Part shown: positions 1 to 64,000 of the stretch, in pieces
Layout of the letters: each line of letters begins with the position of its first letter
Numbering within the stretch: position 1 is the first letter of the stretch
From: Auanema rhodensis
Taxonomy: Eukaryota > Animalia > Nematoda
Length of the DNA stretch: 64,000 nucleotides
Assembly: GCA_964057225.1 (NCBI GenBank)
Contig: OZ059896.1
Location: 13,454,001 to 13,518,000, forward strand
Reading direction: 5' to 3'
Program-made: the position numbers and the translations under genes
The notes under the pieces: generated by a model
What the model was told of the DNA's origin: nothing
The model's input: the letters and a program-made list of their open reading frames with translations, nothing else
The model's database searches: none

Positions 1-393
1 CAGGACGAGATGGAGCAAGAGGAAATGATGGTATCCAAACACAAATTGTTTCCCTCTTAAACACAACTGCTTGATTTTAGGAGAAATGGGACCAGCTGGT
101 TCCCCAGGTCTCCCAGGAATGTCTGGAGAGCCTGGACAACCAGGACTCATGGGTTCTCCAGGAGCTCCAGGTCCAGATGGTTCATACTGTAAATGCCCCG
201 AACGTTCCGCTGGAGTTAATAAACCACCAGTACAACAAGAAAAGCCACCGGCATACGAGCCCGAACCCGTAAGAATTTTACAACAATCATCAACATAAAC
301 TGCAATTTTCAGCAACCTCAAACTTATAATCAAGATGCTGGAGTTCAAGAAGCCCCTAGAAGCCCTTACCGTAAATGGAAGTGGCTCCAATAA
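1..393 (+). CDS. Cuticle collagen, 3' end (gene starts before the window)
   Basis: Gly-X-Y repeats (GPAGSPGLPGMSGEPGQPG) followed by the YCKCP C-terminal cysteine motif of nematode cuticle collagens. Short introns at about 31-80 and 270-312; last exon ends PYRKWKWLQ-stop at 391-393; AATAAA at 419. Confidence 0.9.
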
Positions 394-645
394 ACTTACC
401 TTGAAGATTGAAAATGCCAATAAAGCACGAAACAATATATGTTTATTCCAACAATCACATATGCATATCACATAGTATTAAAATCAAATATAGTCCCTCA
501 AGTGTACGAAAACGGTTAGGAAACTCATTAGTGTTAAAGATAATAATATGATTCTAAAGAGAAACCTTGCATAAATACTTATAATCAAATAAATAAATAA
601 AGTTATGCTATAATAAAGCATAATGTTCAATTTTCACATATTGAA

Positions 646-1493
<848 letters not shown>

Positions 1494-1664
1494 CTAAATT
1501 AAAGTATTAATAATATAACGTAAAACAACAACAGGTATGAATAGAGTAAACCAAACAAAGAGAAACATTATACAAATTCTTTCGCTTTAAAAATGAAAGA
1601 CATTTTAAAAATCAACAATACAAGAAAACTTTAAGTAGATTTAAAACATTCCGGGCTCCGTATT

Positions 1665-4600
1665 TCATTCAGCTTCTAAAATAGAAACAAATAACCTCAA
1701 AACTATTACTCAACCTTACGTTCATTTTCTGATTCATCAGAGTTTTCTCTTTCCAGAAGAGTTTCGACTTCTTCAATATCGACAATAATTCTCGTTTCCT
1801 TTTCCATCATTAATAAACTGAAATAGAAGTTATACCCTACAAACTATTAGTATAAAAAATCTTACTGAAGTTGTTCTAACACAGGATTATTGTTACGTTG
1901 TTCAATTCTATCAATCATCAAATACTTAGACCAACAACATTGTTCCAAAGCTTTTACAAAAACCTAAATCAAAATCATAGTCAATATATCATACATTTAA
2001 ACTAACGTTTTCAGAATTATACCGCGTAAGAATTAATCTCCAGAAAGTGCAATCTTTCATATTTTGAGCAAGTTGCACAAGGCTTGATTGACCTCTCATA
2101 TTCTATTTGGTAAAGTATAAAGTAGGGAACAAAACAAAGACCTACCTCTGACGTAAAATCTGTAGGTCGGGCAAGAAGCTGGGTTTTAGATAAAGCTGAG
2201 TATTTTTTCCCAATCACTGAAATGAAGATATTAAAAACAAGACAACGATAATAAGAAACTTGATGTGGTTTTTTCAAGATCATCAAAGAATGGCAAGATT
2301 TTGTAGTAACGAAGAGAGGAAAATAACTTAACAAGTCTGGAAATTTTACATCAGTTATGAAAAAAAAAAGTTCACACTTTGTATATCCATCAACATAGTT
2401 AGGAAAACTTTGAATAAACCGTTTACATTCCTCTAAAAATTCTAGTCGGTGGGAGTGGTGATTTTCCTACAAAAGACAGATGATAAAAAATATCATAAAG
2501 TAGTAAATTAACCCAATGATATTCCATAATATTGAGAAGTGCTTTCCTTGGCTTATAATAATCTTCCTCTCCAATAATCAATTTAATACTTTCCGTAAGC
2601 CATAATCGACCAACTTTCTCTGCAAAAAGAATTAATTAAAGAATACTTTTTACAAACGTACGAATCCTATTATAAGATACATAAATTCTTATTGATCTAA
2701 TTGTTGTTACTGAACTTTCAAAAAGCTCAGTGAACTGAAAATAATGGTTTATAATTTGGAAAACGCTAAATACTTACTGAAGCATACTCTTGGCTATCAG
2801 CGAAATGAAAAGTTTCTAGATAAGTTAGTATATTCCAAGCATCGATCACATGTTTAGGTGAAATCTGAACGCGAAAAATAACTTATTGCGACTTAAACTT
2901 ACTGGTTCTTCATCGGACAAGAAGTTGAGCCACCGAACAACTTGAACATTGTATTGATCAATAGATAATTCAACATTCATCTACAAAAATACAGATAATT
3001 TCAATATTAAAGGAAAAAGTTACTTCCAAATAACATAGCATCGCTGAAAAAAGAATGGCAGCTCTAAGACTCTTCAGCCCTTTGAACATGTTAGGTTGAG
3101 CTCTTTTCAATATAGACTTGATAAGCATTAGCATAAACTGATGAGGTTTCTCTCCCAAACCAACTTCCATTGCCTATAATAGATATTTAACTTTTTAAAA
3201 CTAAAGTGATGAACTTCATGAGCAGCAAAGTAGAAAACCATTTCTTTGATTTGATCATCTTCGATTTCCAGCTTTTTACTAATCTTAGACAGTTTAGATA
3301 TAAACTTTTTAGTAATCACTTTCTCAGAAGCGTTCTCATATTTCATCTTCATATGTCGGATGCAACTGAAAATTATACAAGAATATATAAAACATTGATG
3401 AGAAAGCTTACATAGGAACATAGGACATCATTAGTTGTGATTCTTTGCAATTTATTGCAAGTGAAAGTATTATGTTCTTCATGAATTTAACAAAGATTCT
3501 GGATTCATAAATGCTCTTCAGAGATCCCAATCCGAACTTTCTCAATATGCTTTCAGTATTTTCATTAGGTGGAAGCTAAACGCATAAAATTAGTTACATA
3601 ATGAAAAAATGTTTTACATATTCAAGGAATGTTATTCCAAAGTATGATAAGATATCTAATGGGAAGAAACTATACATTATCATCAGATCGTCGAAAGACA
3701 CTCGTTTATAAAGATCCTAAAAAATTATATCAAATGCCAGTTTTATAAAAACAGAACTCACATCAGGGCTTTCCCCTAACTCATCGGTAGCAATATCGTT
3801 ACGAAGAGGTCGTAAGTTCAAATTAGAAAATTGACGTTCAAGTTCAACCCAAGATTGAACAAAAGGAGCACGAGTTGATGAAATTCGATTATACAAATCA
3901 TGTACACGAACTCTATACAGCTCGATTTCATACTTTTCCATTGTTTTCATATCAACAGTTTGTGCAGATTCACACGACGTATCATAAGATATCCATCCTG
4001 CATAAATATATTTTGAAAAATAGGATTCTTTTTAAAGATTTACCTCCATGACATTTGTGATCTCCAACTCGCGGATGACCGCTTTCCCAAAATCTTTTGA
4101 AATGTTCTAGCTTTTCTCTATGGGGTAACTTCTGATATCTGTCAGGGCAAAAAAGATGAAATTCGCATGAAGCCTGGAAAAGGAATTCGTGAAGATTGTA
4201 GCAGTATTCAACATTACTTGAATAGAAGCCATAACTCTTTCGGTGTAACCAGATTCGATTAGAAATGAAAGCTCTCTGATACATATTTCTTTATAAAACT
4301 CTTCTGTATTTTCCTCTGGTCGATGAGATCTAATACATTATGTTGAATTGGAAGAGAAAATGTAGCTTACTTGATTATGCCCCTTAACAGATTTTCCAGT
4401 TTTTCTCTACATTTGGCAAACGCTTTTTCCATTCGTTTGAAAGTATAGATTGATGAATCATACTGAATAAAATCTAGGTACTCTTTCCAAACCGCACATT
4501 TATTAAGAAAACGATTTAAAATCTGAAGCAAATGTATAAATTTACATTTTTTAGTAACTAAAACTTACAGAGTCCCATTCGGTTAACAATTCATCGGTTC

Positions 4601-6718
4601 CTCCTTTCTTCTTAAGTAAATCTAATTTTTTAAGCCTTAGATCATAAGATAGAGGGCATTTTTGAAGACCCTAAATTATTTTCAACATTGACATCAAACA
4701 TTAATGTACATACTGCTTCGATGATTGATAAACATCTATCCAACAAAGATAGATTACTAGTGTATTTAATGCCAAGCTCAAGATTACGTTCGTATAACTC
4801 GAGCTAAAATAATAATTAGAAGGAAGAATAAGAATATGCATACCTCGTAATCAACGAAATTGATATAATTGGTATTCTCGCCTGGAGTTTTAGCTATTTC
4901 TTGTTTAACTGCGGTTATTTTGGCTTCCAGGATACGAATTTCATCAGGTCGAATCATCTTCAAATATTCAGAATATTATTAATTCAACGGTAAGTTTCAA
5001 GTACTCCATATGCCAATCTCTCTTCAGCATCCAATTTCAAACGGTTCTCTTCATTAACTATTTCTTGAACTTTCTCACCAGCTAATTCATGCTAAAGAAG
5101 AATAATGTATAAAAAATATTTGAAAAAAAAAACAAACCTGGAACCTGAACAACTCCAGCTTGGTTTTAGAAACTTCAATAAAGTCGATGCTTTTCGTATC
5201 CGTAATTTTAACCAAATCAGAGCGGAATACTCTTTCTGTATGCTTTTCACTAGGTATCACCTAAAACTCTTATTTTTCTCATTCACAAGGTTACTCAAAA
5301 ACCTCATGAAAACGTTTCGGCTTCTTTTCTTCTTTCGCAACAACGGCAGGATAGAAGTACTATAAAACTATAAATAAAAAGAATTTTTACGAAATGCCTT
5401 ACAGTACTCCACTTGGTTGGTGCACCTATAATATTCGATCCCAAAACGTAATATGCACTTGTAATGGTGGGTTGAAGTTTTTCATAATGTATATTTTGCA
5501 GATCCATGCTTTTGTCATATAATAGGAATTCGCTTGTGTTATGTTCTTGACGATCCATACGTAGAAATGCATATCGAGAAGGCTTAGCCTAAAATGCACC
5601 GTTTTAAAAATGAAACAGAGGTATATCACACCAGAGGTTTTGGAGATAAGGCTTTGGGTGATTTCGAACGCTTCCTCCTCTTCTTAGATTTTTTCTTTCG
5701 ATCTTTACGTTTTTTACTTCTGTGAGAACTCGACCTTCTAAAGTTCCACAATATGACAAAAATGCGGGAAAAACAAGTACCTATCCGAATCAGAATCAGA
5801 GCTAGAAGAGGATGATGAATCTGAAGAAGATGAAGAATGGCGTCTGTAACAAAAGATTGAGCCACATATATAAACATTTTATAAACCTTTTGCTTTTCTT
5901 CTTTTTTTTCTGTTTCCTATTTTTTTCATCACTATATAACAAAAATTAGCAAAATTTAAAGATCAGACCCTACATTTTTTTATTTTTTTTCCTGAACTTC
6001 TCAATACTCGCTAGCTCAGCACATGTTTCTTGAATAGCCTAAGGAATAACGTTTTACTATATATTTGAAAAATCAATACCATTATGTCCTCGTCACTATC
6101 ATCATCTGAACTGTCTCTTAGTTGCCGTACAGCTACACATTCTCGTAAAGCTTCCGCTTTCCGTTCTCGTTTTCTACGTTCTTGCTCCTAAATGTTAAAC
6201 AGTATTATCTGTTACGAAGATCACTTGGTTACCCTTTGACGTTTCGATAGTATAACTTGAGTAGAATGGGATGAATAAGCATCATGCCCTGCAGTAATAA
6301 CAATGGGGGTAAAGTTGTCATCAGGATCATCTTTTACACGTTGCGAGGTATAATTGTTTTGACTATTTCTTTGATCGCTTTGGGCATAATTTGAAGGACC
6401 GGGTAAATTAGAGTAATATGGTACTTGTGGAGTACTCTGATGAAAAAGTGGAGGAATAAAAACGTTAGGTGCTCCATGATGTGATGGCATGTGATAAAGA
6501 TTTGGCGTATGAGCTGGATTTGGTCCTTCATGAACAAAACTCCGATATTGGGAGAGAGCAGGATTTTGATCCAAAGGTTTAGGTTGTTCTACTTCATCAA
6601 AGCTGTAAGAAAAGTTTTGCTATTTCCGTGAAAAATGAACAAACCAGTTTTGTGGGTTCGAAGAATCCGATGAAACACCCGGTTTATTATTGTCTGGCTG
6701 AGCATATGCCCTAAACAT
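1665..6718 (-). CDS. nrde-2: NRDE-2 nuclear RNAi/splicing factor (RS/K-rich N-terminus, HAT-like repeats)
   Basis: Starts MFRAY as C. elegans NRDE-2 does. Has an R/K/S-rich low-complexity block (5630-5990), the FWESGHPRVGD motif (about 4060-4095) and a C-terminal ALEQCCWSKYLMID...MMEKETRI segment typical of NRDE2. About 30 short introns; stop at 1665 via a 44-nt terminal intron (or at 1706 if unspliced). Confidence 0.85.
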
Positions 6719-7474
6719 CTGCAAAACAATCAAATATGATACAATATATCATGAGAATCTTCAATATAGATAGAAAGTGGTTAGAAATGGAAAAGAACGC
6801 TACTTCATCAACCATAATTCAAATCTGTAGCTTAAAATTAGAATATTTTTCTTGCTAAAAAATATTGTACGTAATTCGTGTATTACGACTTTTGAATTTT
6901 TTTTCGGGATAGTTTCGTGAAACAAACTTTTTTTGAATCAGAAACTTGACCCAAACCATGAATTAAAGCAAAATAATTTACTAATATATCTATTACGATT
7001 TTTTTATTGTGATTTATGAAACTACGAAACATTACCCAAACTGTTGTAAATAGTTTATGTAATTCTTCAAATTTTCTTTGTAATTTTTCTATAATATTTA
7101 ATTATTTAAATTTATACAGCGTATATAGTAATATGAGTTATGAATAATGTAAGATATCTGAAATTATTTGATATCTTTTCAGTTTTCAGTTTTCTTAGTG
7201 AAATTGAAATGTGCTTGTGTTTCTGTATGTTTATGAGTGTATAAATTACAGTATGCCGTGCGAGATGTCATAGAAATAGACTTTATTTTTGCCATAATAA
7301 CCGGATTTAAATAATCTGATTAAATCAGACAAGTATAGTACACAAAATTTCAGCAGATTTTTTCAAAAGAAAAGTTATAAAATAAAAAAGCTAAAAAAAA
7401 GATTTGATGACATTTTACATAGTATCACAAGTACAAAATATAAAACTATTCGTAAACAAATAGTTTTTTTTGAT

Positions 7475-10231
7475 TTATAAAAGACGTTGTCTTTCTACTA
7501 TTCTCATCAGTTCAACAAATGATTCATTTACATTATCATTTCGCTTTGATGAAACTTCCAGGAAAGGACAGTTTAGGAAACGCGACAGGGCTTGTCCTTC
7601 GTATGATTCTACTTTTCTCTTGCGCCAGTTATCTGCCTTTGATCCTACCAAGACAATAGGAATCTGTAAATATAAAAACTTAATATTAAATAAAGAAAAA
7701 CATAAAAATTTTTATAAAGAGAAAGAATCAAATAATACTTACATTAGGAGCTCTGCGTTCAGTAATAGCGTTGTAAATATCACGGATTGCGAAGAAAGAC
7801 TCTCTATCGGTAATGGAATAAACCAAAATGAAACCATCAGCTGATTCAATATCATAATCGCTGTTCTGAAAAAAAAACAAATAAATATAGTTGGGTATAA
7901 GATTAAAACTTACATCACCATCAATAATATCAATCATACATGTGTTATTGATATCATCATCTCCGCCCTTATGTCCTAATATGTCAGTAAACAGAATTTC
8001 ATTTCCATATTGAACTCGGCGAAGTGAAGATTTTCCTACGGAATTACTTCCCATCACGGCAATTTTGCAGTCGCGAATGGAGAAAGAACGTTCTTCATCA
8101 GTGTCATAATCACTGAAGTTTCTGAAATGGCTATGGTAAAAAATATTCTCCAACATTAACAAATTTACATTTTCTTTTCCTCTTCTTCCTCTCTGTAAGC
8201 CGGATTAATGTAAGTTGTTTGTTTAGAAGTTTTCAACGAGTTCAAGAAGTATTTCAATTCAAGATTAGGAACTGGAGGAGTCTGTAAAAGTAATTGTAAA
8301 TAATAATTTACTAATACATTTTAAAAAAAAATTTCATTTTCATTTATTGTAAAACTTACAGATTTAGCGCCTTCTCCACAAACAATGCATCTTGGTGATC
8401 GATAAATAATTGGCTTTTCAGTAGGCTTGGATCTACAAAAATATATAAATTAGTATCAGTTTCTTGAAATAATTTTATAGAATGCACAACCGATTGTAAT
8501 AAATTTTAAACTAAAAATAAAAAAGGATGGGCGCATTCTAATATGGAAGTGAGCTTTCATTTCATGATATTTCAACTTACTGTGAAGTATTACGATCCTG
8601 AAGTACATGGCAGCTGCTAATTCCCATTCTTATCTTGTTTCTCCGAGATTTGAATGGAGCTTGTTGAACAAGTAGTGATTGGATGCATTGATAGCATAAT
8701 GAATGCCCACACTGAAGTGTCATTGGCTGAAAACATAATTATTTAGTTATTAATATTATTAATATAAAAATTTAGGAGTGCAAAAGCAAATATTTCTTTA
8801 ATGTATTACGTAATGAGTAAGGTTCTCTAATTCTTAAAACTAGGAAGACAAATGAATAGCCTACTACTTGCCATACATCCTTCTTTGGGTAACGAAGTTT
8901 ACTAAGGTTGTTGCGAGGGGAAGAGCTGGGTAAGTGATGACGCAAGATGAGTAGCGCAATTAACACTAATAAATGGAAGGAATCAGGAAAAAACAAAAGA
9001 AATTTGAGTTGTACAGCACAATATTACAGAAATACATTCAATATAATTCTATTTTATGATTATTAAAAATGAGTTATGTATGTAATTTGAGATGAATTAT
9101 TATGTGTGGAAGATATAAAGAAAAAAACTTCGTAAAACTTTTTTTGTAATCTATGTTATTCTTCTTTTTTTCTGAGAAGATATATGATATATAAGATGTA
9201 ATATTACTCCAAAAAGAGTATTTTTTTTTGTCACAACTAATCTCAAGTGGGTGTCATTGAAACCTGTCGATAGGCTGGATAACAAAAAAATTAGGTAAGA
9301 GGCTCAGAGGTTATGTGAGTTCTTAACGGAGGTCATGGCAAGCATGCATATATAGTGTCGTTCAAGTGCTAAAACTCGAAGTACGCTAAATCAGTAGATA
9401 TAAAGGATTATCCAGACAGTAAGAAGGTAAAGTGGAAGTAGAATTAAGGAATTAAATTTTACAAGTGTTATTCTTTCTTGAGTGAGATAAATAAAATAAA
9501 GAAATCTTAGTTAAAGATAACATAAATCCTCTCATTATGTCTATTTTGAATGTCTTGACAGGAAAACATGCTGAGTGGGTTAGGTTTGAGCGACCAAATT
9601 TGTAACTGTCAAGATTTGATTTGATGGAGCATGAGATACATAATATGTTGAGAGAAGAAAGCTAGGTGAAGGTTATTCTTCTAACTATATACGCATATAG
9701 TAAATGGGTGAAAACAATATGATGAGGATGATGGGAACAGCCGTAATTATAGAGATGAACGGAAGCACGTCGTAGCTGACGTACAATTTTCAGTTGCGTA
9801 ATCATGACCGGTTATCCCGAGGCCATCCCAATATTCTAGTCTTCTGGTCATCTCACTACATAATTTAGATTCGGCTCTTAGCTCTAATGTACAGTTGGCT
9901 ATAAAGCTTGACTAATAGATCATCTGGCTATTACTACTAATAAGATAAATCCAAACGATTAAATGAATGGATTAATGTAAATAAGCACAAGAAGATTTAC
10001 AAAACATAATTTAAAAAATAGAAGGAAAATAAGTTAATTAAAAAATAATTATTAAATAAAATTAGAAAATCAACAAACCTCTTCAAATAGTTTTTGACAA
10101 TGTGGACAAATTCCTGGAGCTGTACGAGGTACAGTTGAGACAACATCTTCGTCCGAAGATGAAGCAATAGAGCACGTACCATAGTCAGAGTGACAGGAGA
10201 GCTGAGAGCTTGGAGAAGCACAGGATGGCAT
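7475..10231 (-). CDS. RING-HC (C3HC4) zinc finger fused to an atypical Ras-family small GTPase domain, about 334 aa
   Basis: Seven phase-compatible exons: 10079-10231, 8581-8726, 8360-8432, 8169-8281, 7914-8121, 7743-7865, 7475-7663. RING: CPHC-x11-CGHSLCYQC-x49-CIVC. GTPase: GSNSVGKS, DGFILVYSITDRESF, IPIVLVGSKAD, FLEVSSK. Confidence 0.8.
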
Positions 10232-11540
10232 TCTGCAAGATTAATATACAAAATAGAATAAACACAACGATATAATAGTAAAATACATAGAGACGGTACG
10301 AAAAAATATTTTACGTATGAGTTGAGCTCGCTCATTACGTTGACCAGGGCTGAGATGATGAGGTTACTGCCGGAGTAGGAGGGTGTTGTTCAAAGGGGCG
10401 TTTGGGATAGGATGGTAAGGGGGCGGAGCTTAAGTAATAAACATATCAGGGAGAAAGAAAGAAAATATAAAGTTTAACTATTAAAATGGAATATATATGA
10501 AGAAGTATTTGAAATGAATAAAGAAGGTATTATGAGTAATACAAGTAATGAGACTAGACAGAATGATCTTGTTCAGAATTTAAAATGTTGTTTGAAATAC
10601 TACCATGTAACTGGGAATGCATTTGTATCCCATGACCTAAGATTTTATTGAACTTGAACATGTCCAGACTGTAGAGTTCAAATATCATTGTGGCCTACAG
10701 CGTTAAAACAGCACCAATCTTGTACAAGCATGAACAAAAACAAGAACACTTGTTAACACTTGAGCTTAAAAATTAAGTTCTTGAATGTTGCAGATGATAT
10801 TGTTCGCTAATTTAATGCTTTTTTTGACTTTTGCCTGTCCGAACAGCTTAGTCGTTTAATGTGTTTCTTCTTCAAGAGGATAAAACTAAGTGGTATAGCA
10901 GGAAGAAAGATAAAGATTGTAAGCCTAACGAGAGAGGAAGAAGAAGATTAAGAGGGAGAGAGGTTGAAAGGAAGGATTAGTACTTATAGGGGACAGGATT
11001 TGTCAAATAGATACCGCACTTAGCAAATAGAAAAATTGATGAGACAAGTAGTTGAGGTGAGACTACCGTAACTTTTAAAAAATTGTAACAAACTCTAAAC
11101 TACATCTTAATAACATGAAATCTGTTTGGTTAATCAAAGAAAAATTGATTTTTTGGTCAAATGAGCAAGGATCAGGATGAGACGTATGTAGTTATTGGCA
11201 AGGATTTTCTATAACTCGAATGCTTAGTGAACAGACGAGTGCGAAGCCAATGGCAACTATTCAAGTTGAAAGTAATTAAGGAGTGAAGGTGTCTATTGAA
11301 GTATCTATATGGCCCATTACATACAAGGATCATTAAATGAAATGAAGTTTCAAATGATAATTCCCCTTAATTATTTTGAAAGAAACGAAGAACAATTGGA
11401 ATATTTGTGTCGGTATTCTTTTCATATTATTTGATTTGGACTTGATTTGGAAGACATTTCAAGATAAATTGCAACTTTAGGAATTTAAAAATCTTTTAAT
11501 TACTTTCATTGTAAATGCTTAAAGGGAATTAAGAGGAAGA

Positions 11541-11543
<3 letters not shown>

Positions 11544-11588
<45 letters not shown>
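11544..11588. repeat. (GA)n microsatellite
   Basis: Perfect dinucleotide run. Confidence 0.95.
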
Positions 11589-11592
<4 letters not shown>

Positions 11593-12833
11593 TTATAAAT
11601 TTTTGCTGGTGTTGGGCAGATGGTTCAAGTTAACCTTAATTAGTGCTAACAGCAAAATATACACCTACACCTTATGAGGTGGAAATCCTAGAATGAATGC
11701 CAATAGACAAGATAAACAGACTGAAATCAGATATACATAAATATAATTATTAAATAAACACGAAATATGTGTTAAGTCATGTGTGATTATGGGATTTAAC
11801 AGTTTTCTACGTTGGTTTAGGCTATTGGCAACAAATGAAATTTGCTCATCTGTCATAGGCTAGAAAAATAAAACTTTTATAACATGGAATGTAATATATT
11901 ATAATAACTTGAGGTATTAATTATATGTTCATGAACATATCTGGTTGCATTAAAATCTGTTTTATGAGTCAAATGAGCAAAATTTATAGAATTAATGATC
12001 AAACATCACTCTTTTAATGAACAAGTTCGAGCCAAAGAAAATAATTTTTTGGTTAAAACATTCAAAAAATTTGAGAAGAAGACTTAAAGAGTTCGACAAT
12101 CAGTCCGTTTTTCAACTATTTTTTCTTTTCTTTTCAAAATACAAAAGCGAGACTTTAAAATGGTTGTCACAATGATATAAAAATGAAAAAACGACAAATT
12201 GTCTTCCCGAAAAAAATAAAAAAAAAGAAAAGGGAAGAGATGAGATATAACGAGAGGATTTGGTGTAATCGGAGTAAAACATCAAAATAACGCTTTTTTG
12301 TCTTTAAAGACGAAAAAATGAAGAAGAGAATGAACTCTTATCTTGTCTCATCTTTAATCTACGTTAAGGATGACTTTCAAATACCTACTTTTTGGACATA
12401 AGATTTCATATAAATTAACGGCACGCGACAATACTCAGGACAAGAAAATATAAAATCTTTGTACTTGATTAAATTTATAGTTTTTACATGATGCAAATGA
12501 ATTTGAACTCTATTACGAGCATATTTGTACTTTTAGGGTGAAAGAGAGTAAGATAGAGAGAATAGCGCGAGTATGAAGATATATGAATGACAGCATGAAG
12601 GACAGAAAAAGAGAAACTTAAAATTTCAAATTATATAAATGCTAGATTTGAAATATAAATTGTATATAATTTAAAGAAAACGAATAACTTAGTCAAGTTA
12701 AATTGGAAGGAAGTTTTAGAAGTTTTTAAAAATGCTTCACGTTATAATATTGAATCTAATGAAAATATTGGATGAAAACAACTTTTTATCATTCAATTTT
12801 CTTATCTTTTATTTTTTTTAATAAGAAAAGTGA

Positions 12834-13117
12834 ATGAGAACGACAAAAGTAAATGAGTCAGATTATTGTACATGTTATAAATTTCAGGCTGATAATATCT
12901 TAACGATGTTAGAACAGATTGAAAGATTAAATAAAAATGCTATTGGCAGGTAATCTGTTTATGTTAATGTTTTTCTTAGATTTGATTATCATCCAATTTT
13001 AGTATTCAATTTCTCAAACTAACAACTTCTGGTGCACATTCGTTATCTGTCAGCCATAAATCAGAAGATGGCGTCAACTTTCACGTTGTTCCGTCAAATT
13101 CTCAGCAGTTGTGTTGA
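12834..13117 (+). CDS. Candidate 3-exon small protein (about 63 aa) or spliced lncRNA
   Basis: Exons 12834-12848, 12888-12949 and 13003-13117 join in frame (MRTTK/ADNILTMLEQIERLNKNAIG/SIQFLK...QQLC-stop). Strong TTTCAG acceptor, CAG/GTAATC donor and AATAAA at 13138. No recognisable homology. Confidence 0.25.
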
Positions 13118-13475
13118 ACAGGTCTCTCAGAAGATTGAATAAAGAACGATGAACAAAGTAACAGAAGGAGCCGAAGCGCTGTTTGATGAGAAAGCTGGCT
13201 AGAACGGTTTCAAAGCAAAAGATGAACGACAGTTTAAACGAGTATCACTGTCATCTGTGCTATAGTAGGTGTTGGGCCCAAGGTGAGATGAGACAGATTT
13301 CATCCAAAGTATTCAAATTGTGAATCTGAATACAATGACTTATATAGATTCCAGATCTCTTGAATATATAATGAGAAGATGGGAAAGGTGTGAACAACGA
13401 GAAATGTTTTGATGACAGGCCGATCAGCACAACCAGCGATCTGGGACTAAAAGACAATGGAAAGTGAAATAAGAT

Positions 13476-13478
<3 letters not shown>

Positions 13479-13532
<54 letters not shown>
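13479..13532. repeat. (AT)n microsatellite
   Basis: Perfect dinucleotide run. Confidence 0.95.
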
Positions 13533-13540
<8 letters not shown>

Positions 13541-16500
13541 AAAAAGAGAAGGATAGTTAGAATATAAATTATACTGTAATTAGGTAGTTTTGATAATCAG
13601 ATAAAGAAAGACTTGGTAAGAAAGTGAGAAGGATTATGCTTAAGTAGACTTATCTAAGAAATCACAGAGGATAAACGTTTCAAAGAAGAAATATATACGA
13701 TATATACGAAAGATAGAAGAGATATTAGAAGAGAGAGTTGTAGATTACTAAGAGAAAAGATGAGGACAAAGTTTTGTATAAAGATATCAAGTTTGATACG
13801 ATAAGGTGAGAAAACACCTGTTCTTTTGCTGCGAAAGCTTATGCCAACGTGAAACAGATGTGAAAATACGTTAGAAAATTAATGTAAATCAGAAAAAGAT
13901 TGAAAGAGAAAGAGAAAGAGATAGGGTGAGAGAGAAGTGAATACATAGGAAGAACATAACATCGGATATGGAATGTTAAGGTGTGAAAATCACGCGACTG
14001 GGTCATGTCCATCTGTATCTGAGATTTAGTTAACTTCAGGGCTTATGATCATGTTTGTATATGTGAACAGGTGGTATGAATGTATTTACTAACTATATGT
14101 ATAGTAAATTAGTTTTTTTTGAAGAAGAAAAGAAATAATCTAATTACTATGGAGTTGTCATTTGAATGAAAGAAAGTTCGAGGTCATGTGTTTAGATTTA
14201 TAGAAAAAGGAAGAGAGCAACAAGAGATGAATTAACTATATGGTATTTATTATATTGAACGCATATAGTTAAAAGAAAATATTATTTTGATTGAAAGAAA
14301 TGTTTATGAATATTATTGTTGCTTTCAAAGGACTTTTTGAAATTGTCAGAAAAATGAAAAGAGGACGGACAGGACAGATGAATTGAAAAACATTTTGATA
14401 TTTTGGATGACAACATCGTCTTTTCTTAAGCAATCTTCAATTTCTATTCAACACTATATAGAATATTTTATTAAAAAAAGCGGTTATTCCTTTTGAAAAT
14501 AAAATAAAAGCTATTGTACAAACAATTTCTTTTTCTTTTTAGGTAAAAGTGGTATGGTTTATGTGGAGTGTGAAGTATGTGTCAGATCATCTTCAGTAGT
14601 TGAAGTACACAATGTAGTCGGCATTCATTCGAAGAAGAAGATCCGATAAAGTCACAAGTCAGTCAGAAAATAATCAAAAAACAGAAGCAATTTTGAATAA
14701 AAGGATTTGCGAAGTGTAAATCAGTTAAATAAACAATTTGTCGGATATGATAAAACAAAAATTGTAAGCCTTTTAAGTGCTTTCTATTCACTGTTACATA
14801 TAGAGCATATTAAGTGTGAGAGAGAAAAAATAAAAGAAAGAGATTGCCAAATAATTTTCTTTGTTTAAATTTTATCTGACAAATGAGATTAAATCATATA
14901 TTTATAATTTACTATCTATTATAATATATAATTTATACGATAAAGCGGTTAATTGAAAGAAATGTTAACAGAGATCTGACTTTAGACAGGCGTGACCTGA
15001 ATCATATTCATTTCAAAAAAAACAAAAAGTGTCTTATTACCAGAAAACTTGTCAAAAATTTTTAATAGAAATATGATATACAATCATAAAGATTTGAAGG
15101 GAAACTTCAAAAAAAACACCTGTTATTGATAATATTAAAGTTTTATCATCAAAATGTTTAGAAGACGTTGAAGTATGAAAAAATCAAAAGTTCAATATTT
15201 AGATAATAGAAATCATTCAAAACATAAGGATTACTCAATATAAACAGTCTAATTAGTCTGATGGTTACTTCAGAAGCCTTGGGTTATACCGGCGGAATGA
15301 CCACCGCATGACAATGATTGACATTTCCGTGCTAAACCTAAAGTACGATGAACAAGTCATCTAGGTCGAAAGAAAATAAATTCAAGAGGATATATCTAAT
15401 TTGGCTGGAAGGTGAAATAAAAGGGAAACACCTTTATGAGAGCCTGGAGATATTTAACGTCAAAATAGGCTGACAAGACAGACATTATAGTTTGACAACG
15501 CACAAATCCTACTAGACAACGAGTTCAGTATATCAACATGTCTTCGAGAGTAAAGAGAAGTAAGAGAAGAGAGGTAAATGATATAGATATGAGTCTAAAG
15601 CTAATAAAGAATGAAGAAAGATCAATATATAATAAGAAATAAGTAAGAGATTTGTAGTATTAAGAGAGAAATATTTAGAGTTTGATCAGTATAGTAATGG
15701 TATATGCTATATGTAAGATAATGTAAATGATCTTCATTAAACAATGTGCTCTTCAAATGACCCGTTAATCTATTTATTCAATAGATTAGGTTAAGTTAGT
15801 TATAATGAGCTAATTTTATAAATAATATAGTTTGTAATATGAATCTATTAGGGAAAATATAAGTAGAATAAGTAGGATGATTTACCATAGAAGGTAATGA
15901 TGACGATGAGATGGAAGTGAGACAACTCTTGTTTACTAGTAGTAGTAAGTGATTACGTCATATATACAAGATATTAAGGTAAATAAGATAGAAATCTTGA
16001 ATTATTCATTTAGTATATATTAGATATCGTTTAGTTATATCAAATATAATTATGAAATATAAGTAATAAAATTTAAGTTATGAGGTCATGCTCATAGCTA
16101 AAGGTTTCATTTTTCAAGTTATGAAATATGAAAGGCAACTATTTCCTATTAACTATTCGATTATACACAATACAATGTAGTAGGAAGGAAATTCTTTTGT
16201 TTTACAATGTTCAAACAAACCGCTACACGTGGAGCTTGATCATGCTCTTTAGCCAGAGGGAAATGAAACATCTCGGCATGGGCTAGCTCAAAACAGCTTG
16301 ATATGTGTTACAGGCTAGATTGCCAGTGGTTAAAGTTGATTAACAACAATAGTATATAGGAAGAATGGAGCCGAAAAGAAAATAAAAACAATAGAAAATC
16401 TTCTGATATGTATTTGTTAGCTTTCCATTAGGAAATTACAATATAATAAAGGTTATTGAGCACACGTGCTAACTATTGTCTTTGAATTTATTTAATAAAT

Positions 16501-17274
16501 ACCGATAATTTATAAATTTGATGAAGGGTTTTACTATTTATTATATATTAATTATATTTAAAACCTGTATATATAGTTTTAGGTAGATATTAGACAGATA
16601 TCATACATACATCTCTAGATATTAGTCCCGACTTAAGAAGATTTCAAGATAAGGTCAGATTTTTGAAATCAAATAACATATCCGCTCAGATGAAATTATG
16701 CGATAAGGATGTAGTTGGACGTGTTTTGAAGCAAGATACATCTGGCCATTCACACCTCACATCGACCTATGTTTACTACATGATTTCTTTGAAAACTCCC
16801 GACTTTAACTTACATATAGCATCATCATCATAAATCAGTTGTCGTCGGTTTATTTAGAAAAGTAAAAGAAGTATCTTTGATAATAAAATATTAAAAGCAG
16901 GTGTTAACTTATATATAGTATATATGTATTTGTAATATATATGTATGTAATTATGTCTTTGATTATATGTTAAATGAGGGAAAATAAACTTAAAAGTACT
17001 GTAAGTGAGTTTTATTCAAAAATTGACGATTTTTTTGATTTGTGATGTACTAAGATACTTTACCCCAAAAATCATAGCATTTATGGTATTAGTTAAAGGA
17101 TTAAATGATTTTAAAAGTTTAATAGACTAATTAGTAAAGAAATAAATGCTATAAGGATGAAACGAACTAATTATCTTATTAAAACTTAAGAATACTTTCT
17201 AATTAAAACAAGTATCACTTATACTATGCCAATGGGTAATATTGAGAGATTGATGTTTATACTTATATATAGAA

Positions 17275-17301
17275 ATATATATATATATATATATATATAT
17301 A
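17275..17301. repeat. (AT)n microsatellite
   Basis: Dinucleotide run. Confidence 0.9.
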
Positions 17302-17359
17302 CGTATTTTTATATTTAAAATATTAAATTTATATTATAAATATATAAATATAAATAATT

Positions 17360-17999
17360 TTATTCAACTTTCACTATAAGTATATGCATATTAAGAGATA
17401 TATCATTTATAGCACAAAATGTTGGTAGAATTGAAACTGTATCACCAGCATATCTTCAAAAAAAAAAGAATTTTATAAATAAAAATATAAATTATACCCA
17501 TTTACACGATGAAAGTTTGATACATTTATCAACCATTTCCCTGTATGTTGTTTGAAATATGGCATCAATATTTCCTTAATTATACATATAAATTAAGCTA
17601 ATTAAAACAAACAAAAGCAGTAGTTCTGTGAACGGCCCTTACCTCAAGATATTGCTGTAGCTCATCAACATTATTACGAATTGCGTCATTGGCTAATGCT
17701 TGTTCGACAGTCGTGCGAAGATATGAATTCTGGCAAAACCATACTGAAACAGAAAGTTTTTGGAAAATTTCTTCTCAAAATATAACAACTTATTGATTCA
17801 AAAATTTTTTATACAATGTATAATGTAATAGAAAATGAGTAAACCTTTTGGATCTGAATCATTTTGATGTTCAATTGGTACGGCTGTCACAAATAACACA
17901 AAACCAAAACTTAATATCCAATATAATCTATAAATATGAAAATAAAGTTTATAATTTAATAATTAAAATACAAAATTAAGAGAATATTACATACCTCAT
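17360..17999 (-). CDS. Small secreted protein, probable ground-like (hedgehog-related) domain; absent from the ORF track
   Basis: Five exons give MRLYWILSFGFVLFVTA (signal peptide)...WFCQNSYLRTTVEQAL...KWLINVSNF...TFCAINDISLNMHILIVKVE-stop. The C-x-N-x-x-L and late FC pattern resembles ground-like domains. Confidence 0.65.
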
Positions 18000-18696
18000 A
18001 TTAAAAAAATCGATAAGGATTGATTGTATAGATATTGTTATAGTCCTCTTATCAATATTCTTCCAAATTCAATAGTTTCAAAGATAACAATAGTTAAAAT
18101 ATAATTTTTCTTTATTTTAATTATTTCAACAAAAAAAAAGGAAAAAGAAAGATTTTAATTAGAAATCCAAAGTATCCAATTTAGTTTTAAAAACAAAAAT
18201 AATTAATACATCTCCCTCAAATAAATATACATAAATATGTAAAATGTTGAAGTTTTAAAATAATATTTAATTTTGAAAATATACAAAAAAATGTTTATTT
18301 TTATTATATAAACTAATAAAAATAATATTAATATATATATAATAATCCAAAACAAATTATGTTAATGCATAATCAGTATATATTTGGGATAGAATTAAGA
18401 TTATTCTATTTGGAATCTTGTTCATCTCCCCCACCCATTATTGCTATTTCTCTTTTAATTTGGATGAAGAAAATTAAAATTAACGATAAAGTAAATAGAA
18501 AAGAAGGATAATATGAGGATGATAAGCTTTTCTGAAGACATAATATCCATTTGTATTTGGAAGATTTTTGTTCGGACACACTGCTTTTCAATATCTTCAA
18601 CATGATGGTCACATTCGTATTCAAACCATGAACGCTTCACCCCTTTTTCATTTTTTTAAAGCATAAATCAAGTTATAAACTTTTATTTCAGAATTC

Positions 18697-21600
18697 ATGA
18701 GGGTTTACCTTTTTCAATTCTTCTCCTTGGTTATATTAGTGTCAGCTCAAGAAGATACAACTTCTTGGCCAGATGCTACAACGAATAGTTTCTTTTCAAC
18801 AACTGATATCGTTGATGCTTCTGGAGCAACATTTCTTTCATCAGATACAAATTCTTCAGGTGGAATCTTTAATGCTCAAGGTAATTACTTGTTCTATCTT
18901 AAAAATTGTTATTCATCCCTCATCTCCTTTAGGAAAAATCCGAATCAAAATTGGTCACATTGGAGCATTAAATGCATTGAGGAATGATGTTGTCATTTTG
19001 AATATATCACATAAATCTTTACGTGCAGAAGGACTATTTGATGATGATTTTGATATTGAGTAAGGTTTTTAGTTATGACTTAAGTTTCATGTATATCATA
19101 TGATAGAATTGTGTCGCAGAATGGTTGTGGTGAATCATATGAAGGAGTTGCAGTTGCAGCTGATATGTATCATCTACAGAAAGTTAAAGCTTTTATTGGA
19201 CCATACTGTAATGCAGGTATTTTTATGGATTTCATACTTTTGTTCAATCTTAAGATTATTTAACTGTTAGTTTTGTATATAAACAAATAAATTGTTCAGA
19301 AATGGATGCTGTAGCCAGAATGGCAGCTTTTTGGAACCTGCCTATCATCGGATATATGGCGTCGTCTAATGCTTTAGCAGATAAGAAGGCATATCCGACT
19401 TTAGCTAGAATATCGGTTTCCATTATAGAAATGAAAAATAATTTAAATTTGAAATTCTTTAGATGAGATCAACTAATTCTATTGCTGAAGCTACAGCAGC
19501 TCTTTTAAAACATTATGGATGGAATAAAGTAATATAGAATTATAATAATGATAATATGACAATCTTGTTTTCAGGTTGCTATAGTTACAAATACAGGAAC
19601 CTTAGCTTATGATCGTACTTCAGCATTCGAAGAAATATTTCATGCTAAAAAGATTACTGTAGTTAAAAAGGTTTCAAATTCAAAAAAGAATAAGATTTAA
19701 GAAATACTAATTTCTCAGATTATGTTTGATGAATTTGCTGATGCAAAGATAATGGTAAATTCAGGATTATTGAATGAATTAAAGAATACAGCTCGAGGTA
19801 TGATTCTTATAAAAACAAAAAAATTTTAAACAAATTTTTTGTTTTATAGTTATCATCTGTCTATTTTCAAATACACGTGAAATTTCACGTGAATTTTTAA
19901 CAGCAGCTAATAGTCAAGGAATGCAAGTTAATGAATATGCATATATACTTCCATGGTTACAAGTATTTGAAAACTTTTAAAATTTTATTAAAAAAAAACA
20001 ATTTTGATTAGGATGGACTTAAAGATGTAACACCATGGATTGGTACAGAAGGTGAAATGTTACAAAAAGTAAAAGATCAATATGCTAACGCAATTATTGT
20101 ATGTATAAGAATAATATTTTATATTCTCAATTTAACAAATTTCTTAATAGATTTTATTTATTTTTAGATTGATGATGTTAATAGTTTTGATAACACAATC
20201 ACAACACCATTCCTTGATAGAATCAAAGATGCTGGACTAACTGCGAAGGACGTTGACATAGTAAAATAGTATTAGATATATAAAATAATTTTTATAAACT
20301 ATTTTAGGCCAATATTTATGGTTATCTTTATTTATTTGATGCTTTAAAACTTTATGCTCTGGCTGCACGAAAAGTACTCAATGAAACTGGAAGACCTGAA
20401 AATCTTTTAAATGGAAAATTAATATGGAATAATATGAGAAGAATGACTTTTCAAGGTAATAAAACAAATATATGAGGGATTGTGAATAATTGAATAAATT
20501 ACAGGAATGTTGGCAGCTTCGGGAATCGCTTCTGGAATTGTTACTATGGATGATCGTTCTGAGCGAGCACCATTATACAGGGGATTTTTCGTAACACCTG
20601 GATCGGATACAGTAAGAAATTATATGAAATTTAAATTTAAAATATAATATTTTTAGGTTATGTCAATGGTTAATATGGAACCAACACTTATAGATAAATG
20701 TGATGGAGTCGAAAATAAGACAGGATGTTATGATATTGTAAATTAAACTTTAAAATTATTATATTATATGATATAATAATAATAATATAGATTGTAACTG
20801 ATCTGATGAGAGATTTCTGGCCTTCAGTTGATCGTCGAATGCCTAAGGATGAACCAGAATGCGGATTCCGAAATGAAAAATGCGATTATACCTTACCTAT
20901 TGTAGGAGGTGCATTAGTAGTATTAGCTATATTATTAGCTGCTGGAGCATTTTTAGCCCATCGAATATTGTTAGTTATTCGAAAATTATAATTAAGAAAT
21001 TATAAATGAAATAATTAGGGAGAAAAGAACTTTGAACAAATTGCCGTTCCGTATTTACCGTGATGATATTCAACTAATTGATGAAGAACAATTGAAGAGT
21101 ATGGTTGGTTTTATTATAAGAATTATATTGTTTTATATTATAATATTATAGTTATCACTTGGATCTACACGTACAAAACTCAGTAATATGAATTATGGAT
21201 CACGTAATCATGCAATTGTTGGAACAAATACTCATGCTATATATCATAAGTATTGAAATGATGATTATAAAAAATAAAAAAAAATAATTTCTAGATATAC
21301 ACAACGACGTCCAATTACATTTAATCGAGTAGATAAACAACTACTTGTTCTAGTATGATTATGATAATTCATATATATCTAAAGATATTTGTTACAGATG
21401 AAACAAGCTATCCATGATAATATAAATCCATTTTTGGGAATATGTTTTAATGAAAAAGAAGAAGTTCTTCTATTATGGAAATTCTGTTCACGGTTAATAT
21501 TTTAGATTATAGAATATCTGGATTTTATATTTTCAGTGGAACATTACAAGATATAATTTATAATGATAATATTGCTTTGGATAATAAATTTCATGGAGCA

Positions 21601-23695
21601 TTTATAAAAGATATTTTGGCTGGATTAGAATATTTACATTCGTCTCAAATTGGATATCATGGATCTTTAACACCATGGTCTTGTTTAATTGATCGTAATT
21701 GGATGGTTAAATTAACTGATTATGGTAATATTATAACAGAAATTTATCTAAACAATCTCTTATCTCATAGGTATTGCTGATCCACTTGAACGATGGGAGA
21801 AACAACAAGCTATATCACGTGATTTACTAAAAGGAGAAGATGATCGATCACAAGCTACTCAATCAACAAGTATAGAATACTTACAAAGATTATAATTAAT
21901 AATCATATTCAGGTCAATTATATGAAGCTCCGGAAATGTTGAAAAATCGAGAAAAGAATAGATCTCGAAGAGTTGATCAAGAATGGATGAAACAGACTAT
22001 GGTTTGAATCTTTAAATACTTTTCATTACAAAAATTTTCATTAAGGTTCGTAAAGCTATGGGAGATATTTATGCTTTTGGATTGATCATGTATGAAATTA
22101 TATTCCGTGCATTGCCCTTCCCTGAAGGAACAGATACCATGCGTACGGATAATTCTTCAAACGATTTATAAAAAAATTATATTTAGAGCTTGTGGAACAA
22201 ATCAAAGATGGAAGTAAAATAGTTAAACCATCAATCATGTCAAACAAAGTATAAAAAAGTTCAAAGAAATAATTTAATTATCAGATCGCTTTCAGGTTTT
22301 GAATATGGATTTAACTAATCTTATCAGTGATTGTTGGAATAGCACACCCGAAATGAGACCTTCATTAAGACGAATTAAGCTTAATGTTGAAAGCTATCTG
22401 AAAGTGTGAGTAGAAGGAATAATATTGATTTCTTATGAAGAAATGTTTAGAAAAGGTTCTTTGGTTGATCAAATGATGAGAATGATGGAGCAATACGCTA
22501 ATAATCTTGAGAAATTGGTACAAGAAAGAACTGGTATGCTTGAAGAAGCTAATGTTCGTGCGGATAGGCTGTTGGCTCAATTACTACCATCGTAATCTTA
22601 TCAAGAATTAGAATATATTCATCTTTTTGATTTCTAGATATGTTGCAAACGAATTGAAAAATGGACGACCTGTTCCTCCTAAGATGCATAGCTCTGCTAC
22701 AATTCTATTCAGGTATTGAAAAAAGAAAGAAGAGAAAAGAAACAAAAATTAAATTAAAGTGATATTGTTGGCTTTGCGGATATGTGTCGTGATGCAAGTC
22801 CCCTTGAAGTTGTAGCAGTGTTGAATGGAGTCTTTGATGGTTTTGATCAGTTTATCGCAAGAAGACAAGCTTACAAAGTTTAATAAGAGATATTTTAAAT
22901 TAAATTTTTCGATTTCTTAGGTTGAAACTATTGGTGATGCTTATATGGTTGTCTCTGGAGTACCTGAAGAAAATGGTCACCGTCACATAAATGAAATTGC
23001 TTGTATTGCTATTGATGTTCACAAAGTAAGACAAAAACAATTATATTTTAATTATTATCCTTTAAAATTCCAGTTCTTGAAAGATTTCGAAGTACCTCAT
23101 CGAAAAGATATACGCATCTCATGTCGTCTTGGATTCCATTCAGGTCCGGTGGCTGCTGCAGTTGTTGGATTAAACGCCCCACGCTTCTGTCTATTTGGAG
23201 ATACAGTATAATAAACGTGTAATTTCCAAATTATACAATTATAATAATTGAAGGTTAATATGTCATCTCGTATGGAAAGTAATGGAGAACCTGGCAAAAC
23301 ACAAATCAGTGAATTTTCAAATAATCTCCTACTTAAGGAATATCCTGAATATAGTACAGAGTTCCGTGGAGAAATACCTATTAAGGTTCAAAATTAAAAT
23401 AAATTATTATGTTATAAATCAATTTAAGGGCAAAGGTATGTGTAAGACATATTGGCTAATTGGAACACATGTTGAGAATAACTTGAACTATTGTGCTCCA
23501 ACACAGAAGGTAAAATATAAATACTATATATATATATACAAAAAACAAGTTTAATTTCAGGATAAGAGTAACTTCAGTAATCTTCTTGGATCCAATCAAT
23601 CTCAATCTGCTATGCCTCAGTTCAATATGCCGAAAGCTCCAAGTAGCAACCCATCAAACGCCCCTAGCATAAATCAGAGTATGTTATCTCGTTGA
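18697..23695 (+). CDS. gcy-8: Receptor guanylyl cyclase, AFD thermosensory clade, gcy-8-like
   Basis: Signal peptide, S/T-rich extension, [15 protein letters not shown]...[46 protein letters not shown] helix (about 20890-20960), kinase-homology domain ([23 protein letters not shown]) and cyclase domain ([32 protein letters not shown]). 31 introns. Confidence 0.8.
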
Positions 23696-24272
23696 GGATT
23701 ACAAAATAAATATTTAAATGTTCTATTTCATACTATATGTATTTTATTTTATAATTACTGTAGAATTATTATTTTATTATAATAAAAATATTTTTTATTT
23801 GATTTCTATTGTTATTGATACAAATGCAACCGCTTAAACCTTAATTAGGTTAAAAAATAAAAATTTAAAAACATATAAAATTAAAAAATATCATAAAACA
23901 TAAAAAAAACTATACGCGTTAAATATGCTAATTTTAATTTATGTTTATGTTTATCGTTTATCGATTTGTTAAAAAAATAATAAAGATAATCTTTAAATAT
24001 AATAAACATAGTAATACAATAATAATAATAATAGGAGGAGGAGGAGGAAGATAGTAATTTTCAATATAATAAAATGTATAAAATATAATAAATATTTTTA
24101 ATCTATCAAAGTGGTATTAAATTTTTGATCTGAAATCCTCTTACAGTATATATAAATTATCTGGACTATAATCCCAAGTTAATCAAAGATAAATAGATAA
24201 ACATCTTTTAACCATTAAATATATTATAATTTTTTTTCACATAATATTCATTCAGTATCAAGTTGAGCTAAC

Positions 24273-27200
24273 ATGATACTGCTCCTACTTTTCCTCTTTC
24301 TACTGGCCATACAGTCAGATCATGCAGTTAAGGTATTTATTTATTATATATTATGCATTCTTGAATACTATTTAGGTTAAATTGGGCCACATAGGAGCTA
24401 TTGGATATATGAAAAATAGTGAAAAAATATTGGAATTATCTCGTAAAGAACTATTGAAAGATGGTATTCTTGATGATGATTTTGATGTTGAGTAAGTATA
24501 AATTAAATTTTTTAAAACTCAAAAAAGTTTAAATTGTTATTTTACATTTTAATGTTTAGGATATTCAATCAAATGGGTTGCGGAGATGCATTTGAAGGAG
24601 TAGCAGTTGCAGCTGATATGTATCATCTTCAAGGTATTAAAGCGTTCATTGGACCATACTGTAATGCAGGTACTTTAATACAATTGTTTTTAATTTCTTG
24701 TAAATCAAACATGAAATAGAGCTGGATGCTGTAGCTAAAATGGCAACTTTTTGGAATATTCCCATTATTGGATATATGGCTTCATCAAACATTTTTGCTG
24801 ATAAAACAATTTATAAAACATTAGCTCGTGTATCTCTTCGAACAACGAATTCATTAGCTGAAGCTGTAGCTGCATATGTTAAACATAATAATTGGAAAAA
24901 AGTAAGTTTACCTTTTCCATTCATATAAAATAATATAAAAAGAGATTTAAAATTAAAATTAGATTAATGAAGATTGAAAACTAAATCAGGTGATTAGAAG
25001 ATTATTATAAAGCATACTGTAATATACACCATATCATTAAGATTATAGACTTATACTTCTCCACTAAATTTTTTTCCTTTGAATTAGGTCGGTATTGCTA
25101 CAAATGCTGGAATAACAGCTTTTGAACGATTAACAGCATTTGAAGATGTTTTGCATAAACGGGGACTTCAAATGGCGAAGAAGGTTCTAAGAACTAGCTT
25201 ATATGCTTTTATACAAGATTTTAAGGTTCTATTCGATGAATATGCTACTTCCAAATCGATGATAGCTTCAGGGCTTTTGAATGAGTTGTTTGATAGTGCA
25301 CGAAGTTCGATTCGATCCATAATGCGACATGCAAACAAAGTTTTATAGTAATCATCTGTATATTCTCATCGACCAGGGATATGACGAAAGAATTCATGAA
25401 AGCAGTACAAGAAACTCAAAACACAAATCATGAATTTGTGTTTTTAATTCCATGGTTACAGGTATTTATAAAACAAATAACCATATCCATCAATCATAAC
25501 AAAATTAAAATTAAGACAGAGAAGAAAGATAAAAGTCCATGGATTGATGATAATGGTCAGGTTGAGCAGGATGTGAAAGATATGTTTGCAAATTCTATTA
25601 TAGTAAGAACATATGAACATAATTCTTTATAGACTCTTGTTATAGATTGATGATGTGAATGGCTTTGATGATACATTAGTAACACCATTTAAAGAAAAAA
25701 TTGAATCGAATGGAATGTCTGCAGATGATTTAGATATGGTATAATAATTAAAAACTAAAAATTATACCAATTATGCGTATGATTAAGGCTAATATATACG
25801 GTTATGTTCATCTATATGATGCCCTGCGTTTATATGCTATTTCTGTTAGAAGAGCTATGAATGATACAGGAAATATGGAAATATATAAAGATGGATTAGC
25901 AGTTTGGAATCAAATGAGACGAATGAGTTTTCCAGGTTTTAAGTGTTCTTCATAATTTCCATAAACTTAAGAACTTGAATCTGCAGGTCTTGTGTCATTT
26001 GGTGGCGTTGATTCAGGTATTGTTCAAATGGATGATATAGCTGAAAGAGCTCCCCAATATTCTGGTATTTTTATCATTCGAATTCTGAATAAAAATTTAA
26101 TTTTCAGCTTTCTATGTAGCTCCAAATAGTGAAAATGTTAAAAAAATAAATGATATTGAACCTAAATTGATTGCTAATTGCGATGGACTGAAAACGGGAA
26201 GTGGCTGTTTTGATTTAGTATGGTTTTCATGAATAATACTGAAACTTTGAAATTTGTTTTTCAGCAAATTACAGATTATATCACCGGATTTTGGCCATCT
26301 ATTGATGGTAGAATGCCTTTAGATGAGCCAATATGTGGATATAGGTTGCGCATAATACAAACCAAATTGTAAAGTTATATTTTTAAGAAACGAACGTTGT
26401 GATTACACTCTTATCATTATCGGAGGTTGTCTTTTGGGTGGATTACTATGTTCGCTAGTTGGAGCATTTTTCCTTCATCGTTTCTGGTATAACGATTCCA
26501 ATATAAAATTAAATAAAACGATATTTGTAGTGAAAATCGATCATTAGCTAAAACAGCTTGGAGAATATATCATGATGATTTTAGAACTATTACGGAAGAT
26601 GAGATTAAGTCAATGGTACAACATATAGAACATTTCTCATAATATCAATTCATTTTTCAGCTTTCAATTGGATCTACAAGAACAAAAATGTCCAATATGA
26701 GTTCATTTGCAAAGGTTTTTATATTTTTTACTTTGAACAGCTTTAAAATTCTTCTTGTTTTTTTAGCATCATGCTATATTGGGTACAAACACTCATGTAT
26801 CATTTCATCTGTATCCACAACGACGACCAATTTCATTTAATCGTATGGACTTACAGTTATTGAGTCAAGTAAAATATAAAATTTCTGTTTAAATCTAAAG
26901 ATATTTGTTACAGATGAAACAAGCTATTCATGATAATATAAATCCTTTTCTTGGAATGGCTTTCAATGAGAGGGAAGAAATGGTGTTATTATGGAAATTC
27001 TGTTCTCGCGGTACTCTTCAGGTAAAGTAAAGCAGAAACTATTAAATTATACTTTTGATTTTAGGATATAATTTATAATGAAGAAGTTACTCTAGATAAT
27101 AAATTCCATGGAGCTTTTGTACGAGATATAAGTCTCGGATTAGAATATTTACATTCGTCTCAAATTGGATATCATGGATCTTTAACACCATGGTCTTGTT

Positions 27201-29158
27201 TAATTGATCGTAATTGGATGGTTAAATTAACTGATTATGGTAATATTATAACAGAAATTTATCTAAACAATCTCTCATCTCATAGGTATTGCTGATCCAC
27301 TTGAACGATGGGAGAAACAAGGTGCTATCTCAATGGAAACATTGAAAGATGGAGAAGAAAAGAGTGGTTCAACCCAGAAAACAAGTAAATTCTAATTCTT
27401 ATCAACCTAAAATCAATTCAATATCTATGTTTTGTATTTGAGGTGTTCTCTATCAACCTCCTGAAGTCTTGAAAACTCAACAAAGCAACCGTGGACGACG
27501 TGTTGATCAAGTAAGTTACATTGTTTGCACACAGTGCAGGTGTACATCATGCATTGTGAATATCAGAGACGGGTTGGAACCCGAATTTATCCAAATATAC
27601 CAATTTAGAAATATCTAGGTTGGAATATTACTGATACACATGTATTTAAATGAGAATAGATTATAATCAAACCTCATTGTATTCCAAATTTTATTATAAC
27701 AGTATGAATATTAATAAGAAATTATCAGAAGCTTCATAGTCAACACTATATTCTTCAGTCATGGGTAAAGCAAACACAGGGTCGTCGTCAAGCAGGAGAC
27801 ATTTACTCCTTCGGTGTAGTTTTACATGAAATTTTGTTCAGAACTTTGCCATTCCCCGTCGGTACCGACATTCAAGGTAACCATTTATATTATAGAAATC
27901 AACATCTTAATTTGAATTGTCAGAATTGATTGATTATGTGAAAGATGGAGATAAAGTTTTTCGTCCATCTATTAAGGATAGAAACGAAATTCATCCGGAT
28001 ATGGTATCATTACTCTTGGATTGTTGGAATGAAAATCCTGATATTCGACCATCAATTCGAAGAGTTCGTTTGAATACAGATAGTTATCTGAAAGTGTGAG
28101 TAGGAGGAATAATATTGATTTCTTATGAAGAAATGTTTAGAAAAGGTTCTTTGGTTGATCAAATGATGAGAATGATGGAGCAATACGCTAATAATCTTGA
28201 GAAATTGGTACAAGAAAGAACTGGTATGCTTGAAGAAGCTAATGTTCGTGCGGATAAGCTATTATCTCAGCTCCTACCTAAGTGATTTTATACATTTATT
28301 TACTTAATAATATATGAAAACCATCAGATACGTAGCAAATGAGTTAAAACTTGGTCGCTCTGTTCCACCAAAAACATTCCAAACAGCTACTGTTATGTTC
28401 AGGTTCTGATCCAACATTTTCCTTAAAACATGGAATATCTTTTAGTGATATCGTTGGATTTACAACAATTTGTTCCTCATCCAGCCCATTAGAAGTTGTG
28501 AATATGTTAAACTCAATATATAGTAAATTTGATGATATCATAAATAAAAACATGGCATATAAGGTAATACTATGATGTTAGTTGTTTCACAGTAATACAA
28601 GAGTTCAGGTTGAAACAATTGGTGATGCTTATATGATTGTGTCCGGGATTCCAGAAGAAAACGGAAACAGACATATAATGCACATATGCGATACAGCTTT
28701 AGATCTTATGCAGGTATTGATGAACATTTTCTTCGAATTGAAATGCTAACTTTTAGATCCTGCAAACATATCAAATTCCACATCGACGAACTGAGCGCCT
28801 ACGTATTCGTCTAGGTATTCATAGTGGATGTGTTTCAGCAGGAGTTGTAGGCTTCTCAGCTCCACGCTATTGTCTATTTGGAGACACGGTACAGTACATA
28901 AAAGAGAGACAAACAAAGTAAATAATATGTCAGGTCAATATTGCGTCCCAAATGGAATCATCTGGTGAACCAGAAAAAATTCAACTGTCTGATGTTGCTA
29001 AGGTATTGCTTGATAGAGGATTCCCAGAGTTCCAATATGTTGAAAGAGGTCTAACCCAAATCAAGGTCTATAACCATCAAATTTGTCAATAAAACACAAT
29101 TTTTACACTTTAGGGCAAGGGGGAGATGACGACATATTGGTTACGTGGTAAAGCTTAA
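24273..29158 (+). CDS. gcy-23: Receptor guanylyl cyclase, AFD clade, gcy-23-like
   Basis: Short N-terminus [26 protein letters not shown]...[53 protein letters not shown] helix, kinase-homology and cyclase domains ([31 protein letters not shown]). The assignment within the gcy-8/18/23 clade is from memory. Confidence 0.7.
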
Positions 29159-29392
29159 GAATGCAGGAGTTTAAATGCTAAACACGCTTTCTTCCCTTAT
29201 TGTATTTCTTTAAAACTAATATTTACAATTCTTATTAAATTCTGTAGCGATATAAAATTTTGTTTTAATATGATGATTATGACGATGATGCGGTCTGATA
29301 CCCGAAGTATTATTATATATCAATAAATTATATGAATTTCATATTTTTTTGAGATATTACATCTAGATCTCATATTTAGATAGTGTTCGTTT

Positions 29393-29419
29393 GGTAGGCG
29401 TGGCATCAATGCGTCGCGT
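29393..29419. promoter_or_regulatory. GC-rich 27-nt motif, copy 1 (GGTAGGCG-TGGCATCAAT-GCGTCGCGT)
   Basis: 23/27 identical to the copy at 29732, in an otherwise very AT-rich spacer. Confidence 0.5.
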
Positions 29420-29731
29420 GTCTCGCCGCTTTCCCGTTAACAAATCATTTTGTATTTGAAAGCGGTCGATATACGGTTGTGTCTTGACTTTTCTTTTATT
29501 TCCTTTTTAATAAATGCTATTATTAAAACATAATGTACTATTAAATGCTATAATTTAATTTTTTTTTTAATTGAAATATCTATATAAAATATATAATATT
29601 GATCTATTGAGAACTAGTACTATTCATTACCTTATTATATTTCGAAAACATGTCATTCATGGAAAATGAAAAAATATATAATATTTTAATTTAATTTCTC
29701 ATCGAGACCCGATATGAAGATCAAAAATTAG

Positions 29732-29758
29732 GGTAGGCGGAGTACCAATGCGTCGCGT
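29732..29758. promoter_or_regulatory. GC-rich 27-nt motif, copy 2 (GGTAGGCG-GAGTACCAAT-GCGTCGCGT)
   Basis: Paired with copy 1; followed by the palindrome ACTCACGTGAGT at 29779. Confidence 0.5.
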
Positions 29759-31003
29759 CCGTTTGCATGCCCCTTCACACTCACGTGAGTAGTTCATTTT
29801 AGTTTGTTGCGATTTATTTTTTCTATTCATATTTTATTCATTTTATGTTAACTTATACAGTTGTAAATGCTTATTGATTTTTATTTCTAGAATGTTTCTT
29901 ATTTTACTTGCTCTTATTTTTCATTTGTTATTGCGTAATAGTGAAAAAAATCTTTTTAAAATACATTTATCATAATTTGGAAGTTTTTTTACTATTTCGC
30001 AAGTTTTTCAATATTTGCTAATCAAATATAAAACTGCAACGTAAGATTATATATATTTTTTTATTTGCATAACATTTGAAAAATCTAAAGAGCTCGATAA
30101 GAAACTCAGGCTTGCTGCCTATTATTGTCTCAAGATTGTATCCTAAGAATTTTATAACTGGATATTACTGACCTTAATTTATATTTGGCGTTATCAAGTT
30201 GACTCATTCTTTCTGTTCGAAGTGACTTATAATGTTTATATTCTAATCTTTTTTTTCATATTAAATGCACTAAAATCAGATAAGAGTATGAAATCAAAAG
30301 AATCACCCTAAGTACCTTATCATTTTCTCGTGTTCTCTTGTTTTCGGCCAATGGCTTTGCCGGGTAAATATATTTTAAATTTCCCGCGTCTACCGCGAAG
30401 CTAAGAGAGTGCGCCGATCGAAGAGAACAAGTGGAAAGCGGGAATATAGGGCTTGGTCGGTTTCCCGCCCGCCTATTTATTTGGCGTCCACGTCACCAGT
30501 CAGCACTCGTTTAAAGTTAAAATAAATATAAATAATTGAAATTACATTAATTTGTACTTTAACTGTTTTAACTTTCTTATAACATTTTCATGTTTTTTTT
30601 ATTTATTTTTTTGTTGTTGACATGCAGCACGCATTTCTTCTGATTGGCTGCGGCTTTTTTCTTTTCCTAACTTGTCATATCTTTAGCTGTTATTTTTAAG
30701 GTTTTTAAGATATATCTTATATCTTGAGTTTTGACTTTCTCCATCAATCAAATTTTATATTTGTCTTCGCATATTTTTACCGATCTTATCTTTCCTTACG
30801 TTTTTCTTGCGGATTGTTTTAAATGTTGTGCCCTATTGCGATCGATACTGAGGTCTTACCGCGACGCATCGTGTAGGCAGCAAACGACGCCGCAGCGTCG
30901 TGCTAGCCGCATCACATGTTTTTGGAACGCCCATTTCTCATGTCGTACTTGAATTTTTTTGAATAATTTTTTAAAGTAATATCCTTATTGATTGATTCTT
31001 TAG

Positions 31004-31505
<502 letters not shown>

Positions 31506-34015
31506 ACTCACTTTATTATAATAAAGATCTCGTAATCCATCTGTATTTATGTTGTACCAACTCCCTTTCCTAACCTAGTTTTCTTTCTAACTTTGGCAAG
31601 CAAAACGTTTTGAAATAAACATTAATATTCCATGCTAAATAAATTTTTGAATAAATCAGTACCCTCCATACGATTTTCTTTTTTTCTGTGAATTCTATAT
31701 TGAACAAGGGTTGCAAGTATCAGTTATTATGAAACAGTTATTGTATGCTTATCACTGTTAAGGTCGTGAATTGTTTTCTGCATATCAGTCTTGAACAAAC
31801 GGTTTGGTTATATATCGATTAGTTCGTTGTAATGTGTGAAGCGCAAAGTTGGGCGGAGTTACAACTAATCAATAGCTGCGTTGCTTTATTATAGTATCTG
31901 TGGCGGGAACTTTGAACTTCATTTTTCATGGAAAGTTGAGGCATGAGTAACCTGAAATGTGAAAAAAACATTTTGGAATTTTAAAAGTTATCTGGAAAAA
32001 AAAAGAAAAAATCTGCTTTTAACTTGCGTTGGTGATTAAATATTTTGAATTGAAGATCTTATACTATTATTAAAAAATATATATTTGTGAAATTGTTAAT
32101 TATTGTTTATTTACTTTTAAAAATAGATTCATAAAATCAAAAGATTTTGTTTCTGTCTAACTTGTTTTCTGAATTGTTTCAGAAAAAAGTTATTTTTAAT
32201 ATAAATTGTTTGTTATAATTTTGTATAAAAAGAGGATCGGATTAAATTATTTTTTTGTTCAAATATTATTGAAATTAATTCAGAAAATAAATTTACTTTA
32301 TTAAATTTTAAAAATCATATGAGTCTCTGTGGAAATTAAATTTCAAATTACACACATAGAGACATAGTTACATAGTTATTGAGTAACTTTATAAGGTCTC
32401 AAAAATCGAATATATAAGAACGTATTAGTATTTCCAGAATTCGAAGAAAAAAATGCTGGAAGCACATATTATTCACGCCCAATGCTTATAATATTATAAA
32501 ATATTTTTAAATTACCTAACTCGTTTTCAGTTCACAATGCTATCCTGAAGTTTTACTGTCACTTTTGACTGATATAGGTAAATCTCGATCCGGTTGGAAA
32601 TAATTACCCAACAACTTGGATTCGATTGCACCCTATGGATATAAACAAGAATTTTCCCTTTCTATCTTATTTCCGGACACAAAACTTCATAACTTCCGTA
32701 ATAATATGTTAGATGATGATCTTTGTTATATATTCTAGTAATTCAACAAAAAAAAGTGTTTTTTTCTTTTATTTTCACTGAAAAAAATTTGTTGCTCAAT
32801 CATTTTTTATGTTGCTCTCGTAATATCACGCAAATATTTCCTTATTGGCAAACATTCAAATATTTCTGTTTTTTTAAAAAGAAAGGAAGAAACAGGACAA
32901 GATGGTTGATTTTTCATGTTGACTTTTGCGAATTTTTGTAAGAAAACAAAATATTCGAATCATTTGGCTCCGGATCAGTAGTGCTGAAGCTGAAACAGGC
33001 GTTACGTTTTCAGAATATTTTGGACAGTTGTGCTGTTTGCTTTGATAAACGGAACTATACATCTATTCGCCCACTAGTAAAGCTTACAACTCAAGCCTAG
33101 TCAAGATATCAAGCTTAATCTATACAGCTCCATCAAGCAAATTCATCAAGTCATCATTTTCTTGTTCTGCCTGCCTGCTTGCAGCAATTATGTTCCTGCC
33201 TCTCCCACTTTCTCTGATTTTCTCGCTATTTCCAGGAATATAATGTAGATTTATAAGATGGAATAATAAAATAAGAGATATGCGCATGCTCATCTGCTCA
33301 TTTTCTCTCCCTATCATCCTTTATCCGTGCATTGGCTCAGTTCGTAGCCATGTCGGTCGCCCGGTCGGTCGACTTCTTCTGCCTGTGGCTTAGCTAACAC
33401 TTCCAGCTTCAGTCACCGTGATGGCAGCTGTGATAAGAAGACTAAAGCAGTCCTCGCCTAAGCATTTGTTGTGGAAACATTACACAATTTTTTCAATTTC
33501 ATTCTCATCACATCTCATCTATCGTTCCACGATTAGCTTTTTATATCTGATATGAATCATTCTTCAGAGTTTTTTCTGATTTTACTGTATTGCTTAATCT
33601 ATATTTTCTGTTCATAATTCACTCATTTCTTTATCATCTCCATTTCATATACTAGATAGTTTCATACGAGCTACAGTATCCCCCAACTATTATAAAAATA
33701 AGTGAAACTTGAAAATTTCGTAACAAAAAAAAATAATTTTGTAATTTTTTTCTATTTTTGTTTCAATTTTATTTCAAGTTTGAATTTGTATAATGTGTAG
33801 TTGATCGTTCATCTATTCTCACGTGAACTGTTTCATTTCTTAGTATGTAGATGTTGAGAACGGTTGTTCATAGACCATTAATCATTTCTTTTCCAATTAT
33901 ATATTTAAATTACATACATTGTTTGGAAATGTATTATAATATAACATATAATTAAATATATGTTTATAACATTTAAGATATTTTTGTAGTTTTTAACATA
34001 TATTAATCACTACAA

Positions 34016-34135
34016 TCTCTCTGTCTCTCTCTCTGTCTCTCTCTGTCTCTCTTTGTCTCTCTCTGTCTCTCTCTCTCTGTCTCTCTCTGTCTCTCTCTCT
34101 GTCTCTTCCTCTCTCTCTCTCTCTCTCTCTCTCTC
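34016..34135. repeat. Compound (CT)n/(CTGT) microsatellite
   Basis: Seen directly. Confidence 0.95.
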
Positions 34136-34520
34136 CCTTTGATTAAGTATAAATCAAAATCTAGAAACTATATTCATATTCAGTTATGATCAAAATTAAA
34201 ATTGTTTATGATCAAAAATTTCATATTTTCGTTGCTAGGTTACTTGCAACATTCATATTATTATAATTTTATCATTTATTATTATTTAAACATGTATTTT
34301 ATATTTTCCATTTGAGTATTTTATCTTTATTTCTATCCCTTGTTTTCAAAATTTCTTTTAATTTTCTTTTTTTTTCTTTTCTCTAGAGTATATATCCGAT
34401 TTTCGGTTTTTTATATCACTCGATAGTTTGAAAAGCAGTGTGTAATTCGCTTATCCGCCTACAAAAAATCGCCACTATTAAATTTTTCATTCTTTCTGTA
34501 TTTTTGGTTTTAATTTTCAG

Positions 34521-37500
34521 ATGAGGAGTTCAATTCTCATACTGTTGGTAGTAGCATCTGCGTTTGCAGCTCCTGTTAAAGAGGTAAGAAATCGATAATT
34601 ACAGTAGATGTCTACCGTCAATTTTCTCATTTCAGCAGGAAATTACCGAAAGCAAAGATGTTTCCAAAAGTAAGTTCAACTATTCAAGTTTCTTTTGAAT
34701 ATTTATTTGTTCAGGAAGTGCAGATGGTGAAGCTGTAGGTATGTAATCATTTTATTTTCGTTTTTTCTGGGTTGATTATCTGAATTTCCCCCATATGGTC
34801 ATTCCTCAAAAACATCCACAGAGAATCAGTATTTATTATAAGGAAAGGTGCAAGTGCTTCAAGCTTATTCATCTATCTATCCATCAGATTTATTGTTGAT
34901 TATCGTATTTTACATGTTTTATACTAACTATATTATACTAACTATAACTATAATATGTAGATGGATAGTATATATAGAATAGCTTGATTAGTATTAGTAC
35001 ATCAGACCATATAAGGGAATAGTCATATTAACAAAGTGGTCCATGTATATGTATAATAGATGTTTATTGTCTTTTCAATACTATCTTCCATTCATTCTTC
35101 ATCTTTTTTTTTGTCCAACCATTTCTCATCTAGGTGGACTACAACCTGTTAAAACCTATGTGTATACTGCCACAGGACAATTCATCAATAAACTTGGTTC
35201 GAATATGCTTTTTTAATATATTCATCTCACAAATTATATGTTTACGTAGACAATTGCTTTCACCACCAACAGCACCTACAAAATCATCATATTCTTCAGT
35301 TTCTGTTCATTTACTTAATCGTTTCATGTCATATGTCACGTGTTCGTCAAACTTGTCATGCTCATCTAATTAACGGATGTGTGTCCTGATGTTTTCTGAG
35401 TTAATTGTGTCGCTTGCAGCACAACGCACCTTCCGCTTAGAAGCTAAATTACAAGCCCAGCTTGATAGACCCAAAAGACAAGATGATGCTGATGACCTAA
35501 ATCCGGCTGAGCAAGATGCACAAGGACCTTTCCAAGCTACTGAAGAGCATACAGATTCTCCTTCTGTTCCTGAGCAACCACAGCAGCCTGAGCAACAGCC
35601 ACAGTATTATCCAACTAGGGAATCTCCCGAAGACGAGGCTCGTAGACGTGAAGCTTGGTACCGTCGCTGTCGTGGACGTCAACAGGCTCAACGCCGCCCA
35701 GATGAAACTCCTCGTCCAGGATGCCAACCATATCGCGATCCTACACCACCAGTCCAACAACAGCGCCCACCTTGTGGTGAAGCTCGCCAGCAATCTCAAC
35801 AGCCTGCTCCATGCCTTCCGGCTCCACCTGAGTGGCCACAATATCCAAGATACCCAGACTTACCTGAAGACAATCCACGCACCTCTCCACAAAAGCCAGT
35901 ACCTCCACCAAAGTATAACCAACCAGCCCCACCCCAGCCACAAAGACAATACGGATGTGGAGGACAACAAGCATACTCTAATACTCCTTGTCTTCCTGCT
36001 CCACAACAGCCACCTCCACGGCCACAACCTCAACAGAGCTATGGATGTGGACCAGCTCAACAGCCTCAGCAGCAACCTCAACCGCAACCACAACCTCAAC
36101 CTCAACGTAGCTACGGGTGTGCTCCAGCTCCTCAACCACAACCCCAACCACAACCCCAACCACAACGTGTAGAACATAACAACTTTCCACCCGCTACTTC
36201 CGGATGTCAATATCAGCAACAGGCTCAACAGCCTTCACCTTGTCAAGTTTACCATTACCAACAACCAGCTGACCGTACCGAAAACCGTCCCAACGAATTC
36301 CGTCAAACAACCGGATGCGTGAGCTATCCACAACCAAATACTGATAACGGTCAACAAACACCACCCTACCAACAACAACAACAAAATGATCCATGCGAAG
36401 GAAAAGTTCAAATTGTTTCAGTTGATGCAAGTGGAAAAGTTGAACATTACATGTACAATACGGCAAAGGATGGTGGAGAGGTTGTTGGTAAGCTTTAAAT
36501 TTAGAGCATCAATTTGATATAATATTACATATAGTTAGTTAATACTATGAGTAGAAAATAGTAAAAATTGAAAAGAAAAACAATATTCTATAGCTACTAT
36601 GTCAAGCGATGATCGAAATGATTTCCATGCCGCTGTTGGAAGAATTGGTTGTTTACATTATTATAAAATCTATGCGTATAATTAACACAACTTAATCACA
36701 TAGTTAGCACCGTTGTTCACTTCAACCACATAGCTAGATATTACTATTTTCCATTTTGCTTTAAGTTTTGCCATTAGGACATTAGTTAATTATGTTGAAA
36801 ACATAGTTATAGTTCAATTTTCATGACATATCCTATTCAGGAGACGCCTTTAACTCAGCCGTCGAAGGAGCTAAAGAAGGAGCTGCTGCTGTAGCTGAAA
36901 AAGCCGGTAAGTAACACCAATTTCTTTTCCTTTTTTGCAAAAAAAGTATTCATTTGACCTTTGACACTTTGTTTTCATTTTGTGATCTCACCAAACATTA
37001 GTCTTAGTCTTATATGCACGATAGCACTTTCCAGAAATTTCCTCCGAATCAACTAACGAAGAATCTGAATAAATGATCGGTGCGTAAGCTTGAGTTTTAA
37101 GCTTCACAGTCAATATCCACCATTCTTAACTTTCTTTTTTTTATATTTTTAGATTATTATTATAAAAGAACAAAAGAATTGTTTCTTTACTATTATTTTT
37201 TCTTTTTTTCTCATTTTTTTTACATCACCAACAATCAACAATCATCATCATTGCCATAATAATGTAGTAATTGTTATTTCACCATAAATAAAATGTTTTG
37301 TCATCTAGATATATTAGAAATATAGTTATAAATTTATATACATACATATATAAATATATATTTATATATGTAAGTATTAGAATTTCAAAAAATATTAAAT
37401 TTATGTAGCTATTACATATAATTAGTCTGTTTTTGTTTTGAAATAGTTTGTCACACTAACACATTTACTCTGGTTTTGTTTTTCTATTGACACATAATAT

Positions 37501-39910
37501 AATTAGCTTGGTTCAAACATGTTTCATTGCTTATGCTCTTTTATTTTAACTTAAGTTTCGCTTATATAGGTGACGTTGCTTCTGATATCGGCAAAGATAC
37601 TGAACATACTTCTAGTAAGTTCAGCATATAATAGAGAATAGTTAATGATAGTTATACAGTTCTTATTTTTGTTGTTTTGTTGTTGTGATTTGTAGTGGAA
37701 ATAATTTAATTTTTAGGTGATTTGTATAATTCAGCTAAGGATAAAGTTGAAGGTGCTGGTAATGCTGTATCTGAAACAGCAGGTAATGAGATTTGAAAAA
37801 CAAATTTATCGAATAAACTGTAATAATACAACCGGTTGCCATGCGCAATAACATTAATAATGAAAAATAAGAAAAAATTAGAATATTGATTATATATAAA
37901 TTAGAATAATACATTTAAAAATATTATAAACAAAATTATGAAGGACATATGGCTGATTCTGTTCATGATGGACTTCTCGCTGTTGGAGAAGGCGCAGAGT
38001 CTGCTGCTAATGCTGCTAAAGAAGGAGTTGAATCAGCTGCCGAAACCATTTGTATTACTGTTTTCACAAAATAGAAAAAATAAAATAGAATTTCAGCTGA
38101 TGCTGCAACATCTGCTAAAGATTCCGTAGCTCATGGACTAGAGAGAACAGGTGCAGCTATTGGAGAAGTTGGAGCAGCTTCTAGAGATGCTGTTGCATCT
38201 GGACTGGAAAAAACCTCTGAATTTATAGGTTTGAGAGAAATTATTCTTAAAACGAAAACATAATAAATACTAGGAGATTCAGCAAGTGCAGCTAAAGATG
38301 GTGTTGTTGCTGGATATGATAAAACCACAGAATTTATAGGTGTTTACTGAAGTTTTGAAAGAAGCATGAACCATTTTTTAGGTGATACTGCAAGTGCTGC
38401 CAAAGATGGCTTAGTGTCTGCTGGTGAATCAATTGGAGGAATTGCTAGTAAGTTATAAAATGCTTACTAATGTTAACTATACAAAGCTTATATCACAGCC
38501 AACTAACATACTTTTATAGATGATGCTGCTCACGCTGTCAAGGACGGTGTATCATCCGCAGGACATGCAATCTCTGAAACAGCCAGTACTACCCAAACGA
38601 TCAACTATAGTTATAATATACTAATACTATTATAGGTGATGCTGCTCATGCAGTCAAAGATGGATTAAGCTCTACTGGAACTGCTATCTCAGATACAGCT
38701 GGTAAATAAAAAAACCTTTTTAGATCATATTCATAAGCTTTCAAGGTGATGCTGCTAATGCTGTTAAAGATGGATTAAGCTCTGCTGGAACAGTTATCAG
38801 TGATGCAGCTAGTAAAAATATTTTTCAATAATTTAAAGCTATTTTTTGGTTTCAGGTGATGCTGCTCATGCTGTCTCTGATACAGCCAGTACGTTTAGAA
38901 CTAATACCGAAACATAACGTCATTTTATCATTCCAGGTGATGCTGCCAATACCGTTAAAGATGGATTGAACTCTGCTGGACATGCTATCAGCGATACAGC
39001 CAGTATTGTTGTTTTCTATAAAGTGCATTTATTTTGTTATCTTCAGGTGATGCTGCTAATGCTGTAAAAGAAGGAGGCAAAGCTACTGGGGAAAAACTTG
39101 GTTTGTTTAATACACACGTCATAATAATCGAGTTTATCTATTTTTAGCTGAAGGTGCTAATGCTGTCATGGATGGAGCCAAGGACACAGCTACCGGTGTA
39201 GCCCATTTTGCCTGTAATTACAGTCTATATAAGTAGAAGTTGTAAACATGTTTTCAGCTGGTGCGGCTGAAACAGTGAAGGAAGGCGTTATGTCAGCTGG
39301 TAATTCTATTGGCGGAGTTTTGAGTAAGTTTATCTTTGGCGATAGCTTAAGAATATTAATATTTAATAGGTGATGCTGCCGGAGCAGTCAAGGATGGAGC
39401 TGTCGGGGCTGGAAATGCAATTGCTGATGCAGCTGGTACAGTAAAAGATGGAACAGTTGAAGCAGGACACTCAATCGCTAGTGCTGCATGTAAGTATGAT
39501 AATAGTAATATTTGTAAAACATCTTGTTCTAGCTGATGCATATGATAAATTGAGCGGAGCTGGATCACAAGCTGTTGATGAATCAGGTAGGAAGAATAAT
39601 TAAAAATAAAGAAAATGTGATTAAAATTCAATTTCAGCTAAAGGTGTTGGAGAATTGAAAGATGGGCTCGCTTCTGCAGGTAACACAATCGGAGACCACA
39701 CATGTAAGTGTTCCATCCTTTCTCATGAATTTTGATTTTTAAACTTTAAAATATTTTTAAATTACAGCTGACGCAGCAAGTGCTGTTAAAGATGGTATTA
39801 CAAATACAAATGATAAAATTGGTTTGATAATAATTTAAAACAAAATCAAAAAAAAAAATGTTTCAGGAGGAGCTTTGAGTGATCTTGGTGATTCAATGAA
39901 ATCCAAATAA
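34521..39910 (+). CDS. Secreted modular protein: signal peptide, large Q/P/C-rich exon and LEA-like 11/22-mer Ala/Gly-rich repeats
   Basis: MRSSILILLVVASAFA signal peptide. Exon 35420-36488 is Q/P rich with YGC repeats. Many 66-nt exons encode GDAAHAVKDGLSSAGHAISDTA-type units. Stop at 39908-39910. Exon connectivity is inferred from phase, not observed. Confidence 0.7.
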
Positions 39911-40200
39911 AATTTTTCTTCTAAAAAAAGCTACTCATCTAGAAACTTCCTGCTCAGAATATCGAAGAAATCCCAACACATCTCCATTTTTTTAAAGTTT
40001 TATATGTAAATTAAATAAATAAATATTTTTCTTTTATAATGATTGATAAGAATTAACTACAAAGGACAATAGGGCTTTGTGTTTTTTTTTAAGCAAACAA
40101 ACACTAATTTTGTATGTTTTCAAAGAACAATTCAAATTTTTTTGCTTAAAAGGAAAATTTTACATTTCATTTTCTGAACATTTCTTTTATTCTTTACAAT

Positions 40201-40953
40201 ATGAAGATTGTTACTATTTCCTCTGCTATAATCTTAATATCCTTGTGGCAAGCTGGAAAAGCTCAAAACTGCGAAGCAGCTTCAAACTGTAAAAATCCAC
40301 TTAAGAATGTTGTTGACAATATTAAGTGTCATCTATCAACTGCATTTAATGACAGAGGAATTGAAACTGTAGGATTCAACTGAACTTATGATTTATCAAT
40401 AAACCACTGATTGTTGCAGATTATTGGAAAAGTTGGATCACAGTTGTGCCAAGGAAAAACATTCAAAGACATCGCTAGTGGTCCGTCTCACGTTATTGAT
40501 TTGATTTCTTAAAACTTCTTTTTAAGGATTCGTATCAATAGCTTCCTCAGCTGTTGATTTGTCAACAGTTGGTAAACTTATGGGTGTTATGGGAAAATAT
40601 GACAAATGCCTAAAAGGAGCTGGACTTACACAGAAAGAAGCAGCTAGCCTAATTGGACAATGCGTGACTAGCACTTTTAGCAGTGATATCAAGAAAGTTG
40701 AATCAAAGTTGAAGGGGATGAAGGACTGTCAGCCAAACAAAATCAAAGATGCAGCTGCAGCCGAACTATGCCCATTGTTAAAAACATCTAATCTTCAAAA
40801 GGTTTATAACTTCATATACATTGTTTAATTTTTATTTTAGGTGATTGATGGCGTGAAGAAAGCTCATGGAAAAGCAGGATTTCAATGTGCTGTAGATATT
40901 CTTGATCCAACCATCATTCTTATGACTCAATACAAAGGAGTTAAGAAATCTAA
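40201..40953 (+). CDS. Secreted cysteine- and lysine-rich helical protein of unknown function (about 205 aa)
   Basis: Signal peptide MKIVTISSAIILISLWQAGKA, four in-frame exons, several spaced cysteines, stop at 40951-40953. Confidence 0.75.
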
Positions 40954-41086
40954 TTAAATTACTCAAAAAATGATTATTTAATATAATTATTAGATTATTA
41001 TAATTATTATTATCATTAAAGATTAGAAAAGTAAAACAAATAAATCATTTGATTGTTTAAGTATACGTTTTATCATCTTATTCAAC

Positions 41087-42554
41087 ATGCTACCATCTCT
41101 TCTAAGAGATATCTATTGTCCACCATATGATTTGAATGAAAAATGGTCTCCAATATGCTTCTATGTACTTGGATTTATAACATTACCATTAAATATATTT
41201 GTTTCTTATATTATTATTTATAAATCAACATCATCAATGAAGGGATATCGTTGGTTTTTACTTGGAAATCATATTGCTATCTCTCTTAATGATTTTCATA
41301 CATCATTTCTCAATGTAAATTCATGAAAGATTTCAATTTTTGTAATTGATTAGCATTGTATTTGTATAATTTCAGGCTGCAGAAATCTTTTTTCCATTTT
41401 CTATTAGTATATGTCATGGTTTAATACCGATATATAATAAATATCCTTTATATCAAGCATCTATTCAATATACTTTAGTTGCTGCAGTTTTAGCTTCATT
41501 ATATCTTCTCTTCTATTATCGTTGGAATGCATTATTACCTGAGGGTCATAAGTTGAAACTTAGTACACAAGCTACAAAGTTTGTTTTTATTTTTGTTTCA
41601 TCTAAATATAAATAAAAACAATCAAAATCACAACCGTTCACTAACTGGTTCTAAATCAAAATGAACTTCATTTACGTATAGCTGATATGAAACATTGAGA
41701 AGATTAGCATAATTGTGACGTCAAATTATAGATTTTACGCCATCTTTACTTATTTTTGGATAATCATTCCTGTCTGTGTATTAAACTTCAGACATGCTAT
41801 TAAACATGATAATGAGAAGGCTAAACTACGTTATATGGTATGAAAATAGAATAATTAATGTAAAATCAAAATATTTATTTTCGAACTATTCATGTGTGTT
41901 ACCATTAATGAATTTACCAACATTAGGTATTTCAATACCAGAAGATAATCAATATATTATGCTTGTATATGCTGTTCAAATACTTATTGGTAAGAAGTTA
42001 TGCTTGAAAATGGAATTGATTCATCTCTTCTCTATAGGAATCTGTCTTGTGCTTATCAAGCATTGGCATATTATTTGGATTTTTAACGGAAATACAAGTG
42101 TGTTATCACATGAAACAAGAAAATTACAAATAAAATTAATAATTAGATTAATGATTCAAGTGATCAATGATTTTTTTATTATAGTTATGTATAATATATA
42201 AGAATTATAGGTATCAATACCAGGTATTTGTATTGTTTTTCCAGCTCTTTTCATATTATATATCTCTCTTTATGATATATTTGGATATCAAAGTAGAAAA
42301 GATGTTCATCTTAACATCAAAAATCATGTTTTTTCTTTTGAAGGATATGGAGAATTTTTTTATTTTTGTTTATGTTGTCATGGATTACTTAATACTATAT
42401 GTATGATGCTTGTTAATGATTCATATAGAAAATACTTTTTAAAGAAAATGGGATGTCGACGTAAATTTCTTTTCAAAAATATTAATTTTTCATTTATCTT
42501 TTAGCTAATGTTATCTTTACAAATTCTCCATCACAAAGGTCATCAAGTCATTGA
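41087..42554 (+). CDS. Serpentine chemoreceptor, Srh/Sri (Str superfamily); one acceptor lacks AG, so possibly a pseudogene
   Basis: Seven hydrophobic segments with motifs IIYKSTSSMKGYRWFLL, FYYRWNAL, LSHETRKLQIKL..RLMIQV.IP and CCHGLLNTICMMLVNDSYR. Confidence 0.8.
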
Positions 42555-42990
42555 ACTTCGAACAGAAGATTTTGATGTTTTGATAGTCAGATGTTGTAGA
42601 TGATATGCTATATGTAAGCTTAATAGATTAACTATAGATTTTCTAATGTAGGTATCTTATCCATAATCTTTTATTAAGTCCTCTCTTTTCATTTCTTTTC
42701 ATTTTCATTGATTTTCTTTTCATTTTTTTAATTTTTCTCATTGTGTATATCCTTCTCTATCTATATCTATAACTATACATTTCTCATTTCTTCTTCCTAT
42801 CATATATTTATTATTATTTGAGTATATATAAGAAGAAGAAGAAGTTATATTAATTATAACAAAAAAAAAGGTAGTTATTATTATTATTTTAAATTAATTT
42901 ATAATTTTATTTTAGAAAAATAATTGTATTTTGTATATGTTTAATTAAAACTATATAATTAAATAATAATAAAGTTACGTTGTTATAAAT

Positions 42991-43488
42991 ATGGTCAAAG
43001 TATCACAAACTCGTCGATATCCTAAACGGAAGCAATATGCCAATATGAGTTGGAAGGAAAAATGGATTGTATTCAAACATAATAGAAGGAAACCAGGTAA
43101 TTTGAATTAATTATTATATAAAGAATAGAGAATAATAATACTTATTATCACTATTATTGTTATTAGGATGTTGGGAATTATTCTTTTATGGCTTAGTTTT
43201 GAATATTTTTGGAGCAATTATGCTATTGCTTAAAGCACAATTGGATAAAGATGTTATTGAATTAACTATACAGAAGAGATTAATAGAAGCTGGTATGCTA
43301 TTTAATCTTCATACATCATATAATTAATTTTTTACTTTTTTAGGTATTAACTTTAATACAACTGAAGTTGATACGGAGCCAATGGTTGAGCCTAATTCAG
43401 TCATTATGGTTTTCATGACGATGGCAGGAAGAATGGCTAACGTCGTTGGAACAATGAAAATGTACAAAGTTCGTGGAATAACTCTCTT

Positions 43489-43537
<49 letters not shown>

Positions 43538-43713
43538 TTTAAAAAATAGTACTTTATTACCAATATGTTCACCTTTCAATATTGCAGGCTATGGGCCGAT
43601 GGTTTTCAGAGAGAAAACGCAAAAAGTTCCGAAACACAACGGAACGTCTTCAGAACGGCGAAACAGAAGCAGAATGCACGGAGCTATTATCAGAATTCTG
43701 TTTGATTTGCTAA
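42991..43713 (+). CDS. Small membrane protein of unknown function with basic N-terminus and C-terminal CLIC
   Basis: Four exons join in frame: MVKVSQTRRYPKRK.../GCWELFFYGLVLNIFGAIMLLL.../GINFN...VIMVFMTMAGRMANVVGTMKMYK/AMGRW...EFCLIC-stop. AATAAA follows the stop. Confidence 0.6.
43482..43536. repeat. Intronic (CT)n microsatellite
   Basis: Seen directly; explains the spurious ERERER/REREE ORFs. Confidence 0.95.
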
Positions 43714-44342
43714 ATAAAAAAATAATTGTTTATCTGTTAGAAATCAAAAAAAAAAAAAAGAAAGAAGATATATATTTATAATTATATACTGTAAAATATA
43801 TGACCTTTTTCTATATAATAGAATATTATAAACTATACAAAAGAACTTTTATATTAAATATATAAAAATTTATAATATATGTATTTTCAAACGGATAATA
43901 AATGCAAAGTAATCGGGTTGAGTCTGGTCTTATGACGATAGCAAAACTGTATTTACATCTGTTGCTTAGTTAGTTAGTTCGTTCTATTCCATCATCATGC
44001 AACCTGACACCTAAACGTTTGTCTTTTTGATCAAAATTTTCTATACAATATTACCTTTTAGCCTTCATATTAATTCTTATTTCTTTCTTTTTTTTGATGA
44101 ATTTGAAGATTACTTATAAGCTTCTAATCATTCTTCTCACCTACTCATGTAAACAGTTCAGTTCATCTTGTAGCAATAATCAAAAACAAACCAAAGTTTT
44201 ACTTTTATTTTCGTATCATTTTTCTAAAAATGAATTTATTTTTTCAATTTTATATTAAATAATTGAAAAATTTTTTTTAAGGTTTTTTCAATTGGATTAT
44301 TTGATTAATTTCTTTGATTAGTATCATCATCCACATGTAACA

Positions 44343-46581
44343 ATGGGAATTAAAAAAGATCTTTTACTTGTTTTAACTATTGAATCTGTAGTACTTGGAG
44401 TAGTTCTTGGTTTTGTAATCCGACCATTCAATCCTAGGTAATTTCTTTAAATATTTATTATTATTATATGTATGTATAATATAATTTTTAGTAATGATAC
44501 TATTAGTCTTATTGGATTTCCGGGTGAAATATTCATGCAGATAGTTGAAATGATGATTCTGCCGTTAATCATATCTTCAGTTATATCTGGTATTTTAATT
44601 TAATTTTTAATTTTTTTCTATTTTAATTTTTACAGCTTTGGCTCAAGTTCGAGCAAAAGATGCTCGAAGAATTGGAATAGTTACTGTCATCTATTACATG
44701 ACAACAACATTCCTGTCAACTTTTGTAATAATTTAAATATTAAATATATTAATTATACATATATAAATTAATTATAGACAGGAATAATTCTTGTAAAATC
44801 AATTCATCCAGGAGATCCTGATATGATTCATTCATTAGGTAGTGGTACACTAGAAAATACAGCTTTATCAACTTTGGATACATTTCTTGATCAAATAAGG
44901 TAAAATTTATTATTTTCTACATTTCTTTATTTTTTTATTTTCAAGAAATATGTTCCCAGAAAATATTATTCAAGCAACATTTCAACAAGTTCAAACTTAT
45001 TATGTTCCTAAAAAAACTTGGCATATTCAAAATGCTAATGGAACTTTAACTAATAGTACTATGATATCTCAAAAACCTCAACTTATGTATACAAATGAGA
45101 TGAATGTGCTTGGTATATGATATGGCTTTGAAAGCATTGTTTGATTCATATCATTCAGGTCTCATCGTCTTCTGCAGTGGGTTTGGAGTTATTCTTAGTG
45201 TTTTGGGTGATCAAGCTCGTCTCATGATCAACTTTTTTATTGTTTTGGATGCTATTATCATGAGATGGATCTCAGCATTGATGTGGTGATTTTGCTTCTT
45301 CAATATGGTTTTATCTTTATTGAATTATTCATTAGGTGTTATCCAATTGGAATTTTATCTTTAGTTTGTAAAAATATCATTGATATTGATAATCTTACTG
45401 AAACAGCTCAAGGTATTATAACATATTAAACTTACAACTTGAATACCATTTTCCAGCTTTGGCTATGTATGTAGTTACAGTCATTTGTGGTTTAATGATT
45501 CATTCTCTTTTAACTTTACCATTACTTTATTTTATGGTAACTAGAAAAAGTCCATTTGCATATATGACTGGTATGCTTCAAGCATTAGCTACAGCTTTTG
45601 GAACAGCATCAAGGTTCAGCATCAAACAACCTTATTTACAAACTTTCTTGTTAACTGACTTTTAGTGGAGCAACATTGCCTGTTACTTTTCGAGCACTTG
45701 AAGAGAATCTTAAGATAGATCGAAGAGTAACACGTTTTGTATTACCATTAGGAGCAACAATTACTATGGTAAACACTTGTTGCTCAATGTTGTTACATGC
45801 TTTTATTAGGATGGAACTGCTCTATATGAAGCTGTTGCTGTTATATTCATTGCTCAATTACACAATATTGAATTATCATTATTAGATCTCTTAACTATTA
45901 GGTTTGATATAGTTAATTTACATGCTCATAACATATAGCTTAGTGTTACCACAACAGTTGCTTCAATTGGGTCTGGATCTGTACCAGCTGGTCTAGATAC
46001 CATTCTCATAGTTTTAACAACTGTTGGATTACCAGCTAAAGATTTAAGTTTACTTCTCACAGTTGATTGGCTATTGTATGTATTTCTTTTTTGTTTTTTG
46101 AAAACCTAAAAGTTTGAAGAGATCGCATTCGTACATCAGTTAATGTACTTGGTGATGGTTTTGGAGCTGGAATCATTCATCACTTAACAAAGGATTCCCT
46201 AGTTGAAGCTGATACAGAAGAACTTATTAGACAGATTCGGGAAGATATTCGTAAAATTTCTATTCATTTTATTTTCAATTAAAGTTTTCGATTTCAGATA
46301 TTCTTAATAGTCCTGGAGGTGGTACCCCATTCCATGCAAATGGCACACGAAGTATGTCTGATGCTACTCGTTTACCATTACACGTAAGACGAATGATACA
46401 ACATGGGAATTGCTAAGCTTAAATGACTTTACAGATGGCTGATGTAGATCCTGGAGCACTCTCTATTCATAGTGTTCCAGCTGCTATTCCTTCAGCCCCT
46501 GCTAGACAAGGCCGAACATCATTCGCTCCCGGAGTTGAAGATGAAAGAAAAAGCCTTTTAGATGCAACATTTACAGTTTGA
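44343..46581 (+). CDS. glt-3: SLC1/EAAT glutamate transporter
   Basis: N-terminus [57 protein letters not shown] closely matches recalled GLT-3. Also contains TASS, ITMDG and [17 protein letters not shown] motifs. Confidence 0.85.
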
Positions 46582-47212
46582 GATGTAATCCAACAGTAAA
46601 TCCCACGGACCAAATGCTCAAACTCGTTATTTTACTTGTACCTATTCACTAATATTGTGAAATAATTGAAAAAAAGAAGAAGAAGAAGAAAAAAAAACAA
46701 TAGAAATAACATTCCCTCTCTCTTTCTCATCCCTCTCATAGTTTGATGTTATGCAACTGTAATGGAAATCTAATTTATCAATTTCATTCAAGTTTTTATT
46801 GAATTACAGTATTCAACGCCAAATGTTTTTATGTTAGATGAATTAGTATTAAACTTTGATCATTCATTTAAAATCAAAGTTGCTAGGCAGCAGTTAATTG
46901 ATTAACAAATGGTGTGAGAAGATTTTTTTAAAATAAATAATTGAATAAACAATTTAATTTATATGGAAAATATAATTTATATTAATTATTCTATTCTATT
47001 TATATATAAATATAAAACATGTACAATACATTCTATTAACATAAAAATGCAACCGATTACGTAATATTGAGGATTTAAAATGATTTTTATACAGTTATAA
47101 CTTTAAAAATAAATATTTATTATCCTAAAATACTAAAATCTAAACATTGAAATTTCTATTTGAAACACCATCACAAATTCTTTTTTTTGTAAAATTTATA
47201 ATTGAGTTGATC

Positions 47213-50200
47213 TTATTGAAGAAGATTTTTCATATCTAACATTGATTCATGTAAAGCATTTTTAAATAAAATTAAATTTGTTCTTTCATTGGATTTAAAT
47301 GCTGATGGAGCAAAAATAACATATGAATCTTGTAAGTTATATGCACATCCATAACCATCTTTAACAACAGCTCCATAACAAAGATATGTATCTTTGATAT
47401 CTGGTGATGTTGTAACCTGAAATGATCAATCAAAAATCAAATGATTATCTTCTATTAGCATACTTGACTTGTTGATAATGGAAATCTCATTAGATCATTC
47501 CATAATGGATCCATGAACATCTTAGGTAAAGCTTTTGATTCATCTTGTCGAGCTAATACATATAAAGCACATAAGTGATTATCTATGCCAAATCCAGAAA
47601 TATTCTAAAAACATTTTGTTATCAAAACCTTTGAAATCACTAACTTCAATTGTAACTGTTGCTTGTTTAACAGCAGCTTTTCGTAGTAAATCAATCTTCT
47701 TTTCCTAAAAATTATAAAATGATTTGATTTTCTTGAATATAACTTTATACTTTTGAAATGTCTTTACAAGTCATAGCTGTTACCCATTCTAAAGCTTCTT
47801 GAGTATTTGCTCGAATGTTATCAACTCTTCCAGAACCGAAACGTCGAAGCGAAGCGGATTCATAAGTTGAAACCAAATATCCATGAGCTCTGAATATCGT
47901 ACAATTAAAACTTCAATTTCAAACGAATTCACTTGAAATGAGCAAGCTGCATCGCAAGTTGAATAAATCCATCTGGACTGATTCCACATTTCTTCATGAA
48001 AGATCGTCCAAAATCATTAAATTCTAAAACTTCTAAATCCAAATCATTTGAAAGTCTGCAATAAACATAAAAATTATAATTAAAAAGATAATAATATAGT
48101 CAAACTCATTGAATATTTGTCTTTGTTCATCAATTAGATTTAGTTCTTCCGAACCAACATGCCATGTTAATGGCTTTGGTTGAAAGTTTCGTTCTTTATG
48201 TGATATCTATAATCATTTATTACAATAATATAAATACAAAATTGTTTCTTACTAGTTTACGATTCCAATTTTCATTCAAATATTTCAAAGCACTTTCAGC
48301 CATGTTGATGATTACAATGCCTTCAGCAACAGAATGCTCAATACATAAACCACTTGTACCATTTGAACTGACAATAAACTGAGAAAGTAGCTTTTACTTT
48401 TTTGAATAAATGAATATTCAAACTTGAATTGTAGAATCAAACCATCTATTGAATCCGAAATTGGAACTTCCATTGCCAGTCAAAAGATATTTTCCACGTT
48501 CAGCTAATGACATTGTCTTTGCTTTACTTTCATTTATATTAAAATTATTATTTAGTTCTCCATCTCTGTCTAAACAAACAACAAACAAAGCATTCTTTAT
48601 CCATGATAGAGACAGAGCATTTGTTTCAACTGAAATATATGTTTATTTTAAAGCTTGTTAAGGTTATAAACCTTCTTTCATTCTCTGCCAGAATTGGGCT
48701 GCTATTGATCTAGTGCCAGCAGTGATTCCTCCAACCGGAACGGCTAAACCTTTACGAAGCTCCGATTTTTTGACGACCTCTTCCAATTGATAGTTAATAT
48801 CAGCAAATGGTAAAAGCTCTCCCATCCATCTAGTGAACACCACAAAAGCCTTCAAAACATCATTTTTAAAAGAAATTCTCATAAAGAACATTTAATATAC
48901 CTGATTGTGTGACATAACTATCACATGTTCAGTTCCGTGATTCATTTTTGGTTTACGAATTTGATTATCTTCGGGAATACCTGGTTCACTACAAAAGTTC
49001 AAGTTGTTGTTTCAGGTTGAAAACTCCATTTACCGATAGCAGCTCAAAATTCGTTCATATTGATCCATACACATACGAACTTTTTCTTTTCCAGTTGAAA
49101 TTTCTCTTTCAATATCTTTTCTTCAAATAATATTTTATTATTATAACTATATCAAATAATATTATAATAATACTTACTTATCAATTTTATCTTTATAATC
49201 AACAATTCCACGTATGATTAATGCTGCATATCTAATCATATCTTCAGGTTTATCCCATACTTTTTGAGGAAAAATGTAGGCTGGATTTGAATTTACCGGT
49301 AATGGTAACGAAACTCTTAGATACATTTCTGGTAACCAGAATCGATTCACCTGCAAAGATGTAAAGTTTTTTGTATTTTTGATGGAAAATAAACCCAATT
49401 TGTATCCTGTTTCGCTATATCCTCTAGCATTGTTTGATATTTTTGTCCCACACGTCGAAAATCTTCGATAGCTTCATGAGTGCCATGTAAAGATCTTTAA
49501 GAATTAATTAGAAAAATTTTAAAAATTAAAAACAAACTTTGATTGACCTGCTGCTATAACAGCAGCATATTCAAGATAGCGGTCAAGAGTATCATTCAAT
49601 GCTGGTACAGGAGGTTTTGGCAGCTTTTTCTAAAATTCAAATATAGCAAGAAGAAGCTTGTGAGAAACATATACAAATGGCAACTATATAAATCAAGCTA
49701 TTGACAACATACATAAGCTTCATACAGACAAATTGATGAAATACTAGACGACGTGAACAAACGAAAAGCTGAAGAGAATGCGACGAATAGAGGAAGAAGA
49801 AGAACTGCACCATGACCATTACAACACCAATTTTTTTTTAAAACCATGAATGGAAAAGGTAGAGATTACCTTTACCGTCTTGACATCAGAAGCAATATAT
49901 TGACATCGAATCTTATTTGTCAATAAAAATAATTGACGTCCAATAGTTGTAAACATAATGAAAATGTGGATCTGGAGACGAGATGAATATTCGTACAGCA
50001 AGCCGTCCACCACAAATAATTTGCTGATGAAGATTACGATTGGAAGTTAATTCATTTACTTTCCACAGGTTTTTTCTCGTTTTCTTGGGTTTTTGTGACA
50101 CAGAGGCTAATAGTCACTCTGGTCCTTGTCAGCAGATGGTTTTTCTATGGTGACAAAGGATGATGTGAGCAGCACGGCAGTTAAGGCGTTGGAGAGCAAG

Positions 50201-50360
50201 CTTCGGAAGGGGGTAGAGGGTGGGTAAAGAGACAGGAATGGACAATAGTGTAGAAGCTTTGTCTTTCATGCTCTCATCTTTTCTCTTTATTTCATTTCAC
50301 TTTCTTTTTCCCTTATTCTCCTCCTCCCCCCTCTCTCTCTCCTCATAGATACGTATACGT

Positions 50361-50426
<66 letters not shown>

Positions 50427-51307
50427 CTATCTCTATCTCTCGCCCTTTTTTGTTTATAACTCTCAATCTCTTTTAATATATCTTGATGTTTCATCCTTTT
50501 TTAACTGTAAAATTGTTGAATTAGTCAAATATTCCTACTATATTTCTCTAAAACTCTTGGAAAGCTTGTATGAAAGTATGTATATATGTAATTGCATCTC
50601 GTGATTTCAGAGCATTTGTTGATCTTCAATACTTCCTCAATCTTTTGACAATTTTAATGATATTATCGATATTCTATTATATATTCTGGACATGTTGTTT
50701 CAATTTTTTATAAAAAAAATTAAAAATTTCTCCAAATAAAAATTTTTTTGTTTTGTTTTCATTCAAAATATTTAAAAAATTCAATCGAACAAATAGGGTA
50801 TGGAATGCCTGGAAGATAGATAGAAGAGAATCTGGAGAAACGATGAAAGCTGAGGTTAATTAGAATAGATTAACTGGACGACAAGAGCGGTGCTTGATAA
50901 TACAAGTCCTAATGGGTGCCACTTCTAGGAATTCCTTTGGGACCTTGGGTATAGCACCTTTTGCCTCTTATCTTCACTCCCCAGCTTATTCAATTCTCAA
51001 TTAATTATCCTTTTATATAGTTAAAGTTAGAATGAATAAAGATTCTTTCTTATACTTAAAGTTTTGATACTTTTTCCTTAAGAAAGTTAAAAGAAAAATA
51101 AAAGTTTTGAAAGCCCATTAGGGGAATTAAAATGTTGTCCAGATGGAGTCATTAACTTCTTGAAGCTCATGAAGATAACATGGACGTTCAGTTAACTACA
51201 CTACTACTCGTATTGTATAATATTCTTTTCTTTCCAATAATTACTTCCACAAGAAGATGATAATGGGTCATATATAATACGTCTTCAATGTTCTTCATCA
51301 TCAACAT
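47213..51307 (-). CDS. cha-1: Choline O-acetyltransferase; first coding exon uncertain (ATG at 51307 or 49956)
   Basis: [42 protein letters not shown], catalytic [37 protein letters not shown] and LSTSQ motifs. Lies downstream of unc-17 on the same strand, the conserved cholinergic locus layout. Confidence 0.92.
50366..50441. repeat. (CT)n/(CTAT) microsatellite in cha-1 intron
   Basis: Seen directly. Confidence 0.95.
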
Positions 51308-51733
51308 TCTCGTCCTACATCACGCTACAGCTTATGCTTCTACTGAACTGCATCTGCCTTATCTACTGTACCTCAGCAAAATCTGAAATCACAATAACAC
51401 AACCACAATCACAATCACAGTAAAATAAAATTTGTGTAGTGTATGTGTATATTATATTCATATAGTTAAATATTATATTAACTAACCTCATACCAAACGT
51501 TATCATGATTTTCACTATACATCTTATCTTATATGAGATTTTCTAAAATTTCTTTTCTTCTTATATGTTAATATAATATATTTATATTTTAAACTAAAAT
51601 TTTATTCTTCTGCACATAGTTCAAATAAAAAATAAATTTGTTTTTTTTTATGTTTTTCTTTGTTTTATAAAAAGAAAAAACTATAATTTCTATTTATTAA
51701 TCATGAATCTAAATGATTTGTTTATTATTAATT

Positions 51734-51760
51734 CCATCTTCTTCTCCATCTACTTCTTCT
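51734..51760 (-). promoter_or_regulatory. Downstream arm of a complementary pair flanking unc-17
   Basis: CCATCTTCTTCT-CCA-TCTACTTCTTCT is the reverse complement of 55030-55053 (12+12 bp, with a 3-nt bulge). Confidence 0.65.
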
Positions 51761-52026
51761 GTTTTACCGGATTATAATCATTAAATAGAGATCAAGGGTT
51801 AAAGAATTTCAAACGATAATAAGAGAGAAAGAAAGAATGGGAGAGATGGAGTGAGAGTGAGAGGAGTGTGAGTGAGATAATAGATTTTTTAAATGAACTA
51901 ATTTTAAAATTTGAAGCACATCTAAGCATAAATTATAAGAATAAATAGATATTTAATACAATAATTATCATTTTCTTTGCTTTCATAAGAGAAAATTCAC
52001 AGTATTCTGGTGTATCACATCAGTGA

Positions 52027-54031
52027 TCACCACTGGGGATTTAATGGATCATATCCCGATGGGTACTGATATTGCTGATTTTGAGTTCCATATCCAGGTT
52101 GTTGAGTCGCTGAAATTCCGTTCGTAACTGAAGATGTTCCATTGGTTTGTGCAGCTCCAGATGTAATAGCTGCTGTGCCGCCTGTTGCAGCTTGATAGGA
52201 AGCCTGATCTAGAGATGTCTGTTCAGCATTAGGCTTTTGCTCTAAGTTGTCATAACCATGAACTTTGCGTAATATCCAGAGAACTGGACAGTAAGCTAAA
52301 TTGGTGAAGCAGATGATATAGTTGAGAGCAGTGAAAGAGATGTTGCTGACAATCCAACCAGCAATAATTGGTCCAAATGCATAGGCTAGTGAGTACGATA
52401 TATCAGCTATAGCATAGACAGATCCATAAACTGATACGTGACGAGTATCTACTAGATGTCCAAGCATGGGTAGAAGCGAAGTGTCTATTAAAGCTATACC
52501 GAAGCAAGTAAAACTCAATGGAATGATCAACTGGAGTACACTGCCTGTGTAAGGAACTACAGCACATGATAGTCCTTCCATAGCTAATCCTATGGCAGCT
52601 ATTGCATATGTGTGATTGGGGAACTGCTTGAGTAAACGGACTGTCACGTAAACTCCGATAACGTGAGGGAAGAAGGCTGGGAGCCAAATCATGCCTACAA
52701 GCCAACCAGGAGTATCAGGCATAGTCTCAGCCATCCATGTAGTGATTGTTGGCTCAAGGAAGGCCAATGAAATGTTAGCCATAACCAGAGCTCCAGAGCA
52801 GACGGCAATCATTGGGTCCATGAAGAGACGCCACATCGGTGTTCCTTGTATTTTCTCGCCACTGGCTGAGGTGGGACCACGTTTTGCAGGCTGAATGACG
52901 ATGAAAACAGCCAATGCGTCAGCCAGACAGACAAATGATAGAATCAAGAAAGGTACAGGCTTTCCCGCAATTGAATATAGAACAGAACCAAATGGTGGAG
53001 CAACAAGACATCCGAAGGAAATGAAGGCTAATGCGATTCCAAGAGCAGCCGAACGTTCATTTTCTTCAGAGAATCGATCAGCAATCATAGCAAGTCCAGA
53101 CGTATCAGCAAAAGCAGATCCCAATCCCTAAAAGATGAAAATGTCAGAAAATAAAGTTGTACAAAGAGAAAATTGAATTTTCTGGGACAAGAGGACAGGA
53201 AGTGAAGTTTTCTTCAATTTTTTTTCAAAAGGTTTTGGTTTTGGTTGACAAATTGACTATCAGTTAAAAAGAAATTTCATTTTAGATTTTTGCACAGATT
53301 GTATGAAAGAAAAACAAAAAAAAAGAAAATTCAAATTGTGAGCGGATGGAAAAGCCTCATCAATCGTCAGCATCCGGGTCAGTTAAATTAGTCATTAGTC
53401 AAAAAACAACCGAAGCTTTTTGTCGTTTAGGGGACTATTTTACGAGAAATATTTTGTTTCGTCACAAGAAACTCGTAAAAAAGTTTGAAATTAAATTTCA
53501 AGAAATAGGTTTTAATTTTTAGTTTTAAGATCAACTACTAACCTGTAAGGATCTGGCGAAGAAAAGCACTCCATACGAATGTCCCAGAGCGAATATAGCC
53601 GTTGAACTGAACATCACGGTTAAGCCGAATACCATGGGTATTTCATATCCAACGCGATCGATGATGTATCCAGAGAATGGATTGACAACGATTTGAATGA
53701 GAGCTTTGCTGGCAAACAACCATCCAAGGGCTATCTCCTCATCCTTGTAATCAACTTTAGCTCCAACAGGTCTAACGATGATAGTGCCATTTGGAAGACG
53801 TTCTGTCACATTATGATATCCATAGAATTCCACATCATAAGCATGAATATCTCGAAGGTATTTAGGAATAATAGGCACAATAACCATATATAGCATGTTA
53901 TCAAGTAATAATGCTACAGAAACGATGACTAATACTAATTTTTTTTGGTTTTCTGGCGTTTCCGTCCATGCTTTCACTTCAGATTTCAAAAGATCTGAAT
54001 CTCGATTGATAATTGGCACGTTAAAGCCCAT
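52027..54031 (-). CDS. unc-17: Vesicular acetylcholine transporter (SLC18A3)
   Basis: MGFNVPIINRDS...LLLDNMLYMVIVPIIP...YGSVYAIADISYSLAY...GYDPLNPQW. Two coding exons, 53543-54031 and 52027-53127; GTTCAG acceptor just upstream of the ATG. Confidence 0.97.
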
Positions 54032-55029
54032 TATAATGATTGTAAAGCTGAACTAAATTTAAATAATAGATTCAGAAGTCGTTTTAGAGAATGGTGACGT
54101 TATGTACTCCGTAATCCAATAATTAGAGAATTATAGATGTGAATTTCTATTAATATTTTTAGTCGTTTTTGATTAAAAATAGTTGATCGACGTTAGAATA
54201 CAACAACGAACGAAGATGACGACGTTGATGATGATGATGGAAAAGGAGTAAGCTGAACGAAACAAGGGCAAAGCCTAGAAGCGGAAAATGCACAATAGGG
54301 GGAGGAGCTTATCGAGCGAAAAGATGAGGAAGACGAAGAAGCATAGCCTTGTAGTTACTGCCTTATTTAAGTTGTCTCTCCAGCGGCTTGAACTGCAGGT
54401 TACTATGTTGTGCTGCTGGTTTCGGTCTCTCGATCGATTATGCCTTCTCAGTACGACTGATAGGAAATCCTGTAATGATATTCTCGTTAATTCGAGACTC
54501 TGATTCTTTGATTCTGAAGAAGCTGTTCACGACAACGTCTTCACGTGAGAGCATGATGTTGCAATTGCAGTTCGATCATTCATCGCCTTCTTCTTATGTT
54601 CTTCTATGATATCCTTCGTCATCTCCTTCTGAATTTCATCCAAAATCGATGTATTCTCGATTTAGGACTACTTTCTTCACTCGCGTGTCACTCCAGCCCG
54701 ACCCATGAATCCATTTGGTGTATTCGTATTCAGACATACATCTGATCACGTTCAGAACTTTGCCGTACATCGCTGACGTCGTGTCATCTTCATATTCAAT
54801 AACACCAAAAAAAAAGATTTTATTCTTTTTAAATTTCTTATAAATATGCTCAACAGATGTATTACGAGATTTGTACGAAGACGAAGCAACAACAGGTGCT
54901 ACGTGTGATGAACGAAACGTCTAGGGGCTAGGTGGCATCACGTGCGAAGATTTCTGTCCTTTTTTTTTGATGACTTTAAGAGAATTCAGAAGGAAAAAAA
55001 CGAGGGAATAAACTATATATACAAAGTTG

Positions 55030-55053
55030 AGAAGAAGTAGAAGAAGAAGATGG
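55030..55053 (-). promoter_or_regulatory. Upstream arm of a complementary pair flanking unc-17
   Basis: AGAAGAAGTAGA-AGAAGAAGATGG pairs with 51734-51760. Confidence 0.65.
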
Positions 55054-56343
55054 TGAAGTAGATCCAATTGATTTCAAAAAAATTAAAACTTAAAAATACT
55101 TTGTGCAATGAACATCGACATCATCATGCTCTCACACACACATTTTTGTTTGTTTTACTTCTCGAAAATAACAATTTTTAATTTTTTTGCTTATTTTCCG
55201 ATTTGTTTCCCTAAAGAAAAATTTGTTCGAGATTTCGAATAATTCTCTAGGGAGTGCCGATAACGGTGAACGAAAAGCAGTAAAACTTAAAACTTAATGA
55301 TTGATTCAATTTTTATTTTTGTTTATTTTTATTTTTTTGTATATTTATTATAAAAACTTACAGTGTTCGACAGTTGATAGTTACAAAGAAGAGGTGAATG
55401 TGCTCAATTAAACAACACTGAAATAGAAAATTAAAATTTATAAAAAAAAAAGAAAAATCAAAAGAGAAATAAGAGTAACACGTGATGAAATGGTAGAAAT
55501 GATGAGATGAAATGAAATATTCTATTAGTAAATTTGAAGATCTGAAGAAAGTAGACAAGATTTAGCCTGGGAAATTCATGCGATGTCTTCATGATTTGAG
55601 AAAATAGAAGCAGATTTGGAAATATAGAAGAGAGAAATCCGAATCAAAGAGTATTCCACCTAATTTATAATTGAAATTTTAAATTATTTTTGATAGTTTC
55701 AAGAAAACAGCTATTCATATTAAAGAGTTAAGTTGCAAATATTTCAGAAATTTGAAATTTGGAATGATTACTTCAAACGACAGTTCAAATAAAAAATATA
55801 AATGAAATCATTTTTTATTGTAAAGAATAAGAATAACATACTGAGAAAATATATAGAAAATGCAAGTGAACCGCAAAAGCTGGATGTAGATGTTAACCAC
55901 TAGGGAGTAAGTTGGCAGAACCATGTGTCATCTTACGAAAGCAGTCAAGAGGATTCAAGCGATTTTGGCTTGAAAAGGAGAGAAAAATGAGGAAAAAGAA
56001 AGACAATCCAAAGATAAAGATATGTTTTCTAAAATTCAATAGTATAATACACTAAACATCATCTTTTTGCTTGGCGTTAAAGCCTTTCAGCACTAGTCTT
56101 TAGGGAGTATCTCATCTGAATCATGTTAAAGAGAAGACAAATTTATACAAAAAATTTCTATTTTTCACCGAACAATTTGCATTAAAATTGAAACGCCGGT
56201 GTGACATTATGTATGAATCAAAAAATTCTAGTAAACGATTAAAAATATAATTGTAAACTAAAGGCTGTCAAGTCTATAATTTTATTTTATATGTTAAAAC
56301 CTGTAATTTCATCAAGGTTTCCGTGTTTGTACATGCATCAACT

Positions 56344-56368
56344 ATATATATATATATATATATATATA
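56344..56368. repeat. (TA)n microsatellite
   Basis: Seen directly. Confidence 0.9.
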
Positions 56369-56493
56369 CATGCTTATATATATATAGTTATAGTTATATA
56401 GTTCTCAAGTTTTAAGCTCAAACTTCTTCTTTACAATTCACAAATTCTCACGAATATCGAAAAAGATGCATCTATTGAGCGACACTAACTAAC

Positions 56494-56541
56494 CTGGAAG
56501 CTACCCAAAGACGTCGAATGAATTTGATTTCGTTCGATCAA
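56494..56541 (-). other. Candidate shared non-coding first exon of unc-17/cha-1
   Basis: ATG-free 48-nt segment with a strong CAG/GTTAGT donor and TTTTCAAG at its 5' side. Its position fits the conserved locus architecture. Confidence 0.45.
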
Positions 56542-59500
56542 CTTGAAAATTTGAACAAAAAAAAATTCCAAAAAGGCAGAGATATTGTTTGAATAAGAAC
56601 AAACACACAATACACGTGAGAATATTTTAGTTCACATTACATGCACGTGGATGATGAAGCATTTCATTTTCAAAAAATTAAAAAGTGTAGAACGGTTGAT
56701 CTTTTCTAATAATTTTGCTTAACAACATTCAATTGTTATTTAATTTATTTTATTTAAGATTATTGTACAGTCTTTTATAAAAATTCACGAACTTTGCCAT
56801 ATTTTTTGTTTTTGTCCATACGGTTAGTTCCAGTAGAATAAATATTAAAATTATAGATTGAATTTGTTATGAATTTTCAAAACTTCGTATTTCTCTTTAT
56901 TGTGAATTTTGTTATATTTTTACTAAACTGTTTTCATTTTTATTTTTTTTTCGGCTATATGTATGTGCATGTGCACATGTTAGTGAAATTTACAAATAAA
57001 ATTATATATACTAAACTAGTTATTTTGAGAAGTTTCTATTTTCTTTTTGATCTATTTCCTTAAGTTTATATTTTCAGTTTTATTCAAAACACATATATCT
57101 TGAAACAGATGAACATCCTTACAAAATGTTTCGTGAAGACGTTTCAGTTGAATGAATTTCAAAAAAATAGTTTTATGTGTTAAGTTTGAGTTAGTTGGAG
57201 ACTCAGCTTTAGTAGTTAAAGAAAGAAGTGTTATTGAATATTCAAATAAGGAAAAAAAATTTCTTTTGGATGAGTGTTTCACAATATTCTTTAAGAAGCG
57301 AACAGGATAATGTCCTGAAACTTTGCATATTACTATGAGCATTTTTACAATAGTAAAGATGGGCGTGGTTATGAACGTTTATTGGTTCTAAGGATTTCTT
57401 TTGAAGAAAAAAAAATCAAAAAATTTAAACAAAGTTAAGAGCTTAAGCTAGAAGTTCTTATAATTTGATTTTCTTTTTCCCTAACATGTCTTGATCACTC
57501 GTTTGAGAAAGCTAAAAAAAAGCTTCAAGAACTTTTTTCCAAGTTTATACTAAAAAAAACGTGCAAATATATATCTTCCGTTCAATAGCTATGATGAGAA
57601 TTTTTGAGACGGTTGTCCGTAGAAACGACAAGCTGAATGAGGTGCTGTAGACGGAAGGAACACAATTGGGATAGATTGTCGTCATGTTAGTTGTCACCAG
57701 CTTATAGTGACTCCATCTATAAAACGACGTGAGAGGAGAAAAGAATAACGAGAGTAAATGTAAAAAGGAGTGAGAAATGCTGGAAGACAGAGAGAGGGAA
57801 AGGGAAACTGTTCAAAGAGAGCCAGTGAGATTATTTTAAAATTCTGAAGAGAGTGAACTTAAAAGATCTCTGAATTGAACTAACTAGCCAGCTGATGAAT
57901 GAAGCTTGCAGAAGACCAAGGGAGTGGGTTTTACGTCTCAGAATGTAGTTAAAACGATTTTGAATAAATGAAACTGTGGAAGAAAGGAAAATGATAGAAA
58001 ATGACGTCAGTTTTCACGTTAGAAGCCGTACATGCATGTTGTGTGATCTAGCTTACAAGTGAGTTAAGGAGGAATAGGAAAAGAAGAATGGAAGTTAACA
58101 GAGAGAAAGAGATAGAAAGAGAGAAGACAACATCTTGCGAACAAGGAAAAAGAAAGAGAGAAAGATTGAACAAGGAGGGAAGAACAGAAGAAGCGAGAGA
58201 ATGCGATACAAAATAGCACAAGAATAGTTGGCTGATTGCGACAAATCGAGTTACACTCTTCCTTTTCTATCGAACTATCGGCCAGTTGAAGCTTCAAAAT
58301 TCTTCCTAATATACTCTATCTTCATGTTGCCCTCCCTGCTCGAGGCATGTACATATCTATTGAAATAGCCTATCAAAGCGGAAAAGAAGAGAAGAAGAGT
58401 TGATGAGTTAGAAAGATTGAAAGGTGCTTTGAAGTTTGAGAAACAGTCCGGATCGCTCATGCATGTATGACACAATAGTAATAAAGATGAAGGTAGATTG
58501 TATATTTAGAAATTCTTGGTCAAACTTTGAGAAGAAAAAAAGGAAAAATGAATAAGAAAATGAGTAGTTGTCAAAAGAACTTGGTCTGTAACTGGTTGAA
58601 AATAGAAATAGCTGGGATAACGAAGTTAGTGTAGACAACACGTGGTAATCTAGCTTCTCGTCTTTATTTCATTCTATTTCTATTTTGTACTGATGAAAAC
58701 CTTAAAATAAACGAAAACTAACCAAAATAGAGAGTAAAGTAAAGAAAACATTTTGTCCGTTGTTATAACTTAATTTTGGTATTACTCATGGACTTCACAA
58801 GGACAAAGGCAAGTGAGAAAGTTTGAAATAAATGGAGCATCTCCCTTGAGAAGAATGTGAGATGAGAACATGAAATAGAAGAAAAAGTGGGAGGAGTATA
58901 TGAATGGAAATAGATAAGAGAAGATATAGAAAGGATGGAGAGTGCGAGAGAGAAAGAAAGAAAGAAAGAGAAAAAGAATAAGAGTAAATGAGAGGTTGAG
59001 GGTGTTAAAAATTGAAAAATCTAAAGAGTATATACATTGTTTATCGAAATAATATGATCAACCGTATATATACCGAAAACTTATAAAAATGAGAAATACA
59101 CGTGATGGTTCACGCATATTTTCACGTGATTATAATATACGTATAATTTAATTTAAAAAAAGTTTTATATAATGAAAATAGAAATATTTCGTGTTTGATA
59201 GATAACAAACTATATGATTTGAAGTGATGTTGTAGAAGAAATTTAAGTAATGGCGTGGAATACCGAATGTGAATGTTAAATAAGAAATGAAAAGAAATAT
59301 TTAAGTCTTTATATATTATAACATTGATTTGTTGATAAGTTTTAAAATAAAAGACAAAACTTTTATAATTGTATATTGTGTATATTCTTATAAAAGAAAA
59401 ACATATATCTATTATAAATGCAAATACATTAAAACAATATGTTTACCAATTGTTTTTAAATTTTCTTCGAATCTATCTATTAATTTGATGAAAAATAGGA

Positions 59501-62500
59501 AAGTCAAATGGTATAAACTTAACTATGTTGCTGCAAGTGAGTGAGAGATGACGGCAGTGGATAAGATGGAAGAACATTTTTGAACTTTCGAAATGTTTCA
59601 GAGAAAAGAATAAAATCAAAAATTGTAAAATATGATTTGAATCTTTAGACGTTTGCATATGTTATCCCCCGATTATGTAAATGATTGAAGCATAAAATGA
59701 AAAAAGAATAAAAAAGTTTTCAGTACAAATAGTTTTAAAATAATTTTTAAAGACATACAAAGAAAATCTTTTTATAAGTATATACATTAATGTTTATATG
59801 TAGACATATATATCTTGATATATATATATAATAAATTTCAAAGCTTAATATAGTACTTGAAAAACGGATAAACAAGTGTCAAATTATACTAATTAGCACA
59901 ATTTGTCTTTCTAGCTCTCATTCTTCTTTTAATTTCTTCAACTTTCCTAGTTTGAAATAAGATATAATATACATGCATTCGTGTTCATTTCATATATTGT
60001 TTTTGGAACAAAAATGAGATATGAAAATCAGTAAGAACAAATTTCAAAGATTTTATGAATTAAAACCAAAAAATGTTGAATGATAATGAAATTTGAGTCA
60101 AATATGCATCATATTCAAAACGATATATATACGTATATGTATCTACATATACAAAAAATATTTTGTTTAAATTTTAGAAAGAAAGAAAGAATATCTAATC
60201 TTTTTCAATTGCTTATTATTTAAAGATATAAGAGAATCATCTATTATCAGAACTTCATAATATATGTAGATAATAGTGTGAAAACAGTTGTGCTCAAACA
60301 TCTATCACAAGAAAAAAAAAGTGAATTTATCGTTTTTAAAATTCCGACAGAATGAATCTTCTTTCGTATATCTATGTATATCTTTGTCTGCTCTCATTGT
60401 CCTTTTCTAGAATTAAAGCTACCAAAAAAACCTTAAAAGAGAAATGAACTGATGTGAGAGAGACTGGAGAAGAGAGACATGAAAGCGGGATTTTGATCTA
60501 GAGCATTTTGAGTCCATGAGATTGAAATTTAAGGTTATGGGACATTAGCCGATGGAAAGAGAATGGATAAAGGAGCGATCGAGATAAGGTTTTCAAATCA
60601 AAAAAAGCTGCTGAAAGATAAATTGATGCTTTAAGTAAGTATATGGATGAAAATTATTCAGATTTATGGTAGAAATAAGCGTTTGAGCTCGTAGAAAGGG
60701 ATATACTAAAAAGGAAAAGGACGCACAAGTTTTAGTTGAGGATTCACGTATACATGAGAAGATTGACCAGATGGTACTAACTTCATCATTCTACTGAGAA
60801 GAATGAATTCCAATAACTTTAATTAGAGAAACGTTGTAGAATAAACTTTTGTTCTGATACTTTTCAGAAAAAAACTTCGAAAATCAAAGCATTTTCATGA
60901 GAAAAAAAGATTTTACAGCATTTAGCTTAGCCATAAAGATTCAGTTTTCATGGATCTCTAGATTTCTTCTTCCACATAATGTACGAAAAAGGGAAAACTT
61001 TTTTTGGATGAACACAACCAAATTCAGTTATAGTATTCTGATTATATGTTTAGTTGTCTTTTGTTTTTTCCTGATATAAATGAAGAAAAGAACAATGTAA
61101 TCCGGTTTTTGCCGGTTGAAGTTAGCTGAAATAAGAAGAAGAAGAATAAAATAACTTGTAAAAACAAAAAAAAGGTCATTATAAGCATTTGGATATGAAA
61201 TTTGATTGTACAAAGAATCAAGTTTTCAACTTCCTGTGAATATGAATAGCTTTCATTTACATCAAATTTATATGAAATAAGACTAATTAGAAGTAATGAG
61301 AAACGAAATATCAACATTTGAATATACATATGTACATAGATAGATGCACATTTATACAAAGATATCTCTTTAAATATCAGATTATCCATGTCAATTTTGA
61401 AAGAGATAGTAGGATGAGATGTTGGATTAGAATTAAATGATAACACTAATGATCTTATTTTTTTTATTTTTAAATTATGTTAATGAAGCAAAAATAAAAC
61501 AAATAAAAGAGAATTGAATCGAGAAAATATGAAATAATGAAGATGATTTTGGTAAAGCAAAATGAAATAAAAATGGAAGTGGGTGTGAAATGTATATGTA
61601 TGGCTTTCAAAAATAGATGGATAAGGCGGTAGAAATGAAGAGAATGAGCCTGAAATGAATAGAAATCCATGGAAACTCGATCGGGGCCTATTCCCATCGG
61701 TGGGAACGAAATACTGATGCTGGACCATACACTCATTCAAAGAAAATGTGAATTTCTGATTCGACGACGATGAAGTTTGTGGCTAAAAGTTGATGAAAAA
61801 ATATTTGGAATGAAGGATAAGATATAGAGAAAACAACAACTTGTGAGCATATAACTACATGTATTTCAAAGGGAAATTTTCTTCTTTTGTTCAAAGAAGT
61901 TTTATAGTATATAATATGAATATGAAATATATATATATATTATATTTTTGAGCGATAACTTGGATAACTCAGATCTAATTTGTATTGTTTTTCGTAAAAA
62001 TGAGATAGAAAAAATAATTTGAGTGTCATATCTGTAATTGGACGAAAAGAAAAAAAACTGTGAGAAAGAGAAACATCCGGATAGCATTCTGTATATAGAA
62101 TTGAAATTTGTTTTCTCGTTAATCAATCAACACAAAAATATTTATTATTTTATAAAAAAACACTATGAGACTGTTATTTTGGCTAATAAAGAGAGATAAA
62201 CGTTGTATAAGGGACTATCCATCTCTCCTTCGTTTTCCTTAACTATCAGCTGTTGTCTATTTAATCCAGCTTCATCTCTTTCTCGTGCCTCTATTCCTCC
62301 TCATATGTCTTTATCTCTTTCGCTCTCTGATTTTTTCACCAAATCTTCACTCTCTTCAATCCCATAGCAGATTTTTTCTTAATAAAGTAATTTGGTAAAG
62401 ATTATATTTGAATTGATGAAATTAGAGTTGACACAACAACTGGTGGCAGTTCCTTCTTCTCTCGATATCCCTTTCCCTCTTGCTCTCTCTCTCTCTCACT

Positions 62501-62967
62501 TTCCCTATCTTTCTCTTCCTCTCTCTTTAACTCTATACAATTCTGAACACCTGAATATAAAATCTTAATCACTTCATCACCTCAGTTGAGATTGACAAAT
62601 AATTCAGATTTCAAAAATATTTCAAAAACAAAACTTGTTCTATCATTTGAACCAGGAAGAAATAAGAACAGAAAATATTAATATTGTAGAATGAAATGAA
62701 ATTAATATCAAGTAATTCAAGAAATTCCATAACTTCTTCTTTGTTTTGCTTTTTCATACTGAACTTTAACATATTTTTTTCTTCTTTGCTTTGAAAACAA
62801 AATAATAAAAAATATCTGATAAGTAATTTTCAAATTAAAATTTTTATTTGATACTTTTCATCGGTAATATTATACATAGAAAAGATTTTTTCACAAAGTG
62901 TGAGTTAGTACTTTTCTTTTTCAAACATTTCATACAATGTTTAAACAATGAGAACGCTCTCCAAAAA

Positions 62968-63928
62968 TCATCGAAACCTTGGCAGCCGAATTGGGCAAGG
63001 AAGAACACAGCACAAACATGGCGAATCACATAACATTTCTCCTAGACAACATCCACAACATAAAGCTAAAAGTGAAGTTAGCCACCAATCACTGGAATTA
63101 TCCCTTTGTTGAGGTCGTTCAACATATCTGAAAAAAATAAAATATACATGTTGTATTTAAAAAAAGTAAAAAATATATCAAATAATAGGTTGACACAGCA
63201 ATTTGCAACCAGTTTTCAATCAGAAAACAAATGAAATATCAGTATACACGTGAAAACTCACGTAAATTACTTTAATTTTAGTTAAAAAACGAGAAGACAA
63301 TAAACTTTTTATAATTTATAATGTTGTAAGACATGAGCATATGAAAAGAAATATTAAAAATGGATACAATTGAATAATTGTACCAAATGAATTCAATATT
63401 TGCATAAGATGGAAGTAAATAATGATGTTCTGGCAAACGATATTTGCTTGTCTTTACTTCTCGGAGGAAAAATCAAAATTCAACTATTTTGACACGTAGA
63501 AGAACACATTTCATAATACTTCTAATATAACTTACACAACTTGGGGAGGTGGTTGATTAGGATTATAATGACCAGCTGGGTATGGTCCTTGTTGAGGATA
63601 GCCTTGAGTATACCCTTGTTGAGGATAGGGATTGTATCCAGGCTGAAATATTGATCGTTTAAATGCATAAAAATATTTGTTAGTTATACATATACAATAA
63701 TAAGCAGGTATTGTAATAATATATTTGAGCCGATCAGCCATAACTACTTATAGAAACAAATTTCGATGAAAGTGTAAGTTTCTCTGTACTAGAATTATAT
63801 AGAATAATAGTTTTTCACTTAAATATAATTTGCACAATTATGAATAACGTTAACAATTAAAAGATATGTGATAAGCTTACATTTGGAGTAGGTTGCTGAC
63901 TGTAATATGGTGGTGGTGGCTGCGACAT
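62968..63928 (-). CDS. CYSTM-type cysteine-rich tail-anchored membrane protein
   Basis: Three exons: MSQPPPPYYSQQPTPN/PGYNPYPQQGY...PPPQVV/YVERPQQRDNSSDWWLTSLLALCCGCCLGEMLCDSPCLCCVLPCPIRLPRFR-stop. Confidence 0.8.
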
Positions 63929-64000
63929 CGCTGATTCTGAATGTTAGGCGGTGGCTGCGAGAAACGAGTACTAGGTTTCTCCTTTTTCTTTCTATCTCTT

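What the first reader, a model, noticed from the sequence alone, without database searches (positions are those of the whole stretch)
7475..10231. RING E3-ligase finger fused to a degenerate Ras-like GTPase with no CaaX
Seen: splicing seven phase-compatible exons gives a complete C3HC4 RING with an unusually long 49-aa insert before the last CxxC, an acidic linker and a Ras-type G domain. G1 is intact (GSNSVGKS), but G3 DxxG reads DGDN, switch I/II look shortened, G4 is SKAD, G5 is SSK, and the protein ends RQRLL with no prenylation motif. Known: the familiar RING plus small GTPase fusion is TRIM23, which carries an ARF domain; I do not recall a characterised RING-Ras protein. Inference: this may be a nucleotide-gated ubiquitin ligase or a ligase that uses a pseudo-GTPase to recruit Ras effectors or regulators. 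An internal MGISSC in the RING insert could also start a shorter, N-acylated, RING-less isoform. About 7 kb of largely gene-free DNA upstream suggests complex regulation.
Basis: partly seen in the sequence, partly recalled or inferred. Interest (0 to 1): 0.78.

Follow-up and report, generated by a model that had tools for sequence, protein, structure and literature searches.

The report
Nematode RING ligase fused to Ras-like domain
This is a real, strongly conserved roundworm gene (the counterpart of the unstudied C. elegans gene T26C12.3) that joins a ubiquitin-ligase-type zinc finger to a Ras-like domain which keeps its nucleotide pocket but has lost its switch parts; nobody appears to have tested its function.

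Summary
Seven minus-strand exons (10231-7475), all with GT..AG introns and matching phases, encode 334 aa: a C3HC4 RING with a 49-aa loop before the last CxxC, an acidic linker and a Ras-family G domain.

- **G domain:** G1 GSNSVGKS, G4 SKAD and G5 SSK are kept. DxxG reads DGDN, the switch I Thr and the catalytic Gln are absent, switch II is 7 residues short, and there is no CaaX.
- **Family:** It is not an orphan. The closest protein is from Auanema sp. JU1783 (about 90% identical, same seven exons). The family is found in Rhabditida clades IV-V, and the C. elegans member is the uncharacterised T26C12.3, which also lies next to a gcy cyclase. I found no relative outside nematodes.
- **Transcripts:** RNA contigs from C. 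elegans and a strongylid carry RING and G domain in one frame.
- **Selection:** dN/dS is about 0.04.
- **Conservation pattern:** The invariant residues are the zinc ligands and the nucleotide-pocket motifs, not the switches.
- **Literature:** No held paper names T26C12.3.

Most likely it is a TRIM-like RING E3 with a non-switching, nucleotide-holding Ras fold as partner-binding module. This is inferred, not shown.

C. elegans isoform b starts at the homologous MGIS, but here an in-frame ATG precedes that codon.

The scan noted a similar RING-Ras locus 2.1 Mb away (s1-421827), which I did not check.

The parts
10079..10231 (-). Exon 1 (51 codons): Met start, Ser/Asp-rich N-terminus with the family motif SHSDYG, and the first zinc pair CPHC (10108-10097).
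   Evidence: The motif is conserved in alignment A1. An acceptor-like TCTTGCAG lies one base before the ATG.
8727..10078 (-). Intron 1 (1352 nt), at the same position as the long first intron of C. elegans T26C12.3. It holds a block (9712-9850) that is 80% identical to the Auanema sp. JU1783 locus.
   Evidence: Synonymous sites between the two species are saturated, so the block is probably under constraint.
8581..8726 (-). Exon 2: RING core CGHSLCYQC (8711-8685), the central helix, and the first 34 residues of the 49-aa loop with the conserved RMG(I/L/V)S motif. The MGISSC ATG is at 8627-8625. An earlier in-frame ATG is at 8723-8721.
   Evidence: Pfam RING models; G of RMG invariant, M in at least 90%; list of ATGs.
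8360..8432 (-). Exon 3: the end of the loop and the last zinc pair CIVC (8389-8378).
   Evidence: Both Cys and the preceding Pro are invariant in the family.
8169..8281 (-). Exon 4: the PPVPNLELKYFL helix that follows the RING (as in TRIM RINGs), an NPAY motif (8206-8195) and the acidic linker.
   Evidence: P, N and L are invariant. The helix is modelled with pLDDT about 90 and superposes on the TRIM21 RING.
7914..8121 (-). Exon 5: the rest of the linker, beta-1, the P-loop GSNSVGKS (8051-8028), a shortened switch I and beta-2/3, ending in DGD.
7743..7865 (-). Exon 6: N of 'DGDN', a switch II shortened by 7 residues, and GFILVYSITDRESF (beta-4/alpha-3).
   Evidence: Ras, 9.3e-5; 7-residue gap against Rap, Rheb and Di-Ras.
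7475..7663 (-). Exon 7: PIVLVGSKAD (G4, 7642-7631), EVSSK (G5, 7552-7544), the C-terminal helix, and RQRLL followed by the stop. There is no CaaX.
   Evidence: (Ras, 1.1e-11). K, D, E and S are invariant.
10974..11064 (-). Conserved non-coding block about 0.75 kb upstream of the ATG (88% identical to Auanema sp. JU1783 over 92 bp). Candidate regulatory element or leader exon.
13023..13113 (-). Second conserved upstream block (87% over 92 bp).
15747..15788 (-). Third conserved upstream block (90% over 42 bp).

Best explanation
**What it is (well supported).** The gene is the orthologue, in an Auanema-like rhabditid nematode, of C. elegans T26C12.3. It belongs to a family found so far only in Rhabditida clades IV and V.

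**The protein has three parts.**
1. A TRIM-type C3HC4 RING. Its loop between zinc ligands 6 and 7 is expanded to 46-60 disordered residues and carries a conserved R-x-R-M-G-[ILV]-S motif. A TRIM-like P-x-P-N-L-x-L helix follows the RING.
2. A disordered acidic linker.
3. A Ras-subfamily G domain. It keeps the nucleotide-holding elements: the P-loop GxxxxGK[ST], the acidic residue of G3, [STN]KxD and E-x-S-[AS]-[KR]. It has lost both gamma-phosphate sensors (switch I Thr, G3 Gly) and the catalytic Gln. Switch II is 7 residues short, switch I is short and variable, and there is no lipid anchor.

**How it most likely works (inferred).** The RING recruits a ubiquitin-charged E2. The G domain, permanently loaded with nucleotide and unable to act as a classical GTP/GDP spring, serves as the fixed partner- or substrate-binding module. 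This is the logic of RhoBTB (atypical Rho plus a Cul3 adaptor) and Rab40 (Rab plus a SOCS box), and more loosely of TRIM23.

**Possible second product.** A product lacking at least the first zinc pair may be made from an internal start, as annotated for C. elegans isoform b.

**My odds.** Real gene and T26C12.3 orthologue: about 0.95. G domain binds nucleotide but is not a conventional switch: about 0.6. RING is an active E3: about 0.55.
For: **Gene model.**, corroborated exon by exon by the JU1783 protein.

**Domains.**
- Pfam hits RING and Ras on single exons.
- On the full-length orthologues, Ras scores 1e-20 to 1e-24 and zf-C3HC4_4 down to 5.7e-9.

**Family and orthology.**
- The exhaustive HMMER search gave only 24 hits; those checked were nematode proteins or unnamed metagenome sequences.
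- In the word and profile searches the E-value drops from 1e-39 for the last family member to 1e-26 for generic Rheb/Rap.
- The C. elegans member is T26C12.3, isoforms a and b.
- Its first intron sits at the same position, and a gcy cyclase is its neighbour.

**Transcripts in relatives carry RING and G domain in one frame.**
- C. elegans Logan contig L002.
- Eight strongylid RNA contigs L003-L010.
- A 1322-nt contig with a 399-aa ORF, L011.

**Selection.** Against the JU1783 locus pS is 0.68 (saturated) and dN is 0.07, so dN/dS is about 0.04. Every exon behaves this way.

**Conservation pattern.**
- The invariant columns are the last CxxC, PxxNxxL, G188/G193/K194, K283/D285 and E310/S312. DxxG and the switch regions vary.

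**Structure.**
- The AF2 G domain matches KRas/Rap at TMt about 0.84.
- The RING-only model matches the TRIM21 RING across both halves at TMt 0.78-0.81 and rmsd about 2 A, with the loop disordered.
- By PDB sequence search the G domain is nearest Di-Ras2, Rap1 and RERG, and the RING is nearest TRIM31/34/21 and RNF168.
Against: - **No biochemistry exists.** Nucleotide binding, hydrolysis and E3 activity are all inferred.
- **E2-contact position.** The residue two after the first Cys, usually Ile/Leu/Val in active RINGs (my own knowledge), is His in nearly all members (CPHC).
- **No basic 'linchpin'.** The residue after the last Cys is G, S, C, Q, L or H rather than a basic residue. Both points fit a weak or partner-dependent E3.
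- **Domain arrangement unresolved.** pTM of the full model is 0.48, so the model shows no RING to G-domain arrangement.
- **Unplaced RING plus Ras cluster.** An ESM-Atlas cluster of unknown taxa also combines RING and Ras (row 3). Its relation to this family is unknown, so 'nematode-only' is provisional.
Confidence: 0.5

Rival explanations
1. A true nucleotide-gated ligase. The G domain still cycles between two nucleotide states by an unconventional mechanism (for example nucleotide-dependent dimerisation, or an Asp/Ser in switch I replacing Thr35). That state controls RING activity or RING dimerisation, as proposed for the ARF domain of TRIM23.
For: - The nucleotide pocket motifs are invariant across clades IV-V.
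- An Asp aligns with Rap/Rheb Thr35 in most members.
- The RING has the TRIM-like C-terminal helix used for dimerisation in TRIM RINGs (the role of the helix is my own knowledge).
- Strong purifying selection acts on exons 5-7.
Against: - Neither canonical gamma-phosphate sensor is present, and the catalytic Gln is missing.
- Switch II is 7 residues shorter, and the residues at the DxxG positions differ between genera (DGDN, DSNN, DGGD, DGMS, DDHR, DNND, ENPS). That is not what a conserved sensing mechanism would show.
- Switch I varies in length.
Confidence: 0.2
2. Not a ligase. The RING is a structural or protein-binding zinc module, or the silent partner of a heterodimeric RING. The protein would then be an atypical Ras-like adaptor with a zinc-finger extension.
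For: - His occupies the usual hydrophobic E2-contact position (CPHC, in at least 90% of members).
- No basic linchpin follows the last Cys.
- A 46-60-aa loop interrupts the second zinc site.
- C. elegans annotates an isoform without the first six ligands, so the rest of the protein may work without a RING.
Against: - All eight ligands and the spacing around them are invariant in the full-length members analysed.
- The predicted fold superposes on E2-bound TRIM21/TRIM25 RINGs.
- Pfam RING models score above their gathering cutoffs.
- Many active RINGs lack a linchpin (my own knowledge).
Confidence: 0.2
3. Gene-model artefact: two neighbouring genes (a small RING gene and a small GTPase gene) wrongly spliced together by the reader.
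For: There are no reads from this genome. The linker is disordered and poorly conserved.
Against: - Single RNA contigs in C. elegans, a strongylid and a clade IV species hold both domains in one ORF.
- The same fusion is annotated in more than 15 species.
- All splice phases fit, and the last RING exon (exon 4) ends in a split codon completed by exon 5.
- There is no stop and no start signal between the domains.
Confidence: 0.02

Closest known systems
C. elegans T26C12.3 (NP_001294278, UniProt U4PQV1; isoform b 238 aa) and its annotated orthologues in Auanema, strongylids, Pristionchus, Mesorhabditis, Panagrellus and Rhabditophanes
   Same: - Same domain order and the same conserved motifs: SHSDY, CPHC...CGHSLC..C, RMG[ILV]S, C-x2-C, PxPNLxL, P-loop, [ST]KxD, ExS.
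- Same first-intron position and the same gcy neighbour.
- 38% identity with C. elegans and about 90% with Auanema sp. JU1783.
   Different: - Seven exons here against three coding exons in C. elegans.
- The gcy neighbour is divergent here and tandem in C. elegans.
- Auanema and strongylids have an NPAY motif and a more acidic linker, which Caenorhabditis lacks.
- Auanema has an extra in-frame Met at the start of exon 2.
- None of these proteins has a reported function.
TRIM23 / ARD1 (RING, B-boxes, coiled coil, ARF domain)
   Same: An N-terminal TRIM-type RING and a C-terminal small-GTPase fold in one polypeptide. It is listed by the Atlas feature search at score 0.79.
   Different: - There are no Pfam B-box or Arf hits here; the coiled coil was not tested separately.
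- The G domain is Ras-subfamily, nearest Di-Ras, Rap and RERG.
- The G domain here has lost its switch motifs.
RhoBTB proteins (atypical Rho domain plus BTB domains that assemble Cul3 ligases; PMC4931677) and Rab40 (Rab plus SOCS box; my own knowledge)
   Same: An atypical or non-cycling small-GTPase fold is physically coupled to a ubiquitin-ligase module. This is the best functional analogy.
   Different: The ligase module there is a cullin adaptor placed C-terminal to the GTPase. Here it is a RING itself, placed N-terminal. There is no sequence relationship beyond the G fold.
RGK (Gem/Rad/Rem), Di-Ras and RERG, which are Ras-subfamily members with atypical switch regions
   Same: - Ras-subfamily fold with a non-canonical G3, and for RERG no CaaX (own knowledge).
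- Gem, Di-Ras2 and RERG are among the best PDB sequence matches, and Gem is also among the fold matches.
   Different: - Those are single-domain proteins, or carry only short extensions, and have no RING.
- Their switch II is full length.
- Sequence identity is only about 28-33%.

Membership tests
C3HC4 RING finger (Pfam zf-C3HC4 / zf-C3HC4_4 / zf-RING_UBOX) | Eight zinc ligands in the order C-x2-C-x(9-39)-C-x(1-3)-H-x(2-3)-C-x2-C-x(4-48)-C-x2-C. | tested here: met
   The window reads C-x2-C-x11-C-x-H-x2-C-x2-C-x49-C-x2-C. The last spacer is one residue over the textbook range. All eight ligands are invariant in 17 full-length relatives.
C3HC4 RING finger (Pfam zf-C3HC4 / zf-C3HC4_4 / zf-RING_UBOX) | Profile score above the curated cutoff. 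| tested here: met
   - Exon 2 alone: zf-C3HC4 22.8 against 21, and zf-RING_UBOX 25.7 against 25.2.
- Orthologue P0001: zf-C3HC4_4 36.4 against 30.
C3HC4 RING finger (Pfam zf-C3HC4 / zf-C3HC4_4 / zf-RING_UBOX) | Cross-brace RING fold. | tested here: met
   The AF2 model of P0001:32-148 superposes on the TRIM21 RING (6fga, 6s53) over both halves, with TMt 0.78-0.81 and rmsd about 2 A. This is a prediction on the ~90%-identical orthologue, not on the window protein itself.
C3HC4 RING finger (Pfam zf-C3HC4 / zf-C3HC4_4 / zf-RING_UBOX) | E2 binding and ubiquitin transfer (hydrophobic E2-contact residue, linchpin, activity). | tested here: inconclusive
   The contact position is His and there is no basic linchpin. 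Activity itself cannot be tested with these tools.
Ras-family small GTPase (Pfam PF00071) | Profile score above the curated cutoff, and a Ras fold. | tested here: met
   - Exon 7 scores 45.1 bits and exon 6 scores 22.5 bits against a cutoff of 21.6.
- P0001 scores 83.3 bits.
- Foldseek matches KRas/Rap1 at TMt about 0.84.
Ras-family small GTPase (Pfam PF00071) | G1 P-loop GxxxxGK[ST]. | tested here: met
   GSNSVGKS. G, G and K are invariant in the family.
Ras-family small GTPase (Pfam PF00071) | G2 switch I Thr (Ras T35) and the effector loop. | tested here: not met
   The loop is shortened. HMMER deletes P34-T35, and MAFFT puts Asp at the Thr column. The region varies within the family.
Ras-family small GTPase (Pfam PF00071) | G3 DxxG followed by the catalytic Gln, and a full-length switch II. 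| tested here: not met
   The motif reads DGDN. Only the acidic first residue is conserved. There is a 7-residue deletion and no Gln.
Ras-family small GTPase (Pfam PF00071) | G4 [NT]KxD and G5 SAK. | tested here: met
   SKAD and SSK. K283, D285, E310 and S312 are invariant. The first position of G4 is S, T or N across the family.
Ras-family small GTPase (Pfam PF00071) | C-terminal CaaX or another prenylation signal. | tested here: not met
   The protein ends RQRLL. No family member has a CaaX, whereas the Rap and Rheb references in the same alignment do.
Ras-family small GTPase (Pfam PF00071) | GTP binding and hydrolysis. | not testable with these tools
   Needs recombinant protein.
TRIM23 / tripartite-motif family | B-box(es) and a coiled coil after the RING, with an ARF-type G domain. 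| tested here: not met
   There is no B-box or Arf Pfam hit on seven full-length family members. The G domain is nearest Di-Ras/Rap. The segment between RING and G domain is a roughly 30-residue disordered linker.
T26C12.3 orthologous group | Collinear full-length similarity, shared specific motifs, shared intron 1 position, shared neighbour. | tested here: met
pseudoGTPase (GTPase fold lacking catalytic motifs; PMC5593906) | A GTPase fold with one or more G motifs lost, so that hydrolysis and/or binding is abolished. | tested here: inconclusive
   By sequence, G2 and G3 are lost and G1, G4 and G5 are kept. Which class it falls in (nucleotide-binding or not) needs an assay.

The most novel reading that the evidence does not exclude
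The locus may encode a two-isoform module that is conserved in rhabditid nematodes. The long form would be a TRIM-like RING E3 whose substrate receptor is a permanently nucleotide-loaded, switch-less Ras fold. The short form would come from an internal promoter in the long, partly conserved first intron. It would lack the first zinc pair or the whole RING core, and would begin at or near the invariant Met-Gly of the RING loop. That short form would compete for the same partners as a built-in antagonist, possibly N-acylated in some lineages. This would be a new way of wiring a Ras fold to ubiquitination, and it is directly testable in C. elegans.
Probability: 0.12. Interest if true: 0.65.

Novelty: new variant of a known kind. 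Interest (0 to 1): 0.42.

Why it matters
Small-GTPase folds coupled to ubiquitin-ligase modules (TRIM23, RhoBTB, Rab40) are few, and each has taught something about how nucleotide state or a dead switch directs ubiquitination. This family is a Ras-subfamily version with the RING itself attached.

- It is kept under strong purifying selection across free-living and parasitic rhabditids, including hookworms, Haemonchus and Strongyloides-like species.
- It has a C. elegans member that can be knocked out and tagged at once.
- The held literature does not name it.

The conservation pattern makes a clear prediction: a nucleotide-binding but non-switching module. The pocket is invariant while the switches are deleted and variable.

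The gain is moderate. The architecture is already visible in public annotation, and no function is shown here.

Tried and rejected
1. **RNA evidence from this genome.** I substituted transcript contigs from relatives.
2. **Joined spliced protein.** I used exon references, the stop-free read-through of intron 5 (window:7743-8120:-) and the database orthologue P0001.
3. **P0037 as evidence for a short isoform.** This is a 250-aa Logan protein starting at MGLSS. It was rejected because in all eight contigs the frame stays open upstream through the whole RING to an earlier Met, so the later start is the gene caller's choice.
4. **N-myristoylation of an MG-start isoform as the reason the Met-Gly is conserved.** This is weak. 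Position 6 fits the usual rule only in Auanema (Cys) and Panagrellus (Ser). It is V/M, Y, R or L elsewhere.
5. **Membership in TRIM23.** Rejected.
6. **Recruitment of Ras effectors.** Judged unlikely because the effector loop is absent.
7. **Non-coding RNAs.** Rfam on the whole window at gathering thresholds found nothing. On 7300-18000 at E<=1 it gave only a sub-threshold snR8 match at 14761-14856. The conserved non-coding blocks are therefore not known RNA families.
8. **Literature.** 'T26C12.3' returned 0 papers, and generic RING/Ras/GTPase queries returned nothing relevant.
9. **Synteny downstream of the gene.** The C. elegans lectin, the unknown gene and the TPP-enzyme neighbours gave no hit in the window. 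Only the gcy neighbour is shared.
10. **Model coordinates.** They are not exposed, so zinc-site geometry and RING to G-domain contacts could not be measured.
Full report
**Observation**

Every intron starts GT and ends in a nematode-style acceptor. Intron lengths are 1352, 148, 78, 47, 48 and 79 nt. The two split codons are completed correctly, and the coding total is 1005 nt, giving 334 aa.

The translations show the following:
- CPHC, then x11, then C-G-H-S-L-C-Y-Q-C.
- A 49-residue spacer that contains KIRMGISSC, then CIVC.
- PPVPNLELKYFL, then NPAY and an acidic run.
- GSNSVGKS; IDIIDGD|N; GFILVYSITDRESF; PIVLVGSKAD; LEVSSKRN; and the end ...VERQRLL followed by a stop.

Pfam, run exon by exon by reference, calls RING on exon 2 (zf-C3HC4 and zf-RING_UBOX both over their cutoffs). 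It calls Ras on exon 6 (9.3e-5), on exon 7 (1.1e-11) and on the stop-free read-through of exons 5-6 (1.6e-6).

The full-length work below uses the database protein P0001.

**What it is related to**

An exhaustive HMMER search of 1.84 billion representatives with the exon 5-6 piece found only 24 proteins at E<=1e-3. That is very few for a 'Ras' query, so this G domain is a distinct lineage.

The best hit is P0001, a 336-aa annotated protein of Auanema sp. JU1783. tblastn of P0001 on the window recovers all seven exons in order. The JU1783 locus (L012) is collinear with the window and has the same seven exons.

Word and profile searches with P0001 and with alignment A1 give a sharply bounded family:
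- Strongylids: Necator, Ancylostoma, Haemonchus, Nippostrongylus, Trichostrongylus, Dictyocaulus, Cylicocyclus, Cooperia, Oesophagostomum, Teladorsagia, Angiostrongylus, Parelaphostrongylus.
- Heterorhabditis, Pristionchus, Mesorhabditis and Caenorhabditis (C. elegans, japonica, angaria, auriculariae, sp. 36).
- Clade IV: Panagrellus, Rhabditophanes and an AT-rich RNA contig, P0066.

After the last family member (1e-39) the list falls to generic Rheb/Rap at 1e-26.

The C. elegans member is T26C12.3, labelled 'Uncharacterized protein'. Isoform a is 345 aa and isoform b is 238 aa. Three things support orthology:
- Its first intron splits the RING at the same place...FE(E/Q)|P(M/I)(T/S)LQCGH.
- A receptor guanylate cyclase is its neighbour.
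- The C-terminal exon of that cyclase hits the window at 28757-29152 and 23074-23385. There the cyclases are on the plus strand, so they are divergent from this gene rather than tandem.

**Is it expressed as one protein, and is it functional?**

In relatives, single intron-less RNA contigs hold both domains in one ORF:
- C. elegans L002.
- Eight strongylid contigs, L003-L010. Their frame runs from MLRPSPTPISRMSHSDY through the RING into the G domain.
- L011.

Against the JU1783 locus, synonymous sites are saturated (pS 0.68) while dN is 0.07. That gives dN/dS of about 0.04, and no exon is relaxed. The 'degenerate' G domain is therefore under strong constraint, not decaying.

**Anatomy from the family alignment**

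Invariant or nearly invariant features:
- All eight zinc ligands.
- P and L around CGHSLC.
- The Gly (and in at least 90% of members the Met) of R-x-R-M-G-[ILV]-S inside the loop.
- The Pro before the last CxxC.
- P-x-x-N-x-x-L after it.
- The P-loop G/G/K.
- Q and N of 'VQYGN'.
- GF...Y of beta-4 and the Pro of 'PIVLVG'.
- K and D of G4, and E-x-S of G5.

Not conserved:
- The four G3 positions (DGDN, DSNN, DANN, DGGD, DGMS, DDHR, DNND, ETGD, ENPS). Only the first, acidic residue persists.
- Switch I, which is short, of variable length and has no conserved Thr.
- The linker.

Against Rap2, Rheb, Rap1b and Di-Ras2, switch II carries a 7-residue deletion and there is no Gln61 equivalent. The reference GTPases in the same alignment end in CaaX, and no family member does.

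Established GTPase mechanism holds that Thr35 and Gly60 are the gamma-phosphate sensors of the loaded spring, and that Gln61 positions the catalytic water. On that basis the pattern says the nucleotide pocket is kept while the classical switch and hydrolysis machinery are gone. This is an inference from conservation, not a measurement.

**Structure predictions**

- *Full length, P0001 with A1.* Confident regions are the RING core (40-75), the CxxC plus helix (106-145) and the G domain (177-336). The loop (76-105) and the linker (146-176) are disordered. pTM is 0.48, so no inter-domain arrangement can be read.
- *G domain.* It matches KRas, HRas, Rap1, RIT1 and Gem at TMt about 0.8.
- *RING segment alone.* It superposes on E2-bound TRIM21, and also on TRIM25, TRIM69, RNF8 and RAD18 RINGs. 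The match covers both halves and the C-terminal helix, with the loop as a gap (TMt 0.78-0.81, rmsd about 2 A).
- *Sequence level.* The first RING half is nearest TRIM31/34/21/5 and RNF168.

So the 49-residue spacer is best read as a disordered insertion in loop 2 of an otherwise TRIM-like RING. There is no B-box or Arf signal, so this is not a TRIM23 relative.

**Mechanism**

Most likely (about 0.5) this is a RING E3 whose partner-binding module is a permanently nucleotide-loaded, non-switching Ras fold. The closest analogies are RhoBTB (atypical Rho plus Cul3-adaptor BTB domains, PMC4931677) and Rab40. pseudoGTPase domains used as interaction modules are documented elsewhere (PMC5593906, PMC12490416).

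Two rivals stay open, at about 0.2 each:
- A real but unconventional nucleotide gate on the ligase.
- A RING that is not catalytic. The usual hydrophobic E2-contact position is His in CPHC, and no basic linchpin follows the last Cys. The roles of these positions are from my own knowledge.

**The short isoform**

- C. elegans isoform b (P0053) starts exactly at the homologous MGIS.
- In C. elegans that ATG is the first ATG in exon 2 in any frame, behind a strong TTTTTTTTCAG acceptor. A transcript beginning at exon 2 would therefore start there.
- In this window and in JU1783, exon 2 has earlier ATGs. One is in frame at its second codon (M52, 8723-8721). The equivalent transcript would give a product that keeps CGHSLC..C but lacks CPHC, not an MG-start protein.
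- The position-6 residue favoured for N-myristoylation is present only in Auanema and Panagrellus.
- The near-invariance of Met-Gly is real but unexplained.
- A Logan protein that seemed to support the short form (P0037) is a start-codon choice on full-length transcripts.

**Regulatory surroundings**

I found no convincing gene between 10232 and about 18.4 kb. In C. elegans about 9.6 kb separates T26C12.3 from the cyclase.

Against saturated synonymous sites, four non-coding blocks stay 80-90% identical between the two Auanema genomes:
- 10974-11064.
- 13023-13113.
- 15747-15788.
- 9712-9850, inside intron 1.

None of the four matches an Rfam family. The strongylid transcripts use at least three different leaders spliced to a common exon. 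'Complex regulation' is plausible but unproven.

**Novelty and verdict**

The gene and its two-domain annotation are already in public databases, so the object itself is not new. What is missing is any study: no held paper names T26C12.3.

As a kind of system it is a new variant of the known coupling between GTPase folds and E3 modules. It has a clear, testable prediction and a model-organism orthologue.

The lineage restriction to Rhabditida IV-V is provisional. I could not examine that locus.

Interest is moderate, at 0.42.

Noticed in passing
window 10974-11064, 13023-13113, 15747-15788; intron 1 block 9712-9850: Non-coding blocks that are 80-90% identical to the Auanema sp. JU1783 locus, although synonymous sites of the gene are saturated. 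The intron block holds a conserved TATAAT-like stretch. They are candidate enhancers, leader exons or an internal promoter. There is no Rfam match.
   Followed up: partly
L003-L010 (strongylid RNA contigs): At least three different 5' leader sequences are joined to one common exon upstream of the RING-Ras ORF. L003 also carries a 458-aa sulfatase-like ORF upstream on the same contig, which could mean a polycistronic precursor or an assembly chimera.
   Followed up: no
window 8195-8206 (NPAY in exon 4): An NPxY motif (ENPAYRE) in the linker is conserved in Auanema, strongylids and Mesorhabditis but absent in Caenorhabditis. It could be a PTB-domain or endocytic docking site.
   Followed up: no
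window 10079-10231 (N-terminus): A conserved Ser/Asp-rich N-terminal motif, S-R-x-S-H-S-D-Y-x-S/C...SSSDDD, precedes the RING in nearly all family members. It looks like an acidic phospho-cluster, and its role is unknown.
   Followed up: no
window 18697-18987 (+): A 96-aa ORF with a signal-peptide-like start ([18 protein letters not shown]...) sits in the otherwise empty upstream region. The JU1783 locus has a called 119-aa gene at the collinear place (67% DNA identity to window 17345-17754).
   Followed up: no
window 10000-16000: Strong strand asymmetry in gene-poor DNA: GC skew +0.25 to +0.28 and AT skew +0.12 to +0.16 on the plus strand. There is also an (AG)22 run at 11544-11588 and an (AT)27 run at 13479-13533.
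   Followed up: no
window 52027-54031 (-): Two long ORFs encode a vesicular acetylcholine transporter (unc-17-like, starting MGFNVPIINRDSDLL...). The cholinergic locus therefore lies in this window.
   Followed up: no
window 35377-36498 (+): A 373-aa ORF that is extremely rich in Pro and Gln, with (PQ)n runs.
   Followed up: no
window 23074-23385 and 28757-29152 (+): Two gcy-type cyclase C-terminal exons, 42% and 48% identical to the C. elegans cyclase next to T26C12.3. The neighbourhood is conserved but the orientation relative to the RING-Ras gene is inverted.
   Followed up: partly
It could be a paralogue or the TRIM23/arc-1 gene.
   Followed up: no
ESM Atlas (row 3): A 56-member cluster of about 389-aa proteins with RING_UBOX, Ras and Roc domains and no recorded taxa. 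It may be Strongyloides-like members of this family or an independent RING-Ras fusion.
   Followed up: no
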